Shown: positions 1-64,000 of the stretch, one piece after another
Layout of the letters: each line of letters opens with the position of its first letter
Numbering within the stretch: the stretch's first letter is position 1
Assembly (NCBI GenBank): GCA_934446675.1
Contig: CAKSEL010000010.1
Location: forward strand, 19,861 to 83,860
Length of the DNA stretch: 64,000 nucleotides
From: an uncultured Eubacteriales bacterium
Lineage (GTDB): Bacteria > Bacillota > Clostridia > Oscillospirales > CAG-382
Direction of reading: 5' to 3'
The notes under the pieces: generated by a model
What the model was told of the DNA's origin: nothing
The model's input: only the letters and a program-made list of their open reading frames with translations
Databases searched by the model: none
Translations under genes and position numbers: made by a program

Positions 1-660
1 ATTCTCCAACTTTTCGACGGCGAAAAAGTTGCACTCTACTAAAGAGCGTAAACAAAAGCCGTTCGCGGCTCAGACGCCGCCGCGAAAGCGTGGCTACGGG
101 AGGATTTCACTCTAAAGAGTGTAAACGCCTACCGCAACTAACTACCCCTCCGAAATTTCAAAAACTCTCGTTTTGCACTTGTCCACATTGCTGTGTTGCG
201 AAATCGCCGCGCGACAGGCGCGCGGATATGGGGTTCTGTACGAAGTCAAACCATTTTGGAAAAAGTGTTATTTTTTATATTCTCCGACAGTCAACAGGAC
301 TCGCTTTTCTGCTCAGCTCGCTTACGCGAGATGACTTTTACAAATGTTAGTTTTTTGTTTCACGGGCGCGGAGTGAAAAATTCGGTTCTGTTTCGCCGGT
401 GCAAAGTTAAATACCGCATAAATTTCGGTTTCTGCGAAACAATTTCACTCACCAAAGTTCCCCATAGCACACAGTTTCCATAGTTTACTCACGCACCTGT
501 TTACATCTGAGTCAGCCGCCTGCCTTTTGGTGGCTGACGGTACAAGCTGGCGGCAGAGAGTATCCCGTAGCCTTTTCCTTATTTAAGGGCTTACTTGTTT
601 TTCTTTGCAGCTTTCTTTTTAAAAAGAAAGCGCGTATTCTTTTTCGGCGTAGTTGTATCT
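1..660 (-). repeat. Mosaic intergenic repeat, copy 1 (minus orientation, cut by window edge)
   Basis: The reverse complement aligns module-for-module with 4682-5348. Modules: A palindrome 610-631, hairpin B allele iii 511-538, hairpin C 317-330, hairpin D 207-225, hairpin E 62-86, F-variant hairpin 8-30. Its 5' end lies just after the stop (679-681) of the minus-strand M23 gene. Confidence 0.9.
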
Positions 661-678
661 ATGTTTCACGTGAAACAT

Positions 679-2943
679 TTACCAGTTTTCGGGGAGATAA
701 TCATAAGGATTTTGGACAGAGCCGTTAACAATGATTTCAAAGTGGACATGGACGCCGGTAGCCATACCGGTTTTTCCCATAGCGGCGATAACTTCGCCCT
801 GTGCGACCTTTTGACCGACTTCGACATAGAGTTCGGAGTTGTGTGCGTAACGGGTTTTTGTGCCGTCGTCGTGCCTTATTACAATACACTCGCCGTAGCC
901 CGACTTGTCATGCCCGGAGAATATTACTTCGCCGCCGTCGGCTGCCACGATGTCGTCGCCGAGATTACCGCAGATGTCAATTCCCTTGTGGAACTCGTTG
1001 CTCGAGCCGTTAAGTCTCCAGCCGTATCCGCTTGAAACCTTGTCGCCGGAATGCGGCCAGATGTAATACCCCTTGGACGCAACGCGCTTTTCCTCCTCGC
1101 TCATCGGACGCGTGCCGACATTGATAACCTCGGTAATCGGCTCGGAAATAACCCTTTCGGAAATCAGCGTACGTTTGACCTCGTTGCCGCCGACATATCC
1201 TACGCTGTAAGTAAGCTCCTTGCTGCCGTTCACACCTTTGGTTATCACCTTGGTTCTGCCTTCGACAAGATCGGGATCTTCTATGCTCTGCTTTTCGTAT
1301 TCAATAGGCGCGGTCTCTGTTTCGGTCTGCTCTATTACAACGTCAAGTACAGCCGAATTCCGGGCACTTGTATTCGAGTAAAGCGACACCGAGTTGTCAA
1401 GATCCGTCATGTACGCCGGGACGTTGTTCTGATCTTCAGACGGCATACTGAACACTACCGCACCGCCGTTTTCAGCAGGATTTCCGTCCTGTTCGGATAG
1501 CTCATGTCGGTATTGCTCGCCGTCCTCGCTCACAAACGTGTCATACCTCTGCTCGCTGAAATACGCAAGATCCGAGTTTGACGCCGCCGCCAGTCCAAAC
1601 ATTCCGCGAAGTTCCGCAAGCGTGAACATCATTGCCTTGGGATACGTGCCGGCATTTACGGTAATATTATTATAATATGCAACATTGTCCGCATCTATCC
1701 CGCTTTTTTTCAAAACCGCGCGTTTATTTTCAAGGCTGTCCGCAACCGCCGAATCTATCCACGACTTGTACGGCACGGCACCCGTAAGAGCACCGTCAAT
1801 GTAAAGTCCGTAGCCTTCGACCATATCTTCAAGCGCACACTTTTCAAATACGCCGTTCAAATCCTTCTGACTCAGGACCTCTCCCGATTCTCCGGCGACT
1901 GTCGGCACATACTTCAGCGTCGTGTCAAGCCTGTACGACCGCCCGAGGTTGAGCGACATACTCTCATTGAATACATTTTCCGCCGTTTCCACCTGTGCTA
2001 TACTCGAAACAAGTCCTGCATAATCGCCGTCGACATATAGTTCAAACATCGGCGAGAGTTTCATCGCGTCGCCCACCGACAGTGCGCACATTACAAGGCA
2101 CGCCGCCGACGCACCGTACAGCACGGTATATCCGACTGCTTTGCCGATAGATTTTACCGCCACATGGCTGTATTCAAAATTCCTCCAAAGAGACTTTTTA
2201 ATTCTCGTCTCGGCTCGCGTCACCTTGTGCAGTATAAAGTGTCCCGCTCTCTGAAACGCCGGTACGAGATCCAGCGCCGCAACCGCAACAGACCACTTGT
2301 TGTGCCGCCAAAGCGCACTCGCGTTTTTGTACCACATTCCCGGGTGAGCATATATGTTTTTGAACTTGCCTTTTACCGGCGCTCCCGACGAGTAATATTT
2401 GTCATTGCAATACAGATACGCCGCATTGTACCAGCTTTCCAACGCCGACAGCTTGTTCTCGCGAAATCTCTTATACAGTTCTCCGAATGTCGGCGCAGCG
2501 CTGTTATCCACCGTCTTTTCTTCGACGTTTCCGTCCGCCGAACCGTCATTTCCGAGATCGTATACCCTGTATTCGTAATTATCAAGCTTTGCTTTTTTGC
2601 TTATTCTCTCTGCGTCGCGTTTTCTGCGTTCAAGATGTTCCTTTTCGCGCATTGCACGGCGTTCGGCAGCCTTTTCGGCGTCATCTTTTATTCTGTGCGT
2701 ATGTTTTACGGATCTATCCGCCTTATTATTGACGCCGTTCCCTGTTTTTCCAGACGTTCCGGATTTTTCCGCATATCCGCCGGCACCGTTTTCGCTGACA
2801 TTCGCGATTGTTTCACGTGAAACATTGCTTTTGCCGTGTTCGGCACCATAAAGAACATTTGTTCTGCACTCGGAATTCCGTTCCGTATCCGTTTTGCTTA
2901 TATTGGTTTCCGGATTTCTCAAATAATCTTCTCCTTTCCGCAC
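679..2943 (-). CDS. M23-family metallopeptidase with G5-like domain and one TM helix
   Basis: 754-aa ORF. C-terminal M23 signature (FHKGIDI ... GVHVHFEI), G5-like segment (TKVITKGVNGSKELTYSVGYVGGNEVKR) and a hydrophobic helix (AVGYTVLYGASAACLVMCALSV). The start is uncertain: the N-terminus is long, basic and low-complexity, and a 16-bp palindrome lies inside the 5' codons. Confidence 0.85.
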   Translation of the reverse strand: MRKGEDYLRNPETNISKTDTERNSECRTNVLYGAEHGKSNVSRETIANVSENGAGGYAEKSGTSGKTGNGVNNKADRSVKHTHRIKDDAEKAAERRAMREKEHLERRKRDAERISKKAKLDNYEYRVYDLGNDGSADGNVEEKTVDNSAAPTFGELYKRFRENKLSALESWYNAAYLYCNDKYYSSGAPVKGKFKNIYAHPGMWYKNASALWRHNKWSVAVAALDLVPAFQRAGHFILHKVTRAETRIKKSLWRNFEYSHVAVKSIGKAVGYTVLYGASAACLVMCALSVGDAMKLSPMFELYVDGDYAGLVSSIAQVETAENVFNESMSLNLGRSYRLDTTLKYVPTVAGESGEVLSQKDLNGVFEKCALEDMVEGYGLYIDGALTGAVPYKSWIDSAVADSLENKRAVLKKSGIDADNVAYYNNITVNAGTYPKAMMFTLAELRGMFGLAAASNSDLAYFSEQRYDTFVSEDGEQYRHELSEQDGNPAENGGAVVFSMPSEDQNNVPAYMTDLDNSVSLYSNTSARNSAVLDVVIEQTETETAPIEYEKQSIEDPDLVEGRTKVITKGVNGSKELTYSVGYVGGNEVKRTLISERVISEPITEVINVGTRPMSEEEKRVASKGYYIWPHSGDKVSSGYGWRLNGSSNEFHKGIDICGNLGDDIVAADGGEVIFSGHDKSGYGECIVIRHDDGTKTRYAHNSELYVEVGQKVAQGEVIAAMGKTGMATGVHVHFEIIVNGSVQNPYDYLPENW

Positions 2944-3137
2944 CGCGGCAAATAAAATGCGCGGAGCATAAGAATACTATTATACAATTATATATTATAC
3001 ACGCTTTTTTCAAATAAATCAAGTGGCAGAATATGTACGCGGCGTGTGCTGCGTGTGACAGGGACGGACAAAGTTTGAATAAAGTTCCGGGATAATTTTA
3101 AAAGTCGTGCCCGGCACGCGTATTTTCGCGGTTATAC

Positions 3138-3166
3138 TTGACTTTGGCGCAATAATTGTGTATAAT
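3138..3166 (+). promoter_or_regulatory. Sigma-A-type promoter candidate for guaB
   Basis: TTGACT (3138-3143), a 17-nt spacer ending in TGTG, then TATAAT (3161-3166), about 40 nt upstream of the guaB ATG. Confidence 0.6.
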
Positions 3167-3187
3167 AAAATGTAAAAATATACATGA

Positions 3188-4681
<1,494 letters not shown>

Positions 4682-4699
4682 GGGTACGCAAGAATACGC

Positions 4700-4721
4700 G
4701 CTTTCTTTTTAAAAAGAAAGC
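4700..4721 (+). other. Module A: 22-bp perfect palindrome GCTTTCTTTTTAAAAAGAAAGC
   Basis: Identical palindrome at 610-631, 17386-17407, 20539-20560, 22735-22756, 27601-27622, 31915-31936, 43055-43076, 46036-46057 and 52732-52753. It is always followed by TGCAAAGAAAAC. Confidence 0.95.
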
Positions 4722-4789
4722 TGCAAAGAAAACGGTAGCCCTTAATTTAGAAAAAGGCTATGGGATACTCCCTGCCGCCAGCTTGTTCC

Positions 4790-4818
4790 GTCCGCAGTCA
4801 AACAGCAGGACTGCGGAC
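4790..4818 (+). other. Module B hairpin (allele i): GTCCGCAGTC-N9-GACTGCGGAC
   Basis: Perfect 10-bp inverted repeat. The same position in other copies carries allele ii or iii (see findings). Confidence 0.9.
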
Positions 4819-4934
4819 TAAGATTATAAATAATGTGCCGAAGTAAACTATGGAAATTCAGTACAAAGGGTTGCTTTGGAAAGTGAAATTACTTTGCACC
4901 ACCCAAACAACAAACTAACATTTGTAAAAGTCAT

Positions 4935-4948
4935 CTCGCGTAAGCGAG
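4935..4948 (+). other. Module C hairpin: CTCGC-GTAA-GCGAG (GNRA-type loop)
   Basis: 5-bp stem with a GTAA loop, flanked by conserved AAAGTCAT and CTGGGCAGAAAA. Confidence 0.85.
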
Positions 4949-5040
4949 CTGGGCAGAAAAGTGAGTCCTGTTGACTGCGTGATTATATAGAAAATAACAC
5001 TTGCGCCGAATTGGGTTTAACTTCGTACAGAACCCCATAT

Positions 5041-5059
5041 CCGCGCGCCTGTCGCGCGG
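5041..5059 (+). other. Module D hairpin (allele a): CCGCGCG-CCTGT-CGCGCGG
   Basis: 7-bp all-GC stem between conserved CCCCAT and CGATTT. Confidence 0.85.
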
Positions 5060-5179
5060 CGATTTCGCGGCACAGTTTCAGGGACATTGCGAAACGAGGA
5101 TTTTTGAGCTTTCGGGGGCGTATTTGGTTTCGGTGCGCGTTTACACTCTTTAGAGTGAAATCCTCCACGTAGCCGCGCT

Positions 5180-5204
5180 TTCGCTGCGGCGTTTGAGCGG
5201 CGAA
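5180..5204 (+). other. Module E hairpin: TTCGCTGC-GGCGTTTGA-GCGGCGAA, followed by a T-rich tract
   Basis: 8-bp stem with one U.G pair. It is followed by AAAATCTTTTGTTT, which makes it the most terminator-like hairpin inside the element. Confidence 0.8.
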
Positions 5205-5231
5205 AATCTTTTGTTTACACTCTTTAGAGCG

Positions 5232-5256
5232 CGACTTTTTCGATTCCGAAAAGTCG
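5232..5256 (+). other. Module F hairpin: CGACTTTTTCG-ATTC-CGAAAAGTCG (start of a Z unit)
   Basis: The core CTTTTCGATTCCGAAAAG recurs about 19 times in the window (by eye), always followed by GAATAGAGTTGCACATGGAAGTGAAT..CCGTTTCCGCCC or a variant. Confidence 0.9.
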
Positions 5257-5348
5257 GTGTATAGACTTGCACATAGCAGTGAATTATCTCTTTCCGCCCA
5301 AAACAGGCAACAATCACTCCCCCAATGTAGAAGAAAGGAGCAGAACAC

Positions 5349-6719
5349 ATGAAAAAATACCTCAAAAAAATACTCCCCGTACTGTGCTCTGCACTTGTTC
5401 TCTGCGTAAATTTCACGTCCTACGCGTCCTATAATGACGAACGCTTTGAGATATACGTCAATATGAATAATAAGGTCACAAATTCGTATGTCGTGCCTAA
5501 TCTCTACCGCCAGGACGCAGCATATACCTATGTAAAAAGCTTTCCTCTCGTAGTAAGCGGCGGCGTGGAATATGTCCCTATAACCGAGTTCTCGCTCTTT
5601 TACTATATAACCGTAACGTATAGTAAAATCAATGATAATTTCTATATGACAAATACTAAAACCGGTTCGTATCTGTCTTTCGACGTTGAAAATAATATAG
5701 CCGAGTCAAATGACGGCGTTATAACCTCCATGAAAACCAAGCTGTATTATAAAACAAGATATATCCCGGCACGCGACGTTGCGGATATTCTCGGACTTGA
5801 GTGCGAAAGCTATGACGATAACTCGTCGGGTATATACGCTTTCCGCGTAAAGGATTCAAGCGCCGAGCTTTCGTTTGACGCTTTGCTTGAAAAGTATATC
5901 CCGCCTAAAAAACGCGAACTTCCCGATATACCTCTGCCCGAAATCAAATATCCCGACGACGGTAAAAATAATCCCGACGGTAATGATAATAAGGGTAACG
6001 GTTCCGATAATCCGGACGGCTCGAATACAGACTCCGGAAAGCAAGATCCCGATAACGGTAAGAATAATCCGCAGCCCGAACCGGAAGACCCGTATAAGGA
6101 TATAGCCCCGAGACAGATGTTTTTCGTTTATACCGATTTTAACGCCGATTGCGCTTCCGATATAGTAAAACGGTTCTCTTCTTATTCGGAAAACTGTACC
6201 TTTGCCATGACGGAACAGGATATAAAGGATAACCCGGATTTTGTAAGACTTGCCGTGGTGAACCAAAACGGTATCGCACTTGCGGCAGATGATGTGAATA
6301 CCGACGGTACGATAACGGATTCAAAACAGCTCGCAAATGAGCTTGCGGATAAATACGATAAAGCAAATGACGCGCTGTACGCCGCACTTAAACAAAAAAT
6401 AAGACTGTGCGTTGTTCCGGACGGGGTTCTGGCAGCGGCGGATAACGCAGATACACTGTATAATGAGCTTAAAGCGCGCGGATATGCCGCGGTAAAGTTC
6501 AACTGTACCTCTCCCGAAAATTATAACAGAGCCTATAACGTGCTTTCCTCGGTAAGACGTGTAATAACGTCGTATTTTCCTAAGAATACCGCGCAGAAAC
6601 CGGTTCTGAAACTCAGCATGAGCGATAACAGCGCATATTATACCGGACTTGTTCTCGGATTTATGAATGATTACGAGCAGTTTACGACCGGCATACCCGA
6701 TGAAACAATGTTCGGCTGA
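5349..6719 (+). CDS. Secreted hypothetical protein with D/N/G/P-rich linker
   Basis: 456-aa ORF with an N-terminal signal-like segment (MKKYLKKILPVLCSALVLCVNFTSYA) and a low-complexity stretch (PDDGKNNPDGNDNKGNGSDNPDGSNTDSGKQDPDNGKNNPQPEPEDP). SD AAGGAG lies 8 nt upstream. Confidence 0.7.
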   Translation: MKKYLKKILPVLCSALVLCVNFTSYASYNDERFEIYVNMNNKVTNSYVVPNLYRQDAAYTYVKSFPLVVSGGVEYVPITEFSLFYYITVTYSKINDNFYMTNTKTGSYLSFDVENNIAESNDGVITSMKTKLYYKTRYIPARDVADILGLECESYDDNSSGIYAFRVKDSSAELSFDALLEKYIPPKKRELPDIPLPEIKYPDDGKNNPDGNDNKGNGSDNPDGSNTDSGKQDPDNGKNNPQPEPEDPYKDIAPRQMFFVYTDFNADCASDIVKRFSSYSENCTFAMTEQDIKDNPDFVRLAVVNQNGIALAADDVNTDGTITDSKQLANELADKYDKANDALYAALKQKIRLCVVPDGVLAAADNADTLYNELKARGYAAVKFNCTSPENYNRAYNVLSSVRRVITSYFPKNTAQKPVLKLSMSDNSAYYTGLVLGFMNDYEQFTTGIPDETMFG

Positions 6720-6748
6720 AAATATCCGAAAGGAGCTTTTGAATAAAA

Positions 6749-7465
6749 GTGGAACAGAGAAAAAAACGTATTCTTATCGTCGAAGATGAAAGAGATATAT
6801 CGGAAATTCTCATGTATAATATAAAAAAGCAGGGGTTCGACGCCGACGCCGCGTTTGACGGCGAAAAGGGACTGGCTCTTGCGCTTTCGGGCAGCTATGA
6901 CCTTATATTGCTCGACGTAATGCTGCCGAAAATGGACGGCTTTGAAATATGCCGCAGGGTGCGTATGCGCCTCGATACGCCGATAATCATGCTTACGGCA
7001 AGAGAAGAAGAAAACGATAAGATAATGGGGCTGGATCTCGGCGCCGACGATTATATGACAAAGCCCTTCAGTCTCGGCGAGCTTACCTCCAGAATAAAAG
7101 CCAATATAAGACGTTATTCCGGCGAGGCGGTAGTGAGAAATACGGAAGATGACAGCGAAGACAGATTTATAAAAATAGAAGATCTCGAAATAGATACCGC
7201 AAGCTTTTCGGTAAAGAAAGGCGAACGTGATATCTCCCTCTCAAAGCAGCAGTATGAGCTTTTGCTGTTTCTGGCAAAGAACCGCGGCAAGAAGTTCAGA
7301 CAGGAGGCTCTTCTGGAGCAGGTCTGGGGATATGACGACGGCTTTTACGGCGATGTCAGAACCGTAGACGTAACCGTTGCAAGGCTCAGAAAACAAATAG
7401 AGGATAACCCGTCCGAACCAAAGATAATCAAGAATAAACGCGGTCTCGGCTACTATATCGACTGA
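6749..7465 (+). CDS. OmpR/PhoB-family response regulator
   Basis: Receiver motifs (ILIVEDE, LLDVMLPKMDGF) and a C-terminal winged helix (RTVDVTVARLRKQIE). GTG start. Confidence 0.93.
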   Translation: MEQRKKRILIVEDERDISEILMYNIKKQGFDADAAFDGEKGLALALSGSYDLILLDVMLPKMDGFEICRRVRMRLDTPIIMLTAREEENDKIMGLDLGADDYMTKPFSLGELTSRIKANIRRYSGEAVVRNTEDDSEDRFIKIEDLEIDTASFSVKKGERDISLSKQQYELLLFLAKNRGKKFRQEALLEQVWGYDDGFYGDVRTVDVTVARLRKQIEDNPSEPKIIKNKRGLGYYID

Positions 7466-7492
7466 AAATAAATCGGATAAGAGAAGTAAAAA

Positions 7493-9292
7493 ATGTACAA
7501 GACTTTAAATTCAAAGCTCGTGCTCATCTTCATAGTGTTTATAATTTCGGTAATGGCGACAGTGGGAATATTTCTCATGAACAGCGTTTTCAGCTTTTAT
7601 ACCGACGAATTTGTGTCGCAGGTAGACGAAGGCTTTTCCGATACCGTTGTAAAACAGCTTACCGACGCTTTGCAGTACGACGATTTCGCAAGCTCCCAGA
7701 ATAAACTGCTCGGCGCATATGCCAATGTGTTCGGCTTTGATTCGGGAAGAAGCTATTATATACTTGACGAAAACGCAAAAGTGCTTGCAAGCTCCGATTC
7801 CGACGCAAAAAGCCTTGAAATAACACAAAACCTGATTTCCGCAATGAACGGCACGGACGGAAAAAAACAGTCCTACGGCGCGGATTTTCTCGACTACGCA
7901 AGAGTGGTGAGCGACGGGAGCCGTTCGTGCATAATATATGTAAAGGACGATCTTTCCGAGATGAGAAAGCTGTCTTTCATGCAGTTTTCCATAATCATAC
8001 AGTCGCTTATAGTCGGACTTGTGATTGCTCTTGTAATGTCGTTCTTTCTCGCAAAGGCTATTACAAACCCGATAAAAAGCATTACAGGCGGTACTTTGAA
8101 AATTGCCTCGGGCGACTATTCCTACCGCATAACCTCGCGTTCGCGCGACGAGATAGGCATACTGTCAAATAACTTTAATTCCATGGCGCAGGTTATTGAA
8201 AACACTCTCGACGAGGTTTCGGGCGAGCGCGAAAAGCTCAAAAACGTGTTTAACCGCCTTAATGCGGGAGTTGCCGCCTTTGACGAAAACGGCAGCCTTA
8301 TGCATATAAATCCCAGCGCTCTTTCAATGCTCTCGCTTCCCGAAAACAACGCGCCGACCTTCAATGAGCTGACCGCGGCTCTCGGCACTCCCGAGGTTTC
8401 CATGCAGACGCTTAAAAACATAGGCAGTATTCATATAGATGAAAAGACGCTGTGCGATATTAAGACAAGAGAACTTGTGGTAAGCATAGATTTCGGCGTA
8501 TTCGGATATGACGGCGCGGCAAAGTCGGGCTTTATCGTCGTGTTCCAGAATATAACCGAAACGGCGCTGCTTGAAAAGAACAGACGCGAGTTTATCGCAA
8601 ATGTGTCGCATGAGCTGCGCACACCTCTCACAAGCGTAAAGGGCGCGACCGAAACCGTGCTTGAAGACGACGAAATGCCCGAAAGCATAAGAAAGCACTT
8701 TCTGAATATAGTAATTAACGAATCCGACAGAATGACGAGAATAGTTCAGGATCTGCTTGTGCTCTCAAGGCTCGATAACCGCCGTATGTCATGGAAACCG
8801 CATAAATTCGACCTGTACGACGCAATGAACCAGATGTGTACTGCTCTTCGCGCCGAAGCTCAGACGCACTCGCATACGCTTGAATTTGTAACGCCAAAGG
8901 GCGAGCCTATGCCCATCTTTGCCGATAAGGAAAGAATTGAACAGGTAATTACAAATATAATCGGAAACGCTATAAAGTACACTCCCGACGGAGGAAGAAT
9001 AACCGCGTCGCTCGAATACGACGAAAAACAGAGATATAAGATAACCGTAACGGATACCGGCGTCGGAATTTCAAAAGAGGATATTCCGCACCTGTTTGAA
9101 AGATTTTACAGAGTTGATAAATCGCGTTCGACCGACGCGGGCGGCACAGGACTCGGACTTTCCATAGCAAAGGATATTGTTGACGCGCATAACGGCAGCA
9201 TATCCGTAAGCAGCGAACCCGGAAAAGGCACAGCCGTGACCATAATCCTGCCCAAAGATACGAGAGTCGGTGAGGATAATGGCGAAAAATAA
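7493..9292 (+). CDS. Sensor histidine kinase (TM-HAMP-PAS-HisKA-HATPase)
   Basis: H-box ANVSHELRTPLTSVKG and G-box GTGLGLSIAKDIV, with two N-terminal hydrophobic segments. Adjacent to the response regulator. Confidence 0.93.
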   Translation: MYKTLNSKLVLIFIVFIISVMATVGIFLMNSVFSFYTDEFVSQVDEGFSDTVVKQLTDALQYDDFASSQNKLLGAYANVFGFDSGRSYYILDENAKVLASSDSDAKSLEITQNLISAMNGTDGKKQSYGADFLDYARVVSDGSRSCIIYVKDDLSEMRKLSFMQFSIIIQSLIVGLVIALVMSFFLAKAITNPIKSITGGTLKIASGDYSYRITSRSRDEIGILSNNFNSMAQVIENTLDEVSGEREKLKNVFNRLNAGVAAFDENGSLMHINPSALSMLSLPENNAPTFNELTAALGTPEVSMQTLKNIGSIHIDEKTLCDIKTRELVVSIDFGVFGYDGAAKSGFIVVFQNITETALLEKNRREFIANVSHELRTPLTSVKGATETVLEDDEMPESIRKHFLNIVINESDRMTRIVQDLLVLSRLDNRRMSWKPHKFDLYDAMNQMCTALRAEAQTHSHTLEFVTPKGEPMPIFADKERIEQVITNIIGNAIKYTPDGGRITASLEYDEKQRYKITVTDTGVGISKEDIPHLFERFYRVDKSRSTDAGGTGLGLSIAKDIVDAHNGSISVSSEPGKGTAVTIILPKDTRVGEDNGEK

Positions 9293-9677
9293 CGGCGGCG
9301 TGGAAAGTACGCGAACGGCAGGCTCTTACGGCGAAGACCTTGCGTCAAAAGAACTGCAAAGATTGGGGTATACCGTAATATGCAGAAATTATACCTGCCG
9401 CGGCGGCGAGATAGATATAATCGCGTCAAAGGGTGAATATCTTTTCTTTGCCGAGGTAAAAATGAGAAAACAGGGTACCGGAGACAACGCCGCAGAGGCT
9501 GTGGATAAAATAAAGGCGCAAAGAATAAGAACCGCGTGCCGAGGCTTTAGAAACGAGTACCGCGACAATCCGCTTATAGAAAACCTTGTTCCGAATGCAA
9601 TGATAATCGAAGTATATACCGGCAAAGAAACAAAGATCAATATTCTTGTCTGCCCGGGACTTCTGTCAGAAAGCTGA
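9270..9677 (+). CDS. YraN-family (UPF0102) endonuclease-like protein
   Basis: GYTVICRNYTCRGGEIDIIASKGEYLFFAEVKMRK matches the YraN core. The start is ambiguous (GTG 9270 or ATG 9279), and either choice overlaps the kinase stop at 9290-9292. Confidence 0.75.
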   Translation: MRIMAKNNGGVESTRTAGSYGEDLASKELQRLGYTVICRNYTCRGGEIDIIASKGEYLFFAEVKMRKQGTGDNAAEAVDKIKAQRIRTACRGFRNEYRDNPLIENLVPNAMIIEVYTGKETKINILVCPGLLSES

Positions 9678-9709
9678 AAAATATATTTTCCGTAAGGAGA
9701 ACAGTCATC

Positions 9710-10654
9710 ATGGATTATTTTGACCTTCACTGCGACACGGCTTATGAGCTGTATCACAAAAAGGCTGATCTTTATTCAAACAACCTTGCCGTGTCGATAG
9801 AAAACTATTCGGGTTATGACCGCAAGGCGCAGATTTTTGCCGTATGGTGCGACAAAGACAAGACCGACGACGAATGTTATCTCGATTTTCTTCACATATC
9901 CTCGGAATTCAAAGAACAGATAAAGAAATATTCCTATCATATAACGCTTTGCACCGACAGCGCGTCTCTTACAGACCAAGAGGATAAAAGATTAAAGGCT
10001 ATACTTTCCGTCGAGGACGCAAGACTTGCCGGAAACGATATTTCAAGGCTTGAAAAGCTGTATGCCGCAGGCGTAAGGCTCATAACTCTCGGCTGGGGAG
10101 GAAACAGCGTTATCTGCGGCTCTCACGATACGGACGACGGACTTACGAAATTCGGATTTGAGGTTCTGCGCGAGTGCGAAAACCTCGGAATTACCGTTGA
10201 CGTGTCGCATCTTTCGGAAAAAAGCTTCTGGGACGTTGCCGGAAAGGCACAAAAGCCGTTCTGCGCGACTCATTCAGATTCCGCAATGCTCTGCCGCCAT
10301 CGCAGAAACCTGTCGGACACTCAGGCAAGAACCGTCGCGGCGTCGGGCGGAGTCGTGGGCGTAAGCTTTGTGGGAGAACATCTTTCGGCGTCGCTCTCTC
10401 CTTCGTCAAGCAGTGAAAACGAGGTTTATGAGGCAGTCGCAAGCCACATAGAGCATTTTCTCGCAATAATACCCGAAAACGTCTGCATAGGCTCGGATTT
10501 TGACGGCACTGCACCTCTTGCCGGACTTGAAAACGCATCTCACGCGGAAAATCTCGCAAAGGCGCTCATCAACCGCGGCTGTGCGGAAAGCACGGTAAAC
10601 CGGCTGTTTTTTGAAAACGCATATAATTTTTTCTCAAAATCGCTTGAAAATTAA
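9710..10654 (+). CDS. Membrane dipeptidase (peptidase M19 family)
   Basis: N-terminal DLHCD metal motif, VDVSHLSEKSFWDV and ATHSDSAMLCRHRRNLSD. Family-typical length (~314 aa). Confidence 0.85.
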   Translation: MDYFDLHCDTAYELYHKKADLYSNNLAVSIENYSGYDRKAQIFAVWCDKDKTDDECYLDFLHISSEFKEQIKKYSYHITLCTDSASLTDQEDKRLKAILSVEDARLAGNDISRLEKLYAAGVRLITLGWGGNSVICGSHDTDDGLTKFGFEVLRECENLGITVDVSHLSEKSFWDVAGKAQKPFCATHSDSAMLCRHRRNLSDTQARTVAASGGVVGVSFVGEHLSASLSPSSSSENEVYEAVASHIEHFLAIIPENVCIGSDFDGTAPLAGLENASHAENLAKALINRGCAESTVNRLFFENAYNFFSKSLEN

Positions 10655-10675
10655 CACAGTTTTATATTTATATTC

Positions 10676-10704
10676 TTGCAACCGTATAAGAATTGTTGTA
10701 AAAT
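10676..10704 (+). promoter_or_regulatory. Sigma-A-type promoter candidate for thrC
   Basis: TTGCAA (10676-10681), a 17-nt spacer, then TAAAAT (10699-10704). Confidence 0.5.
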
Positions 10705-10751
10705 AATTCAAAACATACTCCCGGTGACGTATGGGAAAGGAAACATAAAAA

Positions 10752-12230
10752 ATGAACTATTACAGCACGCGCGATCTTAACAGAACAAAGCCTCTCACTT
10801 CCGCAGAGGCGATAAAGAAAGGTCTTGCCGACGACGGAGGACTTTACCTGCCCGAAAGCATACCGCAGATTGACCTTGATTTTATAAAGAGCTTATCCTC
10901 TCTTTCATACAGCGAGAGGGCGGCAAAAATATTATCGCTTTATCTTACGGACTACACCTATGACGAACTTCTCGACTGCGCAAAGGGCGCATATGAAAGC
11001 GGATTTGACGGATATGCCGCGCCCGTGAGCATGCTTATAGGAGACGATCTGCGCGTACTTGAGCTGTGGCACGGTCCCACCTGTGCATTCAAGGACATGG
11101 CACTCCAGATAATGCCTCGACTTCTTTCTCTCGCACTCAAAAAGACGGGAGAAAAGCGCACCGCGCTGATACTTGTCGCAACAAGCGGAGATACCGGAAA
11201 GGCAGCGCTTGAGGGTTACAAGGACATTGACGGCATAAAGATAACGGTATTTTATCCCGAAGACGGCGTAAGCCGTATGCAGAAGCTCCAAATGACGACG
11301 CAAGAGGGTTCAAACGTAAAGGTATGTGCGATAAAGGGCAACTTTGACGACGCACAGACCGGCGTAAAAAAGATATTCTCGTCGGAAAGCATAAGAAAAG
11401 AGCTTGACGGAAAAGGAATATTCCTCTCCAGCGCAAACTCCATAAACTGGGGCAGACTTGCACCGCAGATAGTTTATTACATTTCGGCGTATGCGGATCT
11501 TGTCGAACAGGGCAACATAAAGCTCGGCGAGCAGGTTGATATAACCGTTCCGACCGGAAACTTCGGCAACATATTCGCAGCCTTTCTTGCAAAGCGCATG
11601 GGACTTCCGGTAGGACGTTTTATCTGCGCCTCCAACAGCAACAACATACTTACGGATTTTCTCACCACCGGAACATACGACAGAAACCGCAGATTTTACA
11701 CGACGATTTCTCCGTCCATGGACATACTCATTTCGTCAAACCTTGAAAGACTGCTTTATTTCACGGCAGGCGCGCAAAAGGTATGCGAATACATGAAATC
11801 TCTTTCGGAAACCGGAAAATACACGGTTGACGCCGAAGTATTCGACGCGATAAAGTCAGATTTCAGCGCATATTACTGCACCGAAGAAAACTGCAAAAAG
11901 ACAATATCCGACGTATTCGGAAAATACTCGTATCTTATAGATCCTCACACTGCCGTTGCAGTATATGCGGCGCACAGATTTGTCGAGGAAAACCGCACCG
12001 GAAGAAAGAACATAGTAGCGTCAACCGCAAGTCCCTACAAGTTTGCAATCGACGTACTCAAAGCGCTCGGACAGACTGCGCCCGAAAACGATTTTGACGT
12101 ATTGAAGGCACTTTCCGAGTACAGCAAGACCGACATTCCCACTCCTCTTGCGGCGCTTTCGGGCAAGACAGTGAGATTTACTCAGTCTATCGAAAAGAAT
12201 CCGGAGGATCTTGCAAAGGCGATGCTGTGA
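10752..12230 (+). CDS. thrC: Threonine synthase
   Basis: 492-aa ORF with the PLP-lysine motif WHGPTCAFKDMALQ. Long-form ThrC architecture. Confidence 0.95.
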   Translation: MNYYSTRDLNRTKPLTSAEAIKKGLADDGGLYLPESIPQIDLDFIKSLSSLSYSERAAKILSLYLTDYTYDELLDCAKGAYESGFDGYAAPVSMLIGDDLRVLELWHGPTCAFKDMALQIMPRLLSLALKKTGEKRTALILVATSGDTGKAALEGYKDIDGIKITVFYPEDGVSRMQKLQMTTQEGSNVKVCAIKGNFDDAQTGVKKIFSSESIRKELDGKGIFLSSANSINWGRLAPQIVYYISAYADLVEQGNIKLGEQVDITVPTGNFGNIFAAFLAKRMGLPVGRFICASNSNNILTDFLTTGTYDRNRRFYTTISPSMDILISSNLERLLYFTAGAQKVCEYMKSLSETGKYTVDAEVFDAIKSDFSAYYCTEENCKKTISDVFGKYSYLIDPHTAVAVYAAHRFVEENRTGRKNIVASTASPYKFAIDVLKALGQTAPENDFDVLKALSEYSKTDIPTPLAALSGKTVRFTQSIEKNPEDLAKAML

Positions 12231-12257
12231 GAACAGGAGGCGGTGATTTTTGACCGG

Positions 12258-12338
12258 TTTGGGCGGGAAAAGATAATTCACTGCCACTTGCAATTCTATA
12301 CACCGACTTTTCGGAATCGAAAAAGTCGCGCTCTTTAG
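12258..12338 (-). repeat. Mosaic repeat copy 3a: isolated Z unit in reverse orientation
   Basis: The reverse complement reads GCGCGACTTTTTCGATTCCGAAAAGTCGGTGTATAGAATTGCAAGTGGCAGTGAATTATCTTTTCCCGCCCAAA. Hairpin F lies at 12304-12328. Confidence 0.9.
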
Positions 12339-12394
12339 TTTTATGTTTAGTTGGCGAAAGAGTGCAAGTCTGATAAAACTTAATACAAAAATAT

Positions 12395-12433
12395 ACTCTG
12401 TGCATTGTTCTACAACTTTGCACAGAGTTTTTC
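12395..12433 (+). terminator. Rho-independent terminator candidate (thrC), unique sequence
   Basis: ACTCTGTGCA (12395-12404) pairs with TGCACAGAGT (12419-12428): a perfect 10-bp stem with a 14-nt loop, followed by TTTTC. It lies between repeat fragments 3a and 3b. Confidence 0.7.
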
Positions 12434-12439
12434 TATACA

Positions 12440-12995
12440 TAAAAGTAGAATTTGATCCAAGTTTCTTGCCGATAGGCAAGCTGGGCAGAAAAACGTGTCC
12501 TGTTGACTGCGTAATAACTCGAAAAAATTACTTTTTTCACCTAAAATTAAGTTTACGCAGACCGCAGCGTGACATGGCGTAAGAGATAGAGCTGAGATAA
12601 ACAAATTTTACTTAGAAACCAACCCCATCGAGCAGTGCGGAGCATCTGCGAGCGAAAATTTAAAACTTCGGAGGTGCGGGAAAGTTTTACCGACGATAGT
12701 TTGATGTGTGGAAAGGAAGCCGCGCTTTCGCTGCGGCGTTTGAGCGGCGAAAATCTTTTGCGACTTTTTCGATTCCGAAAAGTCGGAAGAATAGAGTTGC
12801 ACATGGAAGTGAATTATTCTTTTTCGCCCAAAACAAGCGTCAGTTAGATAAACACAAAGTATCTTTTCTACTTTTCGATTCCGAAAAGTCGGAGAATAGA
12901 GCTGCACATGGCAGTGAATTAAAATTTCTCGCCCAAAATAAGCAACAGCCAGCCAAGCACAAAACATCTTTCCGCCCAACCTCCCTGCTCTCTTT
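12440..12995 (+). repeat. Mosaic repeat copy 3b: 5'-truncated copy (from module C onward)
   Basis: Hairpin C variant CTTGCCGATAGGCAAG at 12465-12480, then CTGGGCAGAAAA..CCTGTTGACTG, module V, D allele b, S3 spacer, E hairpin and two Z units. Confidence 0.9.
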
Positions 12996-13021
12996 TTAAG
13001 ATAGAAAAACTCAAATTTCCC

Positions 13022-13050
13022 TTGACGAAAAAACTAAAAAATAGTATAAT
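13022..13050 (+). promoter_or_regulatory. Sigma-A-type promoter candidate for the lipid-kinase/Fur/DHHW genes
   Basis: TTGACG (13022-13027), a 17-nt spacer, then TATAAT (13045-13050). A second TATAAT lies at 13052-13057, and the sequence is unique, just 3' of repeat copy 3b. Confidence 0.65.
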
Positions 13051-13083
13051 GTATAATGTAAAATTGTATAGGGAGGAATATGC

Positions 13084-13989
13084 GTGTCAAAGAAACTGCT
13101 GCTTGTGATGAACCCGTGCGCAGGTATAAAAAAGTCAAATAAATACTTGACCGATATACTGAGCGTGTTCGCCGTAAATGATTATGAATGTACCGTTCAG
13201 CTCACCACACTTAAAATAAGAGCCGCAGATATTGTCGAAAAATACGGAAAAAATAAAGACCTTATCGTGTGTATAGGCGGCGACGGCACGTTTAACGAAA
13301 CCGTATCCGGTATTCTTAAAGCAAATCTCCATGCAAAACTCGGATATATCCCTTCCGGCAGTACAAACGATTTTGCATCAAGCCTCGGTCTGAGTTTAAA
13401 TCCGGTAAGGGCGGCTGAAGATATAGCATACGGAGACGCGGTAAACTTCGACGTCGGGCTTTTCAATTCAAGACCGTTTACTTATGTCGCGTCCTTCGGC
13501 GTGTTCACAAAGGCGTCTTATGCGGCGCCGCGCGACCTTAAAAATATGCTCGGACACCTTGCATATATACTTGAAGGCATGAAAGAACTCGGCGATATAA
13601 AACCCTTTGACGTAACCGTTAAAACCGCAGATAAAACGTATAGCGGAAAATATCTTTTCGGCGCAGTCTGTAATTCAACGAGAGTCGGCGGCGGCGTAAT
13701 TAAACTGCCTAAAGACCTTGTGGATATGAACGACGGACTTTTTGAAACCGTGCTTGTAAAAAATCCCGAAACTCCGGCGGATTTCATGCAGCTGCTTATA
13801 GATCTCCAGACCTTTAACTATAAAGGCAATATGTTTGAATTTTTCACGTCGGATAAAGCTGAAATAACAGCGGATCCGAATATGAACTGGACTCTCGACG
13901 GCGAATATGAAAAAGGCTGTCAGAATATCACGGTCGAAAATCTGCACAGCGCAATATCCCTTATGATAAAAAGAAAGTATGAAGAATAA
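13084..13989 (+). CDS. Diacylglycerol-kinase-family lipid kinase (YegS/DagK type)
   Basis: VCIGGDGTFNETVSG motif. GTG start with SD GGGAGG 7 nt upstream. Confidence 0.92.
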   Translation: MSKKLLLVMNPCAGIKKSNKYLTDILSVFAVNDYECTVQLTTLKIRAADIVEKYGKNKDLIVCIGGDGTFNETVSGILKANLHAKLGYIPSGSTNDFASSLGLSLNPVRAAEDIAYGDAVNFDVGLFNSRPFTYVASFGVFTKASYAAPRDLKNMLGHLAYILEGMKELGDIKPFDVTVKTADKTYSGKYLFGAVCNSTRVGGGVIKLPKDLVDMNDGLFETVLVKNPETPADFMQLLIDLQTFNYKGNMFEFFTSDKAEITADPNMNWTLDGEYEKGCQNITVENLHSAISLMIKRKYEE

Positions 13990-14408
13990 TGAGCAGTCTT
14001 TATAAAACAAAACAGGGCGCGCTTGTTCTCGATTGCTTTAAAAACAGCGGCGGAACACATCTGACTATCGACGCCGTGTGCCGTATTCTCGAAGAAAATA
14101 ATACTCCCGTCGGCAAGGCTACCGTTTACAGACAGGTGCAGAAACTTGTCGATGAAGGAACTGTCAGAAAATACAGCGCAGATAACGCGGATTCGGCTTG
14201 CTTTCAGTACGTCGGAGATGATGAACACTGTAAACAGCATTTTCATCTTAAATGTACAAGGTGCGGTAAGCTTTTCCATGCGTCATGTCCGTATCTTGAC
14301 GGTATAAATAAGCACATTTTCGAGCATCACGGCTTTACAGTCGATAATACGCGCACCGTGTTCTACGGAATTTGCGAAGATTGTATGAGAGAGCAGAAAA
14401 AGCTCTGA
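13989..14408 (+). CDS. Fur-family metalloregulator
   Basis: 139 aa with an N-terminal winged helix and Cys/His motifs (HCKQHFHLKCTRCGKLFH ... GICEDC). The start overlaps the upstream stop. Confidence 0.9.
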   Translation: MSSLYKTKQGALVLDCFKNSGGTHLTIDAVCRILEENNTPVGKATVYRQVQKLVDEGTVRKYSADNADSACFQYVGDDEHCKQHFHLKCTRCGKLFHASCPYLDGINKHIFEHHGFTVDNTRTVFYGICEDCMREQKKL

Positions 14409-14423
14409 AATTTTAAGATTATA

Positions 14424-15818
14424 ATGAAAAAAGATAGAAAACTCTTTATAATACGCCGCGTCTTTTCTTTATTGACAGTATTCCTGTTTGCCGCGGCGAT
14501 AACCGTAACAGGCGTGTTGTTCTTTGTCGTGCCTAAAAGCGAAAGCTCCGAAATCGAGCGCAGAAAACTCGCAGAAATGCCGGAATTTACGTCAAAAGCA
14601 CTTGCTTCTGGTAAATTCACAGATGATTATTCGGTGTACTATTCCGATAATTTCGCTTTCCGCGATAAGCTTGTAAAAACCTCGTTCGCACTTGAGGATA
14701 TGCGCGGTATAAGATACGGAAACGTCAAGGTCTACGGATCGGATAATAATGCAAATACCGGTAAAAGCGAAAATTCAAGCATTGACAAAAAGCTGTATAC
14801 ACTTAAAAAATCAGCTTTAGATAATGTTTCCGTTAAAGTCGGCGAGGATAAACTGCCTGCAAAGCCCGTTCAGACGGTAATTCAGAACGAATCGGAATAC
14901 GCCGACCTTACACAGGCTGATCTTGAAGGCGAAAAGCGCGGTTCGCTGTTTATGATAGGCACAACGGCTCTTGAAATATTTTACGGAAATTCAAACGTTG
15001 CCGCCGATTATTCAAATACCGTAAATTCGTTCAGATATTCGCTCCCGGCAGACGTAAAGGTTTACTGCGAGGTAGTGCCGACGCATTTTGAGTTCGGTCT
15101 GCCGTCAAAATATAAGACAAGCGTCGGACGCCGCGAAAAGCCGTTTATCGACGATATATACTCAAATCTCGACGCAAACGTATACGCAGTTGACGCTTAT
15201 TCAAAAATCGAACAGAGCTATAATAACGGTGATTACGACTATTTCAGAACCGATCATCACTGGACTGCACGCGGAGCATATGCCGCGTATGCAGCCTTTG
15301 CAGAAACCGCAGGATTTATGCCTAGCGAACTTTCGGATTTTGAGTCGGGCAGGATAGATAAATTTCTCGGTACGTTCTATTCGAGTACATATGATAAAAA
15401 CCTTGAAGATAATCCGGATTACGTCGAATATTTTTTACCGTTTGCCGAGTATGAAATGACAAACTATGAGTCCGACGGAGTGACACATTCTTCGGGCAAG
15501 GCTGTCTATACAAAGGTTTCGGGAGAATCAAACGGTTATCTTGCCTTTACCGGCGGAGATCACCCTATGTCCGTAATCAAGACAAAGAATACGACGGGCA
15601 GAAAAATCATTGTTTATAAGGAAAGCTACGGAAATGCGTTTGTGCCGTTTCTTATAGCTAATTTTGATGAGATATACGTCGCGGATATACGGTCTTTTCC
15701 GTTTTCGTCGCTTAGCTTTATCGAGGATAAGGGAATCACCGACGTGCTGTTTCTCAACAATATTATGAGTGCCTGCACGCCTGCGAGAGTCATGAATATA
15801 ATGAATCTTTTGAAGTAA
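14424..15818 (+). CDS. DHHW-family protein (membrane-anchored, AlgX/DltD-like fold family)
   Basis: N-terminal TM helix and the eponymous motif YFRTDHHWTARGAY. Confidence 0.85.
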   Translation: MKKDRKLFIIRRVFSLLTVFLFAAAITVTGVLFFVVPKSESSEIERRKLAEMPEFTSKALASGKFTDDYSVYYSDNFAFRDKLVKTSFALEDMRGIRYGNVKVYGSDNNANTGKSENSSIDKKLYTLKKSALDNVSVKVGEDKLPAKPVQTVIQNESEYADLTQADLEGEKRGSLFMIGTTALEIFYGNSNVAADYSNTVNSFRYSLPADVKVYCEVVPTHFEFGLPSKYKTSVGRREKPFIDDIYSNLDANVYAVDAYSKIEQSYNNGDYDYFRTDHHWTARGAYAAYAAFAETAGFMPSELSDFESGRIDKFLGTFYSSTYDKNLEDNPDYVEYFLPFAEYEMTNYESDGVTHSSGKAVYTKVSGESNGYLAFTGGDHPMSVIKTKNTTGRKIIVYKESYGNAFVPFLIANFDEIYVADIRSFPFSSLSFIEDKGITDVLFLNNIMSACTPARVMNIMNLLK

Positions 15819-15855
15819 ATGAATTGTGGGTTATTTTGGATTGAGTTATGCTTGG

Positions 15856-15990
15856 TTTGGGTGAAAAAAGATAATTCACTGCCACTTGCAAGTCTATTCT
15901 CCAACTTTTCGATTCCGAAAAGCGGAGATACAAAGCTGCACTTTGAAGAATATTTCCCATTTCCGCCCAAACAAGCAACAATCAACCAAA
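15856..15990. repeat. Mosaic repeat copy 4: two Z units head-to-head around one F hairpin
   Basis: TTTGGGTGAAAAAAGATAATTCACTGCCACTTGCAAGTCTATTCTCCAA, then CTTTTCGATTCCGAAAAG (15905-15922), then CGGAGATACAAAGCTGCACTTTGAAGAATATTTCCCATTTCCGCCCAAA. The left arm is a reversed Z and the right arm a forward Z. Confidence 0.85.
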
Positions 15991-15996
15991 ATTACC

Positions 15997-16156
15997 TTTT
16001 CCACAAATTAACATCGACTTTCCCACAAAATCCACAAAGAGTTATACACATCAAATCCACAGGAAATCAACAGGTTACGCATAAGGTTTTCCATAGGAAA
16101 AAAATTCTGGAATCAAGGCAGAATAAGCACTTCGGGAGTTGTCCACAGTTTCCACA
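15997..16156 (+). promoter_or_regulatory. Cluster of seven DnaA-box-like 9-mers, all in one orientation
   Basis: TTTTCCACA 15997, TTTCCCACA 16019, AAATCCACA 16028, TTATACACA 16042, AAATCCACA 16053, TTGTCCACA 16139, GTTTCCACA 16148. Each has 1-2 mismatches to TTATCCACA. Confidence 0.7.
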
Positions 16157-16180
16157 CCCTCTACTACTACTACTGCTTCC

Positions 16181-16212
16181 TATAAACAATATATATTATA
16201 TTATTTTTGTAT
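16181..16212. other. AT-rich tract (possible unwinding element) preceded by a (CTA)4 microrepeat
   Basis: TATAAACAATATATATTATATTATTTTTGTAT contains 2 G/C in 32 nt. CTACTACTACTAC lies at 16161-16173. Confidence 0.4.
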
Positions 16213-16245
16213 CGGATATAAAGAAAAAAGAAAGGATAGATAAAC

Positions 16246-17358
16246 ATGATTTTTACCGTAGATAAGGACGAGTTCGAGAAAGCCATAATACCGGTAAGTA
16301 TAGTGGCGCAGAATAAGTCGTCGGAGGCAAGCCTTTCCGGCGTTTATATGGAGGCAAAAGATAATAAACTCGTGCTGTATTGCTATGATATAGAGCGCGG
16401 TATAAGAACCGAGATAGACGCCGACGTAAAAAAAGAAGGCTGTATAATAGCCGATTATCAGATAGTGCCTATTATACATTCGCTTAACGGCGGAGAAGTC
16501 TATATCGAAGTAGATGATAATTATATAATTAATATAAAGAATGATGAATCCGAACTTCAGATAATGGGCAGAGACGGCTCGTCGTATCCGAAAATTCCCG
16601 AAGTCAGAGGATTTTCAAGCTTTACAATAAGCCGCAGACAGCTTAAAAATGTTATATCAAAGACTATGTTCGCAGTGTCTGATGATGAGTCTAAGCCTAT
16701 ACTTAAAGGCTCGCTGTTTGAAATTTCAGACGGTAAACTCACAGTCAGCGCAATAGACGGATTCAGATTTACCGTAAGAACCGAAAAAAGTACCGTTGAT
16801 AAGTCCGATCTTAATGTAAGCTTTATTCTGCCCGGTAAGGCTGAACAGAACCTGCTCAGAATTATTGATGACAGCGATGATAATATAAGCTGTGAACTTG
16901 CAAATAAACATATAATTTTTGTTATGGATAACCTTTATATCCTTATCCGTTTGCTTGAGGGTGATTTTCCGTCTTATCAGAAGTTTATTCCGCAGTATGA
17001 TGTTAAGGCTGTCGTTGATAAACAGGAACTTATTGCAAGCCTTGAAAGAGTTAATATTATTAACGCTAAAAAGAAAACCTCCGCTAAACTTACTTTCGTT
17101 AATGATCAGCTTAAAATTTTCTGTAAAACCGATCTCGGTCAGGTTTCCGATGTTATCTCTATCTATATGGAGGGCGATCCTATCGAGGCTAATTTTAATC
17201 AGTCTTACCTCCTTGACGCTCTCCGCGCCTGCGATGATGAAAAAGTCGTCCTTAGAGTAGCCGGTCAGGGCAGAGGTCTCGTTATCGTTGCCCGTGAAGA
17301 AGATGAAAAAGATGATTCCTCTTATCTCCAGCTCGTTATGCCTGTCAGAGCAAGATAG
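16246..17358 (+). CDS. dnaN: DNA polymerase III beta sliding clamp
   Basis: 370 aa, three-domain clamp length, with the motif LLEGDFPSYQKFIP. Lies downstream of the DnaA boxes. Confidence 0.93.
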   Translation: MIFTVDKDEFEKAIIPVSIVAQNKSSEASLSGVYMEAKDNKLVLYCYDIERGIRTEIDADVKKEGCIIADYQIVPIIHSLNGGEVYIEVDDNYIINIKNDESELQIMGRDGSSYPKIPEVRGFSSFTISRRQLKNVISKTMFAVSDDESKPILKGSLFEISDGKLTVSAIDGFRFTVRTEKSTVDKSDLNVSFILPGKAEQNLLRIIDDSDDNISCELANKHIIFVMDNLYILIRLLEGDFPSYQKFIPQYDVKAVVDKQELIASLERVNIINAKKKTSAKLTFVNDQLKIFCKTDLGQVSDVISIYMEGDPIEANFNQSYLLDALRACDDEKVVLRVAGQGRGLVIVAREEDEKDDSSYLQLVMPVRAR

Positions 17359-18268
17359 AAACATTTTCGCCGAAGAAGAATACGCGCTTTCTTTTTAAAA
17401 AGAAAGCTGCAAAGAAAACGGGGAACGCGCTTTTCTGAAGAAAAGCTGAGCGCTCTAAAGAGTGTAAACAAAAGACTTTCGTAGCCCTTAAATAAAAATA
17501 AAGCTGTTGGCAACTCTGTGCCGCCAGCTTGTACCGTTCGCAGTCGAACAGCAGGACTGCGAACTCAAATCTAAGCAGGTGCCGAAGTAAACTATGGAAG
17601 TTGTGTACTATTGGTAACTTTGAAAAGTGAAACCCCTTTGCAACAGCGAAATAAAGTAAAAATTTCACTTCGCACCCGCGAAACAAAAACTAACATTTGT
17701 AAAAGTCATCTTGCCGTAGGCAAGCTGGGCAGAAAAATTTGTCCTGTTGACTGTTTGAATATATTAAGAGTAACATTCTTGCCAAAATAGTTTAACTTCG
17801 TACAGAACCCCATATCCGCGCGTCAGTCGCGCGGCGATTTTGCCGTAAGTTACACGGACGTACCGTAGTAGCAAGGCGGTCACGCTTGTGAGAATAATAG
17901 AGGTGAGAAAAGCTGTGTTTCGGGCAAAATCCTTCCGTCGGGGGATTGTCAAGGGGCGAGTAGTCCCTTGAACGGCTTTTCGACCACTTTTCGCCGCCGA
18001 AAAGTGCATATTTAAAGTTGCACTTTGAAGAATATAACCCGTTTCAGCTCAAAATAATCTGAAGTCAGCCACACGCAAGTGTAGTTCGCTTTCGCGGCGG
18101 CGTTTGAGCCGCGAAAATCTTTTGTCATTTATCCTCGCAGGGGACTTTTTCGATTCCGAAAAGTGAGAGAATAGAGTTGCAATTAGAAGTGAGTTATCCT
18201 TTTTAACCCAAAATAAGTAACACTCAGCCAAACAAAAAGTATTAAAAAATTTTGAAAAAAGAATATAG
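17359..18268 (+). repeat. Mosaic intergenic repeat, copy 5 (910 bp)
   Basis: A palindrome 17386-17407, a 60-bp insertion at 17421-17480, hairpin B allele ii 17536-17564, hairpin C allele ii 17710-17724, D allele a variant, S2-like spacer and two Z units. Confidence 0.93.
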
Positions 18269-20506
18269 GTGAAAAACTTGCCGAAAAAAAAGCAAATCGT
18301 AAAAGAATCCCTGCCGGAGGCAGTAATCTCCGATCAGAAAATAACCGATACATTGAAAAATAATTATATGCCGTATGCAATGAGCGTAATTATCTCAAGA
18401 GCAATACCGGAGATAGACGGATTTAAGCCGGCACATAGAAAACTTCTCTATACAATGTATAAAATGGGACTTCTTACCGGAAACAGAACAAAGTCGTCAA
18501 ACGTAGTCGGACAGACAATGAAACTTAATCCGCACGGAGATGCCGCAATATATGAAACTCTCGTAAGACTTACACGCGGAAATGACGCACTTCTCTGCCC
18601 TTTTGTCGATTCAAAGGGATCTTTCGGTAAGGTTTATTCGGATATGGCTTTCGCTGCGGCAAGATATACCGAGGTAAAACTCGATGAATTCTGCGAAACC
18701 GTGTTCCGCGGTATAGATAAAGACGCCGTTGAAATGGTAGATAACTATGACGGTACAATGAAAGAACCGACATTGCTGCCTACGGCTTTTCCAAATATAC
18801 TTGTTTCGGCAAATATGGGTATCGCAGTCGGTATGGCGTCAAAATTCTGTTCTTTTAACCTTGGCGAGGTCTGTGACGCTGTAATAGAGTATATTAAAGA
18901 CGAAAATGTTGATCTGACCGAAATTATAAAGGCTCCCGATTTTTCTACCGGCGCATATCTTATCTATGATAAACAGCAGATAAAAAATATCTATGAAACC
19001 GGTACGGGTTCGTTTAAATTAAGATCAAAGTATAGCTATAATAAAAAAGATAACTGTATAGAAATAACCGAAATACCTTACGGCGCGAAAGTCGAGGCTA
19101 TAATAGATAAAATTTCGGCAATGGCAAAGGAAGGTAAAGTCAAGGAAATTTCCGATGTCAGAGATGAAACGGGACTTGACGGACTGCGGCTCACAATAGA
19201 CTTGAAACGCGGAGCAGATCCCGAAAAGCTTATGAAAAAGCTCATGAAAAATACCCAGCTTGAGGATAGTTTTTCATGTAATTTCAATGTGCTTATAGCC
19301 GGAACTCCCAGAACTCTCGGTATAAGAAGTATAATTGAAGAATGGACAGCATGGAGAAGCGAGTGCATAAAACGGGAGCTTTATTTTGATCTTGAAAAGA
19401 TGAAAGCAAAACTGCACCTGCTCTACGGTCTGAAAGAACTGCTTGTCGATATAGATAAGGCAATTAAGATAATACGCGAAACCGAAAAGGAAAAGGACGT
19501 TGTTCCCAACCTTATGAAAGGCTTTTCGATTGATGAAATTCAGGCGGATTATATCGCGGAAATTAAATTGAGATACCTGAACCGCGAATATATACTCAAC
19601 AGGCTGTCCGAAACCGAGGAGCTTGAGAAAAAGATAGACGAAACCGAGAATATTCTTAAAAGCGAGAAAAAAGTCCGCGGCGTAATATCAAAACAGCTTG
19701 CCGATATTAAAAAGAAGTACGCAAAACCCAGAAGAACAGAGATTGTTTACGATAAACCCGAAGAATATACAGAAGAGCCGGAAATTCTCGATTATCCCGT
19801 AATAGCCGTTGTCACCAAAGACGGATATTTTAAGAAGATTTTGCCGCCGAAGAGCGCAAACGCTAAGGTTGAAGAGCATAAGCTTAAAGAAAATGATGAG
19901 ATCGTGTTTAATGAAACCGTTACAAATGACTGCGATCTGATTGCGTTTACCGATAAGTGCCAGGCATATAAGGCAAAACTTGATGATTTCGATGAAATTA
20001 AACCGTCCGCACTCGGAGATTATATCCCGGCAAAGCTGAAATTTGATGACGGTGAAAATGTAATGTTTATCTGCGTTACTAAGGATTATTCCGGATCGGT
20101 TGCGTTCTTCTATGAAAACGGTAAGGCGCTGACCGTTCCGCTTAAAGCTTATGAAACAAAAACCAACCGTAAAAAGCTTGCCAATGCGTATAGTGCGGAC
20201 AGTAAGCCCGTAGGTATATTCTTTGTTCCGCAAAATACCGGACGCAGCTCGAGCGTTGATTTTCTGCTTAAAACAAGCGGCTCTAAGGCTATGATCGTTA
20301 ATTCTTCCCTGCTTACCGAAAAGGTTACGCGCTCCTCTTCCGGCGTTATCGTGTTTACTCTTAAAAAGGGTCAGATACTTACCGATGTATCACTTTTCAC
20401 CGATGATGGCTCAGAAGAAATGAAAGAATTTTCCCGCTATCGCAAAACCAAAGTACCCAGCACCGGTACTACCATTACCTCCGGCAAACAACTTTCCCTT
20501 ATATAA
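18269..20506 (+). CDS. Type IIA topoisomerase subunit A (GyrA/ParC family)
   Basis: Active-site region FAAARYTEVKL and KLNPHGDAAIYETLVRL. At 745 aa it is shorter than typical GyrA, and no B subunit is adjacent. The start may be TTG 18278, preceded by AGGTGA. Confidence 0.9.
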   Translation: MKNLPKKKQIVKESLPEAVISDQKITDTLKNNYMPYAMSVIISRAIPEIDGFKPAHRKLLYTMYKMGLLTGNRTKSSNVVGQTMKLNPHGDAAIYETLVRLTRGNDALLCPFVDSKGSFGKVYSDMAFAAARYTEVKLDEFCETVFRGIDKDAVEMVDNYDGTMKEPTLLPTAFPNILVSANMGIAVGMASKFCSFNLGEVCDAVIEYIKDENVDLTEIIKAPDFSTGAYLIYDKQQIKNIYETGTGSFKLRSKYSYNKKDNCIEITEIPYGAKVEAIIDKISAMAKEGKVKEISDVRDETGLDGLRLTIDLKRGADPEKLMKKLMKNTQLEDSFSCNFNVLIAGTPRTLGIRSIIEEWTAWRSECIKRELYFDLEKMKAKLHLLYGLKELLVDIDKAIKIIRETEKEKDVVPNLMKGFSIDEIQADYIAEIKLRYLNREYILNRLSETEELEKKIDETENILKSEKKVRGVISKQLADIKKKYAKPRRTEIVYDKPEEYTEEPEILDYPVIAVVTKDGYFKKILPPKSANAKVEEHKLKENDEIVFNETVTNDCDLIAFTDKCQAYKAKLDDFDEIKPSALGDYIPAKLKFDDGENVMFICVTKDYSGSVAFFYENGKALTVPLKAYETKTNRKKLANAYSADSKPVGIFFVPQNTGRSSSVDFLLKTSGSKAMIVNSSLLTEKVTRSSSGVIVFTLKKGQILTDVSLFTDDGSEEMKEFSRYRKTKVPSTGTTITSGKQLSLI

Positions 20507-21285
20507 GGACGCGAAGGGGAACGCGCTGAAGGTTACGCGCTTTCTTTTTAAAAAGAAAGCTGCAAAGAAAACGGTAGCCCCTAATTTAGAAAAGAATTGT
20601 TGGATACTCTCTGCCTCCGGCTTGTACCGTCAGCCACCAAAAGTCAGGCGGCTGACTTAAATGTGAACAATGGTGCCGAAGCAAGCTATGGAAATTCAGT
20701 ACAAATGGTTGCTTTGAAAAGTGAAATAATTACGCACCGACGAAACACAAAACTAATACTTGTAAAAGTCATCTTGCCGTAGGCAAGATGGGCAGAAAAA
20801 TGAGTCCTGTTGACTGTTGGAGAATATAAAAAATAACACTTTTTCCGAAATGGTTTGAGTTTGTACAAACCCCATTATCGAGCAGTGCGGAGCATCTGCG
20901 AGCGATTTTGCCGTAGGTTGTGTGGACGCACCGTAGTAACAAGTGGTCACTTTGGTAAAAGCGGTTGAGGGGTAGAAATCCGAGTTCAAGGCAAAATCCC
21001 CCACGTAGCCACGCTTTCGCGGCGGCGTTTGAGCCGCGAAAATCTTTTGTAACTTTTTCGATTCCGAAAAGTTAGAGAATAGAGTTGCACATGGCAGTGA
21101 ATAACCCGTTTCCGCTCAAACAGGCAAAAATCAGCCAAACAAAAAACATCTTTCAGCTTTTCTACTTAGAAAAGCGTCAGTATAAAGTCGCACTTTGAAA
21201 AAAGTAACCCGTTTCCGCCCAAAAAAAAGTAAGTAAAATTTAAATATTTACCCAAAATTTAAGAAGAAGAAAAGGAGAATTTTCC
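20507..21285 (+). repeat. Mosaic intergenic repeat, copy 6 (779 bp)
   Basis: A palindrome 20539-20560, hairpin B allele iii 20629-20656, C allele ii, D allele b, S2, E hairpin 21016-21040, F hairpins at 21051-21073 and 21156-21175. Confidence 0.93.
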
Positions 21286-22695
21286 GTGGTAAAAATTTAT
21301 AGCTTTCCAGAAAAAGAGGAACAGAGCACAGAATTCAAAGTAAAAATCAATGGAGAAAACACTGCTTGCTATAAGGCAAGAGTGTCCGCAGAACCGTTTA
21401 ATCAGGTCTGGCCCGGCTATCAGAGACCGATAGAGCAGACAGAACTTACTTCTTTCGTTTCGCTTGGAGCAGATGAACCGGTAAAACTCGAAGTTGAGTG
21501 TGAGTATGATACAAAAAATGTCTGCATAAAACCCTTTTCAAAGAACGTAAAGGTAAACGCGGACGGAAATAAGTGTACATTTGAACTTCCGGGCGTCGGA
21601 CAGTACGTTCTTGAATACGGTACAAGACATAAGGTGCTTCATATATTCGTAAACCCCGTTAAGGATTTCGGCGTTGATGAAAACGATCCCGATGTTATAT
21701 ACTTCGGCAAGGGTACTCATTATATAGATACGCCCATAAACCTTAAAGATAATCAGACTCTTTATATAGACGAAGGCGCAGTGCTTTACGGCTCGGTGTC
21801 TACAAGCGACGCAAAGAACGTGAAAATTCTCGGTTACGGTATACTCGATAATTCGCTGTTTGAGCGCGGTAATGGAGATCCCGTAAGATTCAGCCATTGC
21901 GAAAATGTTTACGTCGAGGGTATAACCGTCCGCGATTCGTCAACCTGGACAATGCATATGTACGGCTGTAATAACTGTATCGTCGATAATATAAAGTTTA
22001 TCGGAATGTGGAGATATAATTCCGACGGCTGTGACTTTACAAACTCGACTAACTGCGTGCTCAGAAACAGTTTTCTGCGTAATTATGACGACTGTGTCGT
22101 AGTTAAGGGACTTTTCCCCAATACTCACCTTAATGTGCAAAATATTTTCGTCGAAAACTGCGTTACTTGGTGCGACTGGGGACGTAATATCGAGATAGGC
22201 GCCGAAACCTGCGCAGATACTTTTGATATGATAACTTTCAGAAATTGCGATATAATCCATGTAACTCATATTCCGCTTGACGTTCAGCACGGCGACCGCG
22301 CAGTTGTTACAAATGTGCTCTTTGATGATATACGTATCGAATATGATGATGAGTATGAGGAGGCTAAACTCCAGACCTTTAAAGGCGAAGTTTATGACCA
22401 TGAGAAAATGGACGGTATTCCCGTTATCTCCTGCGTTAATACCATAAGAACCATGTACTCTAAAGATGATCATACCGGCTCTGTCTCCGGCGTTACTTTT
22501 AAAGACGTTAAGGCTGTTAATACTCATGGCAGAGTTCCCGGTTTCTGGGTCGGCGAAGTCGATGGTAACGGTGTGGTTTCCGATATTAATGTTGTTAACC
22601 TTACAGTTGACGGTAAAAAAATCACTTCCGTTGAAGAAGCCCGCGTTGGTACTCCCTCCGGCTGCAATCCTGACAAATACATTACCGTAAAATAA
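21286..22695 (+). CDS. Glycoside hydrolase family 28-like (pectinase-type beta-helix)
   Basis: GH28-type motifs YNSDGCDF and NYDDCVVVKG with repetitive beta-helix turns. GTG start with SD AAGGAG. Confidence 0.8.
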   Translation: MVKIYSFPEKEEQSTEFKVKINGENTACYKARVSAEPFNQVWPGYQRPIEQTELTSFVSLGADEPVKLEVECEYDTKNVCIKPFSKNVKVNADGNKCTFELPGVGQYVLEYGTRHKVLHIFVNPVKDFGVDENDPDVIYFGKGTHYIDTPINLKDNQTLYIDEGAVLYGSVSTSDAKNVKILGYGILDNSLFERGNGDPVRFSHCENVYVEGITVRDSSTWTMHMYGCNNCIVDNIKFIGMWRYNSDGCDFTNSTNCVLRNSFLRNYDDCVVVKGLFPNTHLNVQNIFVENCVTWCDWGRNIEIGAETCADTFDMITFRNCDIIHVTHIPLDVQHGDRAVVTNVLFDDIRIEYDDEYEEAKLQTFKGEVYDHEKMDGIPVISCVNTIRTMYSKDDHTGSVSGVTFKDVKAVNTHGRVPGFWVGEVDGNGVVSDINVVNLTVDGKKITSVEEARVGTPSGCNPDKYITVK

Positions 22696-23565
22696 AGAAT
22701 ACGAAGGGGTACGAAGGGGTACGCAAGAATACGCGCTTTCTTTTTAAAAAGAAAGCTGCAAAGAAAACGGTAGCCCTTAAATAAGAAAAAAGCTGTGGGA
22801 TATTCTCTGCCGCCAGCTTGTTCCGTCCGCAGTCGAACAGCAGGACTGCGGACTAAGATGTAAACAGGTGCATGAGTAAACTATGGAAACTGTGTGCTAA
22901 GGGTAGCTTTGGAAAGTGAAATTGCTCCGCACTATCTAAACATAAAACTAAAATTCAGCAAAGTCATCTCGCGTAAGCGAGCTGGGCAGAAAAATAAGTC
23001 CTGTTGACTGTGTAATAACAGTAAAAATTAACATTTGCGCACCCAAAATAAAGTTTACGCAGACCGCGGCGTGACATGACGTAAAACTTGGCATTATGTC
23101 AACCAATCCATGTTCAGATACCAACCCCATCGAGCAGTGCGGAGCATCTGCGAGCGAAGATTGCAAACTTCGGAGGCGCGGAAAAAGCTTTACCGACGAT
23201 AGTTAGATGTGTGGAGAAGAAGCCGCGCTTTCGCTGCGGCGTTTGAGCGGCGAAAATCTTTTGTCATTTATCCTCGCAGGGGACTTTTTCGATTCCGAAA
23301 AGTGAGAGAATAGAGTTGCAGGTGGAAGTGGATAATCCGTTTTCGCCAAAAATAAGTGAAAATCAGCCACACGCAAGTGTAGTTCGCTTTCGCTGCGGCG
23401 TTTGAGCGGCGAAAATCTTTTGTTTACACTCTTTAGAGCGCCCGTCTTTTCGATTCCGAAAAGCGGAGATATAGGGTTGCACATGGAAGTGAATAATCAA
23501 TGTGGCACAAAAATATTCATTCCTCCTAAACTAATCAAAAATCACCCCAAAAAGGAATAAAAAAT
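22696..23565 (+). repeat. Mosaic intergenic repeat, copy 7 (870 bp)
   Basis: Four tandem TACG decamers (22697-22736), A palindrome 22735-22756, hairpin B allele i 22825-22853, C, V, D allele b, S3 and two E+F+Z units. Confidence 0.93.
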
Positions 23566-24714
23566 ATGCATAAACGTATCTGTGTCCTCGGCTCAACCGG
23601 CTCGATAGGAACGCAAACACTTGATGTCGCAAAACATCTCGATTTTAAAATCACAGGACTTTCCGTAAATTCAAATATAGATGTCCTCGAAAAACAAATA
23701 AAAGATTTCGACGTAAAAATCTGCGCCGTTGCCGATGAAAAACAGGCGGAAATTCTTAGAAAAAATACTGCCGGAACAGGGCTTAAAGTCCTTTCGGGTA
23801 AAAACGCAGCAAAAGAACTCGCACAGTGCTGTGACTGTAATACCGTCGTTAACGCAATAATCGGCTTTGCCGGACTTGAACCGACGCTCGCGGCTCTCGA
23901 AAGCGGAAAAAACGTCGCTATTGCAAATAAGGAAACGCTGGTTTCGGCAGGCGAACTTGTTATGAATACCGCACGTAAAAACCGCGTCGAAATAATGCCG
24001 ATAGACAGCGAACACTGCGCGCTTCATCAGTGTTTAAGGGCAGGTAAACACTCCGAAGTCAAAAGACTTGTCGTCACAGGCTCGGGCGGCCCGTTTTTCG
24101 GATATACAAAGGAAAAACTTAAAACCGTCACTAAGGAACAGGCGCTTAAACACCCTAACTGGAGTATGGGTAAGGGTATTACGGTGTATAGCTCGACGCT
24201 TGTCAATAAGGGACTTGAAATGATAGAGGCAATGCGCCTTTATGATATCCCTATGGAAAAAATCGACGTAATTATACATAGAGAAAGTATCGTTCATTCG
24301 CTTGTCGAATTCTGCGACGGCTCGATGCTCGCACAGCTCGCGAAACCCGATATGCGGCTGTGTATTCAGTACGCGCTGACATATCCAGACAGAATTGAAG
24401 GACTTACCGATAGCCTTGACCTTGCAAAAGTGTCAAAACTTACATTCTACGATGTGGATAATGATGTTTTCCCGTCGGTTGAGCTTGCAAGACGCGCGGT
24501 AAAATACGGCGGAACGTCAACCTGCGTGTATAACGCCGCAAATGAACAGTGCGTAGATCTGTTTCTGGCGGATAAAATAGGATATACTGATATTTTTGAT
24601 ATAATGGATAACTGCGTAGAAAGTATACGTAACCCCAAAACCGACCTTGAAAGTATAATAAATGACGATAAATGCGCAAGAGAGCTTGTAAATGAGCTTT
24701 CAAAAAAAGCATAA
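23566..24714 (+). CDS. dxr: 1-deoxy-D-xylulose 5-phosphate reductoisomerase
   Basis: ICVLGSTGSIGTQTLDV NADPH motif and NKGLEMIEA. 382 aa. Confidence 0.96.
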   Translation: MHKRICVLGSTGSIGTQTLDVAKHLDFKITGLSVNSNIDVLEKQIKDFDVKICAVADEKQAEILRKNTAGTGLKVLSGKNAAKELAQCCDCNTVVNAIIGFAGLEPTLAALESGKNVAIANKETLVSAGELVMNTARKNRVEIMPIDSEHCALHQCLRAGKHSEVKRLVVTGSGGPFFGYTKEKLKTVTKEQALKHPNWSMGKGITVYSSTLVNKGLEMIEAMRLYDIPMEKIDVIIHRESIVHSLVEFCDGSMLAQLAKPDMRLCIQYALTYPDRIEGLTDSLDLAKVSKLTFYDVDNDVFPSVELARRAVKYGGTSTCVYNAANEQCVDLFLADKIGYTDIFDIMDNCVESIRNPKTDLESIINDDKCARELVNELSKKA

Positions 24715-24732
24715 ACGAAAAGAGGAACTTTT

Positions 24733-25395
24733 ATGAAAAAATATAAGGGCGTCGTGTTCGATATGGACGGAACTCTGCTCGATACACTCGAAGATATGCA
24801 GTATTCCGTAAACCTTGCAATGAAAGAGTACGGCTTTCCGATGCATACGCTTGAAGATATAAGACATTTTATCAATAACGGCGCATACAGACTTATCGAA
24901 CTTTGCCTGCCCGAAGATAAACGCGACGAAAAGACCGTGACCGAGGTGCTGGGCAGATACCTTGAAATATACGCAAAGGACGTCTGCATAAAGACTCACC
25001 CGTATGACGGTATTGAAGAGCTCATGAAAAAACTGCATGACGGGGGATATAAGCTCGCAGTTGTGTCGAATAAGCCGGACGCGTGCGCAAAGCTGCTGTC
25101 GGATAAATTTTTCGGCGATACCGTAATTTATACGTCGGGATCGGGTATAGGACTTCCGACAAAGCCGGATAAAGAGTGCGTCGAAAGAGCGGCTGAACAT
25201 ATGGGGCTTGATAAAGAGGAGCTTATATTTGTCGGAGATTCCTGCGTAGACGTGCTTACGGCTCATAACGGCGGACTTGAGTGCGTCGGGGTAACATGGG
25301 GATTTCACGGTGCAAACGGCTTCGGAGAAGATGTACCGGATTATACCGTAGGAAATGCAAATGAGCTTTATAAGATTATAACCGCAGAAAAATAA
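24733..25395 (+). CDS. HAD-IA hydrolase (phosphoglycolate phosphatase-like)
   Basis: VVFDMDGTLLDT motif I, SNK motif and GDSxxD motif. Confidence 0.9.
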   Translation: MKKYKGVVFDMDGTLLDTLEDMQYSVNLAMKEYGFPMHTLEDIRHFINNGAYRLIELCLPEDKRDEKTVTEVLGRYLEIYAKDVCIKTHPYDGIEELMKKLHDGGYKLAVVSNKPDACAKLLSDKFFGDTVIYTSGSGIGLPTKPDKECVERAAEHMGLDKEELIFVGDSCVDVLTAHNGGLECVGVTWGFHGANGFGEDVPDYTVGNANELYKIITAEK

Positions 25396-25445
25396 CCGCG
25401 GTGTAATAAAAAGCAGAAACAGCAAAAAAGAAAAAACAGGAGAGT

Positions 25446-27569
25446 ATGGCAATGGAGAAATTTTACAGGCATAATAACCTTAAACTTCACTTTTCGGGAG
25501 AAACCGGAAGTGCGTTCGGCATGAAAAGACTTGAGACTGCCGATATGGAAAACGATAACCGCGAAGCAGAACCCAAAGCGCCGTTTATTCTGAGAACGGA
25601 TAATTTCAATGTCAATATGGAGGGCTGCGCAAGTATAGTTCCGGGTACGGAAAAGCTTGTAAACAGCATCGAGGATAAGGACGGAGTTACGCTCGTGTAT
25701 GAAAAGGGCGGACTTGAAATAACCGCAGTGCTTAAATATACAGACGGTGCTGACGTTGTAAGACAGACCGTTACCGTAAAGAATACGTCGGATAAGACTC
25801 AGAAACTCACTCATGTTTCAAGTGCGCTCATAAACGGACTTTGCACCGGAGGTCTGCTTAAAATTCATGATAAGAGAAAGGTCAAGGTTCATTACTGCCT
25901 GTCGCATTGGCAGGGAGAGGCTCAGTGGAGAACTTCAAACCTTGTCGATCTCGGAATTTATCATAAGACCGCGCACGCATGGGATACAATGGGATTCCGC
26001 GTAAGCTCGACAGGTTCGTGGAGCACGGGAAGATATTATCCTCTTGTAATGCTTGAGGACGCGGAATGCGGCAAGATCTGGTATATGGAGCTTGAGGGCG
26101 CATATGACTGGACAATAGAAGTCGGAAATGAAAACGGAAAAGACGGCGGCATGCTGTTTATGGAGGCAAACTGCGCAGATCAGAATCAGAACGGCTTTGT
26201 TTACGATCTTAAACCCGGAGAGAGCTATACCGCGCCGTCCTGCGTTTACGGCTGTACGACCGGCGGCTTTGACGAGGCTGTAAGAGAACTGCTCAAATAT
26301 AAGAGAGCGACGACAAAGGGACATTGGGACGCAGAAACTCCCGCTTGTTTCAATGACTATATGGACTGTATCTGGGGACAGCCCAGCCGCGAAAAGCTTG
26401 TTCCGCTCATAGACGCCGCGTCAAAAGCCGGCTGTGAGGTTTTCTGCATGGACGCAGGCTGGTACATAGGCTCGAACGGTCTTTGGCAGGTCGATAACAG
26501 TAAATACGGCGAAGGCGGACTTGCCGGAATTATAGATTATATAAAGCAGAAAAAAATGATACCCGGAATATGGCTTGAAATTGAGTCTATAACCAAAGGA
26601 ACGCCGCTTTATCAAAAGGATCTGCTGCTTTGCAGAAACGGCGAGATAGTAAATCCCGACAGAGCAAATGCGGACTTTACGAGAAAACCGGTTCGCGACT
26701 ATATTATGGGCGTGTTCGATATGCTCTACGGTATGGGTATACGCTTTGTAAAGAACGATTATAATATGTCCGTAATGTTGGGTTCCGATAAGGACGGCGA
26801 TTGCCCGGCAGAGGGACTGCGCAAGACGACAGACGCATTCTATTCGTTTATAGACGAAGTTAAGGCAAAGTACCCCGATCTCAAAATTGAAAACTGCGGC
26901 AGCGGAGCCATGAGATGCGATAACGGTACGCTTTCGCACTTTGAACTTCAGAGCACAAGCGACCAGGAATTTTATTATAATAATACCTCTATAATTTCCG
27001 GAACTCTCGCATACCTCGCACCCGAAAAGGCAGGTATCTGGTCTTATCCTTATCCGGTAAGCTTCTATGAAAACCGCGATAAAATAAATGTCTGGGAAAA
27101 TAAGGATTATGTCGCACAGCGCGCCGACGGCGAAGAAACCGTTTATAATATGGTCAACGCTCTTATGGGTACGCTCTATCTCTCCGGCAGAATAGAACAC
27201 GCAGATAAAAAGAACTTTGCACTCGTTAAAGAGGGCGTAAAGGCGTTTAAAAAGTACCGTAAACATAATGCGTCGGCTCACCCAGTGTGGCCCTGCGGTG
27301 TGTTTAACCTCGGCGACGATAGCTTTACAAGCCTCGGTCTTGTTGATGAAAAGAATAAGAAAATGACTCTCGCCGTGTGGAGACTTAATTCGTCCGAAGA
27401 TACTATCGTTGTAGATCTCTCTAAGTACCTTGCCGCAAACAGTAAAGTATCTCTCGCTTATCCCTCCGATCCTATGGGCGCTGAATTCGTATATAATCCT
27501 TTCTCTAAACTCCTTACCGTTAAACTCCCTAAACGCTGCTCCGCAAGATTCTTTGAAATAAGAATATAG
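25446..27569 (+). CDS. Alpha-galactosidase (GH36)
   Basis: FVKNDYNM and ENCGSGAMRCD motifs, ~700 aa. ATG 25452 has better SD spacing than ATG 25446. Confidence 0.85.
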   Translation: MAMEKFYRHNNLKLHFSGETGSAFGMKRLETADMENDNREAEPKAPFILRTDNFNVNMEGCASIVPGTEKLVNSIEDKDGVTLVYEKGGLEITAVLKYTDGADVVRQTVTVKNTSDKTQKLTHVSSALINGLCTGGLLKIHDKRKVKVHYCLSHWQGEAQWRTSNLVDLGIYHKTAHAWDTMGFRVSSTGSWSTGRYYPLVMLEDAECGKIWYMELEGAYDWTIEVGNENGKDGGMLFMEANCADQNQNGFVYDLKPGESYTAPSCVYGCTTGGFDEAVRELLKYKRATTKGHWDAETPACFNDYMDCIWGQPSREKLVPLIDAASKAGCEVFCMDAGWYIGSNGLWQVDNSKYGEGGLAGIIDYIKQKKMIPGIWLEIESITKGTPLYQKDLLLCRNGEIVNPDRANADFTRKPVRDYIMGVFDMLYGMGIRFVKNDYNMSVMLGSDKDGDCPAEGLRKTTDAFYSFIDEVKAKYPDLKIENCGSGAMRCDNGTLSHFELQSTSDQEFYYNNTSIISGTLAYLAPEKAGIWSYPYPVSFYENRDKINVWENKDYVAQRADGEETVYNMVNALMGTLYLSGRIEHADKKNFALVKEGVKAFKKYRKHNASAHPVWPCGVFNLGDDSFTSLGLVDEKNKKMTLAVWRLNSSEDTIVVDLSKYLAANSKVSLAYPSDPMGAEFVYNPFSKLLTVKLPKRCSARFFEIRI

Positions 27570-28282
27570 TTTTTGTCCCGAAGGGGTACGAGGAATACGC
27601 GCTTTCTTTTTAAAAAGAAAGCTGCAAAGAAAACGGTAGCCCTTAAATAAGAATAGAATTGTGGGATACTCCCTGCCGCCAGCTTGTTCCGTCCGCAGTC
27701 AAACAGCAGGACTGCGGACTCAGATATAAATAAGGTGCCGAAGTAAACTATGGAAATTGTGTACGGACGATAACTTTGAAAAGTGAAATTGCTCCGCACC
27801 AACAAAACAAAAAACTAACATCTGTAAAAGTCATCTCGCGCAAGCGAGCTGGGCAGAAAAACGAGTCCTGTTGACTGTGAAATAGCTCAAAAAAATTACT
27901 TTTTTGCACCCAAAATAAAGTTTACGCAGACCGCAGCGTGACATGGCATAAAAATCCGGAATTATGTCAACTAAACCGTGTTTAGATACCAACCCCATCG
28001 AGCAGTGCGGAGCATCTGCGAGCGATGATAGAGAATTTCGGAGGTGCGCGGAGGCTTTACCGACAATAGTTTGATGTGTGGAAACATAGCCACGCTTTCG
28101 CGGCGGCGTTTGAGCCGCGAAAATCTTTTGTTTACACTCTTTAGAGCGCGACTTTTTCGATTCCGAAAAGTCGGAGAATAAAGCTGCAAGTGGCAGTGAA
28201 TAATCCGTTTCCTCCTAAACTTAAGAAACAATCAGCCCAAATAATCAGTACCCTGAAAAAAGTAGAGAAAGGAAGATACCCG
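27570..28282 (+). repeat. Mosaic intergenic repeat, copy 8 (713 bp)
   Basis: A palindrome 27601-27622, hairpin B allele i 27691-27719, hairpin C with GCAA loop 27835-27848, V, D allele b, S3 and one E+F+Z unit. It ends GAAAGGAAGATACCCG just before TTG 28283. Confidence 0.93.
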
Positions 28283-29521
28283 TTGACGGAACAAATTTTC
28301 CAAAACGCTAAACGCGCGGCATATAACTGCGCAAACCTGCCGTCCGATGTAAAAAATAACGCGGTAAAAAATATAGCCGCAGTAATAAAACAAAACGCAA
28401 AAGAAATAATAGAGGCAAATAAAATCGACCTTGAAAACGCAAAAAAGACAGGAATTTCGGCGGCAATGCTCGATAGACTCCGCTTTGATGAGAAAAAGAT
28501 CGACGCCGTTGTAAACTCTCTGTTTAAAGTCGCGGCACTTCCCGACCCTGTCGGAACGGGTACCGTGCAGACGCGCCCGAACGGACTTGAAATTCAAAAG
28601 GTGCGTACGCCGCTCGGAGTTGTGGGTATAATCTTTGAGGCAAGACCTAATGTTACCGTTGACGCGGCAAGTCTTTGCCTGAAAACAGGTAACGCTTGTA
28701 TACTCCGCGGAGGAAAAGAGGCGGTAAATACAAACGTCGCACTCGGTAAGGCTATATCTCAGGCTTGCGTGCAGTCGGGCGTAGATGAATTTGCCGTACA
28801 GGTCGTTTCCGATACCTCGCGTGACAGCGCAAACGCTCTCATGACCGCAAACGGATATGTAGACGTGCTTATTCCGAGAGGCGGTAAAGGTCTTATAAAC
28901 AGCGTCGTAAAAAATGCAACCGTTCCGGTTATCGAAACCGGCGCAGGTAACTGCCATGTCTACGTAGACCGGTACGCTGACCTCGATATGGCGCTTAAAA
29001 TCACCGATAACGCTAAAAATCAGCGCCCGTCGGTGTGTAATGCCGCGGAAAGCCTGTTGGTTCACAGTAAAGTCGCACATGAATTTCTGCCGAAACTTAA
29101 AAAGCTGTTTGATGAAAGAAAAACCGAACTTCGCGGCTGTGACAGAACGCTTGAAATATTGCCGGGTATCGCGCACGCGTCGGACGAGGACTTTTATACC
29201 GAGTATAATGACTATATCATGTCGGTGAAGATCGTCGATAGCGTTCAAGAGGCTGTCGCGCATATAAATGAACATAGCACTCACCATAGCGAGACAATAA
29301 TTACCGAAAATATGCAGAATGCACAGTTCTTTACCCAAAATACGGATTCAGCGGCTGTCTATGTAAATGCCTCCACACGCTTTACCGACGGAGAAGAATT
29401 CGGACTCGGCGCGGAAATAGGAATAGCAACCCAGAAACTCCACGCAAGAGGTCCTATGGGACTTGAGGCGCTTACAACAGTAAAATATATCGTACACGGA
29501 AACGGACAGATAAGAAACTGA
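28283..29521 (+). CDS. proA: Gamma-glutamyl phosphate reductase
   Basis: GVVGIIFEARPNVTVDAASLCLKTGNACILRGGKEA and STRFTDGEEFGLGAEIGIATQKLHARGPMGLEALT. The ORF-track start at 28190 lies inside the repeat. TTG 28283 aligns with the ProA N-terminus and follows the SD. Confidence 0.93.
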   Translation: MTEQIFQNAKRAAYNCANLPSDVKNNAVKNIAAVIKQNAKEIIEANKIDLENAKKTGISAAMLDRLRFDEKKIDAVVNSLFKVAALPDPVGTGTVQTRPNGLEIQKVRTPLGVVGIIFEARPNVTVDAASLCLKTGNACILRGGKEAVNTNVALGKAISQACVQSGVDEFAVQVVSDTSRDSANALMTANGYVDVLIPRGGKGLINSVVKNATVPVIETGAGNCHVYVDRYADLDMALKITDNAKNQRPSVCNAAESLLVHSKVAHEFLPKLKKLFDERKTELRGCDRTLEILPGIAHASDEDFYTEYNDYIMSVKIVDSVQEAVAHINEHSTHHSETIITENMQNAQFFTQNTDSAAVYVNASTRFTDGEEFGLGAEIGIATQKLHARGPMGLEALTTVKYIVHGNGQIRN

Positions 29522-29552
29522 AATTTATAAATTAAAGGGGAGATTATAAATT

Positions 29553-31895
29553 ATGTTTTCAAAGAATTTCTACGGTGCGGGTAAGGAATACTGCACCTAC
29601 GACAAGCACGTAAACGCACCGTATCTGCGCCGCACATTTGAACTGGATAATATTCCGGAAACCGCGTCGCTCAAGATAACTTCTTCGGGTTTTTATGAAC
29701 TGTACATAAACGGAGAAAAGATAACAAAGTGTCCGCTGTCGCCGTATATCACAAATCCCGACAGCGTGCTGGTGTATGATACTTATGACCTTAAACCGTA
29801 TCTTAAAAGCGGAGAAAACTGCATAGGCATTATTCTCGGAAACGGACTTGTAAACTGCCTCGGCGGATTTATCTGGGACTTTGAGAAAGCGCCTTACAGG
29901 GCGGCACCGTCGGCAGCGTTTTACTTTGAGGCAAAGAACGGCGATAAGACCGTGCTCAGCTTTGAGGCGGACGAGAATATAAAAACTCACCCGTCGCCGA
30001 TACTCTTTGACGATCTCCGCAGCGGCGTTATATATGACGCGCGCCTTGAAATTCCCGACTGGTGTAAGCCGGGCTTTGACGATAAAGACTGGACGCCTGC
30101 AATAAAGGCGGATACTCTCAGAGGCGAGCCTGTCGATTTCGATACCGATAAGCTATCTTTCTCGGAAATACTCGACGCCGTAAGCTTTGAGCAAGGTAAG
30201 GAGCAGGAGGTTCAGATACCGAGCTGCAAACGTCCCATGCCGCCGTCTGTACCCGTTATGGAAAACGATAAACAGGGCTATGTGTACGATTTCGGCAAGA
30301 ACAGCGCCGGTATTCCGATTTTTAAGATCAAAGGAAAACCCGGACAGATGATAGCTCTTCAGTTTTCGGAATATTTCCGCGGCGGAGTTTATTCGTATGA
30401 GAATATAAACAGATTTTACCCCGACGGATATACCCAGAGAGATTATTATATCTGCCGCGGAGACGGCAGCGAGGAAACTTTCATGCCGCCGTTTACATAT
30501 CACGGAGCGCAGTACTGCACCGTTATCGGCGCGGAGAAAGAACAGCTCGATATAGATACGGTCAAATTCTGCGTTATACATTCGGATTTTGTTTCAAGAG
30601 GAGATTTTGACTGCTCGGACAGAATTGCGTCTGAACTGCAGAAAGCCGTAAGAAGAAGCGACCTTGCAAACTTCGTATATTTCCCGACAGATTGTCCGCA
30701 CCGCGAAAAGAACGGCTGGACGGGAGACGCGTCAATGTCTGCGGAACAGTTCACACTCAATTTCGGCGTTGAAAAGAGCTTAAAATTCTGGATGCGCCTT
30801 ATACGTCAGTCGCAGAGAATTGACGGCGCGATAGCCGGAATAGTGCCGACGTCGGGCTGGGGATATGCCTGGGGCAACGGTCCTATCTGGGACTCGGTAA
30901 TCGTCGAGCTGCCATATCAGACGTATAAATACCGCGGAGATATTTCGATGTTTAAGGAAAACGCGGATATGGTGCTGCGTTATCTTCATTACGCCGCGAA
31001 AAAGCGTAATAAGAGAGGGCTTTGCGCATTCGGACTTACCGACTGGGTTCAGCCGGGATATGACAGCGCAAATCCGACAACTCCTCAGGTCGTTACCGAT
31101 ACGTTTATGCTTGTAAATATCTGCCGGAAAGCCGGAATTATGTTCGCCGCGGCAGGACTTAAAGCCGAGAGCGACTATGCGTATGCGCTTATGAACGAGT
31201 ACAGAAACGCCGCAAGGGAATATCTTGTCGATCTCAATACAATGACCGCACTCGGAGAAACGCAGTGCGCACAGAGCGCCGCAATATACTATGAGATATT
31301 CGATAAGGCGGAAATTCCCGAGGCAGGGCGCAGACTTGTGGAAATCGTGCATAGAGCAAATGACGTTTTTGACTGCGGAATGCTCGGTGTAAGGCTTGTG
31401 TTTAATGTGCTTGCGGATCTCGGATATGCCGATCTTGCGTATAAGATGATCACGCGTTCCGATGTGCGCGGATATGGTATATGGATTGAAAAGTTCGGTA
31501 TCTCCACACTTCCCGAATCGTTCCATGATACTATCGACGGATTTACCACCTCTCTTGATCATCATTTTCTCGGTGATATTTCTGATTTCTTTATTACAAA
31601 AATTGCAGGTATTCGTGTAAATCCTAAACTTGATGACGCAAATTATGTCGAAATCAGACCGAATTTTGTTAAAACGCTTGACAGCGCCTGCGCACACTAC
31701 GATACCGTTTCCGGTAAAGTCTCGGTTTCCTGGAAACGCTCTCCCGACGGTACTGTCTCAGTTTCCGTCGATAAACCCGATGCGGTCAGAGTAAATCTCT
31801 TCCTCCCTAAAGGCTTTGTCTGCACTACTCCCGGTTTCTATCGCGGCAAATCAGCTCTCCTTAACTTCTCCGGCGTAACAGACGCAAAGGAGTAA
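29553..31895 (+). CDS. Alpha-L-rhamnosidase (GH78)
   Basis: YFPTDCPHREKNGWTGDA catalytic-domain motif. 780 aa. Confidence 0.88.
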   Translation: MFSKNFYGAGKEYCTYDKHVNAPYLRRTFELDNIPETASLKITSSGFYELYINGEKITKCPLSPYITNPDSVLVYDTYDLKPYLKSGENCIGIILGNGLVNCLGGFIWDFEKAPYRAAPSAAFYFEAKNGDKTVLSFEADENIKTHPSPILFDDLRSGVIYDARLEIPDWCKPGFDDKDWTPAIKADTLRGEPVDFDTDKLSFSEILDAVSFEQGKEQEVQIPSCKRPMPPSVPVMENDKQGYVYDFGKNSAGIPIFKIKGKPGQMIALQFSEYFRGGVYSYENINRFYPDGYTQRDYYICRGDGSEETFMPPFTYHGAQYCTVIGAEKEQLDIDTVKFCVIHSDFVSRGDFDCSDRIASELQKAVRRSDLANFVYFPTDCPHREKNGWTGDASMSAEQFTLNFGVEKSLKFWMRLIRQSQRIDGAIAGIVPTSGWGYAWGNGPIWDSVIVELPYQTYKYRGDISMFKENADMVLRYLHYAAKKRNKRGLCAFGLTDWVQPGYDSANPTTPQVVTDTFMLVNICRKAGIMFAAAGLKAESDYAYALMNEYRNAAREYLVDLNTMTALGETQCAQSAAIYYEIFDKAEIPEAGRRLVEIVHRANDVFDCGMLGVRLVFNVLADLGYADLAYKMITRSDVRGYGIWIEKFGISTLPESFHDTIDGFTTSLDHHFLGDISDFFITKIAGIRVNPKLDDANYVEIRPNFVKTLDSACAHYDTVSGKVSVSWKRSPDGTVSVSVDKPDAVRVNLFLPKGFVCTTPGFYRGKSALLNFSGVTDAKE

Positions 31896-32730
31896 GGAGT
31901 ACGCAGGAGAACGCGCTTTCTTTTTAAAAAGAAAGCTGCAAAGAAAACAATAGCCCCTAATTTAGAAAAGAATTGTGGGATACTCTCTGCCGCCAGCTTG
32001 TACCGTCCGCAGTCAAACAGCAGGACTGCGGACTAAGATGTAAACAGGTGCGTGAGTAAACTATGGAAATTGTGTACTAATGGCAGCTTTGGAAAGTGAA
32101 ATAATTACGCACAAACGAAATAAATCCCAAATTTCACTTTGCACCCACGAAACAAAAAACTAAAATTCAGCAAAGTCATCTCGCGTAAGCGAGCTGGGCA
32201 GAAAAACGAGCCCTGTTGACTGCAAAATAACTTGAGAAAATTACTTTTTTGCACTCGAAATAAAGTTTACGCAGACCGTAACGTGACATGGCATAAAAGT
32301 TTGGCATTATGTCAACTAAACCGTGTTTAGATACCAACCCCATCGAGCAGTGCGGAGCATCTGCGAGCGATTTCGCCGTAGGTTACGTGGACGCACCGTA
32401 GTAACAAGTGGTCGTTTTGGTAAGGGTTTTGGAGGGGAAGAATGTGCGTTTAGGGCGAAATCCTCCACGTAGCCACGCTTTCGCGGCGGCGTTTGAGCCG
32501 CGAAAATCTTTTGTTACCTTTTCGATTCCGAAAAGTAAGCATATAAAGTCGCACTTTGAAGAAAGTAATCCGTTTCCGCCCAAACCAAGCAAAAATAAGC
32601 CAAACGTAAAACATCTTTTCACTTTTCGATTCCGAAAAGAGGAGATATAAGGTTGCAATTGGAAGTGAATGTCCCGCTTCAGCCCAAAATAATCAAAAAA
32701 AGAAAATAGAAGAAGAAAAGAGGAGTCCCC
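31896..32730 (+). repeat. Mosaic intergenic repeat, copy 9 (835 bp)
   Basis: A palindrome 31915-31936, hairpin B allele i 32005-32033, C, V, D allele b, S2, E and two Z units. It ends AAGAGGAGTCCCC just before GTG 32731. Confidence 0.93.
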
Positions 32731-33756
32731 GTGAAGTTCTCGGTAGTAGGAATCCAGCACCCGCATATATACGGAATGACAAGTGAACTTGTCGCACATG
32801 GCGCAGAACTCGTCTCGGCGTATGATAGCGATAAGATAGCACTTGACGCGTTCGTAAAAAAGTACCCGGGCGTAAAGCCGGTAAGATGCGAAGAAGAAAT
32901 ACTTGAAGATAAAAATGTTCAGCTCGTGGCAGGCGCCGCCGTTACGTCCGAAAGAGCCGATATAGGTATACGCACAATGAACGCAGGTAAAGATTATTTT
33001 ACCGATAAAGGTCCGTTTACGTCGTTTGAACAGCTTGAAAGAGTAAAGCAGACAGTAAAGCAGACCGGAAAAAAGTATATGGTTTGTTATAGCGAAAGAC
33101 TTCAGAATTCAAGCGCTGAAATGGCAGGAATGATGATAAAGCGCGGAGATATAGGAAAAGTCGTTCAGGTCGTAAGTATGGGACCGCACAGACTTAACGC
33201 AAAGTCAAGACCGGAGTGGTTCTGGCAAAAAGAAAAGTTCGGCGGTATACTCGATGATATATGCTCGCATCAGTTTGAACAGTTTTTGTATTTCACAGGC
33301 GCAGATAAGGCAAGCGTGGTTTCGGCAAGAGTCGAAAACTTCGCACACCCCGAGTACCCCGAATTTGAAGATTTCGGTGAAGCAAGCCTTGTCGCCGATA
33401 ACGGGGCGTCGGGATACGTAAAGGTCGATTGGTTCACACCCGACGGACTTGATACGTGGGGCGACGGCAGAGCTTTTGTAATAGGCACGGACGGATATAT
33501 CGAACTCAGAAAAACCATAGATATATGCGGAAGACCGGGTGCAAATCACCTGTTTGTGACTACAAATAAGCAAAAAACAACGTATGTTGACGCAAATTCT
33601 TTCGGACACCCGTTCTTTGACGCGTTTATAAAGGACTGCCAAGAACGTACCGAAAACGCAATGACTCAGGAACACGTCTGGGAGAGCGCAAGACTTACGC
33701 TTGAAGCTCAGCAAAAAGCCGATGAATTCAGAAAAAAACTAAAAAATATGCTTTAA
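32731..33756 (+). CDS. Gfo/Idh/MocA-family oxidoreductase
   Basis: 341 aa. Family-level resemblance by eye (N-terminal Rossmann-like half, C-terminal alpha/beta domain). GTG start. Confidence 0.8.
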   Translation: MKFSVVGIQHPHIYGMTSELVAHGAELVSAYDSDKIALDAFVKKYPGVKPVRCEEEILEDKNVQLVAGAAVTSERADIGIRTMNAGKDYFTDKGPFTSFEQLERVKQTVKQTGKKYMVCYSERLQNSSAEMAGMMIKRGDIGKVVQVVSMGPHRLNAKSRPEWFWQKEKFGGILDDICSHQFEQFLYFTGADKASVVSARVENFAHPEYPEFEDFGEASLVADNGASGYVKVDWFTPDGLDTWGDGRAFVIGTDGYIELRKTIDICGRPGANHLFVTTNKQKTTYVDANSFGHPFFDAFIKDCQERTENAMTQEHVWESARLTLEAQQKADEFRKKLKNML

Positions 33757-33779
33757 AGTAAAAAAGGCGGTAAACATCA

Positions 33780-34598
33780 ATGGAAAAAGCGCATAACAGA
33801 GTTGTCGTAAAGGTAGGAACCTCGACGCTTACATACGATAACGGCGGAATCAATATCAAGACAATAGATAAGCTTTGTCAGGTGCTGTCGGCTCTGAGAA
33901 ATTCGGGATATGAAATAATCCTTGTTTCGTCGGGAGCGATAGCTGTGGGCGTAAATAAAATGAGACTTGCCGAACGCCCGAAAGAGATAAGAATGAAACA
34001 GGCTGCTGCTGCCGTAGGTCAGTGCGAGCTTATGCACCTGTACGATAAAATGTTCAGCGAATACGGAAATATGGTGGCTCAGATACTGCTTACAAGCGAG
34101 GACTTCGAGGCGGATGATAAAAGAGAAAATCTGCGCAATACCTTTTCCGCACTGCTCGAAAACGGCATTATTCCGATAGTCAATGAAAACGACTCGGTAA
34201 GCCATACCGAAATAGAGTCGCCCAAAAAGCTGTTCGGCGATAACGATACGCTCAGCGCCGTTGTTGCGGTAATGTGCGGCGCGGATAAGCTTATAATACT
34301 TTCGGATATTGAGGGACTGTACGATAAAGATCCGCATAAATGTGCCGACGCAAAGCTGATAAATACCGTTGACAGCATAGACGGCGATATTATGTCGCTG
34401 GCAAACGGCGCAGGCACCGCAAGAGGAACCGGCGGTATGATAACAAAGCTCGACGCGGCAAAGCTTGTAACGTCGCACGGGATAGATATGTATATAAATC
34501 TCGGCAAATATCCCGAAAGACTGTATGAAATTCTGTCCGGCGTCGATACCGGAACGCGTTTCAAGGCTTGTAAAAATATCGGGAACGATACTCTCTGA
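33780..34598 (+). CDS. proB: Glutamate 5-kinase (short form, no PUA domain)
   Basis: VVVKVGTSTLT, ILVSSGAIAVG and FGDNDTLSA motifs. 272 aa. Confidence 0.93.
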   Translation: MEKAHNRVVVKVGTSTLTYDNGGINIKTIDKLCQVLSALRNSGYEIILVSSGAIAVGVNKMRLAERPKEIRMKQAAAAVGQCELMHLYDKMFSEYGNMVAQILLTSEDFEADDKRENLRNTFSALLENGIIPIVNENDSVSHTEIESPKKLFGDNDTLSAVVAVMCGADKLIILSDIEGLYDKDPHKCADAKLINTVDSIDGDIMSLANGAGTARGTGGMITKLDAAKLVTSHGIDMYINLGKYPERLYEILSGVDTGTRFKACKNIGNDTL

Positions 34599-34628
34599 AT
34601 AAACTTTGCGGATAAAAAGGCATAATTT

Positions 34629-34670
34629 AAGCCCTGTACGTTTTTTGCAGCGTACCGGGCTTGTTTTGTT
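34629..34670. terminator. Bidirectional terminator candidate between convergent proB and polA
   Basis: AAGCCCTGTACG (34629-34640) pairs with CGTACCGGGCTT (34651-34662) at 11/12 positions. It is followed by GTTTTGTTTC on the + strand and preceded by an A-rich tract. Confidence 0.7.
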
Positions 34671-34688
34671 TCTGACCTGATATAATTT

Positions 34689-37241
34689 TTAATGACACTC
34701 GTCCCAGTTATATCCGTCCTTAACGTCAGCACAGAGCTTTACGCGTAGCTTTGCGGCGTTTTCCATTTCCTCTTTGAGAATAATTTTCGCGCGTTCCGCC
34801 TCGTTTTCGGGACATTCGAGAATAAGCTCGTCGTGAACCTGTAAAATGAGCTTTGATGACAGCTTTTCGGCTTTAAGACGGTTGTAAACGTTTATCATCG
34901 CGATTTTGATGATGTCCGCGGCAGTGCCCTGTATCGGCGCGTTCATCGCGACTCTTTCGCCGAACATTCTCTGCATGAACGCCTTGCTTTTGAGTTCGGG
35001 AATGTATCTTCTTCTGCCGTAAAGCGTCGTAACAAAGCCGTCGTCGCGGGCTTTCTGCTTTTCTCCGTCGAGATAAGCTTTTATGCCGGGATATTTTTCA
35101 AAGTAGGTTGCAATATACTGCGCAGCCTCTTTTTTTGTGACCTTTATATCGCCTGCAAGAGAAAAGTCGCTTATGCCGTAGATAATTCCGAAGTTTACGG
35201 CTTTCGCTTTCTTTCGCATTTCGGGCGTAACTTTGTCTTTCGGAACTCCGAACACGTGAGAGGCGGTGGAGGTGTGAATGTCCGCGCCGCTTTCAAAGGC
35301 GGAGCACATATTGTCGTCGTCCGAGATTGCCGCCATTATGCGAAGCTCTATCTGCGAGTAGTCAGCGTCAACAAGAACGTGACCCTCTTTCGGGATAAAC
35401 ACTTTTCTGAATTCCCTGCCCTCTTTTGTGCGCACGGGAATGTTCTGAAGGTTGGGATCGGCGCTTGAAAGACGTCCGGTAAGAGTGAGCGCCTGTTTGA
35501 AGTTTGTGTGCAGCCTTCCGTCGGAGCTTACCGCCTTTAAAAGACCGTCGGCATATGTGCTTTTGAGCTTTGCGACAAGACGGTACTCGGTGATCTCGTC
35601 GATTATGGGACTGTACGGGCGCAGCTTTTCAAGAGTGTCGGCGTCCGTTGAGTAACCGCTCTTGGTCTTTTTGCCGTGCGGCAGCAGCATTTTTTCAAAC
35701 AGGACCTCGGAGAGCTGCTTGGGCGAGTTGATGTTGAACTCGGTCCCGGCTATTTCGTATATTTCATTTTCGCGTTTTTGCTGAGCGTCGGACAGCAGAC
35801 TGCCGTATTCCGACAGTTTTTTGCGGTCTATTAAAAATCCCGTTTTTTCCATGTCGGCAAGCACAAACGAAAGCGGAAATTCAATGTTATAAAGCAGATC
35901 ATGCTGACCGTTTTTCTCTATGGTTTCGGAAAGCTCCTCTTTGAGTTTAAGGATCGCCGTAACTTCGAGAGTTTTTCTTGTGCGTGTGTCGTTTATGTCG
36001 GCGCCGGCGCTGCCGTAGACCGTGCACAGACGTTCTTCAGTTATTACGCCTGACGGATCGGCAACGTAGGACGCAAGCATTACGTCAAAAATTTCGGCTT
36101 TTACGCTGTCAAGGCTTATTCCGATTGAATCGAGATACAAAAGCTTTGATTTAAGGTCGTGCAGCGCTATATTGTTGTTAGCACGGCAGAATATCTTTTC
36201 GAGATTGTCTTTTGTGAGAGGGAGATCAAATATCTTGCCGCCGTCCGTCTTTATATATATAATAGAATCGGTTTCGTCGTATGCAAAGGAAAAGACGGTT
36301 TCGCCTATTTCGGAAAAGTCGGAAACATCGGTAATCTCGGGAAAGAGCGGCAAGGTTTCGGTTTTTTCCGCCGAACCGGATTCGCGCAAAGAGAGCCTGT
36401 CGATTACGGAATTAAGCTCCAGATCTTCGCAGAGATCCAAAAGTTCTTTTTTTTGTATTCCGTGATATTCAAGGTCTGAAAGCGACACGCCTATCGGTGC
36501 GTCAAGCTTGATTTCGGCTAAAAATCTGCTTTCAAACGCGCTGTCCCTGCCGTCGGTGAGCTTTGCCTTTACTGCTTTTGTAATGAGGTCGGTGCTTTCA
36601 AGATTTTCGTAGAGATTTTCGAGCGTGCCGAACTTTTTGACAAGATCGACGGCGGTTTTTTCGCCTATTCCGCGCACGCCCGGAATATTATCTGACGTAT
36701 CGCCCATGAGAGCTTTGACTTGTATCAGCTGTTTGGGCAGAAGTCCGTATTTTTGTTCTATGAGCGCGGTGTCGGTAAGAATAGTCTCTTTTGTGGAAAC
36801 GTATCTTACGAAAACGTTTTGATTTATAAGCTGATACGAGTCGCGGTCGCCGGTTACGATATAGACCTGAGTGCCGTCATCGGCAAAAGAGCTTAGCGTG
36901 CCGAGAATATCGTCAGCCTCAAAGCCTTCGCAGGTTATTGTGTGAAGTCCGAGAAAAGCGGCGGCTTTTTTTGCGTCCTCAAACTGTTCCGCAAGCTCCG
37001 GCGGCATACCCGTGCGGTTGGCTTTATAGTAGGAACACGCTTTATGGCGGAACGTCGGGCTTTTCAGGTCGAACGCTATTGCCGCATAGTCCGGCTTTAC
37101 TTCGCTTATTTCGCGGTTAAGCATATTTATAAATCCGTACACCGCGTTAGTGTTTCTGCCGTCTCTTGTAGTCAGCGGCTTTACGCCGTAAAATGCGCGG
37201 TTTACGAGGCTGTTGCCGTCTACGGCTAATACTTTGGACAC
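34689..37241 (-). CDS. polA: DNA polymerase I
   Basis: 850 aa with the 5'-nuclease N-terminus (LAVDGNSLVNRAFYG) and polymerase motifs DYSQIELRIMA and QVHDELILE. GTG start preceded by AAGAGGAACTCCCT. Confidence 0.96.
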   Translation of the reverse strand: MSKVLAVDGNSLVNRAFYGVKPLTTRDGRNTNAVYGFINMLNREISEVKPDYAAIAFDLKSPTFRHKACSYYKANRTGMPPELAEQFEDAKKAAAFLGLHTITCEGFEADDILGTLSSFADDGTQVYIVTGDRDSYQLINQNVFVRYVSTKETILTDTALIEQKYGLLPKQLIQVKALMGDTSDNIPGVRGIGEKTAVDLVKKFGTLENLYENLESTDLITKAVKAKLTDGRDSAFESRFLAEIKLDAPIGVSLSDLEYHGIQKKELLDLCEDLELNSVIDRLSLRESGSAEKTETLPLFPEITDVSDFSEIGETVFSFAYDETDSIIYIKTDGGKIFDLPLTKDNLEKIFCRANNNIALHDLKSKLLYLDSIGISLDSVKAEIFDVMLASYVADPSGVITEERLCTVYGSAGADINDTRTRKTLEVTAILKLKEELSETIEKNGQHDLLYNIEFPLSFVLADMEKTGFLIDRKKLSEYGSLLSDAQQKRENEIYEIAGTEFNINSPKQLSEVLFEKMLLPHGKKTKSGYSTDADTLEKLRPYSPIIDEITEYRLVAKLKSTYADGLLKAVSSDGRLHTNFKQALTLTGRLSSADPNLQNIPVRTKEGREFRKVFIPKEGHVLVDADYSQIELRIMAAISDDDNMCSAFESGADIHTSTASHVFGVPKDKVTPEMRKKAKAVNFGIIYGISDFSLAGDIKVTKKEAAQYIATYFEKYPGIKAYLDGEKQKARDDGFVTTLYGRRRYIPELKSKAFMQRMFGERVAMNAPIQGTAADIIKIAMINVYNRLKAEKLSSKLILQVHDELILECPENEAERAKIILKEEMENAAKLRVKLCADVKDGYNWDECH

Positions 37242-37640
37242 AGGGAGTTCCTCTTTTCTTCTTCTTTTCTTTGATTTATGTTGGGCTTGTTTTCTTTTGT
37301 TTTGGGCGGAAATTGGTTAGTCACTGCCATGTGCAAGCGTATACCTCCGCTTTTCGGAATCGAAAAGACGGGCAAAAGATTTTCGCGGCTCAAACGCCGC
37401 CGCGAAAGCGTGGCTTTATTTTCCACACAAAATTGTATCGTCGGAAAAACATCTTCGCGCCCCCGAAGTCTGCAATCTTCGCTCGCAGACGCTCCGCGCT
37501 GCTCGATATGGGGTTCTGTACAAAGCTAAACTATTTCGGGGAAAGTGTTATTTTTTATATACTCATGCAGTCAACAGGACACACTTTTACGACCAGCTCG
37601 CTGTCGCGAGATGACTACGGCTGAATTTTACTTTTGTGTT
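37242..37640 (-). repeat. Mosaic repeat copy 10a: 5'-truncated copy in minus orientation, 3' end at the polA start
   Basis: On the reverse strand: hairpin C (GACA loop) 37597-37610, D allele b, S3, E hairpin, F hairpin 37350-37367, Z core, then SD and the polA GTG. Confidence 0.9.
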
Positions 37641-37680
37641 TGGTAAACTAAACTTGCAAGTTCGCTCTAAAACGTAATAT

Positions 37681-38156
37681 ACCGCACCAAATTGCACTCA
37701 CAAAGACGTGACACGGCAGAAAAACAGTATTATGTCAACCAAGTCATTGCTAAGAAACCAACCCCATCGAGCAGTGCGAAGCATCTGCGAGCGATTTTGC
37801 CGTAGGTTATGTGGACGCACCGTAGTAACAAGTGGTCACTTTGGAAAAAGCGTTTGAGGGGTAAAAAGTCATGTTTAGGGCAAAATCCTCCACGTAGCCA
37901 CGCTTTCGCGGCGGCGTTTGAGCCGCGAACGGCTTTTGTTTACGCTCTTTAGAGTGCAACTTTTTCGCCGTCGAAAAGTTGGAGAATAGAGCTGCACATG
38001 GAAGTGGATTATCTTTTTAGCCCCAAATAAGCAACACTCAGCCAACCGCAGAACATCTTTCAGCTTTTCGATTCCGAAAAGCGTCGGTATAAAGTTGCAC
38101 TTTGAAGAAAATTCCCCGTTTCCGCCCAAATCGACCTCAAAATATCTTCAATCTTC
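37681..38156 (+). repeat. Mosaic repeat copy 10b: 5'-truncated copy in plus orientation
   Basis: Starts in module V, then D allele b, S2, E, F-variant hairpin 37957-37981, Z, and a second F+Z. It ends at the stop codon (38157-38159) of the minus-strand HD gene. Confidence 0.9.
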
Positions 38157-38744
38157 TCAGTTCAGCGAATCCAGCGACATTTCAAACGCACCTGCAAAGT
38201 GCTCCATAAAATACTTAAGCTCCGGACATGACTGCATGTGCTCGTCAAGCGCGCGTTTGGTTGAGTTGAGAGCGTCGCGGAACTCGGAGTTTCCGTTTTT
38301 GTACTCGTCAACGCATTTGAGATACGCGCATAGCTTGTCCGCAGCCTTTACAATGCGCTTTAAGTCGGCGCTTTGCTCAAATTCAAGAATTTCTGCATAG
38401 TTTTCTTTCAGATCTTCCGGAAGTTTTGACAGCGCGTTCTCCACCGCGTTCTTTTCAAGCGATTTGTAACTTTCGCGTATGGTGTCGTTAAAATATTTGA
38501 CCGGCGTCGGCAGATCTCCCGTGAATATCTCGCTCATGTCGTGGTACAGGGCGCAGAGCGCGGTCTTTCCGCAGTCGTAATTCTTGCCGAATACAGTGTT
38601 GCCTATCTCGGCAAGCGCGTGCGCAAGCATGGAACACTGTGCGCTGTGCTCAAGTAAGTTTTCGCTCGTGAGATTTCTCATAAGTCCCCAGCGGTTTATG
38701 TATTTCATTCTGAATGCAAGCGCAAAAAATGAGTAGTTTTCCAT
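38157..38744 (-). CDS. HD-domain 5'-deoxynucleotidase (YfbR-like)
   Basis: EHSAQCSMLAHAL and LYHDMSEIFTGDLPTPVK HD motifs. 195 aa. Confidence 0.88.
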   Translation of the reverse strand: MENYSFFALAFRMKYINRWGLMRNLTSENLLEHSAQCSMLAHALAEIGNTVFGKNYDCGKTALCALYHDMSEIFTGDLPTPVKYFNDTIRESYKSLEKNAVENALSKLPEDLKENYAEILEFEQSADLKRIVKAADKLCAYLKCVDEYKNGNSEFRDALNSTKRALDEHMQSCPELKYFMEHFAGAFEMSLDSLN

Positions 38745-38769
38745 TACTTCCTCCGGAATTATTATTAAT

Positions 38770-38831
38770 AATGCGCATAGCGCATTTCATTGCGTAAGCA
38801 CCATGCCGACAGGCAATTCATTGCGTTAGCA
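38770..38831. promoter_or_regulatory. Operator-like palindrome plus 15-bp direct repeat in a divergent promoter region
   Basis: AATGCGC-ATA-GCGCATT (38770-38786). TTCATTGCGTAAGCA (38786-38800) is repeated as TTCATTGCGTTAGCA (38817-38831). Confidence 0.4.
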
Positions 38832-39053
38832 TAATTATATCATAAACCATACCCGAAAACAACACGAAAACCGAAAATTTTACACCGCACGGAGCGCCGC
38901 GGCGGCAAAAAACAAAAATAATATGTTAATTTACATAAATTGATATTTACTTAACGGGAAAATAAGTGTATAATTATACTGATATTTTATATTGCTGGAG
39001 TGTGCCCCGATAAGAACGCACGCAAAAAACTCCGCAAAAAGGAAAGGCGAAAC

Positions 39054-39572
39054 ATGAAAAAGAAAACCTGTCTTGCGATATTTGCAATAACCGCCGCCTG
39101 TATTTTTCTCTCGTCCTGTTCGTCGGGAAACGATCCCAAAGAGGGATTTAAAGTCCTGTCGGACGCGAGCTGCGATTTTGCGCTCCGGATACCTTCGGAC
39201 TGGAATATTTCCTATACCGACAGTATGCTTGCCGCAAACGATCCGGACGATAACGCAAACGTCACCGCGTACAGCTTTGACACTGCGGAAAAAACCGGCG
39301 CCGACGATTATTGGGAGCAGTATCTCGAAAATCTCGAAACGCTGTTCAAAATAACCGTAAACAAGACCGAGGAAACCACACTTTCGGGCGTCATAGCGCG
39401 CCATGTGTTCTATACCGTGGATAACGGAAAGGACAGCTTTAACTGCGAGGCTGTAATCTGTTCGAGAGACTACTATTCAATGTATATCATTACCCTTACT
39501 GCGTCTGTCGATACATACGAAAGCCACACCGAGGACTTTAAGAATATAATTTCGTCCTTCAGTTTTAAGTGA
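39054..39572 (+). CDS. Lipoprotein, function unknown
   Basis: MKKKTCLAIFAITAACIFLSSC is a signal peptide with lipobox LSSC. The ORF-track start at 39000 is upstream, but ATG 39054 follows GGAAAGG. Confidence 0.75.
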   Translation: MKKKTCLAIFAITAACIFLSSCSSGNDPKEGFKVLSDASCDFALRIPSDWNISYTDSMLAANDPDDNANVTAYSFDTAEKTGADDYWEQYLENLETLFKITVNKTEETTLSGVIARHVFYTVDNGKDSFNCEAVICSRDYYSMYIITLTASVDTYESHTEDFKNIISSFSFK

Positions 39573-39597
39573 TAATAACGAAAGAGGTTAAATAATA

Positions 39598-42417
39598 ATG
39601 TCAATAATTTCAAAGATATTCGGCACAAGAAGCGAAAGAGAAGTAAAAAAGTTAAACGATACCATAGATAAAATAGAGGCTCTTGACGAAAAGTTTTCCG
39701 CAATGAGCGAAAAAGAGCTCCGCGGAATGACGGCGGTTCTCAAGGCAAGACTTGCGTCGGGCGAAACGCTTGACGATATACTTCCCGAGGCGTTTGCAAC
39801 CGTAAGAGAGGCTGCTTGGAGAGTTCTCGAAATGAAACACTTTCGCGTTCAGCTCATAGGCGGTATGATACTCCATGAGGGCAGAATTGCCGAGATGAAG
39901 ACCGGTGAAGGAAAGACGCTTGTCGCGACACTTCCGGCATACCTTAACGCGCTTAACGGCAAAGGCGTCCATGTCGTCACGGTAAACGATTACCTTGCGC
40001 GCCGCGACAGCGAATGGATGGGAAAGGTATATAACTATCTCGGACTTTCCGTCGGACTTATAGTTCACGGCATAACCCAGGAGCAGAGAAAAGCCGCATA
40101 TAACGCGGATATTACCTACGGAACAAACAACGAGTTCGGATTTGACTATCTGAGAGACAATATGGCAGTAACAAAGCGCGGCGTCGTTCAGAGAGGTCAT
40201 GCATTTGCCATAGTTGACGAGGTTGACTCTATACTCATAGACGAGGCGAGAACTCCGCTTATCATTTCGGGCGAGGGCGACGCGTCCTCCGAGATGTACG
40301 AAAAGGCGGACAGATTTGCCGCGACTCTTACTCCGCATATAATCAAGGAGCTTGACAATAAAGAGGAGCAGGACGACATTTCTGGCGATTATATCGTCGA
40401 TGAAAAGAAAAAGACCGTCGTTCTTACCGCAGAGGGCGTAAAGAAAGCCGAAAAGTATTTCGGAGTAAATAACCTTTCGGATACCGAGAATATTCAGCTT
40501 TCAAACCATATCAACCTTGCAATAAGAGCGCGCGGAAGCATGAAACGCGACGTAGATTATGTTGTCAAGGACGGCGAAGTGCTTATAGTAGACGCGTTCA
40601 CCGGAAGAATAATGCTCGGCAGACGTTTTTCCAACGGACTTCATCAGGCTATCGAGGCAAAAGAGGGCGTAAAGATAAAGAACGAGTCCAAAACGCTTGC
40701 CACAATTACATTCCAGAACTTCTTTAGACTTTACACCAAACTTTCCGGTATGACGGGTACCGCGCTTACCGAGGAGGACGAGTTCAGAGAAATATATAAC
40801 CTTGACGTCGTTGAAATTCCGACCAACCGTCCCATGATAAGAAAAGACCTTCCCGACGTCGTTTACAGAACGAAAAAGGGCAAGTACGACGCGATAGTAA
40901 AGCAGATAAAGGAATGTCACGAAAAGGGACAGCCCGTGCTTGTGGGTACGGCGTCCATCGAGATGAGCGAGGTTCTTTCGGCAATACTCAAGAAAAACGG
41001 TATTTCCCATACCGTGCTCAACGCAAAGTTCCATGAGAAGGAAGCCGAGATAGTCGCACAGGCAGGTAAGCTCGGAGCCGTTACCATTTCCACCAACATG
41101 GCGGGACGCGGTACGGATATCATGCTCGGAGGAAACGCCGAGTACCTTGCAAAGAACGAGATGAAGAAGAACGGCTGCGAACCCGAACAGATAAGCGCCG
41201 CAACCAGCTATTACGAAACCGACGACGAAGAAATTTTAAATCTCAGAAAGACGTATTCCGAGCTTTATAGAAAGTTTAAGGACGAGATAGCGCCCGAAGC
41301 AAAGCAGGTTGCCGAAGCCGGAGGACTTTTCATACTCGGCACGGAACGTCATGAAAGCCGCCGTATAGATAACCAGTTAAGAGGCCGTGCCGGACGTCAG
41401 GGAGACCCCGGTTCGTCGAGATTTTTCCTTTCGCTTGAGGACGATCTGCTCAGACTTTTCGGCAGCGAGAGAATAAGCGGCGTTGTCGCAAAGCTCGGAC
41501 TTGATGAGGATACGCCTATCGACGCCAAGATTCTTTCAAATACCATAGAAAACGCACAGAAACGCCTTGAGGAAATGAACTTCACAAGACGTAAGAACGT
41601 GCTTATGTACGACGACGTAATGAATAAGCAGAGAAGCCTTATTTATGAGCAGAGAAGCGAGGTTCTCAACGGCGACGATATTCACGAAAAGGTTGTTGGC
41701 ATGATAGACGAGTTCGTAAGAACCGCGTGCGAGAATTTCCTGTCGGGAGAGACGTATGAAGAATGGAATCTAGACGGACTGCGCGGCGCGCTTTACGGCG
41801 TTCTTACAAACGATGACGATTTCAGATTTACTCAGAGCGATTACGATAAGCTTACCGCCGAATCCCTTACAAACGACCTTGTAAAGAGAGCCGAGGATAA
41901 GTATGCCGAAAAGGAAAATATGTTCCCGGACGGAGCTTTGAGAGAGATAGAGAGAATCGTGCTGCTCAGAAACGTTGATAAATACTGGATAGAGCATATC
42001 GACGCAATGGAGGATCTCGAAGAAGGTATCGGACTGCGCGCATACGGTCAGAAAGATCCCGTAAACGAGTACAGATTCGAGTCGGCTAATATGTTTGACG
42101 AGATGATAGCCGGCGTTAAGGACGATACTGCGAAAATGCTGCTGTCGGTAGTGCCGGCGTCCAACGTAAAGCAGAGCGAAGCGCCCAAGAATATGTCCGA
42201 GGCGAGAAAAAATCCTCTTGCCGGAGCAATGAAAGCGCCCGCAGCGCGTGAAAACGTCTACGGCAGAGCCGCAAAGCCCGAAGCCGCAAAGACGCCTTAC
42301 AGAAAATCCGCAAGCGAAAATATAGGCAGAAACGATCCTTGTCCCTGCGGCAGCGGAAAGAAGTATAAGAAGTGCTGCGGCGCAGGTAAGTTCGATATAA
42401 ACGACGGCGAAGAATAA
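39598..42417 (+). CDS. secA: Preprotein translocase ATPase SecA
   Basis: 939 aa with Walker A KTGEGKTLVATLPAYLNAL and the C-terminal zinc motif RNDPCPCGSGKKYKKCCG. Confidence 0.97.
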   Translation: MSIISKIFGTRSEREVKKLNDTIDKIEALDEKFSAMSEKELRGMTAVLKARLASGETLDDILPEAFATVREAAWRVLEMKHFRVQLIGGMILHEGRIAEMKTGEGKTLVATLPAYLNALNGKGVHVVTVNDYLARRDSEWMGKVYNYLGLSVGLIVHGITQEQRKAAYNADITYGTNNEFGFDYLRDNMAVTKRGVVQRGHAFAIVDEVDSILIDEARTPLIISGEGDASSEMYEKADRFAATLTPHIIKELDNKEEQDDISGDYIVDEKKKTVVLTAEGVKKAEKYFGVNNLSDTENIQLSNHINLAIRARGSMKRDVDYVVKDGEVLIVDAFTGRIMLGRRFSNGLHQAIEAKEGVKIKNESKTLATITFQNFFRLYTKLSGMTGTALTEEDEFREIYNLDVVEIPTNRPMIRKDLPDVVYRTKKGKYDAIVKQIKECHEKGQPVLVGTASIEMSEVLSAILKKNGISHTVLNAKFHEKEAEIVAQAGKLGAVTISTNMAGRGTDIMLGGNAEYLAKNEMKKNGCEPEQISAATSYYETDDEEILNLRKTYSELYRKFKDEIAPEAKQVAEAGGLFILGTERHESRRIDNQLRGRAGRQGDPGSSRFFLSLEDDLLRLFGSERISGVVAKLGLDEDTPIDAKILSNTIENAQKRLEEMNFTRRKNVLMYDDVMNKQRSLIYEQRSEVLNGDDIHEKVVGMIDEFVRTACENFLSGETYEEWNLDGLRGALYGVLTNDDDFRFTQSDYDKLTAESLTNDLVKRAEDKYAEKENMFPDGALREIERIVLLRNVDKYWIEHIDAMEDLEEGIGLRAYGQKDPVNEYRFESANMFDEMIAGVKDDTAKMLLSVVPASNVKQSEAPKNMSEARKNPLAGAMKAPAARENVYGRAAKPEAAKTPYRKSASENIGRNDPCPCGSGKKYKKCCGAGKFDINDGEE

Positions 42418-42419
42418 AA

Positions 42420-43022
42420 ATGGGATTCGGACTGTTATTTCTCGGATTTCTGCTGTTTCTGTCGTTTAAAATATTTCCCGTCGGAGTAATCGGTGCGGCG
42501 CTTATGTATGCCGGACTTTCAAAGCTGTGTAAGTCCGCACCGTACTTTTCAAAGGTCAGAATACCGTGCGCCGTGTATTTTGTTTACAGCGTGCTGTTCG
42601 CCGTGCTCTGGACGTTTAATATTACAGGCGCGCTCGATGTTCTCGGCGACGGCGCAAAATTGCTCTGGATCGTTGACGACGCAGTTTATACGGTTATATT
42701 CTGCATACTCTGCGATTTTCTCTTTAAAGCGCTAAAACGTATTTGTGAACAGGTCGGCTTTGATAAGGGCGTGAAAAAGTATAGACTTTGCCTTGCGTTC
42801 CTTGAGGTTTATGCTCTCGGCTCCGCAGTTAAGTTTGTGTGCTATCCTCTCGGATATTCCGCTTATGTTACCGCTCCTCTGCTTGTTGCCGAACTGCTTA
42901 CCGTTGTCTCCGCCGCTGCTTGGCTCTATTCCTGCTATATGATGATCGCTACTCAGGAAATTATCGACGACGAAACCGAAAAAATCCGCAAGTACGACAA
43001 GTTACACTCAAAAAAACGGTAG
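42420..43022 (+). CDS. Multi-pass membrane protein, unknown function
   Basis: 200 aa with ~5 hydrophobic helices. The N-terminal motif resembles that of the 44617 gene. Confidence 0.7.
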   Translation: MGFGLLFLGFLLFLSFKIFPVGVIGAALMYAGLSKLCKSAPYFSKVRIPCAVYFVYSVLFAVLWTFNITGALDVLGDGAKLLWIVDDAVYTVIFCILCDFLFKALKRICEQVGFDKGVKKYRLCLAFLEVYALGSAVKFVCYPLGYSAYVTAPLLVAELLTVVSAAAWLYSCYMMIATQEIIDDETEKIRKYDKLHSKKR

Positions 43023-43399
43023 GGGTACGAAGGAGTACGCGCCGAAGAATACGCGCTTTCTTTTTAAAAAGAAAGCTGCAAAGAAAACAATAGCCCTTAA
43101 TTTAGAAAAAGGCTACGGGATACTCTGTGCCGCCAGCTTGTGCCGTCAGCCACCAAAAGTCGGGCGGCTGACTCAAATCTAAGCAGGTGCGTGAGTAAAC
43201 TATGGAAATTATGTGCTGACGGTGACTTTGGAAAGTGAAACTCTTTTGTCATTTATCCTCGCAGAGGACTTTTTCGATTCCGAAAAGTGAGTGTAGAAAG
43301 CTGCAAGCAGAAGTGAATTTCCCGTTTCCGCCAAAAATTAAGATATATTTCTCAAATTTTTAAGATACATTTTTCCCAAAAAAGAAAGGAAGAGTCCCG
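43023..43399 (+). repeat. Mosaic intergenic repeat, copy 11 (377 bp, internal deletion)
   Basis: A palindrome 43055-43076, hairpin B allele iii 43145-43172, and the 5' half of P3, joined directly to the linker TCATTTATCCTCGCAGAGG plus one F+Z unit. It ends GAAAGGAAGAGTCCCG just before ATG 43400. Confidence 0.92.
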
Positions 43400-43792
43400 A
43401 TGCTAAAGGTAGGAATAATCGGAAATGAGCAAATGATAGTCAGCCGCAGTAACAGCGCGGCGGAAAACGGCGGAACGCTTGAAGTGTTCTCCACTCCGTC
43501 AATGTGCGCCCTCATGGAGGCTGCGGCAGCGTCAAGCGTAAATAAACTTCTCGATAACGGACTTACGACAGTCGGCGTGTCAATGAACATTAAACATACC
43601 TCTCCGACTGCTCTCGGAATGACGGTTTATTGCGAAAGTACGCTTACGGAGCTTGACGGAAAAAGACTTGTGTTTAAAATAACCGCGTTCGACCGTACCG
43701 GAGTTATCGGCACGGCAGTGCATGAACGCATGATAGTCGACGCTAAAAGCTTTATGGAAAAAGCCGCGGCAAAAAGAGATGTCAGATTATGA
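43400..43792 (+). CDS. Hotdog-fold thioesterase-family protein
   Basis: 130 aa. The segment NGGTLEVFSTPSMCALMEAAA resembles the FlK/YiiD-type thioesterase N-terminal motif by eye. Confidence 0.7.
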   Translation: MLKVGIIGNEQMIVSRSNSAAENGGTLEVFSTPSMCALMEAAAASSVNKLLDNGLTTVGVSMNIKHTSPTALGMTVYCESTLTELDGKRLVFKITAFDRTGVIGTAVHERMIVDAKSFMEKAAAKRDVRL

Positions 43793-44598
43793 AACAAAAG
43801 GAAAAGAAAAATAAAGTAAAGATACATAATAAAAAGACTAAAAAGCAGAAACTCATTATCGGTGCGTGCGCCGTTGCTTTGTGCCTTGCGGTAATGGCTG
43901 TTGCGGGAGCGCTTATAGATAATTCAAAAAAGAATGACCCGTCGCTGCTTCCCGTCGTGCAGACCGAGGACGATTACCTTACAAAGTCGTTTCGTAATTA
44001 TTACCCGACGGATTTTGACGCCGATATTATGTCCGATGAAGAATATACCGCGCTTGACAGACAGGTAAAATATACCGATTCTTCGGGAAGTACATATTCG
44101 CTTGAAGATGTTTCCGAAAGTAATCTAAATGAGGGACAGCGTTTTTTCAAAGCTTATTTCGATACCGTAATTTCGGGCAGCTATGAAGAATATCCCGGTA
44201 TGTTCTCCGAAAGCTATAAAAACGATACGCCCGGATTTGAAAAATACGTGGATAGAGTTTTTCCTCCGCAGAGAGTCTATAATATAACCGTAAAGGAAAT
44301 CGCAAGGACTGATGTAGACGATACGTCTTATACGTATGACGGAAAGCCGTGCGTGTTCGGATTTTATGAAGTTGAGTTTATGATTCTGAAGAATGACGGC
44401 TGTTTCAGACGCGATCTTCCGGAAAATGCGTCGCGTCCGCTTATATTCGAGCTTGTGACGTTTGACGCAGGCACGGAAAATGAGAAAACATATATTAAAA
44501 ACCTCTATACGCCGTCGAGCCTTGTGAATAATGCGGATAATAGCGCCGCAGATGACGGCACAGATGCGGACGGCGCGGATAACGCGGAAAATAATTAA
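43789..44598 (+). CDS. Membrane-anchored hypothetical protein
   Basis: 269 aa with a basic N-terminus, one TM helix (LIIGACAVALCLAVMAVAGALI) and an acidic low-complexity C-terminus. It overlaps the upstream stop by 4 nt. Confidence 0.7.
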   Translation: MKQKEKKNKVKIHNKKTKKQKLIIGACAVALCLAVMAVAGALIDNSKKNDPSLLPVVQTEDDYLTKSFRNYYPTDFDADIMSDEEYTALDRQVKYTDSSGSTYSLEDVSESNLNEGQRFFKAYFDTVISGSYEEYPGMFSESYKNDTPGFEKYVDRVFPPQRVYNITVKEIARTDVDDTSYTYDGKPCVFGFYEVEFMILKNDGCFRRDLPENASRPLIFELVTFDAGTENEKTYIKNLYTPSSLVNNADNSAADDGTDADGADNAENN

Positions 44599-44616
44599 AT
44601 TTTTGAGAGGATAAAA

Positions 44617-46017
44617 ATGAAATCCGGACTTGTTTTGGTGTTTTTCGGACTTGTTTTTCTGATAAATCCGAACTTTAATATGTTCGACATATTGCCGGAC
44701 TTTATAGGATTTGCGCTTGTGTGCGCAGGACTTGCAAAATACGCGCTGATTGACGAAAATCTGTCGAGTGCAAAGAAATGTTCGATGTACTGCGCGTTTC
44801 TGTCTGCCGCAAAGCTTGTTTTTTCGCTGTGGACGAATGCCGGGCATACAGATTATCTTCTGCCGTTCGGGTTTGCCTTTGCGGTGCTTGAAATAATCTT
44901 TATGACGGCGTTTTTCAGAAACCTCTGCACGGGATTTGACTATATGGCTCTGAGAGCGTCGGAAGAAGGCGCAAGAACAAAGCTGTCGAACCTGTTTGCA
45001 ATGTCGGCGATATATACGTTCGGCACGCGCATACTCGATTTTGTACCGCAGATATTTTCGCTCGCCGTGCAGAACGAGGAGCTTGATTTAAGCTATAATG
45101 CGCATAGAAAAATGCCGCTTTCGGCGGTAAAGCCGTATGTTATGCTTGTCTGCATGGCGGCAAGCCTTGCACTCGGAGTGCTTTTGGTGATTGTCGCGTC
45201 GGGAGCATTGAAAAAACTGCGGAAAAGTGAGAAATTTATTGGTTTTGCGCAGCAGAAATATGCAAACGACGTCGAAAATGACCGTGAAAGATACGTAAGC
45301 CTTGTAATGCCGGGCGTTTTTACGCTCTGCGTGATTGCGTCGGTGTTCCTGTACGATTTTGAGATAGGCGGATTGAATTTGCTGCCGACGGTTCTGGCGC
45401 TGCCGTTTTTTGCCGCAGCTTTTGCGAGAATGAAAAAGGTCGATGCAAATATAAAAACTCCGTATGTGACATATATTGCTGCGGCTGTATTCTGTGCCGC
45501 ACAGTATGTGCTTATGTACGCGGTAAATGTCGGCGTGGGCGAGCTTTATGCGGAAAGTGCCGTTACTTACGGCGCGGCGTTAAGACTGTCGTCGGTCGGC
45601 GGTACGGTATTGACGGTTGCCGTTTGCGTGCTTTGCGCGGTGTTTACGGCGCTCGGTGCGGTTAAAACACTTAACGCGCTCGGTACTGTCTGCAAGGATA
45701 ACCGCAGAACGGCGGCTCTCGGACGTATTTTTCTCTGCAAGATTATGGTCTGCGCGGTCTGCTTTGCCGGATTTGTGAGCAATTCGCTTAGAATAGCCGT
45801 TCTGTATCTCGGCAACAATGCCGCAGTGCGTGAATTTCTCCTTGTACGCGGTAATATTAAGTCCGAGCCGCAGTATCTTTCATATCTTTCAAACCGCAGC
45901 GTCGCTCTCTTTCAGCGCCTCGATGCTCTCAGTGAATTTGTCGGTATCGCTTTCTTTGTCCTTGCTTTTTTCACTGTTCTCAACATCGCCGCCGCTCAAA
46001 ACAAATCCGAAGGATAG
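44617..46017 (+). CDS. Multi-pass membrane protein, unknown function
   Basis: 466 aa with ~10 hydrophobic helices. Confidence 0.7.
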   Translation: MKSGLVLVFFGLVFLINPNFNMFDILPDFIGFALVCAGLAKYALIDENLSSAKKCSMYCAFLSAAKLVFSLWTNAGHTDYLLPFGFAFAVLEIIFMTAFFRNLCTGFDYMALRASEEGARTKLSNLFAMSAIYTFGTRILDFVPQIFSLAVQNEELDLSYNAHRKMPLSAVKPYVMLVCMAASLALGVLLVIVASGALKKLRKSEKFIGFAQQKYANDVENDRERYVSLVMPGVFTLCVIASVFLYDFEIGGLNLLPTVLALPFFAAAFARMKKVDANIKTPYVTYIAAAVFCAAQYVLMYAVNVGVGELYAESAVTYGAALRLSSVGGTVLTVAVCVLCAVFTALGAVKTLNALGTVCKDNRRTAALGRIFLCKIMVCAVCFAGFVSNSLRIAVLYLGNNAAVREFLLVRGNIKSEPQYLSYLSNRSVALFQRLDALSEFVGIAFFVLAFFTVLNIAAAQNKSEG

Positions 46018-46820
46018 GAGTACGCAAGAATACGCGCTTTCTTTTTAAAAAGAAAGCTGCAAAGAAAACAGTAGCCCTTAATTTAGAAAAGAATTGCGGA
46101 ATACTCTCTGCCGCCAGCTTGTACCGTTCGCAGTCGAACAGCAGGACTGCGAACTCAGATGTGAGCAGGTGCTGAAGTAAACTATGGAAATTTAGTACAA
46201 AGGGCAACTTTGGAAAGTGATATTACTTCGCACCACCCAAACATAAAACTAAAATTCAGCAAAGTCATCTCGCGTAAGCGAGTTGGGCGGAAAAACGAGT
46301 CCTGTTGACTGCATAATAACGCATAAGAATTGCATATTTGAGCCTTAAATATAGTTTACGCAGACCGCAACGTGACATGGCATAAAAGTTGAACTGTGTT
46401 AACCAATTTGAGCGTAGACACCAGCCCCATCGAGCAGTGCGGAGCATCTGCGAGCGATTTTGCCGTAGGTTACGTGGACGCACCGTAGTAACAAGTGGTC
46501 ACTTTAGAAAAATCGTTTGAGGGGTAGAAAGTCATGTTCAGGGCAAAATCCTCCACGTAGCCACGCTTTCGCTGCGGCGTTTGAGCGGCGAAAATCTTTT
46601 GCGACTTTTTCGATTCCGAAAAGTCGGTGAATAGACTTGCAAGTGACAGTGGATAATCCTTTTCCGCCTAAAATAATCAAAATTTGATTAAACATAAAAC
46701 ATCTTTCAGCTTTTCTCCGTAGAAAAGCGTCAGTATAGGGTTGCACATGGAAGTGGATTATCCGTTTCCGCCCAAACCAAGAAACAATCAGCCAAGAAAA
46801 AAGAAAGGAAGTCTCTCACC
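46018..46820 (+). repeat. Mosaic intergenic repeat, copy 12 (803 bp)
   Basis: A palindrome 46036-46057, hairpin B allele ii 46126-46154, C, V, D allele b, S2, E (U.G allele) and two Z units. It ends GAAAGGAAGTCTCTCACC just before GTG 46821. Confidence 0.93.
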
Positions 46821-47030
46821 GTGGAACTTAAAGCCTTCGGCGTAGGCGATACGCTGAATATGAAAAAACCGCACGCGTGTGATTCAAAATCAAAAAAGAT
46901 GCTCGTGCTCATGGCAGGCAGTGACGTAAAAGTGCGCTGTGAGGGCTGCGGACGTGAGATGATCCTGCCGAGAGTTAAACTCGAAAGAAGTATAAAAAGC
47001 GTTACCCGAAAGGAAGACATGAATGTTTGA
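46821..47030 (+). CDS. DUF951-family small protein
   Basis: 69 aa. [37 protein letters not shown] matches the DUF951 pattern by eye. GTG start. Confidence 0.75.
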
Positions 47031-48093
47031 AAACCTCGAAGAAGCAAAAAAACATTTTGAGCAGATAAATGATATGCTCATGACTCCCGAAGTCGTAAAT
47101 GATACCGAAAAGTATAAAAATCTCATGAAAGAGCATAAAAACCTCTCCCCGATCGTCGAAAAGTATAATGAATATAAAACGACAAAGAATAATTACGATC
47201 AGGCTTGTGAGCTTGCGGACGAAACCGGCGATAAAGAGCTTAAAGAACTTGCCGAAACCGAAATGAAAGAATGTAAGGAAAAGCTCTCGGAAATCGAGGA
47301 GGAATTGAAAATTCTCCTGCTGCCGCGCGATGAGGACGATGATAAAAACGTAATCGTCGAAATAAGGGCAGGTACCGGCGGTGAAGAAGCCGCGCTTTTC
47401 GCACATAGTATTTTCCGTATGTACTCAATGTACGCCGATAGAAAACGCTTTAAAATCGAGGTTCTTAATATAAACGAAACCGAACTCGGCGGAATAAAGG
47501 AAGTCGCGTTTATGGTAGAGGGCGCAGGCGCATTTTCAAGATTTAAGTTTGAAAGCGGCGTTCACCGCGTTCAGCGCGTGCCCGAAACCGAAACCCAGGG
47601 ACGTATACACACCTCGGCAATTACAGTCGCAGTGCTTCCCGAAGCTGAGGACGTCGAAGTTGAAATCAATCCCAATGACCTTGAAATAGATACCTACCGC
47701 AGCGGCGGCGCAGGAGGTCAGCACGTAAATAAGACCGATTCGGCAATAAGAATAACCCATAAGCCGACAGGTATAGTCGTCGAGTGCCAGGACGAGCGCA
47801 GCCAGTTCAAAAACCGCGATAAGGCAATGAAAATGTTAAAGGCAAAGCTGTTGGATATGGAAAAGACAAGACAGCATAACGAGCGCGCAAGCGAGAGAAA
47901 GAGCCAGGTCGGTTCGGGCGACAGAAGCGAGAGAATAAGAACGTATAATTATCCGCAGAGCAGACTTACCGACCATAGAATAGGTCTTACGCTGTATAGC
48001 CTTGAAAATATCCTTGACGGAGATCTCGACGGCGTTATCGACGCATTGATTACAGCCGACAGAGCCGAAAAACTGCAGAACAGCGAGTTGTGA
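47023..48093 (+). CDS. prfA: Peptide chain release factor 1
   Basis: GGQ motif [18 protein letters not shown] and the codon-recognition loop [17 protein letters not shown]. It overlaps the DUF951 gene by 8 nt. Confidence 0.95.
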
Positions 48094-48099
48094 TAAATA

Positions 48100-49212
48100 A
48101 TGATTCTCGAAGAAACAAAAATACTTAAAGTGTCTCCGGATCTTTCGGATAAAGACGATCTGCAAAAGCTTGAATTTGCCGGAGAAATACTCCGTAAAGG
48201 CGGACTTGTCGCATTCCCTACCGAAACCGTCTACGGACTCGGCGCAAACGCACTCGATAAAAACGCGGTGGAAAATATATTCAAGGCAAAGGGACGTCCG
48301 CAGGATAATCCGCTTATAGTCCATGTAAGCAGGCCCGAAGATATAACAAAGTATGCCGTTACCGAAAATAATAAGTACTTTGAGATATTAAAGGACGAAA
48401 TGCCGGCGCCTCTTACCGTAATACTTCCCAAAAGAGATGTTATTCCGACGGAGGTCTGCGCGGGGCTTGACAGCGTGGGCATGAGAGTTCCTCTGTCGAA
48501 GATTGCAAGAAAGCTCATAGAGTGCGCGGGAGTTCCCGTCGCGGCGCCAAGCGCAAATCTTTCGGGAAAACCCAGTCCAACCTGCGCAAAACACGTCATT
48601 GACGATATGACGGGCAGAGCCGACGTAATTATAGACGGTTCGTTCAGTACCGTCGGCGTTGAATCTACCGTTGTAACGCTTTGTACGGAACCTCCGGCAA
48701 TATTAAGACCCGGCGGATTTACAAAAGAAATGCTCGAACGTCTGCTCGGACGCGTAAATGTGTCCGACGCTGTGTTAAACGGACTTAAAGAGGGCGAAAA
48801 AGCTGCGTCGCCCGGAATGAAATATAAGCATTACGCGCCGCAGAATAAGGTCGTGCTCGTAAAAGGCGAAAACGACGGACAGATAGAGGACGTTCTCTTT
48901 CATAAGCTTGAGACAGAAAACTGCGCGGTAATATGCTGTAAAGAGCAGTGCGGAAAGTTTTATGAGAAGTATAAGGAGCGTATAATAACGGTGGGCAGTA
49001 CGTCGCACCTTGAGGATTACGCGGAAAAGCTTTTCGGCGCGCTGAGAGATACCGACGGCTTTTGCGGTATAACGGCGGTCTATGCGGCGCTTCCCAAGGA
49101 TACATCTGGAATATCGCTTGCCATATATAACAGAATGTTGAGAGCTGCGGCGTTCAACGTCATAAACGCGAAAGATGGATCGGCGGAAAGCGCGGACGGT
49201 GAGAGAAAATGA
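48100..49212 (+). CDS. tsaC: L-threonylcarbamoyladenylate synthase (long Sua5/YwlC type)
   Basis: GGLVAFPTETVYGLGANA motif and a C-terminal Sua5 domain. 370 aa. Confidence 0.92.
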   Translation: MILEETKILKVSPDLSDKDDLQKLEFAGEILRKGGLVAFPTETVYGLGANALDKNAVENIFKAKGRPQDNPLIVHVSRPEDITKYAVTENNKYFEILKDEMPAPLTVILPKRDVIPTEVCAGLDSVGMRVPLSKIARKLIECAGVPVAAPSANLSGKPSPTCAKHVIDDMTGRADVIIDGSFSTVGVESTVVTLCTEPPAILRPGGFTKEMLERLLGRVNVSDAVLNGLKEGEKAASPGMKYKHYAPQNKVVLVKGENDGQIEDVLFHKLETENCAVICCKEQCGKFYEKYKERIITVGSTSHLEDYAEKLFGALRDTDGFCGITAVYAALPKDTSGISLAIYNRMLRAAAFNVINAKDGSAESADGERK

Positions 49213-49820
49213 TAATTCTCGGACTTACAGGCCCGTCGGGATCGGGAAAAAGCAGCTTTGCGCACAGGGCGCTTGAAAAATATGACGGCGTGTGCGTGAC
49301 CGACGCCGATAAGATAGCAAGAAGCGTGACCGAAAAAGGGACGCCCTGCTTAAATGAGCTTTGCGGATATTTCGGAAACGGTATTTTGCTTGCAGACGGC
49401 AGCCTTGACAGAAAGGCGCTTGCAAAGACGGCGTTTTCGGACGAAAAAAAGCATGAGGTCTTGAATTCCGTAACGCATAAGTATATAATGCTTGAAATGC
49501 GAAAGGAAATCGACGCGGCGGAAAAGTCGGGCATGAAAATGTGCATAGTTGACGCACCGCTGCTGTTCGAGAGCGGATTTGATAAAGACTGCGGCGTGAC
49601 GGTCTGCGTAATTGCGGATAAAGATACAAGAATAAAGCGCATAATGCAGCGCGACGGCATAGATGAAAATTCAGCAAGGCTGAGAATTTCGGCGCAGCAT
49701 GACGACAGCTTTTATACGTCAAAGTCGGACTTTGCGCTGAGAAACGATACGTCGCAGGCAGATTTTGAAAAGCAGACAGATGATGTTTTGCAGGTTATTT
49801 TTCAAAAATTTAAAGCATAA
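49209..49820 (+). CDS. coaE: Dephospho-CoA kinase
   Basis: P-loop ILGLTGPSGSGKSS. 203 aa. 4-nt overlap with the upstream gene. Confidence 0.92.
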   Translation: MIILGLTGPSGSGKSSFAHRALEKYDGVCVTDADKIARSVTEKGTPCLNELCGYFGNGILLADGSLDRKALAKTAFSDEKKHEVLNSVTHKYIMLEMRKEIDAAEKSGMKMCIVDAPLLFESGFDKDCGVTVCVIADKDTRIKRIMQRDGIDENSARLRISAQHDDSFYTSKSDFALRNDTSQADFEKQTDDVLQVIFQKFKA

Positions 49821-49866
49821 TAACAAATACATAATGAAATATCCCCCGAAGAGAGGTATTATATAA

Positions 49867-50421
49867 GTGAAGAGAACCGCGGTTATTCTTTCGATACTCG
49901 TTCTTGCGGCGCTTGTCAGCTTTGCATGGATAAAAGTCGAGAGAATCGTGCTTGAAAATAATTATCCGCTTGAATTTAAAGAATATGTGGATAAGTATTC
50001 CGAAAAATATTCCGTGCCGGAAAATATAGTCTACGGCGTTATAAAAACCGAGAGTAATTTCAAAAGCGACGCTTTGTCAGATAAGGGCGCAGTCGGTCTT
50101 ATGCAGATAACTCCCGAAACTTTCGAGTGGCTTTGTACCAAAGAACCTTATGAAAACGCCTCTGCCGAATTGCTCTATAATCCCGAAATCAATATAAGAT
50201 ACGGTACGCTTTTCCTCAGTATGCTCTATACCGAGTTCGGTACTTGGGATAACGCTTACGCCGCTTATAATGCCGGCAGAACGCGCGTTAATAACTGGCT
50301 ATCTCAGGAACAGTATAATGCCGACGGCAGACTCGTGAATATTCCGTTCCCCGAAACCGCAAACTATGTCGTGAAAGTCGCCAAAGCCGCCGAAACGTAC
50401 AAAAATCTGTATTTTGATTAG
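49867..50421 (+). CDS. Lytic transglycosylase (SLT domain), membrane-anchored
   Basis: GVIKTESNFKSDALSDKGAVGLMQITPETF catalytic Glu-Ser context with an N-terminal TM helix. GTG start. Confidence 0.9.
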   Translation: MKRTAVILSILVLAALVSFAWIKVERIVLENNYPLEFKEYVDKYSEKYSVPENIVYGVIKTESNFKSDALSDKGAVGLMQITPETFEWLCTKEPYENASAELLYNPEINIRYGTLFLSMLYTEFGTWDNAYAAYNAGRTRVNNWLSQEQYNADGRLVNIPFPETANYVVKVAKAAETYKNLYFD

Positions 50422-51292
50422 AGTACGCAGGAATACGCGCTTTATAGGGGTACGCGCTTTTCTGAAGAAAAGCTGAGCGCTCTAAAGAGTGTAAACAAAA
50501 GACTTTCGTAGCCCTTAAATAAGAAAAGAATTGTGGGATACTCCCTGCCGCCAGCTTGTACCGTTCGCAGTCAAACAGCAGGACTGCGAACTCAGATGTA
50601 AACAGGTGCGTGAGTAAACTATGGAAATTCAGTACAAAGGGTAGCTTTTGAAAGTGAAATTACTCCGCACCTACGAAACAACAAACTAACATTTGTAAAA
50701 GTCATCTTGCCGTAGGCAAGCTGGTCGGAAAAGTTAGTCCTGTTGACTGTGAAATAACAGAAAAAGTTAACACTTGCGCACCTCAAATAAAGTTTACGCA
50801 GACCGCAACGTGACATGGCGTAAAACTTGGCATTATGTCAACCAACTTGTGTGTAGATGCCAGCCCCATCCGCGCGCCTGTCGCGCGGCGATTTTGCCGT
50901 AAGCTACACGGACGTACCATAGTAGCAAGGCGGTCGCATTTGTAAGGATAATAAAGGTGAAAAAAGCCATGTTCAGGGCAAAATCCTCCACGTAGCCACG
51001 CTTTCGCGGCGGCGTTTGAGCCGCGAAAATCTTTTGCCTTTTATCCTCGCAGGGGACTTTTTCGATTCCGAAAAGAGGGGGAATAGGGTTGCACATGGCA
51101 GTGAATTATCTTTTCTCGCCAAAATAAGCAACAGCTAGCCAAACACCAAACATCTTTCAGCTTTTCTCCGTAGAAAAGCGTCAGTACAAAGTTGCACTTT
51201 GAAGAATATTTCCCGTTTCCGCCCAAATAGGCAACAATCAACCAATCAAAAACTAAAAAATTATATAGAATCTCAGAAAGAAGATGTAAAAT
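50422..51292 (+). repeat. Mosaic intergenic repeat, copy 13 (871 bp)
   Basis: TACG decamers. The A palindrome is replaced by the insertion variant (hairpin 50456-50473, inverted 27-mer 50475-50501). Then hairpin B allele ii 50563-50591, C allele ii, V, D allele a, S2, E and two Z units. Confidence 0.93.
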
Positions 51293-52702
51293 ATGCCGGA
51301 AAAGAAGTCAAAAGGAGAAGAGCTGAAAGAAAAGCTCTTTATGAAACAGCCCGACGCATATGAAAAGCTGTCCGAAAAGGAAATTGAAAAGGCTTATAAA
51401 TATTGCGACGGATATAAGAAATTCTTAGGTGAATGTAAAACCGAAAGAGAATCCGTGGATTTTGCGGTAAAGTACCTTGAAAAGAACGGATTTGAAAAAT
51501 TTGAGTACGGTAAAAAATATCAGCCGGGCGATAAAATCTATTTTAATAATAGAGGTAAGTCCGTCTATATAATCACCGTCGGTAAACATGGTCTTGAAAA
51601 CGGACTTCATATCGCAGCCGCACACGTTGATAGCCCCAGAATTGACTTGAAACAGCACCCGCTTTATGAGGACGGCGGATTTGCTTTCTTTAAAACGCAT
51701 TATTACGGCGGAATTAAGAAATTCCAGTGGGTAACAGTGCCTCTTGCACTTCACGGAGTTGTCGTTAAGGCTGACGGCGAGTGCGTAAAGATAAGTATAG
51801 GCGAGGACGAGAGCGATCCCGTGTTCTATATAACCGATCTTCTTCCGCATCTCGGTAAGGATCAGGCAACAAAGCCTATGGGCAGCGTGTTTAACGGAGA
51901 AATGCTCAATGTTCTCTGCGGCAGCCGTCCGTATAATGATGAAAAAGTGTCGGAAAAGATTAAGCTTAATGTGCTCAATCTGCTCTATGAAAAGTACGGA
52001 ATTACAGAGGCTGACCTCGTTTCGAGCGAACTTTGCCTTGTTCCGTCGCAGAAACCGCGCGATGTCGGATTCGATAGAAGTCTTGTCGGCTCTTACGGTC
52101 ATGACGATAGGGTTTGCGCATATCCTATCATGACTGCGGCAGTAGATTGCTCAAAGCAGATTCCCGAGCATACTCAGGTTACTATCTTCGCGGATAAAGA
52201 GGAGATAGGCAGCGAGGGAAATACGGGTATGCAGTCCTTCGCGTTCGTCGATGTGCTTAATGAAATTTGTATAAACAGGGGCGAAAATCCCAGAGTTATG
52301 TTCGCAAACTCAAAGTGCCTGTCAGCAGACGTAAACGCTTGCTTTGATCCGAATTATGCAGAGGCTTATGAAACCAGAAACTCGGCTTATATTAATAAGG
52401 GTGTGTCGGTTACTAAGTTTACCGGGGCGCGCGGTAAGTCCGAAACTAATGACGCTCATGCGGAATATGTCGCATATGTCAGAAACCTCCTCGATAAGGC
52501 AGGCGTCGTGTGGCAGATGGGTGAACTCGGTAAGGTAGATCAGGGCGGCGGCGGTACTGTCGCTATGTACCTCGCTAAACTTAATATTGATGTTATTGAT
52601 GTCGGCGTCCCCGTTATTTCTATGCACGCTCCTTATGAAATCGTCTCTAAAACCGATGTCTATTCCGCTTATAAGGCTTTCGAGGCTTTCTTTAAAGACT
52701 AA
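51293..52702 (+). CDS. M18-family aminopeptidase
   Basis: AAAHVDSPRIDLK and GHDDRVCAY metal-ligand motifs. 469 aa. Confidence 0.88.
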   Translation: MPEKKSKGEELKEKLFMKQPDAYEKLSEKEIEKAYKYCDGYKKFLGECKTERESVDFAVKYLEKNGFEKFEYGKKYQPGDKIYFNNRGKSVYIITVGKHGLENGLHIAAAHVDSPRIDLKQHPLYEDGGFAFFKTHYYGGIKKFQWVTVPLALHGVVVKADGECVKISIGEDESDPVFYITDLLPHLGKDQATKPMGSVFNGEMLNVLCGSRPYNDEKVSEKIKLNVLNLLYEKYGITEADLVSSELCLVPSQKPRDVGFDRSLVGSYGHDDRVCAYPIMTAAVDCSKQIPEHTQVTIFADKEEIGSEGNTGMQSFAFVDVLNEICINRGENPRVMFANSKCLSADVNACFDPNYAEAYETRNSAYINKGVSVTKFTGARGKSETNDAHAEYVAYVRNLLDKAGVVWQMGELGKVDQGGGGTVAMYLAKLNIDVIDVGVPVISMHAPYEIVSKTDVYSAYKAFEAFFKD

Positions 52703-53802
52703 GGAATAGATAGGGATTACGAGGGATACGCGCTTTCTTTTTAAAAAGAAAGCTGCAAAGAAAACGGTAGTCCTTAATTTAGAAAAGAATTGTGGGATAC
52801 TCTCTGCCGCCAGCTTGTACCGTCCGCAGTCGAACAGCAGGACTGCGGACTAAGATAAAAACAGGTGCCAAAGCAAGCTATGGAAATTGTGTGCTGAAGG
52901 TGGCTTTGGTGAGTGAAACCGTTTCGCAACAATGAAATAAAGTAAAAATTTCACTTTGCGCCGACGAAACAGAACCGAATTTTCGCTCCGCACCGACGGA
53001 AACAATAAACTAAAATTCAGCAAAGTCATCTCGCGTAAGCGAGCTGGGTAGAAAAATGAGTCCTGTTGACTGCGAAATAACTTAAAAAAATTACTTTTTC
53101 GCACCTAAAATAAAGTTTACGCAGACCGCAGCGTGACATGGTACAAGAACTCGGCATTATGTCGACCAATTTGTGTTTAGAAACCAGCCCCATCCGCGCG
53201 CCTGTCGCGCGGCGATTTCGCGGCACAGTTTCAGGGACAGTGCGAAATGTGAGTTTTTGAAATTTCGGAGGCGTAAATGGTTTTGGTGCGCGTTTACACT
53301 CTTTAGAGTGAAATCCTCCACGTAGCCACGCTTTCGCGGCGGCGATTGAGCCGCGAACGGCTTTTGTTTACGCTCTTTAGAGTGCAACTTTTTCGCCGTC
53401 GAAAAGTTGGAGAATAGAGTTTCAAGTGGAAGTGAGTAATCCGTTCCCGCCAAAAACAGGTGAAAATCAGCCATACGCAAGTTTAGTTCGCTTTCGCGGC
53501 GGCGTTTGAGCCGCGAAAATCTTTTGTCATTTATCCTCGCAGGGGACTTTTTCGATTCCGAAAAGTGAGGAGAATAGACTTGCAAGTGGAAGTGAATTTC
53601 CCGTTTCCACCCAAAATAAGCAATACTCAGCCAAACAAAAAGTATCTTTTCGCTTTTCGATTCCGAAAAGTCGGTGAATAGAGTTGCACATGGAAGTGGA
53701 TTATCATTTTCCGCCCCAAAATAAGCAACACTCAGCCAAACCCGCAAACCTGTCCTGTGCAAAGAGAAAAAAGATATTAAAAGTTAGAAAGGAAGATCCC
53801 CG
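52703..53802 (+). repeat. Mosaic intergenic repeat, copy 14 (1100 bp, longest)
   Basis: A palindrome 52732-52753, hairpin B allele i 52822-52850, extended P3, C, V, D allele a, S1, then three Z units (F hairpins 53385-53409, 53546-53566, 53653-53670) with two E hairpins. It ends GAAAGGAAGATCCCCG just before GTG 53803. Confidence 0.93.
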
Positions 53803-55110
53803 GTGAAAATTACAGAATTAAAATCAGCAATCAGAAACGGACACTATGATAAAGCGTTCCGTGAACTTTACGGAGAAACCTGTGACCTTGAGAAAGTGTA
53901 TGAAAGATATGAAAAGTGCGCACAGGGCTTTGAAGAAACATATAAAAACAGCGCAGATTTCGATGACGTGCGCCTTTTCAGCGTCGCAGGAAGAAGCGAG
54001 ATAAGCGGAAATCATACCGACCATAACCATGGCTGCGTGCTTGCAGCGTCAATAAGCCTTGATATAATCTCGGTTGCCGCAAAGACAAACGACGGTAAAG
54101 TTACAATTAAGTCGGAGGGCTTCCCTATTGATGAAGTAGACGTTGCAGACGCCGATAAAGTAAGAGACGGCGAAAAGTATAAGGCAAGCGCAATAATCAG
54201 AGGTATGTGCGACGGCTTTGTAAAGAACGGACTTAAAGTCGGCTCGTATTGCGCATATACTACCTCAAATGTCCTTAAAGGTTCGGGACTTTCTTCGTCC
54301 GCAGCGTTCGAGGATATGACCGGTAATATGCTTAACTGGTTCTATAACGACGGTAAGGTTGATAATGTCGAAATAGCAAAAATAGCGCAGTACGCAGAGA
54401 ACGTGCATTTCGGTAAACCCTGCGGACTTATGGACCAGATAGCGTGCGCGGCAGGCGGATTTGTCGCAATAGACTTTAAAGATACCAAAAATCCCGTAGT
54501 TACAAGACTTCCGTTTGACCTTGACGCACACGGACTTTCGCTCTGTATCGTAAATACCGGCGGAAACCATGCCGATCTTAATGAGGACTATGCGTCGATA
54601 CCGGCAGATATGAAAGCCGTTGCAAAAATGTTTGGTAAAGAAGTGCTCAGAGACGTTTCAAAAGAGGAACTTCTCGCAAGAGCCGCCGAAATACGCGAAA
54701 AACTCGGCGATAAGTGCCTGCTCCGCGCAATGCATTTCCTTAATGAGAATACGCGCGTAGGACTTCAGAAAGATGCGCTCCAGAAGGGCGATCTTGCAGG
54801 ATTTCTTAACGGCGTGAGAAAGTCGGGCATTTCTTCTGCTACAATGCTCCAGAACGTCTATACCGTAAAGAACGTAAATGAGCAGGGACTTTCCGTTGCG
54901 CTCGCGCTTTCGGCTGAAGTGCTCGACGGCGTCGATAACGCTGCATACAGAGTTCACGGCGGCGGATTTGCAGGTACAATTCAGGCGTTCGTACCCAAAA
55001 ACCTTGTCGGAAAGTACAGACAGACGCTTGAAGGCGTGTTCGGAAAAGGCAATGTCTATGTGCTCAATGTGCGTAAGTACGGCGCGGTAAGCCTTGACGC
55101 CATAAACTAA
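53803..55110 (+). CDS. GHMP-family sugar kinase (galactokinase-like)
   Basis: GRSEISGNHTDHNHG (galactokinase signature-like) and LKGSGLSSSAAFE GHMP motif. 435 aa. GTG start. Confidence 0.85.
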   Translation: MKITELKSAIRNGHYDKAFRELYGETCDLEKVYERYEKCAQGFEETYKNSADFDDVRLFSVAGRSEISGNHTDHNHGCVLAASISLDIISVAAKTNDGKVTIKSEGFPIDEVDVADADKVRDGEKYKASAIIRGMCDGFVKNGLKVGSYCAYTTSNVLKGSGLSSSAAFEDMTGNMLNWFYNDGKVDNVEIAKIAQYAENVHFGKPCGLMDQIACAAGGFVAIDFKDTKNPVVTRLPFDLDAHGLSLCIVNTGGNHADLNEDYASIPADMKAVAKMFGKEVLRDVSKEELLARAAEIREKLGDKCLLRAMHFLNENTRVGLQKDALQKGDLAGFLNGVRKSGISSATMLQNVYTVKNVNEQGLSVALALSAEVLDGVDNAAYRVHGGGFAGTIQAFVPKNLVGKYRQTLEGVFGKGNVYVLNVRKYGAVSLDAIN

Positions 55111-55117
55111 AAAATAT

Positions 55118-55486
55118 ATGACGCGTAAGCAAAAAATCAAAAATCTTCTTGCGCTTTTCGTAAATCTCTGTATCGTCGGCGGAATTTATATCTATGCCAA
55201 TATGCGTATGTTTCTGCCGATAGTCTGGATATACGCGGCTTTTACAGTCGTCGGTTCGTGTCTTTATGTATACCTGTATATGAAAGACCGTATAGCAGAG
55301 GCAAATCCTCCGGAAGGGCTGTCCGAACAGCATATCGCGGAGCTTTCGCAAAAGCGCAAGAAAAATATGAGAACGGCGGTCATAATCTTTTTGCCGTTCA
55401 TAATAGTAATGCTCTGCGACTGTACATATCTTCTGCTGCTTTCCGACAGCGAGGTCTTTAAGGCAGTCGGCAATATTTTCCGATAA
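55118..55486 (+). CDS. Small membrane protein, unknown function
   Basis: 122 aa with three hydrophobic helices. Tightly packed between neighbouring genes. Confidence 0.6.
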   Translation: MTRKQKIKNLLALFVNLCIVGGIYIYANMRMFLPIVWIYAAFTVVGSCLYVYLYMKDRIAEANPPEGLSEQHIAELSQKRKKNMRTAVIIFLPFIIVMLCDCTYLLLLSDSEVFKAVGNIFR

Positions 55487-55501
55487 GGTAGTAATTTTTC
55501 C

Positions 55502-56287
55502 ATGTTTAAAGCTGTACCCATGTTCTCCGGCTCGTCCGGAAACTGCGCATATGTAAAATACGGCGATACCGAATTTCTTATAGACGCAGGCGTTTCATAC
55601 CGTAATATAAGACTTGCGCTCGAGATGATAGGCACGGATATTTCAAATATCTCCGCAGTCTTCGTAACTCATGAGCATATCGACCATATCAAGGGACTTG
55701 AAGTGCTGGCAAAGAATAATCCGGGTGTACCTGTATACATAAATCAAAAGTCGTATGACGCTGCGGACAAAAATCTGTATAAGCATATGGCGGACAGTGC
55801 CGTCATAAAGAACCCGAAAGATACGGTAGAACTTGACGGGACGCTTGTAAGGATATTTGAAACTCCGCACGACTCCGCGGGCAGCGTGGGATACAGGTTT
55901 GAATTTGACGACGGAAACGCGTTCGGATACGCGACCGATATAGGCGAGATTACCCCCGATATAAGAGGCGCGCTGTACGGCTGCGAACAGGTGATACTTG
56001 AGTCCAACCATGACGTTGAAATGCTGAAAAACGGCCCGTACCCGTATGTTCTCAAGAAAAGAATACTGTCCGATCACGGACATCTTTCAAACGACGCGTG
56101 CGCCGAATTTCTGACCGAGCTTGTAAGCCACGGAACGCATAAGGCAATGCTTGCGCACCTGTCGCACGAGAATAATACGCCGCAGACCGCGTATAAGACC
56201 TCTGCGCTTAAACTTACGGAGGCGGGTTTTACGCCGGAGGATATAAAGCTTACGGTTGCCATGAGATCAATACTCGAAAACGGCTGA
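55502..56287 (+). CDS. MBL-fold metallo-hydrolase (YycJ/WalJ-like)
   Basis: VFVTHEHIDHIKG motif. 261 aa. Confidence 0.9.
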   Translation: MFKAVPMFSGSSGNCAYVKYGDTEFLIDAGVSYRNIRLALEMIGTDISNISAVFVTHEHIDHIKGLEVLAKNNPGVPVYINQKSYDAADKNLYKHMADSAVIKNPKDTVELDGTLVRIFETPHDSAGSVGYRFEFDDGNAFGYATDIGEITPDIRGALYGCEQVILESNHDVEMLKNGPYPYVLKKRILSDHGHLSNDACAEFLTELVSHGTHKAMLAHLSHENNTPQTAYKTSALKLTEAGFTPEDIKLTVAMRSILENG

Positions 56288-56315
56288 GCGGTATGCAAAA
56301 GGAGCAGAGAGAAAG

Positions 56316-56975
56316 ATGTTTGATACAAAACTTTATGTCGTAAGACACGCGCAGGGAATGGGAAATAAGCTTGCCGAGTTTCACGGTCAGTATAATTCCG
56401 ACCTTACCGAGCTTGGAAAAAAGCAGGCGGAATGTACCGCGGAATACCTAAAGGACGTAAAATTCGACGGAGCATATTCAAGCGATATTGCAAGGGCATA
56501 TTCGACTGCGTGCATAGTAGCAAAGCGCCATGACGGACTTGAGATCGTCAAAAACAAACTGCTCCGCGAGATAGACGCAGGCACGTGGGAATGTATGAAG
56601 TTTGACGACATCGAGAAAAACTATCCCAAAGAGCATGAAATGTTCATGAAGAACCTTTCAGAGTTTGTTTGCCCCGGAGGAGAAAGCGTAAAGCAGCTCC
56701 ATGACAGGGTAAAACGCGGTTTTGATGAGATAGTAAAGCAAAACCCCGGAAAAACTCTGCTTATAGCCTCTCACGCAACTCCGATACGCTGTATGCTGTG
56801 CGACTGGAAAGGGCTTGCTCTCAGCGCCATAACGGAACTTAAATGGGTGTCAAACGCGTCGGTTACGGTTGTGGAATATAACTCGCGGACGCTTGAAACG
56901 CACCTATGCGAGACGGCATACGCGGAACATCTTGCAAAGCAAGGGCTTGTTACGGAACTTCCGGCAAATATCTGA
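56316..56975 (+). CDS. Histidine phosphatase family protein (phosphoglycerate-mutase-like)
   Basis: LYVVRHAQGMGN (RHG motif) and ASHATPIRC. 219 aa. Confidence 0.9.
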   Translation: MFDTKLYVVRHAQGMGNKLAEFHGQYNSDLTELGKKQAECTAEYLKDVKFDGAYSSDIARAYSTACIVAKRHDGLEIVKNKLLREIDAGTWECMKFDDIEKNYPKEHEMFMKNLSEFVCPGGESVKQLHDRVKRGFDEIVKQNPGKTLLIASHATPIRCMLCDWKGLALSAITELKWVSNASVTVVEYNSRTLETHLCETAYAEHLAKQGLVTELPANI

Positions 56976-57001
56976 GATAAATAAGAAAATTAATATGAAA
57001 A

Positions 57002-57038
57002 TACCCGGTGCTCACACTTTAAAAGTAAGTACCGGGTA
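57002..57038. terminator. Bidirectional terminator candidate between convergent genes
   Basis: TACCCGGT (57002-57009) pairs with ACCGGGTA (57031-57038), with further pairs inside. The minus-strand read-out is followed by TTTTCATATT. Confidence 0.6.
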
Positions 57039-57079
57039 AAATATTGCCTGTTTTAACGTGTTTTCACTTTGTCTGTAAA

Positions 57080-57946
57080 TCAGACTCCAGAATAAGCGGC
57101 AAAACCGCCGTCGATCGGAATTACAACGCCGTTTACAAACGCGGACGCCTTGTCGTTGAGTAAGAACTGAAGTGCGCCGTCAAGATCTTCGGGTACACCG
57201 AAACGTCCCATGGGAGTGTGCGCAAGGATTTTCTCGCTGCGTGCTGAAAGGCTGCCGTCGGGATTGTAAAGCAGAGCCTTGTTCTGGTTTGTCGAGAAGA
57301 AACCGGGAGCTATTGCGTTTACGCGTATGCCGACTTTGGAGAAGTGAACGGCGAGCCACTGTGTAAAGTTGGAAACGGCAGCCTTTGCGCCGCTGTAAGC
57401 CGGTATTCTTGTGAGAGGACGAAAAGCGTTCATGGACGAAACGTTGATAATGCTTGCGCCGTCCTTTTTAGCCATGTCCTTTGCGAAAACCTGAGTCGGA
57501 ATAAGAGTTCCCAAGAAGTTTAAGTTGAAAACAAAGGAGATACCGTCGGGATCGAGATCGAAGAAGGTCTTTATGCCGGAAATTTCGGCGTTGTTTTCAA
57601 GGTCATCGGCTTCGAGATAGTCCTTTGTCGTCGAGCCTTTGGGATTGTTTCCGCCTGCGCCGTTTATGAGAATGTCGCACGAGCCGAGCTTTTCATCGAC
57701 GATTTTCTTTGCTTCTTCCATGCTTGCCTTTTCAAGGACGTTGGCTTTGACGGCAACAGCCGTTCCGCCGTCGGCGATAATTTCGTCGGCAACTTTTTTT
57801 GCTGCGTCAAGGTTAAGGTCAAGCACTGCGACTTTTGCATTGCAGGCAGCCGCGGTTTTTGCAAATCCCGAACACAGAACTCCGCCCGCACCCGTGATTA
57901 CTACTACTTTTCCGCCAAGATCAAGATCAAACGGTAATGTTTTCAT
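57080..57946 (-). CDS. SDR-family oxidoreductase
   Basis: VVVITGAGGVLCSG cofactor motif and the YSGAKAAVSNFTQ catalytic YxxxK. Start moved to the ATG at 57946 (SD GAGGA upstream); the ORF track starts at 57985. Confidence 0.88.
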   Translation of the reverse strand: MKTLPFDLDLGGKVVVITGAGGVLCSGFAKTAAACNAKVAVLDLNLDAAKKVADEIIADGGTAVAVKANVLEKASMEEAKKIVDEKLGSCDILINGAGGNNPKGSTTKDYLEADDLENNAEISGIKTFFDLDPDGISFVFNLNFLGTLIPTQVFAKDMAKKDGASIINVSSMNAFRPLTRIPAYSGAKAAVSNFTQWLAVHFSKVGIRVNAIAPGFFSTNQNKALLYNPDGSLSARSEKILAHTPMGRFGVPEDLDGALQFLLNDKASAFVNGVVIPIDGGFAAYSGV

Positions 57947-58019
57947 TTCATGTTCCTCACTTAGTGTATAAAAATTCCGGGACATTCAGGCATTTAGCAA
58001 GAGCGTCCCGGTTAAAGGT

Positions 58020-58841
58020 TTACCAGTTAAGGCTCTTGAGGTAATCTCTGCTCATCTTTGCAGCCTCAAGGCAGGGAATATCGTAGGTGTTGTCTTGCTC
58101 TACGATAACGTATTTTGCGCCGCTTTCAACGGCAGCTTCGAGAATTGCCGGGAAGTTCTGCTTGCCGTGACCTACGGGTCTGAACTCAAAGGTGTTCTTC
58201 ACAGGCTCTTTGTCGTCGGACTTTATACCGATAAGCTCGTACATATGCTCGCTCTTTGAACCTACAAAGTCCTTGAGATGAACAACGGGGCATCTGCCTG
58301 CGTACTTTCTTATGTAAGCCGCGGGATCTTCGCCGCCGACGTTTACCCAGCAGGTGTCAAGCTCTGTCTGGAGATGTTCGGGGCTTATGGTTTCGTACAT
58401 ATAGTCAAGACCGTATCTGCCGTCGGGCATCTTCTTGAATTCAAAGTCGTGGTTGTGGTAAACAAGGATAAGTCCCTTTGCGGCACATGCTGCGCCTATC
58501 TTGTCAATGCTCTTTAAAACTTCGTCAAAGCCTTCGTCGCCGGGTCTCTGACCTTCTGCAAGGTAAGGAACCGCAATGCATTCGCAGCCGATGGTCTTGT
58601 ATGTGTCAAGACACTTATCGGTGTCCGCAAGCATTTCTGCGAGCGCAACGTGAGCGCAGATCGCCTTGAGTCCGTTCTCGTCGAGAAGTGCTCTGAACTG
58701 TTCGCCGGTGAGTCCGAAAAGTCCTGCCGGCTCAACGTAATCGTATCCTGCCGCCTTTACAGCCTTTAAGGTTGCGGCAACGTCTTTTTCCATTTCGCTT
58801 CTTACTGTGTAAAGCTGAAGTCCTACGGGTAATGTTTTCAT
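58020..58841 (-). CDS. Sugar phosphate isomerase/epimerase (xylose-isomerase-like TIM barrel)
   Basis: ~273 aa. Family resemblance by eye. Start moved to the ATG at 58841 (SD GGAAGGAG upstream). Confidence 0.8.
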   Translation of the reverse strand: MKTLPVGLQLYTVRSEMEKDVAATLKAVKAAGYDYVEPAGLFGLTGEQFRALLDENGLKAICAHVALAEMLADTDKCLDTYKTIGCECIAVPYLAEGQRPGDEGFDEVLKSIDKIGAACAAKGLILVYHNHDFEFKKMPDGRYGLDYMYETISPEHLQTELDTCWVNVGGEDPAAYIRKYAGRCPVVHLKDFVGSKSEHMYELIGIKSDDKEPVKNTFEFRPVGHGKQNFPAILEAAVESGAKYVIVEQDNTYDIPCLEAAKMSRDYLKSLNW

Positions 58842-59157
58842 AATTAGCTCTCCTTCCGGTAATCGCAAGATTTACCAAAAAACTGCGGCACGGTGTGCCT
58901 GACTTAAAAGAAAAGACAACGCTTCTCTTTACGCATAACATTATATCATATAAATTCCCGATTTTCAAACTTTCAAAATAAATTTAACAAAAAATTCCTA
59001 TTTTTATAAAGATAGTTGCGCATTTTATAAAAATCGTATATTGACCGCGGCAAAAAAGAGATGTGCCCGGCGCAGAGTGTAAATTGTTGTGGACACGGAC
59101 GCACGTTTGTGGTAAAATATAAAAAAGACAAATAATCGTACCGGACGGGAGAAAAAA

Positions 59158-59847
59158 GTGAGCGCAAAAGACGTCGTAATAATAAATCAGACAAAAGATC
59201 TCATAATCTGCATAAAGCCGTGCGGAATAAGCTCGGAATATACAGAGGGAAAACCGAACGCCGTGTCGGAGCTCGAAAGGCTGACAGGGTGCAAGACCGT
59301 AAAAACGCTGCACAGACTCGACGTCGGCGTGGGCGGAGTAATGGTGTACGCAAAGAATAAGGACGCGGCGGCGAAAATGTCGGCTCTTATCGCGGACGGA
59401 AAACTGGTAAAGCAGTATTCTGCGCTTGTTCGCGGCGTTCCCGAAAATAAAAGCGGCTCTTTGGAAAATATACTGTTCAAGGACGGCAGGGCAAATAAAG
59501 TTTACGTCGTTGACAGAGAGCGCAAGGGCGCGAAAAAGGCAAGATTGACGTATGAAACGGTCTGCACGCGGCAAACGCCGAAAGGCGCTGTTTCCGAACT
59601 TTTCATAACGCTGGATACCGGCAGGAGCCACCAGATAAGAGCGCAGTTTTCTCATATCGGACACCCTCTCTGCGGCGACGGAAAATACGGCGCAAAGGAC
59701 AACAATAACCGGATATGCTTAATGTCGAAACGCATAAGCTTTGTAAGTCCGTTCGATAACAAAGAAGTCTGTTTTGAGTGTCCGCAAAGCGTATGGGAAC
59801 TCTGGGACTTCGGCGCAGATGAAAAAATCGCACAAAATGTACAATAA
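59158..59847 (+). CDS. RluA-family pseudouridine synthase
   Basis: TLHRLDVGVGGVMVYAK catalytic Asp motif and GRSHQIRAQFSHIGHPLCGDGKYG. GTG start. Confidence 0.9.
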   Translation: MSAKDVVIINQTKDLIICIKPCGISSEYTEGKPNAVSELERLTGCKTVKTLHRLDVGVGGVMVYAKNKDAAAKMSALIADGKLVKQYSALVRGVPENKSGSLENILFKDGRANKVYVVDRERKGAKKARLTYETVCTRQTPKGAVSELFITLDTGRSHQIRAQFSHIGHPLCGDGKYGAKDNNNRICLMSKRISFVSPFDNKEVCFECPQSVWELWDFGADEKIAQNVQ

Positions 59848-59933
59848 GAGCGCAGAATGTAAAATCGCGGCGCAAAGGCGCGGAAATTCCCATTAAAAAA
59901 AACGTTTTTCGCGGTTTGTTAACGCGTCATTAA

Positions 59934-59962
59934 TTGACAAAAGTTAAATAATGTGGTATACT
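59934..59962 (+). promoter_or_regulatory. Sigma-A-type promoter candidate for ruvC
   Basis: TTGACA (59934-59939), a 17-nt spacer ending in TGG, then TATACT (59957-59962). Confidence 0.6.
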
Positions 59963-60022
59963 GACTTAATAAACCGTGTGTGCATTTTTGCGTAAAGTAT
60001 GTTTTGAAACGGAGACGCCGCA

Positions 60023-60520
60023 ATGATAATAATGGGAATAGATCCGGGACTTGCGACGGTGGGTTTCGGCATAATAAACGCGTCGCGTGCGACAAAGTTC
60101 GAAGCTGTGGAATACGGCGCGGTGCTTACTCCTGCAAAGAGTAAAATTCCGGACAGGCTCGCCGAGATATTCGAGAACATAAGACAGCTTGTAAAGACGT
60201 ATAAGCCTGATGCCGTGTCCGTGGAAAAGCTGTATTTCAACACAAACGAAAAGACCGCCATAAACGTAGCACAGGCGCGCGGAGTAATACTGCTTGCCGC
60301 AAGGCTCGGAAACGTACCGATATACGAATATACGCCGCTTCAGATAAAGCAGGCGCTTACGGGGTACGGCAGAGCCGAAAAAAAGCAGATAATGTATATG
60401 GTTAAAACTATTCTGAAGCTTGAGAGCGAACCGAGACCGGACGATACGGCGGACGCTCTTGCCGCGGCAATATGCCATGCTTACAGCTCGTCGTCGGCAC
60501 TGTTCAACGCCGGCATATGA
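60023..60520 (+). CDS. ruvC: Holliday junction resolvase RuvC
   Basis: IMGIDPGLATVGFGII and DTADALAAAICH catalytic acidic motifs. 165 aa. Confidence 0.95.
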   Translation: MIIMGIDPGLATVGFGIINASRATKFEAVEYGAVLTPAKSKIPDRLAEIFENIRQLVKTYKPDAVSVEKLYFNTNEKTAINVAQARGVILLAARLGNVPIYEYTPLQIKQALTGYGRAEKKQIMYMVKTILKLESEPRPDDTADALAAAICHAYSSSSALFNAGI

Positions 60521-60720
60521 CATAATGGCAAAGCGCGGGTCAAAGAATAGATATTAATAAATAAACCGCAGCATGAGATTACCTCGGAGATAAGGGCGTA
60601 AAGCTTCTGCGGAAAAAGAAAATTTTGAAGGAAAGGAGGAAAAAACGAAAGACGGGATCTTATGCGGTGAGCGTAATATAAAGCCGCAAAACCGAAAAGT
60701 CTTTCGCAAAGAAATAAAAA

Positions 60721-61656
60721 ATGAATAACCTGCCGCGTCAGTTTATAAATAACAGCAGACTGCACGCATATCTTCTGGTATGCCCGGATTCGTCGCTTGC
60801 GTCGCGCACGGCGCTTGAAATTTCGGCGTCGCTCATGTGCCGCAATACAGATGAGAATACGGCGGAGCCCTGCGGAAAATGCTCCGACTGCATAAAGCTT
60901 ATGTCGGGAACGCACCCCGATCTTCATATAATCGGAGACGCGGGAAATAAAGTCGGCGTGGACGATATAAGAGCGGTGTCGGACGAGGCGTATCTTGCGT
61001 CTAACGAGGCGGACTGCAAGGTGTTTCTGCTCAAAAACGCAGATCTTTATAATGTGCAGGCGCAGAACGCGCTGCTGAAAATTCTCGAAGAACCGCCCGA
61101 GGGCGTAAAATTCGTGCTTACCGCGTCGGGAACGTCGTCAATACTTCCGACGGTGCGTTCAAGGCTTTTTACGCTGCATTTAAGCGGACTCGGAAAGAAC
61201 GCGTACTATCAGACGCTGAAAAAAGCCCGTCCCGGCGCAGACGACGGATTGCTTGTCAAAATGGCGGCGTTTGCGGCAAAATACGAGGGCACGGAGCTTT
61301 CGGAAATGGACGAAAAGGTATATGAAAAAGCTTTCAGTCTTGCCGCGGAATATTTTTCGGGCAATAAAAGCGACGTACTTCTTGAATTTCCGCGTTCAAA
61401 GGATTCGAGAAAGAATATGCTTATATATCTTCAGGTCTTTTATCTTGCTCTCGGAGAAATAATGTACGCAAAGCTGTATAAAATACCCGATGACGCGGCT
61501 TTTACCGAGAGCGAACTTCACGACGGAATAATGAAGACCTCGTCAAAAAGAGCCTCTGTCATACTCGACGGACTCGAAAAGGCAATAATAAAGATAAGCT
61601 CGCCCATGAATTACAGCGTAAATCTCATTGCCGCAGAGCTTGGCGGAGTTCTGTAA
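60721..61656 (+). CDS. holB: DNA polymerase III delta-prime subunit
   Basis: Zinc module CGKCSDCIKLMSGTHPDLHII and QNALLKILEEPPEG. 311 aa. Confidence 0.85.
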   Translation: MNNLPRQFINNSRLHAYLLVCPDSSLASRTALEISASLMCRNTDENTAEPCGKCSDCIKLMSGTHPDLHIIGDAGNKVGVDDIRAVSDEAYLASNEADCKVFLLKNADLYNVQAQNALLKILEEPPEGVKFVLTASGTSSILPTVRSRLFTLHLSGLGKNAYYQTLKKARPGADDGLLVKMAAFAAKYEGTELSEMDEKVYEKAFSLAAEYFSGNKSDVLLEFPRSKDSRKNMLIYLQVFYLALGEIMYAKLYKIPDDAAFTESELHDGIMKTSSKRASVILDGLEKAIIKISSPMNYSVNLIAAELGGVL

Positions 61657-61737
61657 AAAACATATCCGCAAAATAAGTTTTTATAAATTCTAACCGGATA
61701 TTTTCCGGTAAACGAAAGGAACAGCACTCAGAATATA

Positions 61738-63495
61738 ATGAATAACAATACAAAAAAGCCGGATAACGAAAAGAACGACAGCGAAAACATCTCGACCAAA
61801 AAGGGTTTCCGCCTCTCGCTTCCCGGCAAGAAAAATTCCGGCGAAATCAAGAGCACAATACATTTTTCCGCACCGCAGAATACGCAGAACAACGGCGCCG
61901 CACAGCCCTCCGCACCCGTAAAGAACGATAAGGGCGAAAATAAAAATTCTCATTCGGATTCATTCAAAAAGACCCGCGGCGATAAGGAAGATAACAGAAA
62001 CAATAAAGAAAACCGCGGCGGACGTTTCCGCGATAAAGACCGCAGCAAAAACGCAAATTCCGGCAGTGCCGACGACAGAAAGACCGAACGCGACGATAAA
62101 AACAGAAAGAACGCAAATTCAGACAGACAGCCCGGTTCTCAGGGCGGTTTTCAGAAGAAAAGAAACGACAGAAACGAGAAAAACGAGAAAAACGGCGCAA
62201 ACAGGAACCGTGCGCCGCAGAATAATGCCGCAAAGGACGAAAATGCCGTTCAGAACGACAGAAATCAGCAAGGGTTTAAGAATAAAAACCGTCCGCAGAA
62301 AAATCAGCCCGAACAGAACGCAAAGGGCGTAAAGGATAACCGTAAAAACGAGCAGAGAAACGGCAAAAAGGAAAATAATAACCGCAATCAGCCGCCGCGC
62401 ACTCCTCTTTCGGCGCTTTCAGGAGATATGCAGCAGAGCCTTGCCGCGATCAAGGAACATAAAAGAGAGCTTGAGGCGGCAAAACCCAAGGTAAAGGAAC
62501 TCAGCCTTGAGGAAAAGTATAAGGACGCGATACCTCTTGCCGAAAAAATAGCCGCAGAGGACGAAAAGGCGCGCCACCCGATATACGGCAGCGGACTGTC
62601 CGACGACGAAAAGCAGGAGATAGTCGGAATACGTTTCAGAGAAGCCGGAAAGATATACTATTTCGATCCCGACGGACAGACAATCCCCTACGGAGCTCAC
62701 GTGATAGTCGAAACCGCACGCGGCAGCGAATACGGCTTCACTGCCATTTCAAACCGCCTTATACCCAAAGAGGGCATAGTTTCTCCGCTTAAAAAGATTC
62801 AGAGAATTGCAACCGAGATGGATACCCAGAAATACACTGCAAACAAGATGCTTGAAAAGCAGGCTGCCAAGGTATTTAAGGAAAAAGTTGCGGCTCTCGG
62901 ACTTGCGATGAATCTCATATACGTAGAATACACTTTTGACAATTCAAAGCTGCTGTTTTACTTTACAGCCGAAACAAGAATAGACTTCCGCGAGCTTGTA
63001 AAGGAGCTTGCCGGAGTATTCAGAACAAGAATAGAGCTGCGCCAGATAGGAGTGCGCGACGAAGCAAAGGTTCTCGGCGGACTCGGAGTATGCGGCAGAG
63101 CCGCGTGCTGCGCTACGTTCTTGGGTGATTTTGCACAGGTTTCCATAAAGATGGCAAAGGATCAGAACCTGTCGCTCAGCGCGGCAAAGATCTCGGGCGC
63201 CTGCGGAAAGCTCATGTGCTGTCTGCGCTACGAGGACAGGGTCTATGAACAGGAAAACGCGCGCACACCCAAAGTCGGGGCGTTGGTCGAAACAAGCGAG
63301 GGCAAGGGCGTCGTAACCGAAAGAAACGCGCTTAAAGGAACGGTCGGCGTTGTGCTTGACGCGTCCCCCGATTCGCCGGCAAAGACCTTTGACAGAGATA
63401 CCGTAACGGTACTCGGTTTTTCGGGCAAAGCCGCGGCGGAGGATCAGAGAGCCGATGACAACGCGGACGAAATAAAGGACGACGAACAGGATTAA
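61738..63495 (+). CDS. PSP1-domain protein (RicT/YaaT-like) with a long low-complexity N-terminal extension
   Basis: PSP1 core starts near residue 296 (VGIRFREAGKIYYFDP ... ACGKLMCCLRYE). Residues ~1-220 are K/N/R/D/Q-rich and repetitive. Confidence 0.85.
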   Translation: MNNNTKKPDNEKNDSENISTKKGFRLSLPGKKNSGEIKSTIHFSAPQNTQNNGAAQPSAPVKNDKGENKNSHSDSFKKTRGDKEDNRNNKENRGGRFRDKDRSKNANSGSADDRKTERDDKNRKNANSDRQPGSQGGFQKKRNDRNEKNEKNGANRNRAPQNNAAKDENAVQNDRNQQGFKNKNRPQKNQPEQNAKGVKDNRKNEQRNGKKENNNRNQPPRTPLSALSGDMQQSLAAIKEHKRELEAAKPKVKELSLEEKYKDAIPLAEKIAAEDEKARHPIYGSGLSDDEKQEIVGIRFREAGKIYYFDPDGQTIPYGAHVIVETARGSEYGFTAISNRLIPKEGIVSPLKKIQRIATEMDTQKYTANKMLEKQAAKVFKEKVAALGLAMNLIYVEYTFDNSKLLFYFTAETRIDFRELVKELAGVFRTRIELRQIGVRDEAKVLGGLGVCGRAACCATFLGDFAQVSIKMAKDQNLSLSAAKISGACGKLMCCLRYEDRVYEQENARTPKVGALVETSEGKGVVTERNALKGTVGVVLDASPDSPAKTFDRDTVTVLGFSGKAAAEDQRADDNADEIKDDEQD

Positions 63496-63504
63496 GAGTG
63501 TCGT

Positions 63505-64000
63505 ATGGACGGAATACTGAATGTTTACAAACCGCAGGGCATAACGTCGTTTTCGGCGGTGTCGAGAATACGCAAATTTACGGGCGAAAAACGTGTGGGA
63601 CACGCAGGAACGCTTGATCCCATGGCTACGGGCGTGCTTCCGGTGCTTGTCGGACGCGCGGCGGCTTTGCAGGAAATGCTGTCGGATCACGATAAGTCGT
63701 ACCGCGCAGGCATAAAGCTCGGCGTTGTTACAGATACCGGCGATATTACCGGAAACACCGTGCAGAGCAAAGAGGTAAGCGGCATTTCCGGGCAAATGTT
63801 TGAAGATGCATTGCAAAGCTTTGTCGGTAAGATAATGCAGACTCCGCCGATGTATTCGGCAATAAAGATAAACGGCGAAAGGCTCTATGATCTTGCCAGA
63901 AAAGGCGTTGAGGTCGAGCGCCAACCGCGTCAGATAGAAATATATTCGGCGTCGCTTGTAAAAAGGCTGTCGGAAGATGAATTTGTATTTGACGTGTCTT
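63505..64000 (+). CDS. truB: tRNA pseudouridine(55) synthase, 5' part (runs off the window)
   Basis: My own translation from ATG 63505: MDGILNVYKPQGITSFSAVSRIRKFTGEKRVGHAGTLDPMATGVLPVLVG. This is the TruB signature, and the frame stays open to the window end. Confidence 0.9.
   Translation, partial: MDGILNVYKPQGITSFSAVSRIRKFTGEKRVGHAGTLDPMATGVLPVLVGRAAALQEMLSDHDKSYRAGIKLGVVTDTGDITGNTVQSKEVSGISGQMFEDALQSFVGKIMQTPPMYSAIKINGERLYDLARKGVEVERQPRQIEIYSASLVKRLSEDEFVFDVS

Follow-up and report, generated by a model that had tools for sequence, protein, structure and literature searches.

A short hairpin (D) and the spacer behind it (S) recur in the intergenic gaps of an uncultured gut bacterium, each in more than one version. 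An earlier note on this DNA had described two D alleles and three mutually unalignable spacers in unlinked combinations. It had read the copies as recombinant mosaics assembled from a pool of modules, comparable to BIME or BOX repeats on a larger scale. The question that this locus raises is whether such copies descend along a tree or trade their parts, and by which process. We analysed D and S in the context of the complete element, in the window (the whole stretch of DNA studied here, an origin-proximal region of 64 kb) as well as in further sequences of the same species.

Anatomy and genomic position of the repeat

Fourteen intergenic regions of the window are filled by one collinear composite repeat, which takes up approximately 10.5 kb (~16% of the 64 kb; Table 1). 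Its copies are 0.4–1.1 kb long, non-coding and built from hairpin modules. About 12 different modules occur in an order and orientation that are fixed from copy to copy, with some antisense pieces present (c10b and the 5' unit of c3). The module map contains at least 10 variable slots, among which D and S are two. A head of ~230 nt comprises short tandem repeats, the palindrome T, the hairpin C and a G box. It is followed by a middle of 250–400 nt with F, M, P, D, S and then E or J, and by a tail of 1–4 units per copy, each ~104 nt long (repeat period 103–105). The hairpins (T, C, D, E, F, H, I, K) measure 14–29 nt each; being extragenic and of high copy number, they agree with the REP/BIME pattern of imperfect palindromes of 20–40 nt. 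Deeply diverged or non-homologous fillers were found for the slots D-a/D-b, S1/S2alpha/S2beta/S3, C1/C2, F1/F2, P1/P2 and E/J. From the species sequences we obtained 84 distinct heads and 64 distinct middles; every sequence stems from short-read metagenome assemblies with 2–12x coverage.

The module order of copy c2, which holds the D hairpin and spacer at issue, is given in Table 1. The left flank of T is tandemly repeated 0–8 times upstream (10–15 nt each), reaching or overrunning the stop codon. T together with its immediate flanks (alignment columns 8–41, GCGCTTTCTTTTTAAAAAGAAAGCTGCAAAGAAA) was invariant in 19 of 19 aligned heads, against ~81% identity elsewhere. Alternatives to the c2 alleles are C2 (GTCAGCCRCC..GGCGGCTGAC), F2 (CTTGCC-GTA-GGCAAG) and E-b (CGCGGC..GCCGCG); in some copies the non-homologous J takes the E slot. 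The long form P2 corresponds to P1 plus a hairpin-bearing insert of ~75 nt (GTTTACGCAGACCG..GTGACATGG..ATGTCAAC). A tail unit consists of the K hairpin CTTTTTCGATTCCGAAAAG (5235–5253 in c2), a U arm and the V box TTTCCGCCCAAA. Modules also occur outside the full element, a point that the earlier note had proposed to check. A lone tail unit forms a ~190-nt palindrome (c4, the only palindromic whole unit), another tail unit is inverted (c3), and the 18-nt H hairpin was found in four different contexts and in both orientations. In c2 one H (5140–5157) sits inside the 3' strand of the helix that closes S1. A conserved ORF was not found in the repeat; the single short ORF that we inspected by eye, of 22 codons in c2 with its start at ATGGAAATT, was dropped, as it was not kept in other copies.

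Table 1. Copies of the repeat in the window and modules of copy c2.
Feature	Position	Strand	Composition
c1	1..678	-	truncated by window edge: T, C2, F1, P1, D-a (207-225), S1 (~95-206), H, E, tail
c2	4682..5348	+	entire gap from guaB stop codon to next gene's start: 10-nt repeats, T, A, B, C1, G, F1, M, P1, D-a, S1 (with H), E-a, H, one tail unit
c2, T	4700..4721		perfect 22-nt palindrome GCTTTCTTTTTAAAAAGAAAGC
c2, hairpin C, allele C1	4790..4818	+	10-bp stem
c2, F1 hairpin and M box	4935..4977	+	CTCGC-GTAA-GCGAG, then invariant M box GTCCTGTTGACTG
c2, P slot, short form P1	4978..5040	+	3' end CCCCATAT
c2, D hairpin, allele a	5041..5059	+	7-bp stem, loop CCTGT; -12.6 kcal/mol
c2, S slot, version S1	5060..5172	+	5' strand GATTTCGC (5061-5068) pairs with GCG (5137-5139) and AAATC (5158-5162)
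c2, E hairpin, allele E-a	5176..5204	+	CGCTGC..GCGGCG, one T.G pair
c2, second H hairpin and one tail unit	5214..5320	+	H 5214-5231; tail unit ~104 nt
c3	12231..13083	+	headless: inverted tail unit at 5' end, M, P2, D-b (12629-12654), S3 (~12655-12720), E-a, two tail units
c4	15880..16000		lone tail unit: reverse-complement arm, K hairpin, arm (repeat family match 15902-15989)
c5	17359..18268	+	T, T'', reverse-complement H, C1, F2, P1, D-a with loop TCAGT (17816-17834), S2beta (~17835-17935), J, tail, E, I, tail
c6	20507..21285	+	T, C2, F2, P1, D-b (20879-20904), S2alpha (~20905-21005), E-b, two tail units
c7	22696..23565	+	T, C1, F1, P2, D-b (23131-23156), S3 (~23157-23225), E-a, I, tail, E, H, tail
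c8	27570..28282	+	T, C1, F1, P2, D-b (27999-28024), S3 (~28025-28092), E-b, H, tail; next gene start TTG 28283
c9	31896..32730	+	T, C1, F1, P2, D-b (32344-32369), S2alpha with C-G closing pair (~32370-32470), E-b, two tail units
c10	37242..38156		between two minus-strand genes (yfbR-like, polA)
c10a	within c10	- (co-oriented with genes)	F1, M, P1, D-b (37480-37505), S3, E, tail
c10b	within c10	+ (antisense, partial)	part of P2, D-b (37768-37793), S2alpha (~37794-37895), E, H, two tail units
c11, short form	43023..43399	+	head (T, C2, G) joined straight to I and one tail unit; without P, D, S, E
c12	46018..46810	+	T, C1, F1, P2, D-b (46431-46456), S2alpha (~46457-46558), E-a, two tail units
c13	50422..51292	+	T'', reverse-complement H, C1, F2, P2, D-a (50870-50888), S2beta (~50889-50992), E-b, I, two tail units
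c14	52703..53802	+	T, C1, F1, P2, D-a (53194-53212), S1 with H (~53213-53325), E, H, tail, E, I, two more tail units

The position of the element follows a rule: 79 of the 84 distinct heads (94%) begin at most 90 nt downstream of a stop codon on the same strand, counted for same-strand ORFs of at least 100 codons. The genes on either side belong to the syntenic core (guaB, thrC, dnaN, parC or gyrA type, dxr, polA, secA, prfA). A ribosome-binding-site and GTG-start context shared by six window genes was rejected as a part of the element because copies elsewhere in the species lack it. The repeat is hosted by a human-gut Clostridiales species complex, to which the metagenome-assembled genome (MAG) UMGS1387 belongs. 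Among 185,579 species-representative genomes the exact 36-nt T module was present in UMGS1387 only, and all metagenome matches with element context were 85–97% identical to the window (most of them 93–97%), i.e. from the same species complex. Bare palindrome matches without element context (JAEEGL, AUXO and Ga0... records) were set aside as unrelated. Relatives at 88–92% GuaB identity keep the order from guaB to the next gene with gaps of 29–142 nt, and no modules were found in the 4 x 21 kb of sister lineages searched. When we looked for target-site duplications, empty sites were found only in lineages whose gaps are too diverged to align.

Across the window no match to Rfam 15 (including group I and II introns, OLE, GOLLD, ROOL and HEARO) reached the gathering score, and a permissive search of c14 returned a sole match at E ≤ 5, which is a chance match (E = 2). 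A full copy had no match in plasmid and phage collections, nor had the T palindrome among viral contigs. A scan of 55 window ORFs against Pfam revealed no recombinase, transposase, integrase or RAYT; an integron cassette array (attC) was rejected in view of the syntenic core-gene flanks and no integrase in the window. The full copy at 22690–23570 has no terminal inverted repeats of the kind seen in MITEs, all inverted repeats there being internal hairpins. The dRS3 motif (ATTCCCN8GGGAAT) was matched once in 64 kb, with one mismatch, which is no more than chance. A scan of 16 kb gave no excess of sigma-70 promoter-like or intrinsic-terminator-like sites over shuffles; the invariant TTGACT in the M box is not followed by an acceptable -10 element at 16–18 nt, and T lacks a U-tract on inspection of the sequence. 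A native TTGACG-17-TATAAT promoter lies downstream of c3. The tetranucleotide GTAG occurs 50 times on the sense strand vs 13 times for CTAC (37 expected) and precedes the hairpins A, E, F2 and K2 but not D, C, T and H.

Variation and exchange in the D and S slots

Both D alleles were recovered wherever the earlier note had placed them: D-a (CCGCGCG-CCTGT-CGCGCGG) in c1, c2, c13 and c14, its variant with the loop TCAGT in c5, and the 26-nt D-b in c3, c6–c9, c10a, c10b and c12. The three spacers were likewise present in the copies listed for them, and the four D+S combinations listed were correct. That the spacers cannot be aligned to each other held for their interiors: local-alignment z-scores against shuffled sequence were 7–46 within an S class, while between classes (z ~-1 to +2) the alignments were no better than shuffled. 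It did not hold for the ends of S1 and S2, which share both CGATTTYGC and GCRAAATCCTCCACGTAGCC; these two ends pair with each other in the covarying closing helix described below. A short motif, TTCGGAGGYG, is common to S1 and S3 (z 3–5). S2 comprises two subtypes that are ~60% alike, S2alpha (copies 6, 9, 10b, 12) and S2beta (copies 5, 13). The CGATTT that had been described behind D is not found after D-b+S3, where the junction reads CGAAAA, CGAAGA or CGATGA.

The combinations are less free than had been proposed, since D and S are partly linked: among 64 distinct species copies a+S3 was found in 0/24 and b+S1 once, and within the window S2beta is paired with D-a and S2alpha with D-b. By contrast, the upstream slot P1/P2 is independent of D (counts of 15/15/10/16 in the 64 copies), and a+S2alpha, b+S1 and b+S2beta all occur in the species sequences. 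The four-gamete test that had been suggested for the combinations was failed by 75% of the informative site pairs (1292 of 1711). Mean r2 decreased from 0.45 at 1–10 nt to 0.21 at 11–25 nt and 0.07 at 26–50 nt and was ~0.04 beyond; none of 1000 permutations gave a decay as extreme (0/1000), in agreement with a repeat analysis. The cassettes have no sharp unit boundaries, and each stretch of ~25–50 nt assorts independently. The opposite outcome, i.e. S versions that are simply diverged forms of one sequence and a clean tree, fails on both counts. The four-gamete failures, the linkage decay and the module swaps at orthologous loci support the reading of the copies as recombinant mosaics, which would exchange short pieces rather than descend in a tree-like manner.

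The swaps became visible when the window was compared with ~95%-identical genomes, including UMGS1387. In the ortholog of c12 D alone is swapped (b in the window, a in UMGS1387) with the flanking P2 and S2alpha kept, and in that of c10b S alone (S2alpha vs S1) with D-b kept. For c2 and c13 the entire P-D-S block is exchanged, and ~850 nt of the window copy c14 are missing from the UMGS1387 ortholog. At the c2 locus five independent assemblies, in which the GuaB protein is identical, have one haplotype (T', C2, P2, D-b, S3, E-b) as opposed to T, C1, P1, D-a, S1, E-a in the window; the locus-specific sequence between the slots is identical in both. Strains with identical neighbouring proteins still differ in their module sets. 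The arrays are thus syntenic with a content that varies between strains (c2, c10b, c12, c13, c14), a NIME-like feature. Seven of seven comparable sites carried the repeat in both clades; none of them was new or empty, and none showed a presence/absence polymorphism of the element within the species.

Stem conservation and the folded strand

Paired positions of the hairpins change in a compensatory manner. In hairpin C five pairs are changed on both sides, with a C-G to T-A variant in C1; D-b contains a T-A to C-G change, and compensatory changes are also present in the E and F hairpins. At distances above 10 nt, r2 = 1 was found only between paired columns. The helix that closes S1 and S2 spans 85–116 nt, and all 26 of 26 copies are complementary at its Y/R pair (16 T-A, 10 C-G, 0 mismatched), with each of the two states found in both S classes. 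The survival of the hairpin stems and of the S-closing helix under shuffling implies that selection acts on their single-strand structure.

No excess of G.U over A.C was found in the sense-strand stems (34 vs 46 in a crude scan, 12 vs 23 in the defined hairpins), and the stem counts therefore neither identify the folding strand nor tell RNA from single-stranded DNA. For the whole of c2, folding energies lie below those of shuffles on either strand (z -2.9 and -4.6), such that stability does not discriminate the strand. S modules alone folded no better than shuffled sequence (z ~0 to -2.4). Long-range pairs within the head suggested by RNAalifold were not accepted given one-sided changes only, and a pairing of the D-b loop with TGCTCCGCACT of the head (11-nt perfect match in c7 and c8) was dropped for its missing covariation with D type across ~60 copies. 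The loop of F1, GTAA, is of the GNRA type.

Known intergenic repeats and the process behind the mosaic

BIMEs are extragenic, high-copy composites of short hairpins and few alternative linker motifs (PMC2817692, PMC3733652). The REPs within them alternate in orientation at regular spacing (PMC2817692); REPs carry a conserved GTAG or CGTC tetranucleotide at one palindrome end, GTAG being typical of one REP super-family (PMC3733652). As in enterobacterial BIMEs, the present modules occupy presumably transcribed gaps after genes and offer several hairpin types at equivalent positions. They differ from BIMEs by their ~12 different modules in a single fixed order and orientation, by units of 0.4–1.1 kb and by a host among the Clostridiales instead of the proteobacteria; a GTAG tag stands at the feet of some hairpins but not of others. 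NIMEs, in which dRS3 inverted repeats flank RS elements, share their position among strains while content and length vary; they are thought to be recombination substrates and had not been seen outside Neisseria (PMC1797815). Short constant sequences that separate many alternative unrelated fillers (50–150 bp in comparison) are common to NIMEs and the present repeat. The modules of NIME arrays, however, follow no fixed order, and the arrays cluster around genes for surface proteins, whereas here the order is fixed and the copies are co-oriented after stop codons of housekeeping genes.

Pneumococcal BOX elements are co-transcribed with their neighbours; their spread lies in the past, and new insertions have become few (PMC3049150). 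With BOX (boxA, a variable number of boxB, boxC) the repeat shares constant ends, variable tandem internal units, here the 1–4 tail units, and predicted stem-loops. BOX elements stay under ~200–600 bp with three module types, whereas we found at least 10 slots with non-homologous alternatives; they show a leading-strand bias of ~61% and are enriched between convergent genes, whereas here 94% of the heads are co-oriented just after a stop codon. MIRUs consist of simple tandem units with small in-frame ORFs. Following Supply et al. 1997, their units of 40–100 bp are said to lie in within-operon gaps, oriented with the genes and abutting the stop and start codons of the neighbours. Unlike MIRUs, the repeat studied here is long and composed of heterogeneous modules, without a conserved ORF. 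It is a version of mosaic intergenic repeats that is larger than the known ones and shuffles faster; by analogy, its likeness to BIME and BOX would be one of shared logic as distinct from family membership.

We consider it probable that the repeat is a lineage-specific, non-coding, co-transcribed family of the BIME/BOX/NIME-like kind that evolves by short-tract ectopic gene conversion. In the ancestor of a single species complex of gut Clostridiales it would have colonised the gaps that follow the stop codons of ordinary genes on the chromosome, almost always in the direction of transcription, and its set of occupied sites would now be stable. Ectopic gene conversion or template switching would keep the interiors in constant flux, with copies trading patches that range from tens of nt to a few hundred. 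Such exchanges may begin and end in the short conserved stretches that separate the variable slots, and the variants may then spread by allelic recombination between strains. With deeply diverged or non-homologous slot fillers, exchange of this kind would look like interchangeable cassettes. Selection would keep each hairpin self-complementary and also the long helix closing the S1 and S2 inserts, so that the elements would act, or at least be constrained, as folded single strands. The folded strand would most plausibly be part of the mRNA with which the element is transcribed and, like REP/BIME, ERIC or BOX elements, would locally affect the stability, the processing or the read-through of transcripts; we infer co-transcription solely from the position and orientation of the elements. 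Gene conversion accounts for the shuffling, not for the first arrival at dozens of sites or the adjacency of head and stop codon.

Readings without any exchange appear very improbable. If the D and S versions were old, separately spread subfamilies that had plainly diverged, their combinations would be tree-like. The partial linkage of D and S and the pairing of S2 subtypes with D alleles in the window fit this idea, but the four-gamete failures, the decay of linkage with distance, the independence of P and D, the D+S combinations that cross these pairings and the single-slot differences at orthologous loci contradict it. It is scarcely credible, too, that short-read assemblers produced false chimeras by misjoining repeat copies. 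All sources are short-read assemblies of 2–12x coverage and many contigs terminate within the repeat; yet the alternative haplotype at the c2 locus is the same in five independent assemblies, the window and UMGS1387 share odd arrangements (the inverted pair of c10, the short form c11), and the copy-specific flanks of the variable modules fall within the length of a single read.

Although we regard this as unlikely, the mosaic might result mainly from nested small mobile DNA palindromes, i.e. from REP- or MITE-like modules that a RAYT or IS200-type Y1 enzyme would move in trans as single-stranded DNA and insert successively next to or into hairpins. The varied contexts and orientations of H, even within the S-closing helix, the solitary and inverted tail units, the build of P2 as P1 plus a hairpin insert, the preponderance of GTAG over CTAC and stems without an RNA-type G.U bias would agree with this. 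Independent insertion does, however, not predict a collinear fixed order and cannot yield point differences outside modules that assort freely with linkage decaying over ~25 nt. The occupation of all seven comparable sites in both clades and the lack of a transposase in the window also argue against it, and the present modules do not alternate in orientation as the REPs of BIMEs do. A functional structured RNA family, either a large ncRNA or a cis leader or trailer, in which D and S would be peripheral expansion hairpins on a conserved core and each copy would control neighbouring genes (e.g. operon insulation, termination or processing), seems quite unlikely. In its favour are the orientation rule, the perfect covariation in a helix over 85–116 nt, which double-stranded DNA would hardly form, the compensatory changes in the hairpins C, E, F and D-b, the GNRA-type loop of F1 and the invariant T and M boxes. 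Against it, the same gene junctions in sister lineages do without the element, and orthologous copies of close strains lose 850 nt or swap non-homologous domains, which argues against a precise function per locus. Moreover, there is no long-range covariation in the head, no G.U excess, no Rfam relative and no promoter- or terminator-like enrichment. Similarly doubtful is a new kind of large modular element, which dedicated machinery (a candidate RNA- or single-stranded-DNA-guided recombinase recognising T) would place specifically at stop codons, oriented with transcription, with programmed hairpin-targeted cassette exchange instead of ordinary homologous recombination and a folded transcript that partitions operons. 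The invariance of T, the stop-codon rule and the D-only swap are compatible with such machinery and do not require it.

The present repeat extends the mosaic intergenic repeats, known mainly in proteobacteria and streptococci, to an uncultured human-gut Clostridiales species in an extreme form, with elements of up to a kilobase, a share of about one sixth in 64 kb near the origin and a fixed grammar of at least 10 slots, several of them with unrelated alternative fillers. Its copies behave as a freely recombining population in which linkage is lost within ~25–50 nt, and they provide a natural system to measure tract lengths and rates of ectopic gene conversion. They equally serve to study selection on nucleic-acid structure, given that stems and one helix of 100-nt range are kept despite recombination. 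The repeats break metagenome-assembled genome assemblies; the strain-level intergenic differences that they create beside essential genes could be used to mark strains, and they could affect the expression of operons.

Anatomy of the composite repeat

The window is ordinary chromosome (guaB, thrC, dnaN, a gyrA/parC-type gene, dxr, polA, secA, prfA, sugar-utilisation genes), in which one repeat family fills 14 intergenic regions (copies c1-c14), amounting to ~10.5 kb or 16% of the sequence. A module map of the copies revealed a collinear grammar with 15 positions. The head consists of 0-8 tandem 10-15-nt repeats (position 1), the palindrome T, T' or T'' (2), an optional reverse-complement H hairpin (3), A followed by B (4), hairpin C1 or C2 (5) and the G box (6). 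It is followed by 1-3 X units (7), hairpin F1 or F2 (8), the invariant M box GTCCTGTTGACTG (9), P1 or P2 (10), CCCCAT with D-a or D-b (11), one of the spacers S1, S2alpha, S2beta or S3, which may carry H (12), E-a, E-b or J (13) and optionally H or I (14). The tail (15) comprises 1-4 units of ~104 nt, each made up of a K hairpin, a U arm and a V box; additional E and H or I modules sometimes stand between the units. Of at least ten variable slots, D and S are thus two. In c3 and in several copies from other genome regions a further hairpin, AACTCTGTGCA..(loop)..TGCACAGAGTT, replaces the X units between head and F, such that the window does not show the full set of slot variants. Partial forms occur as well: in c11 the head is joined straight to the tail, c3 and c10a have no head, and c10b is an antisense partial copy between two minus-strand genes. 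A module can also stand alone, as in c4, a lone tail unit forming a ~190-nt palindrome.

The stretch 5036-5175 lies in c2, within the 667 nt that separate guaB (3206-4681) from the gene after it (5349), and consists of CCCCATAT, the hairpin CCGCGCG-CCTGT-CGCGCGG (5041-5059) and then ~110 nt. From this stretch the earlier note had described two D alleles and three unalignable S spacers in unlinked combinations. A pattern search of the window recovered all D and S occurrences that it had listed, and S1, S2 and S3 were found 3' of the D hairpins in exactly the combinations given. The spacers are indeed unalignable in their interiors: with the shared ends trimmed, alignments between classes resembled shuffled sequence (z -1 to +2), compared to z 7-46 within classes. 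This first reading can be refined in that S1 and S2 have both ends in common, S1 and S3 share the motif TTCGGAGGYG (z 3-5), and S2 splits into S2alpha (copies 6, 9, 10b, 12) and S2beta (copies 5, 13).

Positions of repeat features in the window and, under L-numbers, in gathered sequences outside it
Feature	Position	Strand	Remark
D-a	207-225	minus	pattern search
D-a	5041, 50870, 53194		pattern search
D-a with loop TCAGT	17816		pattern search
D-b CGAGCAGTGCGGAGCATCTGCGAGCG	12629, 20879, 23131, 27999, 32344, 37768, 46431		pattern search
D-b	37480-37505	minus	pattern search
X-replacing hairpin	12330-12470; L038, L045, L049, L058, L062, L065		c3; L-numbers are copies from other genome regions
Stop-to-T tandem repeats	4682-4699, 22696-22734, 43023-43057; L006:6191-6245, L021, L039, L071
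Shared start context	28265-28285, 32706-32733, 43380-43402, 46790-46813, 53783-53805
Shared start context	37239-37265	minus

Exchange of short tracts between copies

The copies had been read as recombinant mosaics, which was borne out by linkage decay, slot combinations, swaps at orthologous sites and variation within the species. We aligned 21 distinct head-to-M segments containing 59 informative biallelic sites. All four gametes were present in 1292 of 1711 site pairs, and the check was repeated with other copy sets. Mean r2 decayed from 0.45 at distances of 1-10 nt to 0.21 at 11-25 nt, 0.07 at 26-50 nt and about 0.04 beyond 50 nt (0 of 1000 permutations as extreme).

Among 64 distinct middles P and D were independent (15/15/10/16), and every combination of P and S was present. 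For D and S the claimed absence of linkage held in part: several combinations coexist, but the two slots are only partly free. D-a was joined to S1, S2alpha, S2beta and S3 in 10, 4, 7 and 0 middles and D-b in 0, 5, 1 and 24, respectively. A single D-b+S1 copy, the c10b ortholog in the related human-gut MAG UMGS1387, falls outside this table because it lacks the M anchor on which the count relied.

Orthologous sites in UMGS1387 can differ in one slot only. At c12 the window carries D-b and UMGS1387 D-a, with the next 80 nt of S2alpha differing by one base; at c10b D-b is common to both, followed by S2alpha in the window and S1 in UMGS1387. The entire P-D-S block differs at c2 and c13, and ~850 nt of c14 are missing in UMGS1387. 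In five independent assemblies the encoded GuaB matches that of the window at every residue. Their c2 locus reads T', C2, P2, D-b, S3, E-b and two tail units, compared to T, C1, P1, D-a, S1+H, E-a and one tail unit in the window, while the locus-specific sequence between the slots is identical. The agreement of these assemblies shows that the mosaic does not stem from chimeric assembly. The repeat is a population of paralogous copies trading short tracts, not a set of sharply bounded cassettes; non-homologous fillers must transfer whole and therefore look like cassettes.

Folding and placement behind stop codons

Both strands of c2 folded better than shuffled sequences, such that single-sequence folding was uninformative; S modules folded no better than shuffles. 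Covariation was more telling. Five pairs of hairpin C were changed on both sides, the inner stem of D-b showed T-A to C-G variants, and E a linked T.G to G-C change. Despite the recombining background, r2 = 1 at more than 10 nt occurred only between base-paired columns. In S1 and S2 the 5' end, ATTT-Y-GC, faces GC-R-AAAT at the 3' end, 85-116 nt apart. The Y/R pair of this closing helix was T-A in 16 and C-G in 10 of 26 distinct copies and mismatched in none, with both states found in S1 and in S2. H is often inserted in its 3' strand. A helix across such a distance implies a folded single strand, RNA or single-stranded DNA. S1 and S2 are then alternative inserts in one stem, which S3 lacks. 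An excess of G.U over A.C in the stems of the sense strand was not found. We also noted a perfect 11-nt complementarity, 202 nt apart, between the head end TGCTCCGCACT (22923-22933) and apical D-b AGTGCGGAGCA (23136-23146), present also in c8. In ~60 copies it did not covary with D type and is probably a coincidence or relic.

Among all sequences gathered, 79 of 84 distinct heads start at most 90 nt downstream of a same-strand stop codon (ORFs of at least 100 codons); the other five lie near contig ends or are nested. Tandem copies of the left flank of T (e.g. GGGGTACGAA, GAAGAATACGCGCC, GGAGTACGCGCTTAA; 0-8 copies, unit 10-15 nt) occupy the stretch from stop codon to T; their number varies between strains at one locus, as would be expected of replication slippage at a strong hairpin. 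The last codons of guaB look remodelled (..HEG* in the window, ..HD* or ..SN* in relatives). Across all 19 aligned heads T and the sequence directly beside it (4700-4735 in the window) did not vary, with only ~81% identity between copies in the rest of the head. T may be a protein-binding or recognition site. Shorter palindromic variants are T' (GCTTTCTTGAAAGAAAGC) and T'' (GCTTTTCTGAAGAAAAGC).

Six genes 3' of repeats have the start context AGAAAGGAAGAnnCCCnGTG or GAAGAAAAGAGGAnnCCCnGTG in common, five of them starting with GTG or TTG; genes without a preceding repeat mostly have ATG and an A-rich spacer. Repeats from other parts of the species' sequences did not show this shared context.

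Distribution and origin

The exact 36-nt T module occurred in one of 185,579 species-representative genomes, 'uncultured Clostridiales bacterium UMGS1387' (26 sites), which is syntenic with the window at ~95% nucleotide identity. The 22-nt palindrome was found at 66 loci when metagenome contigs were scanned for it. Wherever further modules accompany it, the contig comes from the same species complex (85-97% identity to the window, mostly 93-97%); at all other loci the palindrome stands bare on an unrelated contig. In relatives with 88-92% identical GuaB the gene order is preserved (guaB, next gene, response regulator, kinase), with a gap behind guaB of 29, 41 or 142 nt and no repeat modules in 4 x 21 kb. 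The element thus invaded junctions that sister lineages have as tight, operon-like ones, and the genes there can function without it. Wherever the two clades of the species could be compared, a site filled in one was filled in the other as well, i.e. occupancy is old and stable.

The repeat is most likely a lineage-specific, non-coding composite that spread in the ancestor of the species and is now shuffled by short-tract ectopic gene conversion. It would have entered gaps behind stop codons in that ancestor, and pervasive conversion together with allelic exchange between strains would drive its current evolution, with selection presumably keeping the hairpins and the S-closing helix. As the repeat stands strictly in sense orientation right after genes, at junctions that are tight in relatives, co-transcription is the natural reading, and it would then probably act on transcripts in the manner of REP/BIME, ERIC or BOX elements (PMC3049150, PMC2817692). 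For the first arrival at new sites and the invariance of T, the main rival is a mechanism at the DNA level, REP/RAYT-like or MITE-like. The repeat has no terminal inverted repeats, and a Pfam scan of 55 window ORFs turned up neither a recombinase nor a transposase. Rfam, including introns and known large non-coding RNAs, gave no matching family, and plasmids, phages and viral contigs no similarity; the repeat contains no conserved ORF and is not enriched in promoter-like or terminator-like sites.

Closest in logic to the proposed composite are BIMEs, neisserial NIMEs and pneumococcal BOX elements. In NIMEs constant short repeats separate over 100 alternative fillers, in arrays that occupy the same positions with content varying between strains (PMC1797815). 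However, the orientation pattern differs from that of BIMEs, the NIME dRS3 motif is absent, and the likeness to BOX is one of logic, such that the data do not support placing the repeat in any of these families. Unusual are the size, the fixed multi-slot grammar with non-homologous alternatives, the stop-codon rule, the density and the fast internal shuffling.

The largest UMGS1387 contigs (1-7) have no exact T match, compared to ten in the 64 kb of the window. Strong clustering of the elements in the genome, possibly around the origin, would account for this, as would an assembly that yields long contigs just where no element interrupts them. A perfect parS consensus, TGTTTCACGTGAAACA (662-677), lies between a G5/M23 peptidase gene and the head of c1, directly 3' of the peptidase stop codon (679-681, minus), and other strains (L021, L052, L086) have it at the orthologous position too. 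Upstream of dnaN (16246-17358) there are three 8/9 DnaA-box matches (15997, 16042, 16139) and further ..TCCACA.. motifs (region 15990-17358); the upstream gene is a DHHW-family gene, not dnaA. This region looks like an origin, which together with parS would place the repeat-dense window beside the replication origin.

Follow-up and report, generated by a model that had tools for sequence, protein, structure and literature searches.

A conserved hairpin with a sense-strand bias in a mosaic extragenic repeat restricted to one Clostridia species

Hairpin E, a 25-nt inverted repeat first noted at positions 5180 to 5204 of a 64,000-nucleotide stretch of DNA (the whole stretch analyzed here, referred to as the window), is real, conserved, and biased toward the sense strand, and it forms one module of a mosaic extragenic repeat that is restricted to a single species. 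Its fold, conservation, strand bias, cassette context, and genomic distribution could be established from copies in the window, in a metagenome-assembled genome (MAG), and in gut metagenomes. The composite element of which E is part fills 13 inter-operon spacers of the window (0.4 to 1.1 kb each) and totals about 10 kb by its coordinates, or roughly 16% of the window. It is a repeat of the REP/BOX/SPRITE type, for which we infer a function as follows: E may be a non-canonical polar transcription stop, or a 3′-end hairpin, that insulates the gene on the far side of the trailing F units (the F-side gene), a reading to which we assign a probability of roughly 45%.

Copies and alleles of hairpin E

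The focal copy of E consists of the arm TTCGCTGC, the loop GGCGTTTGA, and the arm GCGGCGAA, with a possible ninth pair between T5179 and A5205. The window was searched with the pattern TTCGCKGCGGCGTTTGAGCSGCGAA, allowing up to 2 mismatches and using shuffled sequences as a control, and 15 copies were found, compared with 0.00 expected from the shuffles. Five of these carry a T..G allele (5180, 12727, 23230, 23389, and 46568) and ten a G..C allele; eight of the ten are exact (18091, 21016, 28097, 32480, 37382 on the minus strand, 37905, 51003, and 53493), and the other two (62 on the minus strand and 53333) have loop variants. The preliminary description had noted that the two arms differ together, and this was borne out, since neither of the mixed alleles (T..C or G..G) occurs among the 15 window copies. 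The primary sequence of the stem and loop is almost invariant, including 7 of the 9 loop bases in copies found without a loop constraint. The tail that follows the stem reads AATCTTTTG in 12 window copies and CGGCTTTTG in 3. The copies are as follows.

62..86, minus strand: E copy, G..C allele, loop GGCGTCTGA, cggc tail
5180..5204, plus strand: hairpin E, focal copy, T..G (U.G) allele
5205..5213, plus strand: tail of the focal copy, AATCTTTTG, in which CTTTTG is nearly invariant among copies
12727..12751, plus strand: E copy, T..G allele
18091..18115, plus strand: E copy, G..C allele
21016..21040, plus strand: E copy, G..C allele
23230..23254, plus strand: E copy, T..G allele, first of two upstream of dxr
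23389..23413, plus strand: E copy, T..G allele, second in the dxr-upstream spacer, 159 nt past the first
28097..28121, plus strand: E copy, G..C allele
32480..32504, plus strand: E copy, G..C allele
37382..37406, minus strand: E copy, G..C allele, co-oriented with polA, left member of a head-to-head pair
37905..37929, plus strand: E copy, G..C allele, cggc tail, right member of the head-to-head pair
46568..46592, plus strand: E copy, T..G allele, upstream gccAc (A,T,G haplotype)
51003..51027, plus strand: E copy, G..C allele
53333..53357, plus strand: E copy, G..C allele, loop GGCGATTGA, cggc tail
53493..53517, plus strand: E copy, G..C allele

The copy at 37905 is opposite in orientation to both of its neighbors, polA and an HD-domain gene, which are both on the minus strand. 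At 53333, the 3′ arm of E also makes a mini-hairpin (GAGCCG-CGAA-CGGCTT), which is followed by TTGTTT.

Modules of the composite element

In tandem spacers, the modules of the element follow the order A-h3-h4-T-variable-E-(Z/Y)-F, with one to three F units. Around the focal copy, they are laid out as listed here.

4682..4966, plus strand: 5′ part of the element, starting directly past the IMPDH stop codon
4700-4721, plus strand: hairpin A, GCTTTCTTTTTAAAAAGAAAGC, soon after the upstream stop codon
4790-4818, plus strand: hairpin h3, with three covarying pairs
4932-4951, plus strand: hairpin h4
4967..4977, plus strand: T box, CCTGTTGACTG, left border of the exchangeable T-E-F cassette
5139..5174, plus strand: upstream Z copy (GTTTACACTCTTTAGAGTG) and then X2 (AAATCCTCCACGTAGCC), directly 5′ of E
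5213..5232, plus strand: downstream Z module, GTTTACACTCTTTAGAGCGC; optional, with TCATTTATCCTCGCAGGGG or nothing in its place elsewhere
5232..5320, plus strand: F unit, consisting of the hairpin CGACTTTTTCGATTCCGAAAAGTCG and about 65 nt

Within the T box, TGTTGACT is invariant in 14 of 14 aligned copies, and the variable segment from the T box to E holds alternative hairpins. In copies of the X2 type, the tail of E is predicted to pair with an upstream GYRAAA. Elsewhere, F units number one to three and repeat in tandem about every 104 nt. The F hairpin (5232-5256 and about 25 others) has a fixed core, TTTTCGATTCCGAAAAG, and an outer stem that covaries (CGAC/GTCG, CAAC/GTTG, TAAC/GTTA, TTAC/GTAA, CCAC/GTGG, and CGCC/GGCG).

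Several irregular arrangements were also observed. A short copy of the element at 43023-43399 has A and h3 joined directly to Y and F, without h4, the T box, or E; the two parts meet at a GAAA..CTTTTG microhomology that they share. Within the 5′ part of the copy at 17377 is an inverted insertion (17408-17470) that resembles the tail, Z, and the F hairpin. Short tandem repeats like GAAGGGGTAC stand between stop codons and module A at 22696-22734, 27570-27600, and 43023-43054. The Z variant CGCTCTTTAGAGTG (5213-5232, 37939-37957, and other Z modules) contains GCTCTTTA, which we take to be the core of the Escherichia coli rrn/lambda boxA antitermination motif; the match may be due to chance.

Pairing, strand, and linked sites

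The fold of E was assessed in a pooled set of 95 context-unique copies from the window, the MAG UMGS1387, and gut metagenomes; all covariation evidence comes from paralogues and strains of one species. In 36 distinct rows, 96.3% of the E stem cells are paired, and the T..G/G..C pair is the only one that varies on both sides. Over the 95 copies, this pair is G-C in 45, U.G in 35 (two of which carry other stem changes), G.U in 3, G.G in 4, and A.C in 1. The other stem variants are U13.G33 (2 copies), G17.U29 (3 copies), and four singleton mismatches of the A.C type. Altogether, the rarer variants are sense-strand wobbles in 8 copies versus the 4 singletons of the A.C type; counted as independent events, this becomes about 6 to 9 wobbles versus 4, an excess that is not statistically decisive.

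Consensus folding also favors the gene-sense strand. The alifold energy for E alone is −12.8 on the sense strand versus −3.5 on the antisense strand; with flanks included, the corresponding values are −18.7 versus −11.9 in the X1 context and −14.4 versus −12.4 in the X2 context. In the helices that flank E, purines stand opposite U and pyrimidines opposite G, and one-sided changes retain pairing. The 5′ part of the element has no sense-strand folding advantage by alifold, and the strand test was uninformative for the F hairpin (1 wobble versus 1 A.C). The preliminary description had assigned the folded strand from the U.G/G-C difference. The direction that it proposed is upheld by the alifold energies and the wobbles, and E probably folds in gene-sense RNA, but the single U.G/G-C switch is by itself weak evidence on strand, owing to a linked third site and to an alternative, all-G-C fold of the T/G haplotype.

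The third variable site, which was overlooked in the preliminary description, is the R of a gccRc motif 10 nt upstream of the E stem. It is linked to the two stem sites with r2 values of 0.68 to 0.88, as tightly as the stem sites are linked to each other, whereas sites of the loop and tail that lie among or next to these three have r2 values of at most 0.11, with all four allele combinations present. The haplotypes of the three sites (third site, stem 5′, stem 3′) are nested: A,G,C; A,G,G; A,T,G; and G,T,G. The G.G intermediate was found in 4 of the 95 context-unique copies, all outside the window. The U.G/G-C difference is thus that of one nested lineage with two sub-families, joined by a classical compensatory path from G-C through G.G to U.G, followed by the third change nearby.

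A copy with the G,T,G haplotype offers the 3′ arm of E another potential partner.

5172..5201, plus strand: alternative fold E′ of the focal copy, G,T,G haplotype only

In E′, GCCGC (5172-5176) pairs with the GCGGC of the E 3′ arm, and an inner CGC-UGCG-GCG forms with UGCG as the tetraloop. For the focal copy, E′ is predicted at −16.2 kcal/mol versus −13.3 kcal/mol for E, and the probability of E at 5180 is 0.03 with 150 nt of context on either side. E′, which is open to the T/G haplotype, consists of G-C pairs throughout and as a fold is silent on strand. As a fold of the whole family, E′ was considered and rejected: 82.7% of its cells pair, there is no covariation, and it is confined to a single haplotype. 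In X1 copies, the third site is part of a different small hairpin, where its partner is a U and both of its alleles are therefore tolerated.

Gene junctions, paired cassettes, and cassette exchange

Junction types were assigned with heuristic gene calls (open reading frames plus purine excess) that were spot-checked by Pfam and public gene calls. On this basis, 30 junctions are tandem and co-oriented with E, 3 complete and 14 partial ones are convergent, 5 are tandem and anti-oriented, and 1 is divergent. This distribution fits a polar transcription stop or insulator.

Inverted pairs of cassettes are head-to-head in 11 of 11 cases and tail-to-tail in none; the members lie 500 to 830 nt apart, typically between convergent genes.

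37382-37929 of the window, and loci L011, L020, L049, L051, L056, L060, L064, L074, L085, and L093: head-to-head pairs

At L074, for example, a deacetylase gene on the plus strand is followed by F-E-T, T-E-F, and then asnA on the minus strand. In such pairs, transcripts coming from the far gene read each E in its sense orientation, about 200 nt ahead of the gene that they would otherwise enter. The center of the window pair is a palindrome, AACTTGCAAGTT. For the polA spacer (37242-38156) that holds this pair, a divergent promoter region with E in 5′ leaders was considered and rejected; the HD-domain gene (38157-38744) is on the minus strand in public calls, which makes the spacer a tandem junction with a head-to-head pair.

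Elements also interrupt essential operons. In a relative (L039), only 14 nt lie between the gyrA-like gene and dxr, whereas in the window they are separated by two elements and a GH28 gene. At L074, one element is flanked by pgk and tpi, a pair that is usually co-transcribed. The spacer downstream of IMPDH further distinguishes close strains: between the window and UMGS1387, both of its ends are about 95% identical, and the central ~300 nt hold a different cassette. The swapped segment (4979-5258 in the window versus 1594-1891 in L013) extends from just past the T box to the F hairpin and includes E, and the cassette in L013 has a different E allele, loop, tail, and F hairpin. By this comparison, the T-E-F cassette has evidently been exchanged as a unit between strains of ~95% identity.

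Hairpin E and transcription termination

In the preliminary description, E was proposed to be the real transcription stop or an attenuator within the element. The junction distribution suits a polar stop, but E fails the canonical criteria for loop, U run, and distance, and it is not a textbook terminator. Like an intrinsic terminator, it has a GC-rich stem and a conserved U run on the same strand, and it stands between transcription units. The stem (8 to 9 bp, with six G-C pairs and −13 to −15.5 kcal/mol) is within the range of about 5 to 14 bp for a GC-rich terminator stem. The loop, GGCGNNTGA, has 9 nt, in contrast to the 3 to 8 nt of a short terminator loop, and a terminator scan with that loop limit never reports E. 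The tail, A(A)AUCUUUUG, places AAA(A)UC between the stem and the four-U run, which begins 4 to 6 nt past the stem rather than 0 to 2 nt. In addition, the stem is preceded by UUU and followed by AAA, which reverses the A-tract/U-tract arrangement typical of terminators. The tail score of E is 1.1 to 1.9. The same scoring, which follows d'Aubenton-Carafa and TransTermHP, gives 3.6 for a neighboring mini-hairpin that the 3′ arm of E itself forms in the cggc-tail variant and 7.2 for an ideal tract. The distance from the upstream stop codon to E ranges from 484 to 1,462 nt with a median of 601 nt, as measured with the heuristic gene calls, and a position about 0.5 to 0.8 kb past the stop codon also differs from that of an intrinsic terminator. 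E is moreover doubled in two spacers (23230/23389 and 53333/53493). The small hairpins behind E each run into the U run of the F hairpin 5′ arm on the same strand, and the E-F junction looks like a cluster of potential weak stops. Terminator-like sites overall are not enriched in this genome.

The proposal that the F/Z units behind E belong to the leader of the next gene was contradicted where it could be checked. The best promoter match in 20 kb is of the sigma-70 type (TTGACG-17-TATAAT at 13022-13050, 11 of 12 positions) and sits between the last F unit and the dagK-like gene that starts at 13084; as this promoter follows the F units, they are not the leader of that gene. Furthermore, 22 of 71 copies have the 3′ end of a gene on the opposite strand directly next to their F side. 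Promoters within the F units or the T box were also considered and rejected, as neither holds a conserved hexamer pair with proper spacing.

Possible functions of the T-E-F cassette

The polar stop or insulator that we favor could work as follows. The T-E-F cassette, which consists of the T box CCTGTTGACTG, a variable structured segment, E, and one to three F units, makes up the 3′ half of the species-restricted mosaic spacer element. E would fold in RNA of the strand that reads TTCGC...GCGAA, mostly the sense strand of the flanking genes, and together with the hairpin/U-run modules behind it would end or cap transcripts that come from the T side, ahead of the F-side gene. We infer both the transcription of E and its role, either in terminating transcripts or in protecting the 3′ ends of RNA. 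The promoter at 13022-13050 is in line with such a stop, as its position after the F units puts E upstream of the promoter of that gene. An efficient stop would need a downstream promoter, because the genes that E separates are neighbors in a relative or are usually transcribed together, and none is evident downstream of E in several copies.

Those same gene pairs are what would be expected if E lay in a read-through untranslated region and acted as a sense-RNA module without termination, as a barrier to exonucleases, an RNase processing site, or a site of protein or RNA binding. The weak U tract and the sense-strand fold agree with this, and the 7 invariant bases of the 9-nt loop suggest that E is recognized by its sequence, which a plain terminator stem would not require. 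REP, ERIC, Correia, and BOX repeats have been reported to act in this way (PMC3049150). By itself, however, such a module leaves unexplained why divergent junctions are avoided and why convergent pairs are only head-to-head, and the canonical promoter at 13022-13050 follows the F units; we consider this account unlikely. We judge it just as doubtful that E acts at the DNA level or has no function, being the palindrome of a selfish repeat (REP/RAYT-like) or the site of a dimeric protein, with alleles that merely reflect haplotype linkage. The three variable sites do form a perfect nested genealogy in which the site outside the stem is equally linked, and the near invariance of stem and loop, the GTAG that shortly precedes E in X2 and X3 copies, the absence of the element from relatives at 48 to 69% protein identity, the exchange of cassettes between strains, and the origin-proximal location of about one-third of the copies in one assembly all point the same way. 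A site in double-stranded DNA, however, predicts neither the bias of the rare variants toward sense wobbles nor the better fold of the sense strand, even if a hairpin in single-stranded DNA of that strand would also predict a sense bias. At polA, moreover, orientation tracks genes and not replication, and Pfam detected no RAYT or other transposase among 20 window proteins and 7 L074 proteins.

A small transcription unit of its own, in which TTGACT would serve as the −35 element and E as the terminator of a small RNA of about 170 to 340 nt, would make sense of the invariant T box, of E lying 169 to 343 nt downstream of it with alternative hairpins in between, and of head-to-head pairs that resemble divergent units. 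E is also the best combination of a hairpin and a U run on its strand. Nevertheless, there is no convincing −10 element at 16 to 18 nt past TTGACT (the best candidate scores 9 of 12, in one copy only), such a unit would fire antisense into convergent genes, Rfam returns no match, and the copy at 37905, a member of the window's own pair, is without a T box. We regard this explanation as very improbable. Only slightly less improbable, in our opinion, is a broader proposal in which T-E-F would be an autonomous, recombinationally mobile unit, either a portable polar insulator or a multi-copy small RNA gene with E as its terminator; a unit of this kind would account jointly for spread within the species, exchange of ~300 nt between loci, splitting of operons, and concentration near the origin.

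If E does work as a stop or insulator, the transcription-unit boundaries of housekeeping genes (gyrA-like/dxr, pgk/tpi, polA, secA, and prfA) would have been rewired by one exchangeable cassette. This would represent natural, portable polar insulation in a Firmicute and offer a ready-made engineering part for gut Clostridia. Without such a function, E would belong to another species-specific family of selfish extragenic repeats. In either case, the cassettes are useful as a strain marker because they differ between strains of ~95% identity, and the element explains assembly breaks at the spacers of this species as well as spurious open reading frames from gene callers.

Relation to known extragenic repeats

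E shares the logic of SPRITE/BOX and REP/BIME repeats but not their sequence, size, polarity, or pairing pattern. Similarly to the pneumococcal SPRITE and BOX repeats, it is part of an interspersed Firmicute repeat that would fold into stem-loops if transcribed. SPRITE is a terminator-like stem-loop repeat that is enriched at gene 3′ ends and convergent junctions and has an 18-bp duplex with a long U-rich tract (PMC3049150). By contrast, the stem of E has 8 to 9 bp and its loop 9 nt, and the U run is short and displaced. BOX has a modular build in which the internal units are repeated in tandem a variable number of times (PMC3049150). Ordered modules are likewise found here, with F units that vary in tandem number and E plus F duplicated at 23230/23389 and 53333/53493, but the composite, at 0.4 to 1.1 kb, is far longer than BOX, strongly polar, and arranged in head-to-head pairs. 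No sequence similarity of E to SPRITE or to the boxA, boxB, and boxC modules of BOX is apparent, and the Rfam search gave no match.

REPs are located in the 3′ flanks of genes, and E, at 25 nt and with one divergent junction, is also a short GC-rich extragenic palindrome in such flanks. REPs have been reported to bind proteins and to aid transcription termination (PMC2817692). The likeness to REP/BIME extends to imperfect GC-rich extragenic palindromes of about 25 to 35 nt in mosaic composites. In contrast to REP/BIME of Proteobacteria, which number in the hundreds, E is found in a Clostridia species with about 25 to 40 copies per genome, and its copies are mostly solitary and co-oriented with genes rather than regularly spaced in alternating orientation. 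GTAG lies 7 nt (X2) or 3 nt (X3) upstream of GCTTTCGC and is absent in the X1 context (~40% of copies); it is therefore not at the REP position in all contexts. The Correia repeats of Neisseria and the enterobacterial ERIC repeats are co-transcribed with genes, and their hairpins alter RNA processing, stability, and the expression of neighbors (PMC3049150). They are 100 to 160 bp long with terminal inverted repeats, whereas the element described here is a polar, multi-module cassette in which inverted repeats arise only when two cassettes pair head-to-head.

Occurrence and genomic setting

The family is confined to a narrow phylogenetic range. Among GTDB genomes, scanned at one per species, UMGS1387 (a MAG of an uncultured member of the Clostridiales from the human gut) is the only one with E; eight further GTDB loci are chance matches in unrelated, mostly GC-rich genomes. 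Genes of UMGS1387 are about 95% identical to those of the window, which makes it the same species or nearly so. The assembly of UMGS1387 has 24 E matches and one metagenome assembly has 26, and a metagenome scan with both stem arms unconstrained yielded 55 loci. The entire window has no match in Rfam 15, either at gathering thresholds or at an E value of ≤1, and a tRNA/tmRNA search found none. The element has no match in phage and plasmid collections, nor does the E pattern in viral contigs. Relatives at 48 to 69% protein identity have short spacers with none of the modules, and a sister lineage at 83% identity is known from one 2.7-kb contig with 72 nt of spacer. In the relative L039 (69% PolA identity), the region upstream of polA (3463-3969) contains tandem intergenic repeats that are unrelated to the element described here and that also include CTTTT-loop-AAAAG hairpins. 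Spacers filled with repeats may be a trait of a wider clade.

The window is a bacterial chromosome segment that carries IMPDH, gyrA/parC-like, dxr, polA, secA, prfA, and thrC genes. An oriC-like region (15997-16215) lies directly upstream of dnaN (16246-17358) and holds eight DnaA-box-like 9-mers that differ from TTATCCACA at no more than 2 positions; an AT-rich stretch comes after them. A 148-amino-acid open reading frame that public assemblies annotate at 15819-16265 overlaps this region and is probably spurious. In the single-sample metagenome assembly ERZ835980, which supplied 22 of the loci L041 to L093, 9 of 26 E matches are in loci orthologous to the 64-kb origin-proximal window, and these counts suggest local enrichment of the family near oriC. 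Finally, the exact parS consensus (TGTTTCACGTGAAACA) occurs at 662-677 and 2809-2824, consistent with an origin-proximal position of the window.

Follow-up and report, generated by a model that had tools for sequence, protein, structure and literature searches.

Is the short hairpin at positions 5232-5256 a control site by which this bacterium regulates the neighboring gene, or a structure belonging to a repeat element? The same hairpin recurs at many places in the window, the 64,000-nt stretch of DNA analyzed here. We think that it is probably a repeat-element structure rather than a conserved host control site. More specifically, and with a little less than even confidence, we read it as the best-conserved module in a family of mosaic intergenic repeats that is new, confined to one lineage, and of the REP/BIME, BOX, or ERIC kind; the hairpin would be the joint for recombination or propagation.

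The hairpin and its copies

An earlier note, made from the sequence by eye, had called the hairpin the most abundant unit of this DNA, repeated many times, and that description holds. With a site defined as TTTTC-N6-GAAAA with a complementary inner pair, and all loop variants counted, the window contains 26 sites; related assemblies supplied more than 100 further true units. The typical form is TTTTCG-ATTC-CGAAAA, with variants. Every location that had been given for the canonical form (5232-5256, 12304-12328 on the minus strand, 15905-15922, 21051-21073, 37350-37367 on the minus strand, 53546-53566, and 53653-53670) does hold a hairpin, and the listed copies with CCGT and CCGC loops, as well as those of the CTTTTCT-ACTT-AGAAAAG and CTTTTCT-CCGT-AGAAAAG forms, were all located (Table 1). 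The estimate of about 19 canonical 18-mers was too high, however, since exact CTTTTCGATTCCGAAAAG occurs eight times. Eleven more copies, including the one at 5232-5256, start TTTTTCG..., with a changed first base, and therefore it is the 17-mer TTTTCGATTCCGAAAAG, not the 18-mer, that has 19 occurrences in the window. The two copies of GCTTTTC-TGAA-GAAAAGC also exist, but they had been misassigned; rather than variants of the F hairpin, they are a different module, P1', and lack the F body.

Coding sequence makes up about 78% of the window, yet all 26 sites fall outside genes. The earlier note had taken equal frequency in coding sequence as the sign of a trivial palindrome, and no window copy is found there. 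Nor is any hairpin in the window free-standing; each heads an "F unit" of about 75 to 90 nt, the body of which has conserved unpaired positions (WAYARRG-YYGCA, with one A invariant). A coding reading of the F unit, and of the antisense ORFs across the repeats, was rejected: units are spaced 103 to 105 nt apart, the frame is broken by indels, and the unit is read in one frame by the ORF that follows thrC and in another by the ORF at 15819.

Table 1. Repeat features of the window, with positions counted from its first nucleotide
Feature	Position	Strand	Remarks
F unit, flagged copy	5235-5312	+	hairpin 5237-5252, loop ATTC, plus body; nhmmer 73.4 bits; ATG at 5349 is 97 nt downstream
F hairpin, loop CCGT	11-26	-	window edge; body beyond window
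F unit	12248-12325	-	directed at thrC 3' end (stop 12230)
F unit, first of tandem pair	12764-12840	+	
F unit, second of tandem pair	12871-12946	+	canonical sigma-A promoter downstream at 13022-13050
F unit	15847-15923	-	hairpin 15906-15921 common with unit 15905-15975; directed at stop 15818
F unit, other divergent half	15905-15975	+	upstream of oriC-like region and dnaN
F unit, loop CCGC	17987-18060	+	hairpin 17988-18003
F unit	18145-18221	+	upstream of gyrA/parC-like gene (18269)
F unit	21053-21125	+	
F unit, CTTTTCT-ACTT-AGAAAAG	21156-21226	+	hairpin 21157-21174; inner pair U-A
F unit	23284-23357	+	
F unit	23446-23518	+	upstream of dxr (23566)
F unit	28152-28225	+	overlaps mechanical GTG start (28190) of aldehyde dehydrogenase ORF
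F unit	32517-32593	+	
F unit	32622-32697	+	other-strain similarity begins exactly at hairpin
F unit	37296-37367	-	upstream of minus-strand gene polA; orientation that of the gene, not of replication
F unit, loop CCGT	37960-38035	+	hairpin 37962-37977
F unit	38063-38136	+	directed at 3' end of convergent yfbR-like gene (38157-38744, minus)
F unit	43269-43340	+	in short complex, M1 then F only
F unit	46605-46681	+	
F unit, CTTTTCT-CCGT-AGAAAAG	46709-46785	+	hairpin 46710-46727; upstream of DUF951-like ORF and prfA
F unit	51057-51131	+	
F unit, CTTTTCT-CCGT-AGAAAAG	51160-51232	+	hairpin 51161-51178; upstream of M18 aminopeptidase gene (51293)
F unit, loop CCGT	53388-53462	+	hairpin 53390-53405
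F unit	53547-53624	+	
F unit	53652-53729	+	upstream of galK (53803)
T module	5159-5214	+	stem TTTCGC(G/T)GC / GC(C/G)GCGAAA, 9-nt loop, then ATCTTTTG
T module	52-106	-	
T module	12715-12760		
T module	17928-17980		
T module	18087-18125		
T module	20995-21050		
T module	23218-23264		
T module	23385-23422		
T module	28084-28131		
T module	32459-32514		
T module	37373-37416	-	
T module	37884-37939		
T module	46547-46601		
T module	50982-51036		
T module	53312-53367		
T module	53489-53527		
P1-M1-M2-M3-T-F	4682-5320	+	between guaB (IMPDH) and gene at 5349
Mosaic complex	1-678	-	downstream of minus-strand M23 peptidase gene
Inverted F unit, then M2-M3-T-F-F	12231-12980	both	
P1-P1'-M1-M2-M3-T-F-T-F	17359-18235	+	
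P1-M1-M2-M3-T-F-F	20507-21240	+	
P1-M1-M2-M3-T-F-T-F	22696-23530	+	
P1-M1-M2-M3-T-F	27570-28240	+	
P1-M1-M2-M3-T-F-F	31896-32700	+	
Inverted double complex	37242-38150		minus F-T-M3-M2 (towards polA) back to back with plus M3-T-F-F
Short complex P1-M1-F	43023-43345	+	
P1-M1-M2-M3-T-F-F	46018-46790	+	
P1'-M1-M2-M3-T-F-F	50422-51240	+	31-34 nt spacer in its place in relatives
P1-M1-M2-M3-T-F-T-F-F	52703-53735	+	29-55 nt spacer in its place in relatives
P1' palindrome GCTTTTC-TGAA-GAAAAGC	17429-17446	+	second copy 50456-50473

The mosaic complexes

The F unit is the gene-proximal end of mosaic complexes of 0.4 to 1.1 kb. Alignment of 12 intergenic regions gave a fixed order of modules: the palindrome P1, then M1, M2, M3, the terminator-like T, and one to three F units, with the direct-repeat families present at 10 to 15 sites each. 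By nhmmer, the window holds 13 copies each of M1, M2, and M3, 16 of T, and 26 of F. Modules cover 13.3% of the window, or 15.8% if positions 1-53802 alone are counted. In all 61 of 61 cases, a co-oriented stop codon precedes the P1/M1 end, and the gene past the F end is convergent in 12 of the 36 complete complexes. P1', a variant of the post-stop-codon P1, is followed by an inverted CTCTTTAGAG motif; the same motif lies directly upstream of only about 7 of the 26 hairpins. The earlier note had also taken occurrence without the Z core as a sign of a trivial palindrome, and this low share would bear on that test if the Z core is the CTCTTTAGAG motif.

T, which in most arrays is upstream of the first F hairpin, has the form of an intrinsic terminator, a 9-bp stem and then AUCUUUUG. 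The F stem is A/U-rich and followed by GNGGAGAAUAG, and falls outside the definition of an intrinsic (Rho-independent) terminator. Readings of the whole complex as an integron, group IIC intron, T-box, or riboswitch were also set aside, given the housekeeping genes around it, the lack of Rfam matches, and the alternative module variants. Rfam gave 0 matches over the whole window at the gathering threshold, and for one whole complex searched at E ≤ 10 it gave only sub-threshold noise (E ≥ 2).

Insertion in a single lineage

The exact 18-mer together with the F body was found in 1 of 185,579 species genomes, the human-gut MAG UMGS1387, which is about 95% identical to the window (95.7% over thrC). 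The further F units come from four human-gut assemblies. With a whole complex as the query, phage and plasmid collections gave no match, and the literature on UMGS1387 or on interspersed mosaic repeats in Clostridia yielded nothing specific. Many UMGS1387 contigs end at an F hairpin, and its M18 peptidase gene is alone on a 1.5-kb contig.

Relatives in which the M18 peptidase is 76 to 82% identical keep the gene order SecA...RF1-Sua5-CoaE-SLT-M18-GalK, but with spacers of 29 to 64 nt at places where the window has 378 to 1101 nt, and no module was detected in these spacers by nhmmer at E ≤ 10. Because the gene order is the same and the relatives' spacers are short and free of modules, the complexes are lineage-specific insertions that lie between stop codon and ribosome-binding site. 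They entered formerly tightly packed genes of one species-level, uncultured gut Clostridia lineage. No target-site duplication was seen at three filled sites compared with the empty sites of relatives. Strains 4 to 7% apart carry complexes at the same positions, and current mobility is therefore low. A hairpin that always heads a larger unit, as the terminal module of a mosaic confined to one species-level lineage and missing from the matching spacers of relatives, fits a repeat element that has proliferated better than an old regulatory site of the host.

The hairpin as a probable junction

Megablast similarity to strains that are 93 to 96% identical breaks off at most a few bases from the edge of a hairpin, at 5259, 15906, 15921, 28150, 32622/32623, 46733, and 51160, and residue-level alignments show the same ends at hairpins. 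The window hairpin at 15906 corresponds to two hairpins in L177, with 670 nt of inverted modules between them, a gain or loss that runs from one hairpin to the other. One hairpin is common to divergent F units in the window and at the L097, L082/L168/L179, and L170 loci. The number of T-F units varies among strains, and inverted module blocks meet at the hairpin. The hairpin thus appears, from the alignments, to be the joint where the mosaic is cut and rejoined, although the ending of similarity there could be a mere effect of its being the longest invariant stretch.

Conservation and folding of the stem

The A/U-rich, conserved stem-loop of the earlier note is borne out, with the core paired in 99.7% of cells across 55 copies. 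Its observation that both arms change at the innermost pair is equally sound: of 55 aligned units, 49 have G-C here and 6 have U-A, and a change on one side alone never occurs. The 124 unique units gathered from several assemblies comprise about 94 with G-C, 27 with T-A, 2 with another complementary pair, and 2 in which the pair is clearly broken. Core covariation is limited to this one pair (four of the seven never vary) and may reflect a single inherited event. Covariation of the outer stem, which is extended by differing complementary sequences, is weak but significant, and a hairpin folds better with its native flanks than with chimeric ones (-10.26 versus -9.50 kcal/mol; p = 0.003).

Folded as single sequences with 16 nt of flank to either side, the hairpins are more stable on the unit strand than on its complement (-12.15 versus -10.46 kcal/mol, an average difference of 1.7; Wilcoxon p = 3e-10) and have 184 G-U pairs there versus 62; minimum free energy stems commonly have 14 to 18 pairs. 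RNAalifold found no consensus structure in the F units past the 7-bp core, and a larger conserved RNA structure for the unit was rejected on that result, the 7-bp stem alone being returned. Its strand comparison for F (-13.6 plus, -17.0 minus) is not decisive. It is decisive for the T module alone, where the G-C/U-G allele pair can pair on the plus strand only and the plus-strand fold is better. Where two F units diverge (e.g., 15847-15975), they make an imperfect palindrome of about 130 to 190 nt that folds into one long hairpin (z = -3.7).

Possible roles of the hairpin

If the hairpin belongs to a spreading repeat, the near-invariant palindrome of 16 to 18 nt could be the cis-acting structure by which the repeat is copied or recombined, perhaps as a DNA hairpin or cruciform. 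Its user could be a dedicated enzyme, a recombinase or transposase whose gene lies at another place in the genome; alternatively, replication template switching and microhomology recombination might do the work. A Pfam scan of the approximately 40 window proteins found no recombinase, transposase, or RAYT gene, and a weak tblastn search, using an IS200 TnpA query, gave no match in 877 kb of lineage DNA. Since it is a palindrome, the hairpin would also fold in transcripts crossing it from either direction; any effects on mRNA processing or stability would likely be side effects or secondary uses. Other points also count against this account. The co-oriented stop codons, found without exception, suggest a tie to transcription for which a model at the DNA level alone has no explanation, and the unit-strand fold bias, with its threefold number of G-U pairs, fits an RNA role equally well.

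We consider such an RNA role rather unlikely; the hairpin would be either a site of RNase III-type processing or a 5' or 3' stem-loop that stabilizes the message of the neighboring gene. Processing and stabilizing roles have been described for REP, ERIC, BOX, and Correia elements. Here, the stem would extend to about 15 to 20 bp via the upstream T-rich ATCTTTT(C/G) and the downstream G-rich GGAGAAT/GGGNGTAT. The strand bias in stability and the stems of 14 to 18 pairs argue for it, as do the better pairing and folding of the adjoining T module on the plus strand, the long fold of the divergent pair, and the unit upstream of polA, which is oriented with the gene and not with replication. The complex follows a co-oriented stop codon in every case and is therefore probably transcribed with the upstream gene. 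However, the hairpin is downstream of a terminator-like module and may often be untranscribed, and the G-U excess may be compositional, the hairpin being placed between a U-tract and a G-rich body. RNAalifold, as described above, offers neither a consensus outside the core nor a decisive strand. Finally, units face the 3' ends of genes as often as the 5' ends, and the equal conservation of the two groups (mean 63.0 bits for the 44 facing a 3' end and 62.7 bits for the 36 facing a 5' end) speaks against a function that depends on the gene downstream.

It is unlikely, in our estimate, that the complexes are a new kind of orientation-locked intergenic cassette in the operon spacers of one gut Clostridia species, made up of a post-stop palindrome, an RNA gene, and an outward-facing F, by which operons have been rewired into separately terminated and restarted units. 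The putative internal RNA gene would be about 350 to 400 nt long, with an invariant -10-like TA[AG][AC]AT, a GNRA-looped hairpin at its 5' end, and T as its terminator; the F hairpin would either be recognized by a recombinase that acts on single-stranded DNA or serve a portable promoter as its 5' stem-loop.

We are more doubtful still about F as a portable promoter or leader for the gene beyond it, with the palindrome as an operator, UP-like element, -35 region, or 5'-terminal stem-loop of the transcript. The placement is suggestive. F is the sole sequence between T and the ribosome-binding site in most complexes, the last hairpin is 102 to 131 nt upstream of start codons, and the tandem and back-to-back layouts resemble tandem and divergent promoters. 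Complexes also interrupt gene arrays whose counterparts in relatives are compact and operon-like, one of them upstream of the essential gene prfA, and transcription must therefore pass T or restart beyond it. The conserved unpaired positions of the body, with their invariant A, would suit a promoter, and in three or four regions a TTGAGC-17-TACACT match (11.5 bits) runs across the T loop and the 20-nt insert that directly precedes the hairpin. A sigma-A promoter was defined by -35 and -10 hexamers at 17 ± 1 bp with a score above background; the best such match in F reaches 6 to 8 bits, the level of random 800-nt coding windows (5.9 to 13.5 bits), while true promoters in the window score 11.8 and 15.6 bits with the sigma-A weight matrix. 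The gene at 13084 has its canonical promoter downstream of its F units. Of 80 gene-adjacent units, the 44 that run toward the 3' end of a convergent gene are as well conserved as the rest, and convergent genes likewise stand beyond F in a share of the complete complexes (12/36). Nor does a promoter require a stem whose flanks are complementary. Interpretations of the unit as a sigma-54, sigma-H, extended -10, UP-element, or MerR-type signal were discarded as well, since the spacing, inspected by eye in the alignment, fits none of them.

A nut-like antitermination site, in which a boxA-like GCTCTTTA within TTTAC(A/G)CTCTTTAGAG and a boxB-like hairpin would make polymerase resistant to the terminators in the complex, is very improbable. 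About 7 of 26 copies do have, 8 to 12 nt ahead of the hairpin, the exact 8-mer GCTCTTTA, which we take to resemble the E. coli rrn boxA, or the close ACTCTTTA. However, the motif is absent at most hairpins, is itself a small palindrome, C(A/G)CTC-TTTA-GAG(T/C)G, found also inverted beside P1', and caught our eye only after many motifs had been inspected; the loop is neither GNRA-like nor boxB-like.

A trivial low-complexity palindrome or assembly artifact has virtually no chance of being correct: the stem is a simple T-run and A-run, and isolated 17- or 18-mers turn up in unrelated genomes and viral contigs, either as chance matches or within coding sequence, but copy counts rule this out, with a mean of 0.00 exact 18-mers in dinucleotide shuffles against 8 observed and, at ≤3 mismatches, 0.15 against 20, while every copy is intergenic, a conserved body of about 75 nt follows each window copy, and the same units were recovered in independent assemblies. 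The seven matches of the 17-mer in viral contigs all lack the F body and were ascribed to chance.

Implications

The hairpin alone is an ordinary feature of mosaic repeats. If our reading of the complexes as such repeats is right, they have proliferated on a scale unusual for a bacterium; about 16% of the origin-proximal 54 kb is repeat modules, with insertions of 0.4 to 1.1 kb within arrays that are compact and operon-like in all relatives examined, including upstream of essential genes. The lineage would then offer a natural experiment on how well large, structured, and partly terminator-like inserts are tolerated between cotranscribed genes, and would raise the question of which machinery spreads them. 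There are practical consequences as well. The repeats break short-read assemblies, so that genomes of this lineage will be fragmented, and spurious antisense ORFs of 110 to 200 amino acids will be called across them.

Comparison with known systems

The subterminal hairpins of IS200/IS605 elements and the attC sites of integrons are substrates of single-strand DNA recombination. F is like them in that its hairpin is strand-biased, contains a bulged base, and is found at junctions of recombination, and attC sites also follow the stop codons of co-oriented genes. In contrast to these systems, no Y1 transposase or integron integrase was found in the window, and F lacks R''/R' core sites. Its flanks are dnaN, gyrA-like, polA, secA, and prfA genes rather than cassettes, in a synteny common to repeat-free relatives.

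The ERIC/IRU and Neisseria Correia elements, imperfect palindromes that are MITE-like, are substrates of RNase III or RNase E and carry promoter-like sequences. The back-to-back F pair is like them in folding to one long hairpin. However, only about 5% of F units are paired, most being single and attached to a larger complex, and F has no defined terminal inverted repeats with a TA duplication. The complexes do not look like MITEs: their two ends are unlike (P1 versus F), no duplication was seen against the empty sites of relatives, and only the rare F-F pairs are palindromic.

In enterobacteria and Pseudomonas, REP/BIME elements, or repetitive extragenic palindromes, are mobilized by RAYT tyrosine transposases and influence termination as well as the stability of mRNA. 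They resemble F in being short, imperfect palindromes with a bulge, strictly extragenic and multicopy, that form mosaics with other motifs, often lie right after stop codons, and occur in both orientations and as inverted pairs. They differ in that there is no sequence similarity; the F palindrome lacks a GTAG-type 5' tetranucleotide, its 5' flanks varying (CGAC, CAAC, CCAC, CAGC, and others), and no RAYT gene was seen with F in the window. The F mosaic is also far larger (up to 1.1 kb), has a fixed order and an orientation locked to the upstream gene (61/61), and belongs to a Clostridia lineage.

For the BOX elements of Streptococcus pneumoniae, which occur with RUP and SPRITE, one published account (PMC3049150) describes a modular makeup with a variable number of modules and extensive predicted secondary structure. 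In that account, the pneumococcal repeats are limited to one species and its closest relative, are read as parasitic, and are said to transpose slowly and to be cotranscribed with neighboring genes. The F repeats, too, are modular, with variable-number modules and a restricted host range, but the likeness is architectural alone. The boxA-boxB(n)-boxC modules have no sequence relation to the F family, which is confined to UMGS1387-like genomes. BOX is A-Bn-C and about 100 to 600 nt long, whereas the F complexes have at least six module types, including a terminator-like one, carry their variable module, F, at one end, and are packed at a much higher local density, 13 in 54 kb.

Copies of the hairpin and the unit that carries it

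The sequence first flagged at 5232-5256 is CGACTTTTTCGATTCCGAAAAGTCG. The observation is real, and all coordinates and variants given in the earlier note were recovered in the window; its copy count needs correction. The approximately 19 copies claimed hold for a 17-mer, whereas the exact 18-mer CTTTTCGATTCCGAAAAG occurs 8 times, with 11 further copies having T for C at the first base. With all loop and inner-pair variants counted, TTTTC-N6-GAAAA with a complementary inner pair is found at 26 window sites, and dinucleotide-preserving shuffles contained none. The earlier note had considered a trivial palindrome, equally frequent in coding sequence; none of the 26 sites lies inside a gene, though about 78% of the window is coding. 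One grouping failed: GCTTTTC-TGAA-GAAAAGC (17429 and 50456) belongs to another module; it is a variant form of the post-stop-codon palindrome and lacks the F body.

This body, about 75 nt and conserved, adjoins every window hairpin on at least one side, with the consensus GNGGNG-[TA]A[TC]A[GA][GA]G-[TC][TC]GCA-...-CCGTTTCCGCCCAAA followed by an A/C-rich tail. F units, each a hairpin with its body, occur singly, in tandem (103-105 nt spacing), in tandem with T modules (about 160 nt) or back to back around one common hairpin, as at 15906.

An alignment of 55 units shows the 7-bp core paired in 99.7% of cells. Four pairs are invariant, two vary in a single arm (C/U opposite G), and the inner pair alone changes on both sides (G-C in 49, U-A in 6). 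The 124 unique units comprise about 94 with a G-C inner pair, 27 with T-A, two with another complementary pair and 2 in which it is clearly broken; the T-A form occurs with six different loops and in several upstream contexts. The 5' arm often has a one-base pyrimidine bulge. In most copies a further 3-10 pairs lengthen the stem, with differing complementary sequences (GCGAC/GTCG, CAAC/GTTG, TAAC/GTTA, TTAC/GTAA, CCCAC/GTGGG and CCGC/GCGG). Native flank pairs have only a small folding advantage over chimeric ones (-10.26 versus -9.50 kcal/mol, p=0.003), and therefore the extension is in large part due to a left flank rich in T and a right flank rich in G.

A mosaic of ordered modules

Twelve long intergenic regions could be aligned over most of their length, and the module order in them is fixed: P1, M1, M2, M3, T, an optional 20-nt insert and one to three F units. 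P1 is a 46-nt block with the palindrome GCGCTTTCTTTTTAAAAAGAAAGCTGC, immediately 3' of a stop codon, and T is terminator-like, with a 9-bp G+C-rich stem followed by ATCTTTTG. Profile searches of the window found 13 copies each of M1, M2 and M3, 16 of T and 26 of F; jointly the modules make up 13.3% of the window and 15.8% of its first 53.8 kb. The genes separating these complexes are ordinary housekeeping genes (guaB, thrC, dnaN, gyrA/parC-like, dxr, polA, secA, prfA, galK and others), and no transposase or integrase gene was found among the window genes.

Several further features were seen within the complexes (see the table). The P1 block, AAGAATACGCGCTTTCTTTTTAAAAAGAAAGCTGCAAAGAAAACGG, recurs with 89-100% identity at nine sites, always a few bases past a stop codon, and folds as an A/U-rich palindrome of 11-13 bp without a U-tract (z = -2.9). 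Between the stop codon and P1 lie one to three degenerate tandem copies, their number varying by site, of GGGGTACG(C)AA / GGAGTACGCGC. M1 contains a hairpin with compensated alleles (CCGCAGTC/GACTGCGG, CAGCCACC/GGCGGCTG, TCGCAGTC/GACTGCGA and CCGACACC/GGCGTCGG); two-sided changes affect four of its pairs, in 6-12 of the 28 sequences (window 4760-4830 and other M1 copies, alignment columns 121-149). M2 starts with a -10-like hexamer, TA[AG][AC]AT; all 25 copies keep T1, A2, A5 and T6, and two read TATAAT. A hairpin, CTCGC-GNRA-GCGAG, covarying with CTTGCC-GTA-GGCAAG, lies about 10 nt 3' of the hexamer, and the T terminator follows about 330-400 nt beyond. Given this arrangement, each complex may hold a small transcription unit of its own. 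The two M2 starts of an inverted double complex are placed back to back. Antisense to the repeats there are mechanical ORFs of 110-200 aa; their frame varies relative to the units, and gene-calling software would probably annotate them, spuriously, as genes.

Coordinates of features within and outside the repeat
Feature	Window positions	Strand	Motif
46-nt P1 block	4690-4735; others at 17376, 20529, 22725, 27591, 31905, 43045, 46026, 52722		
Tandem copies (~11 nt) 5' of P1	22696-22735, 43023-43050, 20507-20535		
M2 start, running on to T modules	46227-46255, 32138-32166, 4893-4921		
Antisense mechanical ORFs	4983-5348, 12608-12979, 32383-32799, 53157-53762	minus	
Near-consensus sigma-A promoters outside the repeat	13022-13050 and 38946-38974		TTGACG-17-TATAAT and TTTACT-17-TATAAT

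Upstream of dnaN, 16000-16245 holds several DnaA-box-like 9-mers (TTATACACA, ATCCACAAA, ATCCACAGG and TTTCCACA) and the AT-rich stretch aacaatatatattatattatttttgtat, and it looks like a replication origin. No dnaA gene adjoins it in the window. The turning point of cumulative GC skew is at about 4-6 kb, and left of about 3 kb the minus strand carries the genes. Repeat density seems uneven by region, peaking near this putative origin. The final 10 kb (53803-64000) has no repeat modules and only short spacers, and long contigs of related assemblies have far fewer units per kb than this window.

Restriction to one lineage

A scan of 185,579 species, one genome each, found the 18-mer with an F body in a single genome, the human-gut MAG "uncultured Clostridiales bacterium UMGS1387", which is 95.7% identical to the window over thrC; remaining 18-mer matches were due to chance or lay within a conserved coding 18-mer. 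Many UMGS1387 contigs end at the repeat, as is typical of assembly breaks. A degenerate pattern retrieved more than 100 additional true units from four human-gut metagenome assemblies. Viral contigs gave no matches above chance, phage records, plasmid records and Rfam gave none, and no match to the family was found in the literature searched.

The M18 aminopeptidase gene (51293-52702) has a complex on either side, and its closest non-conspecific homologues are 76-82% identical. Contigs of these relatives (L189-L194) keep the window's gene order from secA through the histidine phosphatase gene, with spacers of 29-64 nt versus 378-1101 nt at the window counterparts and no module detectable in them even at nhmmer E<=10. 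Given these short, module-free spacers, the complexes are insertions placed after a stop codon and before the ribosome-binding site, and they are restricted to a single species-level lineage. Comparison of filled and empty sites at three positions revealed no visible target-site duplication.

One relative without any of the modules (L190, M18 peptidase 78% identical) has its own insert of about 500 nt in a syntenic spacer (L190 positions 5893-6390), with two tandem copies of a different repeat containing ACAAGTCATCGCCG, reminiscent of AAAGTCATCTCGCG at the M2 start; this may be a distant or independent family. Between the F unit at 46709-46785 and prfA, a short ORF (46820-47025), below the 100-aa cut-off of our ORF list, matches in position the relatives' DUF951 gene, which encodes 69-71 aa upstream of prfA in L189-L191.

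Relation to neighboring genes

In all 61 cases with a gene within 150 nt, the P1/M1 end of a complex comes after the stop codon of a gene that shares its orientation. Past the F end, the gene is co-oriented in 24 cases and convergent in 12. Thus, the upstream gene sets the orientation of the complex, and F faces whatever follows. Of the F units at all loci, 36 adjoin a gene 5' end and 44 a gene 3' end, with equal profile scores (62.7 and 63.0 bits). Three window units (12248-12325, 15847-15923 and 38063-38136) point into gene ends, 92-103 nt from hairpin to stop codon. A GTG at 28190, the first possible start of an aldehyde dehydrogenase ORF, is within the F unit at 28152-28225, and translation probably starts at a codon downstream of it.

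What the hairpin may do

Strains 93-96% identical to the window have complexes at identical positions in unchanged order, but which module variants and how many T-F units these contain differs. High-identity similarity repeatedly ends at a hairpin edge, at 5259, 15906, 15921, 28150, 32622/32623, 46733 and 51160; at the thrC and yfbR-like sites, alignment is near-identical as far as the hairpin and unrelated past it. The single hairpin at 15906 corresponds, in a related assembly (L177), to two hairpins with 670 nt of inverted modules between them. Thus, the hairpin is where the mosaic has been cut, joined, inverted and resized; these evolutionary events were observed, and we draw no mechanism from them. 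As its most likely role, we tentatively favor that of a DNA hairpin serving in cis as the site of copying and recombination of the repeat.

Folds of the unit strand are more stable than those of its complement (by a mean of 1.7 kcal/mol, p=3e-10) and contain three times as many G-U pairs; when alignments are compared, the strands are not clearly distinguishable outside T. Taken together, pairing, covariation and predicted folding support a hairpin in single-stranded nucleic acid, with a strand bias that is moderate and not decisive. We regard a role in RNA processing or stability as possible but rather unlikely.

A promoter-associated role is improbable. The complexes interrupt arrays that relatives keep in operon-like form, and T has the look of a real terminator. 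To be transcribed, downstream genes (prfA among them) therefore depend on read-through at T or on a new start after it, where usually F alone intervenes; however, F scores 6-8 bits with a sigma-A weight matrix, no better than coding background, versus 11.8 and 15.6 bits for two repeat-free window promoters, and a match to TTGAGC-17-TAC(A/G)CT occurs only where the 20-nt insert is present. Those near-consensus promoters indicate that the organism uses ordinary promoters where the repeat is absent.

The hairpin is best described, then, as a conserved stem-loop module of an undescribed, lineage-specific mosaic intergenic repeat family, and we are fairly sure that this repeat has proliferated and that its hairpin is not a conserved host regulatory site. 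Closest in kind are REP/BIME and pneumococcal BOX elements. BOX elements share with the present family a modular make-up, a high degree of structure, confinement to one species and its nearest relative, and an interpretation as parasites (PMC3049150).

Follow-up and report, generated by a model that had tools for sequence, protein, structure and literature searches.

A hairpin with alternative stem alleles in a modular intergenic element of an uncultured gut Clostridia species

Hairpin B, a stem-loop of 28–29 nucleotides with eleven copies in the 64-kb stretch of DNA analyzed here (the window), is one module of a 180-nucleotide core at the left (stop-proximal) end of a modular intergenic element. 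It is not a new RNA class. The most likely reading of the sequence comparisons, which we hold tentatively, is that it acts as a sense-strand RNA stem-loop in 3' untranslated regions (UTRs) or intercistronic transcripts, with a REP/BIME-like role. In one uncultured gut Clostridia species, of which MAG UMGS1387 is a representative, the element has entered gene junctions that used to be compact. If this reading is right, one gut Clostridia lineage would have filled operon junctions of 20–60 bp with modular elements of 0.3–1.1 kb, amounting to about 16% of the region, with its housekeeping operons left intact. The species would then be a natural experiment on the mutual accommodation of selfish intergenic DNA and host gene expression, as well as on frequent ectopic gene conversion versus selection on base pairing, and REP/BIME-like biology would be extended to a group in which it is undescribed.

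Three hairpin alleles at one position

Re-scanning of the sequence confirmed all eleven hairpin B coordinates that an earlier note on this DNA had claimed for the window (Table 1), and three further copies are present within 20 kb of flanking DNA from the same strain. The note had called the adjoining flanks invariant, which is a slight overstatement. The flanks are conserved in all eleven copies, and the left flank GCCAGCTTGTNCC occurs ten times in the window with at most one mismatch, compared with 0.11 expected occurrences. However, the eleventh left flank, at 20616, reads TCCGGCTTGTACC and has two mismatches. Other variants of the left flank (GCCGGCTTGT, GCCAGCATGT, GCCAGCCTGT and GCCAGCTTAT) are found in further strains and in the flanking DNA. 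The complete flank-to-flank pattern has eleven matches in the window versus 0.00 expected.

Folding reproduces the claimed ten-pair stem for each allele, with RNA folding energies of -15.2 to -20.5 kcal/mol for the three alleles (z of -4.4 to -5.9). Alleles i, ii and iii occupy one homologous position, as proposed; all lie inside a single alignable core of 183 nucleotides, termed MB, and none was found at a non-homologous position.

Table 1. Positions of hairpin B, the MB core, hairpin A and whole elements in the window
Feature	Positions	Strand	Details
Hairpin B, allele ii, focal copy	17536–17564	+	GTTCGCAGTC-GAACAGCAG-GACTGCGAAC
Hairpin B, allele ii	46126–46154	+	GTTCGCAGTC-N9-GACTGCGAAC
Hairpin B, allele ii	50563–50591	+	
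Hairpin B, allele i	4790–4818	+	GTCCGCAGTC-N9-GACTGCGGAC
Hairpin B, allele i	22825–22853	+	
Hairpin B, allele i	27691–27719	+	
Hairpin B, allele i	32005–32033	+	
Hairpin B, allele i	52822–52850	+	
Hairpin B, allele iii	20629–20656	+	GTCAGCCACC-N8-GGCGGCTGAC; one A.C mismatch
Hairpin B, allele iii	43145–43172	+	
Hairpin B, allele iii	511–538	-	element co-oriented with minus-strand M23/G5 peptidase gene
MB core, focal copy	17473–17655	+	conserved, 183 nt, with hairpin B; nhmmer
MB core	423–599	-	nhmmer
MB core	4727–4910	+	nhmmer
MB core	20566–20748	+	nhmmer
MB core	22762–22944	+	nhmmer
MB core	27628–27810	+	nhmmer
MB core	31942–32123	+	nhmmer
MB core	43082–43252	+	nhmmer
MB core	46063–46245	+	nhmmer
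MB core	50500–50681	+	nhmmer
MB core	52759–52941	+	nhmmer
Hairpin A, focal copy	17386–17407	+	GCTTTCTTTTT/AAAAAGAAAGC; upstream of every MB core
Alternative hairpin A'	17429–17446	+	also in focal copy
Whole modular element	17359–18268	+	dnaN (stop 17358) to ParC/GyrA-like gene (start 18269)
Whole element	4682–5348	+	IMPDH stop to next gene start
Whole element	20507–21285	+	
Whole element	22696–23565	+	GH28-like gene to dxr
Whole element	27570–28189	+	
Whole element	31896–32730	+	
Short element form	43023–43399	+	left end (hairpin A and MB) joined to right-end modules
Whole element	46018–46802	+	
Whole element	50422–51292	+	SLT-to-M18 aminopeptidase junction; 20–33 bp in sister species
Whole element	52703–53802	+	M18-to-galactokinase junction; 28–54 bp in sister species
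Element	1–678	-	downstream of M23/G5 peptidase gene; runs past window start
Partial element	12243–12975	+	without hairpin A or B: inverted right-end module, terminator (about 12395–12431), then downstream modules
Inverted pair of partial elements	37272–38131	.	right-hand modules only; YfbR-like gene to polA; without hairpin B

Element architecture, insertion and exchange

The elements cover 15.6% of the window and are modular, each being 0.3–1.1 kb in length. Alignment of the eleven window copies reveals short and long forms whose modules are optional, duplicated or inverted. The left end includes hairpin A and tandem units of 10–14 nucleotides, the latter adjoining the stop codon, and the right end includes CCGTTTCCGCCCAAAAYARGCAA. 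An MB core comes after hairpin A in all 43 cases that could be tested, and every core starts 40–115 nucleotides past the stop codon of a co-oriented gene. Hairpin B sits approximately 110–170 nucleotides in from the left end, and the right end carries no equivalent of it. Hairpins A' and H' have the stem GCTTTTC(T) in common.

The same junctions measure only 20–60 bp in four sister species, compared with 378–1101 bp in the window. Gene order is the same in the sister species, in which the M18 aminopeptidase is 78–82% identical, and the ribosome-binding site is kept on the right side of the insert. Because the syntenic junctions are short in all four species, the elements represent lineage-specific insertions into operon junctions. 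The sole feature common to the left flanks of these insertions is the stop codon. Between strains we saw internal insertions and deletions but no complete presence/absence polymorphism.

Element sequences diverge between strains at approximately the rate of neutral sites, with about 85% identity versus 94–96% in genes. The hairpin alleles differ between strains at four of nine orthologous loci and hence reflect few events, and at five of the nine loci a copy is at least as distant from its positional ortholog as from random paralogs. Pairwise alignments show mosaic blocks, and segments outside the hairpin are also alternative, shuffled blocks. Copies swap segments through ectopic gene conversion with breakpoints in conserved blocks, so that hairpin B moves as an indivisible cassette that exists in three versions. 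Recombinants with mismatched stem arms are almost absent.

Pairing and linkage in the stem

The pairing analysis used 44 distinct copies of hairpin B from several strains, drawn from the window, MAG UMGS1387 and gut metagenomes. In this set 95.5% of stem cells are paired and both-sided changes occur at four of the ten stem pairs. The observed pairing or covariation score was matched by 0 of 500 shuffles, and only 19–40% of cells are paired in slid-register controls. The collection and alignment of copies recommended in the earlier note therefore shows stem pairs that change together rather than independently, but this covariation traces to approximately two deep events, since a larger set of copies contained no new stems. 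Only three stem versions are present in 49 unique copies; the further copies yielded variants of the same three, namely iii' (with A.C restored to G-C), a single hybrid of i and ii, and a small number of lone mismatches. So small a number of evolutionary events counts against an RNA reading.

The linkage pattern at hairpin B is a clean population-genetic signature of compensatory selection that does not depend on phylogeny. The two sides of the pair that distinguishes alleles i and ii are 24 nucleotides apart and have an r2 of 0.85 among i/ii copies (0.90 over all 44 copies). This compensatory pair is the strongest linkage outlier in a comparison in which none of 1,023 other site pairs at least six nucleotides apart exceeds an r2 of 0.78 (Fisher p = 3e-6). 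Because the copies recombine so freely, the stem is not linked even to polymorphic sites 3–6 nucleotides beyond it (r2 of about 0–0.09, with one site up to 0.34).

We consider it unlikely that the hairpin has no selected function and that its alleles are simply subfamily markers of a few founders. In such a neutral history, gene conversion would move a diverged block of 25 nucleotides whole, with tracts ending in the identical flanks, and hairpin-templated repair (quasi-palindrome correction) would copy a change from one arm to the other. The scarcity of stem versions agrees with this history, as do the shuffled alternative blocks outside the hairpin and the near-neutral divergence of elements between strains. 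Moreover, the i/ii block is in complete linkage against the iii block, loop positions included, as expected of whole-block transfer. However, the i/ii pair remains coupled in otherwise identical sequence in which nearer sites are unlinked. The A.C mismatch of allele iii is retained in at least 13 distinct copies, and thus templated self-correction is not efficient. In addition, only five rare disruptive stem variants occur over 20 positions within the allele classes, whereas the nine-nucleotide loop carries several common polymorphisms. The earlier proposal that selection acts on the hairpin rather than on its sequence therefore stands in part: the i/ii linkage indicates that pairing is maintained beyond shared ancestry, but the events are few and the alleles travel as cassettes.

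Orientation and the folded strand

Element orientation follows the gene and not replication. At locus L110 a plus and a minus copy are located 4 kb apart; the plus copy directly follows its own gene, and the gene upstream of the minus copy is beyond the locus end. Co-orientation could also stem from selection against polar insertions, a point against the RNA reading.

Hairpin B alone does not fix the folded strand, as had been correctly noted, and its context leans to the sense strand. In a plain comparison of two-strand energies, 34 of 46 copies have the more stable core fold on the plus strand. Wobble pairing survives two common polymorphisms, opposite G48 and U60, on the plus strand only, and at locus L094 a G.U pair likewise forms only on that strand. 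A terminator scan found no plus-strand terminator-like site between the stop codon and hairpin B, and six copies carry a canonical sense-strand terminator, with a stem of 10–11 bp followed by U5–6, at 33–41 nucleotides past the core. Scans for sigma-70 promoters in the elements were ambiguous on both strands, with weak candidates in sense (TTGACT-N18-TAACAT) and antisense (TTGCYT-N16-GATWAT) orientation.

In the sense-strand reading, the element would be transcribed as a continuation of the upstream gene, and the stem-loop of -15 to -20 kcal/mol would serve as a 3'-UTR or intercistronic RNA structure. By analogy only, it may block 3'-to-5' exonucleases, mark a processing site or bind a protein, and selection on such an RNA role would keep the stem paired.

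Two variants do not favor the sense strand. The commonest form of allele iii has an A.C mismatch in sense and the single i/ii hybrid has a C.A mismatch, and both positions pair as G.U in antisense, so that these forms are fully paired only on the minus strand. The folding energy of allele iii is correspondingly -19.3 kcal/mol on the minus strand versus -15.2 kcal/mol on the plus strand. It is very improbable, in our judgment, that the hairpin functions in an antisense RNA that starts at the element's right end and heads for the upstream gene, although the right-end module contains the antisense candidate promoter, with one such site flagged at 5310–5283, and hairpin A scored as terminator-like when the minus strand was scanned. 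Conservation of the promoter-like hexamers from copy to copy is poor, and both the canonical terminators and the wobble pairs of other modules are specific to the sense strand. The plus-strand G.U pair at L094 and the greater stability of the core on the plus strand also argue against transcription from the right end.

Candidate structures and searches

A multi-helix structured RNA was rejected by a mutual-information scan of the core, in which complementary covariation appears in hairpin B only. Larger folds round the hairpin (GCUUGU/ACAGGU with UGC/GYA, or GCCGCCAGC with a downstream segment) are conserved but have no double changes in RNAalifold, and their partners vary independently. There were no matches to Rfam 15 in the window at the gathering score. 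A permissive search with one element (E up to 5) returned only Ref68 (13 bits, E = 3.2; gathering score 44), which matched another part of the element. The hairpin is not an intrinsic terminator; its stem is followed by T(A/C/T)A(A/G)AT, which contains no T run, and the terminator scan was negative.

Group II intron and CRISPR readings were rejected, since the element lacks the corresponding boundary motifs or repeats. A GNRA tetraloop in hairpin C was dismissed as strand evidence, as only two of its loops (GTAA, GATA, GACA and GCAA) fit GNRA. We also rejected a small peptide starting at ATGGAAA in the core, whose stop varies from codon 6 to codon 23 among copies. An apparent resemblance of the 496-bp spacer in sister species L129 to hairpin A or the downstream modules was unconfirmed by BLAST or nhmmer. 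The pattern used to scan the genome collection was loose (18 fixed bases and a wide gap) and gave mostly chance matches, with only the UMGS1387 contigs real. Two scans of viral contigs gave one chance match in a coding region and nothing else.

Comparison with known repeats and mobile DNA

Hairpin B shares with REP/BIME sequences of Enterobacteria (palindromic units Y, Z1 and Z2) and with GTAG/CGTC-tagged REPs the character of a short, GC-rich imperfect palindrome in many extragenic copies, often just past stop codons and inside operons, and its length is within the 20–40 nucleotides of REP/RAYT palindromes. In E. coli, compensatory changes in the stem distinguish Y from Z units. BIMEs are mosaics of palindromic units, and the present elements are likewise mosaic. 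Documented roles of REP/BIME sequences inside operons include mRNA 3'-end protection, termination and protein binding. In contrast to these sequences, hairpin B has a loop of 8–9 rather than 4–5 nucleotides, and its copies all run strictly in the direction of the upstream gene. It is never alone, in an inverted (head-to-head) dimer or between diverse flanks; every copy is single and embedded in one fixed core within the larger element. No RAYT (Y1/HUH) gene is present among the Pfam-scanned genes of the window or the called genes of its extensions of about 20 kb. The earlier suggestion of either a structured RNA or a DNA hairpin recognized by HUH/RAYT enzymes is thus borne out as to conserved pairing; however, the hairpin is not a free-standing structured RNA, given the lack of another covarying helix or an Rfam match, and most defining features of REP/RAYT systems were not seen in the DNA analyzed.

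Conserved flanks around a structured hairpin of variable sequence are equally typical of folded single-stranded DNA recognized by a protein, which counts against an RNA reading. We find it somewhat unlikely that hairpin B and its flanks form a single-stranded DNA structure read by an enzyme that mobilized the element or drives its exchange, such as an HUH/Y1 transposase (RAYT or IS200/IS605 TnpA) or another recombinase; such an enzyme would read shape rather than sequence, and pairing would be kept. The near-invariant flanks and replaceable stem fit this proposal, as does the swapping of alleles and modules at orthologous loci. Lineage-specific insertion, conserved left and right ends and internally deleted short forms are typical of non-autonomous mobile DNA, and terminal inverted repeats are not evident by eye. 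Hairpin B is also stable as DNA (-6.9 to -11 kcal/mol), and hairpins of IS608 and of REPs are typically imperfect palindromes that contain a single fixed mismatch. The definition of REPs includes a conserved GTAG or CGTC tag at one end of the palindrome (PMC3733652). In alleles i and iii the hairpin foot has CGTC across the junction of flank and stem (C|GTC), similar to CGTC-tagged REPs (PMC3733652); allele ii reads CGTT, and a GTAG is present approximately 45 nucleotides upstream of the hairpin, away from the stem foot. The REP survey lists no Firmicutes (PMC3733652), and the host here is in the Clostridia.

Against recognition as DNA, no transposase or recombinase is found in the window or its extension of about 20 kb, and a tblastn search for IS200 TnpA was negative over about 450 kb, the query being a weak probe. 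The lack of inverted dimers, the orientation with genes rather than with a single replication direction, the restriction of strain differences to internal insertions and deletions, and the position of hairpin B well inside the left end without a right-end twin also argue against it.

The ends of IS200/IS605 elements and non-autonomous PATEs carry sub-terminal hairpins that are read as single-stranded DNA. Sub-terminal hairpins are also present in the elements described here, which further resemble IS200/IS605 and PATEs in the asymmetry of their ends, the lack of inverted repeats, insertion in a specific orientation and internally deleted derivatives. An element derived from IS200/IS605 would be expected to have similar hairpins at both ends, a TnpA and insertion 3' of a fixed target of 4–5 nucleotides. 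Unlike IS200/IS605, however, the present elements have no detected TnpA or TnpB, no fixed tetranucleotide target beyond the stop codon and no second hairpin B at the right end, and within 4 kb their orientation tracks genes of both strands. Integron attC sites are also structure-conserved, sequence-variable imperfect palindromes between co-oriented genes. This candidate was rejected, as the flanking genes are housekeeping operons in sister-species order rather than cassettes, neither an integrase nor an R/L box pattern is found, and the element is about ten times larger. It is decidedly unlikely, though conceivable, that the elements are an undescribed type of non-autonomous recombining or mobile DNA that colonizes operon junctions after stop codons, with hairpin B and its flanks as the putative recognition site, in folded DNA or RNA, of a dedicated enzyme that inserts the element or exchanges hairpin cassettes.

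The reading of hairpin B as an RNA stem-loop within co-transcribed repeats has further parallels. BOX (Streptococcus pneumoniae), bcr1 (Bacillus cereus group), ERIC and Correia/CREE (Neisseria) are Firmicute or other modular intergenic repeats (boxA, variable-number boxB, boxC) that are co-transcribed with their neighbors and predicted to form stable RNA stem-loops; they may carry promoters, terminators or processing sites, and compensatory changes have been reported in bcr1. The present elements differ from these repeats in having no sequence similarity to them and no visible terminal inverted repeats or target duplications, in being several-fold larger, in swapping alternative hairpin cassettes between loci and in the tandem units next to the stop codon. 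They are, like BIME and BOX sequences in the broad sense, intergenic, multi-copy and stem-loop-forming, with modules in variable number and order, and they resemble REP/BIME and BOX repeats more than a free-standing structured RNA.

Hairpin B and its stem versions

The focal hairpin B (17536–17564) reads GTTCGCAGTC-GAACAGCAG-GACTGCGAAC, with GCCAGCTTGTACC before it and TCAAAT after it. The earlier note had described three versions of the 10-bp stem (alleles i, ii and iii) at eleven places in the window; all eleven hairpins are present there, in the versions described (Table). The left flank GCCAGCTTGTNCC has ten window matches with at most one mismatch, against 0.11 expected, while the eleventh copy, at 20616, has two mismatches. 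A pattern running from the flank across the hairpin to the block CTATGGAA downstream is matched eleven times, against 0 expected. Every window copy forms the 10-pair stem upon folding, with energies of -15.2 to -20.5 kcal/mol as RNA and -6.9 to -11 kcal/mol as DNA, both far below those of shuffled sequences.

A first scan of a genome collection used a pattern that proved too loose, and the only genuine relatives were in the human-gut MAG 'uncultured Clostridiales bacterium UMGS1387', which belongs to the same species and is syntenic with the window (~94–96% identity in genes). A stricter metagenome scan yielded 25 stretches from several gut assemblies. In total, a profile search of the window, UMGS1387 and metagenome DNA recovered 55 copies of the conserved core that holds hairpin B, 49 of them distinct. 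Contigs identical to the window ends provide a ~20 kb extension with three extra hairpin B copies, all allele ii, and thus the density of approximately one per 5–6 kb continues beyond the window.

Among the additional copies, three or four distinct ones carry allele iii with the A.C mismatch repaired to G-C; the other variants are a single i/ii hybrid (C.A), a G.U at the foot of one stem, and three single mismatches. None of the additional copies has a new stem, so the covariation signal derives from about two deep events. With the three alleles placed in one register by adding one N to the shorter loop of allele iii, standard pairs fill 95.5% of stem cells in 44 distinct copies, a cell count that overstates the signal. 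Changes on both sides occur in four of the ten pairs (C-G/U-A, C-G/A-U, A-U/C-G and U-A/C-G), the observed pairing or covariation score was reached by none of 500 shuffles, and only 19–40% of cells are paired in slid-register controls. The proposal that pairing is preserved is supported, on few independent events. A mutual-information scan of the core found no complementary covariation outside hairpin B, two short enclosing helices proposed by RNAalifold lack double changes and cannot be told apart from shuffles, and there is no Rfam match. Hairpin B is therefore a simple stem-loop between conserved flanks and not a riboswitch-like structure.

A modular intergenic element

Alignment of the eleven copies with long flanks reveals that hairpin B is part of a shared modular repeat of 0.4–1.1 kb, which spans the entire gap from the stop codon of one gene to the start of the next. 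Self-comparison of the window delimits 14 such intervals totaling 9,973 nt (15.6%). Between these intervals lie genes with ordinary housekeeping roles (IMPDH, DnaN, ParC/GyrA-like, Dxr, SecA, RF1, Sua5, PolA, M18 aminopeptidase, galactokinase and others), with no transposase or recombinase among them. Hairpin A leads into the core in 43 of 43 testable cases, and hairpins C, E and H each have two or more alternative versions. At its left edge the element has a hypervariable minisatellite made of the tandem units, whose copy number varies between loci and also between strains at a given locus (~3 units in the window, five units of 14 nt in L052). Of the terminator module, most element copies retain the 3' half only, as the repeated units of module 4.

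Table. Features of hairpin B and the surrounding element. Modules are in gene-sense order; positions are in the window unless a locus from other DNA (L number) is named.
Feature	Sequence or build	Position
Hairpin B, allele i	N9 loop	starts 4790, 22825, 27691, 32005, 52822
Hairpin B, allele ii	N9 loop	starts 17536, 46126, 50563
Hairpin B, allele iii	N8 loop, one A.C mismatch	starts 20629, 43145; 511–538 (minus strand)
Module 1, tandem units	10–14 nt, RGRGTACGMA or GAATACGCGCCGAA; start at stop codon or at most a few tens of bases from it	43023–43055, 22696–22740, 4682–4700, other sites; L052 ~6780–6830
Module 2, hairpin A	GCTTTCTTTTT/AAAAAGAAAGC, or alternative A'	
Module 3, core	183 nt, conserved, with hairpin B	
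Module 4	unit with TTTGCACC..GAAAC at its end, present one to three times; in some copies a canonical terminator instead	
Intrinsic terminator module, sense strand	ACTCTGTGC-N15-GCACAGAGT, then T5–6	12395–12431; L110 8021–8057
Module 5	further modules, own hairpin each, C, E and H among them	
Alternative hairpin versions, other modules	in all elements of the window	e.g. 4935–4948, 17700–17714, 23120–23150
Hairpin C	CTCGC-GNNA-GCGAG or CTTGCC-GTA-GGCAAG	
Hairpin E	CCGCGCG-cctgt-CGCGCGG or a different 26-nt version	
Hairpin H	CTTTTTCGattcCGAAAAG or GCTTTTCTccgtAGAAAAGC	
Quasi-palindrome in right-end modules	GGATWATCC; minus-strand reading resembles a weak sigma-70 promoter (TTGCYT-N16-GATWAT) directed back into the element	e.g. 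5283–5310, 53684–53750
Module 6, right end	conserved ...CCGTTTCCGCCCAAAAYARGCAA..., then ribosome-binding site of next gene	
Short forms	left end and right end only	43023–43399; also L025, L085
Right-hand modules alone	standing alone, duplicated or inverted	12243–12975, 37272–38131
Right-hand modules alone	two partial elements, inverted, between YfbR-like gene and polA, giving a large inverted repeat	37272–38131
Partial element	DHHW-family gene to dnaN gap	15838–15992; other strain L127 ~3092–3764
Sister-species spacer	496 bp, internal tandem duplications	L129 5894–6389
parS-like palindrome	TGTTTCACGTGAAACA, perfect (minus-strand reading)	~645–660

Insertion into compact junctions

M18 aminopeptidase homologues (78–82% identity) were found in four sister species, which have the gene order SecA ... 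RF1-Sua5-CoaE-SLT-M18-GalK in common with the window. The SLT to M18 junction is 20–33 bp in these species versus 871 bp in the window, M18 to GalK is 28–54 bp versus 1100 bp, and the junction between a 202-aa protein and FlK is 23–63 bp versus 377 bp. The window inserts keep the stop codon on their left border and the ribosome-binding site on their right, and neither the core profile nor BLAST matched the core in the four sister species. Based on these comparisons, the elements are lineage-specific insertions into once-compact operon junctions. One sister species has an unrelated spacer between the genes for a 465-aa protein and DUF951, a junction of 2–42 bp in the others; this spacer may represent another repeat family, carried by a related genome.

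Segment exchange and linkage

The element copies are mosaics, and pairwise alignments of them have sharp block boundaries. Between the orthologous window 20566–20748 and L116 23–206, hairpin A is swapped for A' and the next ~175 nt carry one mismatch; the boundary of this swap is a sharp gene-conversion or recombination breakpoint. At five of nine loci the positional ortholog in another strain is no closer than random paralogs (rank 5–48 of 48). The hairpin B allele differs between strains at four orthologous loci, where window alleles ii (17523, 46113 and 50550) and i (52809) correspond to allele iii.

Linkage decays within a few bases in recombining copies, and polymorphic sites 3–6 nt outside the stem show r2 values with stem sites of ~0–0.09, apart from one site at 0.34. 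In the i/ii compensatory pair, the partners lie 24 nt apart in otherwise near-identical sequence and have r2 = 0.85 (26 i/ii copies; Fisher p = 3.4e-6). Among other polymorphic site pairs at least 6 nt apart, 0 of 1,023 exceed 0.78, and 0 of 343 pairs at 15–35 nt exceed 0.58. This test is independent of phylogeny, and the outlier is what selection against mismatched recombinants predicts. Linkage within the block that separates i/ii from iii is complete, loop positions included; this tells us less, since whole-block conversion is expected for a diverged block. Block conversion with palindrome-templated repair might maintain the hairpin neutrally; both the i/ii outlier and the A.C mismatch, which persists uncorrected, argue against this explanation.

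Orientation, strand and possible function

Each core lies 40–115 nt past the stop codon of a same-strand gene. In L110, the plus-strand copy follows a plus-strand gene and faces a convergent gene, and the minus-strand copy four kb away heads minus-strand genes, its expected upstream gene being beyond the locus end. Orientation thus tracks the gene rather than a single replication direction. This, the lack of dimers and the failure to find an enzyme gene in the window or the ~20 kb extensions argue against the idea that a transposase or recombinase acts on hairpin B as folded single-stranded DNA, although that idea would fit its conserved flanks, the asymmetry of the conserved ends and the occurrence of deletion derivatives.

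We conclude with high confidence that hairpin B belongs, as one module, to a modular intergenic insertion element and that copies of this element exchange segments. By analogy with REP/BIME repeats in operons, transcription of the upstream gene would continue into the element, where the stable stem-loop could block exonucleases, be a processing site or bind a protein. A module that is also a co-transcribed stem-loop is the best-supported reading.

Alternatively, hairpin B might work in an antisense RNA, as only the minus strand gives full pairing (G.U) in allele iii and in the i/ii hybrid. Conversely, one locus has G.U on the plus strand only, two common polymorphisms leave a wobble pair intact on that strand alone, and the plus-strand core fold is more stable in 34 of 46 copies. 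A scan found no plus-strand terminator-like site between stop codon and hairpin B, and six copies have a canonical sense-strand terminator 33–41 nt past the core, giving a sensible order of gene, hairpin A, hairpin B and terminator. We therefore lean toward action on the sense strand.

Relation to known repeats

The closest known systems are REP/BIME repeats, with the modular BOX, bcr1, ERIC and Correia repeats also close. REP families have subsets with different stems in which the palindrome is kept; their members bear a GTAG or CGTC tag, are found mostly in head-to-head dimers and are in some cases linked to RAYT genes (PMC3733652). Hairpin B falls outside REP/RAYT in dimer organization and stand-alone occurrence. 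With regard to the tag, CGTC straddles flank and stem in alleles i and iii, allele ii has CGTT there, and a GTAG occurs ~45 nt upstream instead of at the foot; no RAYT gene was found among the genes of the window and the ~20 kb extensions. The element fits best among the mosaic interspersed intergenic repeats, as a new variant that is unusually large and strictly co-oriented; such repeats are not known to have been described before in this bacterial group.

Two further observations concern individual sites. The gap between the DHHW-family gene and dnaN, which holds a short partial element in the window, is ~670 nt longer in another strain, a large insertion/deletion polymorphism of element content. 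The parS-like palindrome, located between the stop codon of an M23/G5 peptidase gene and the start of an element, suggests a ParB site, possibly with the replication origin region nearby.
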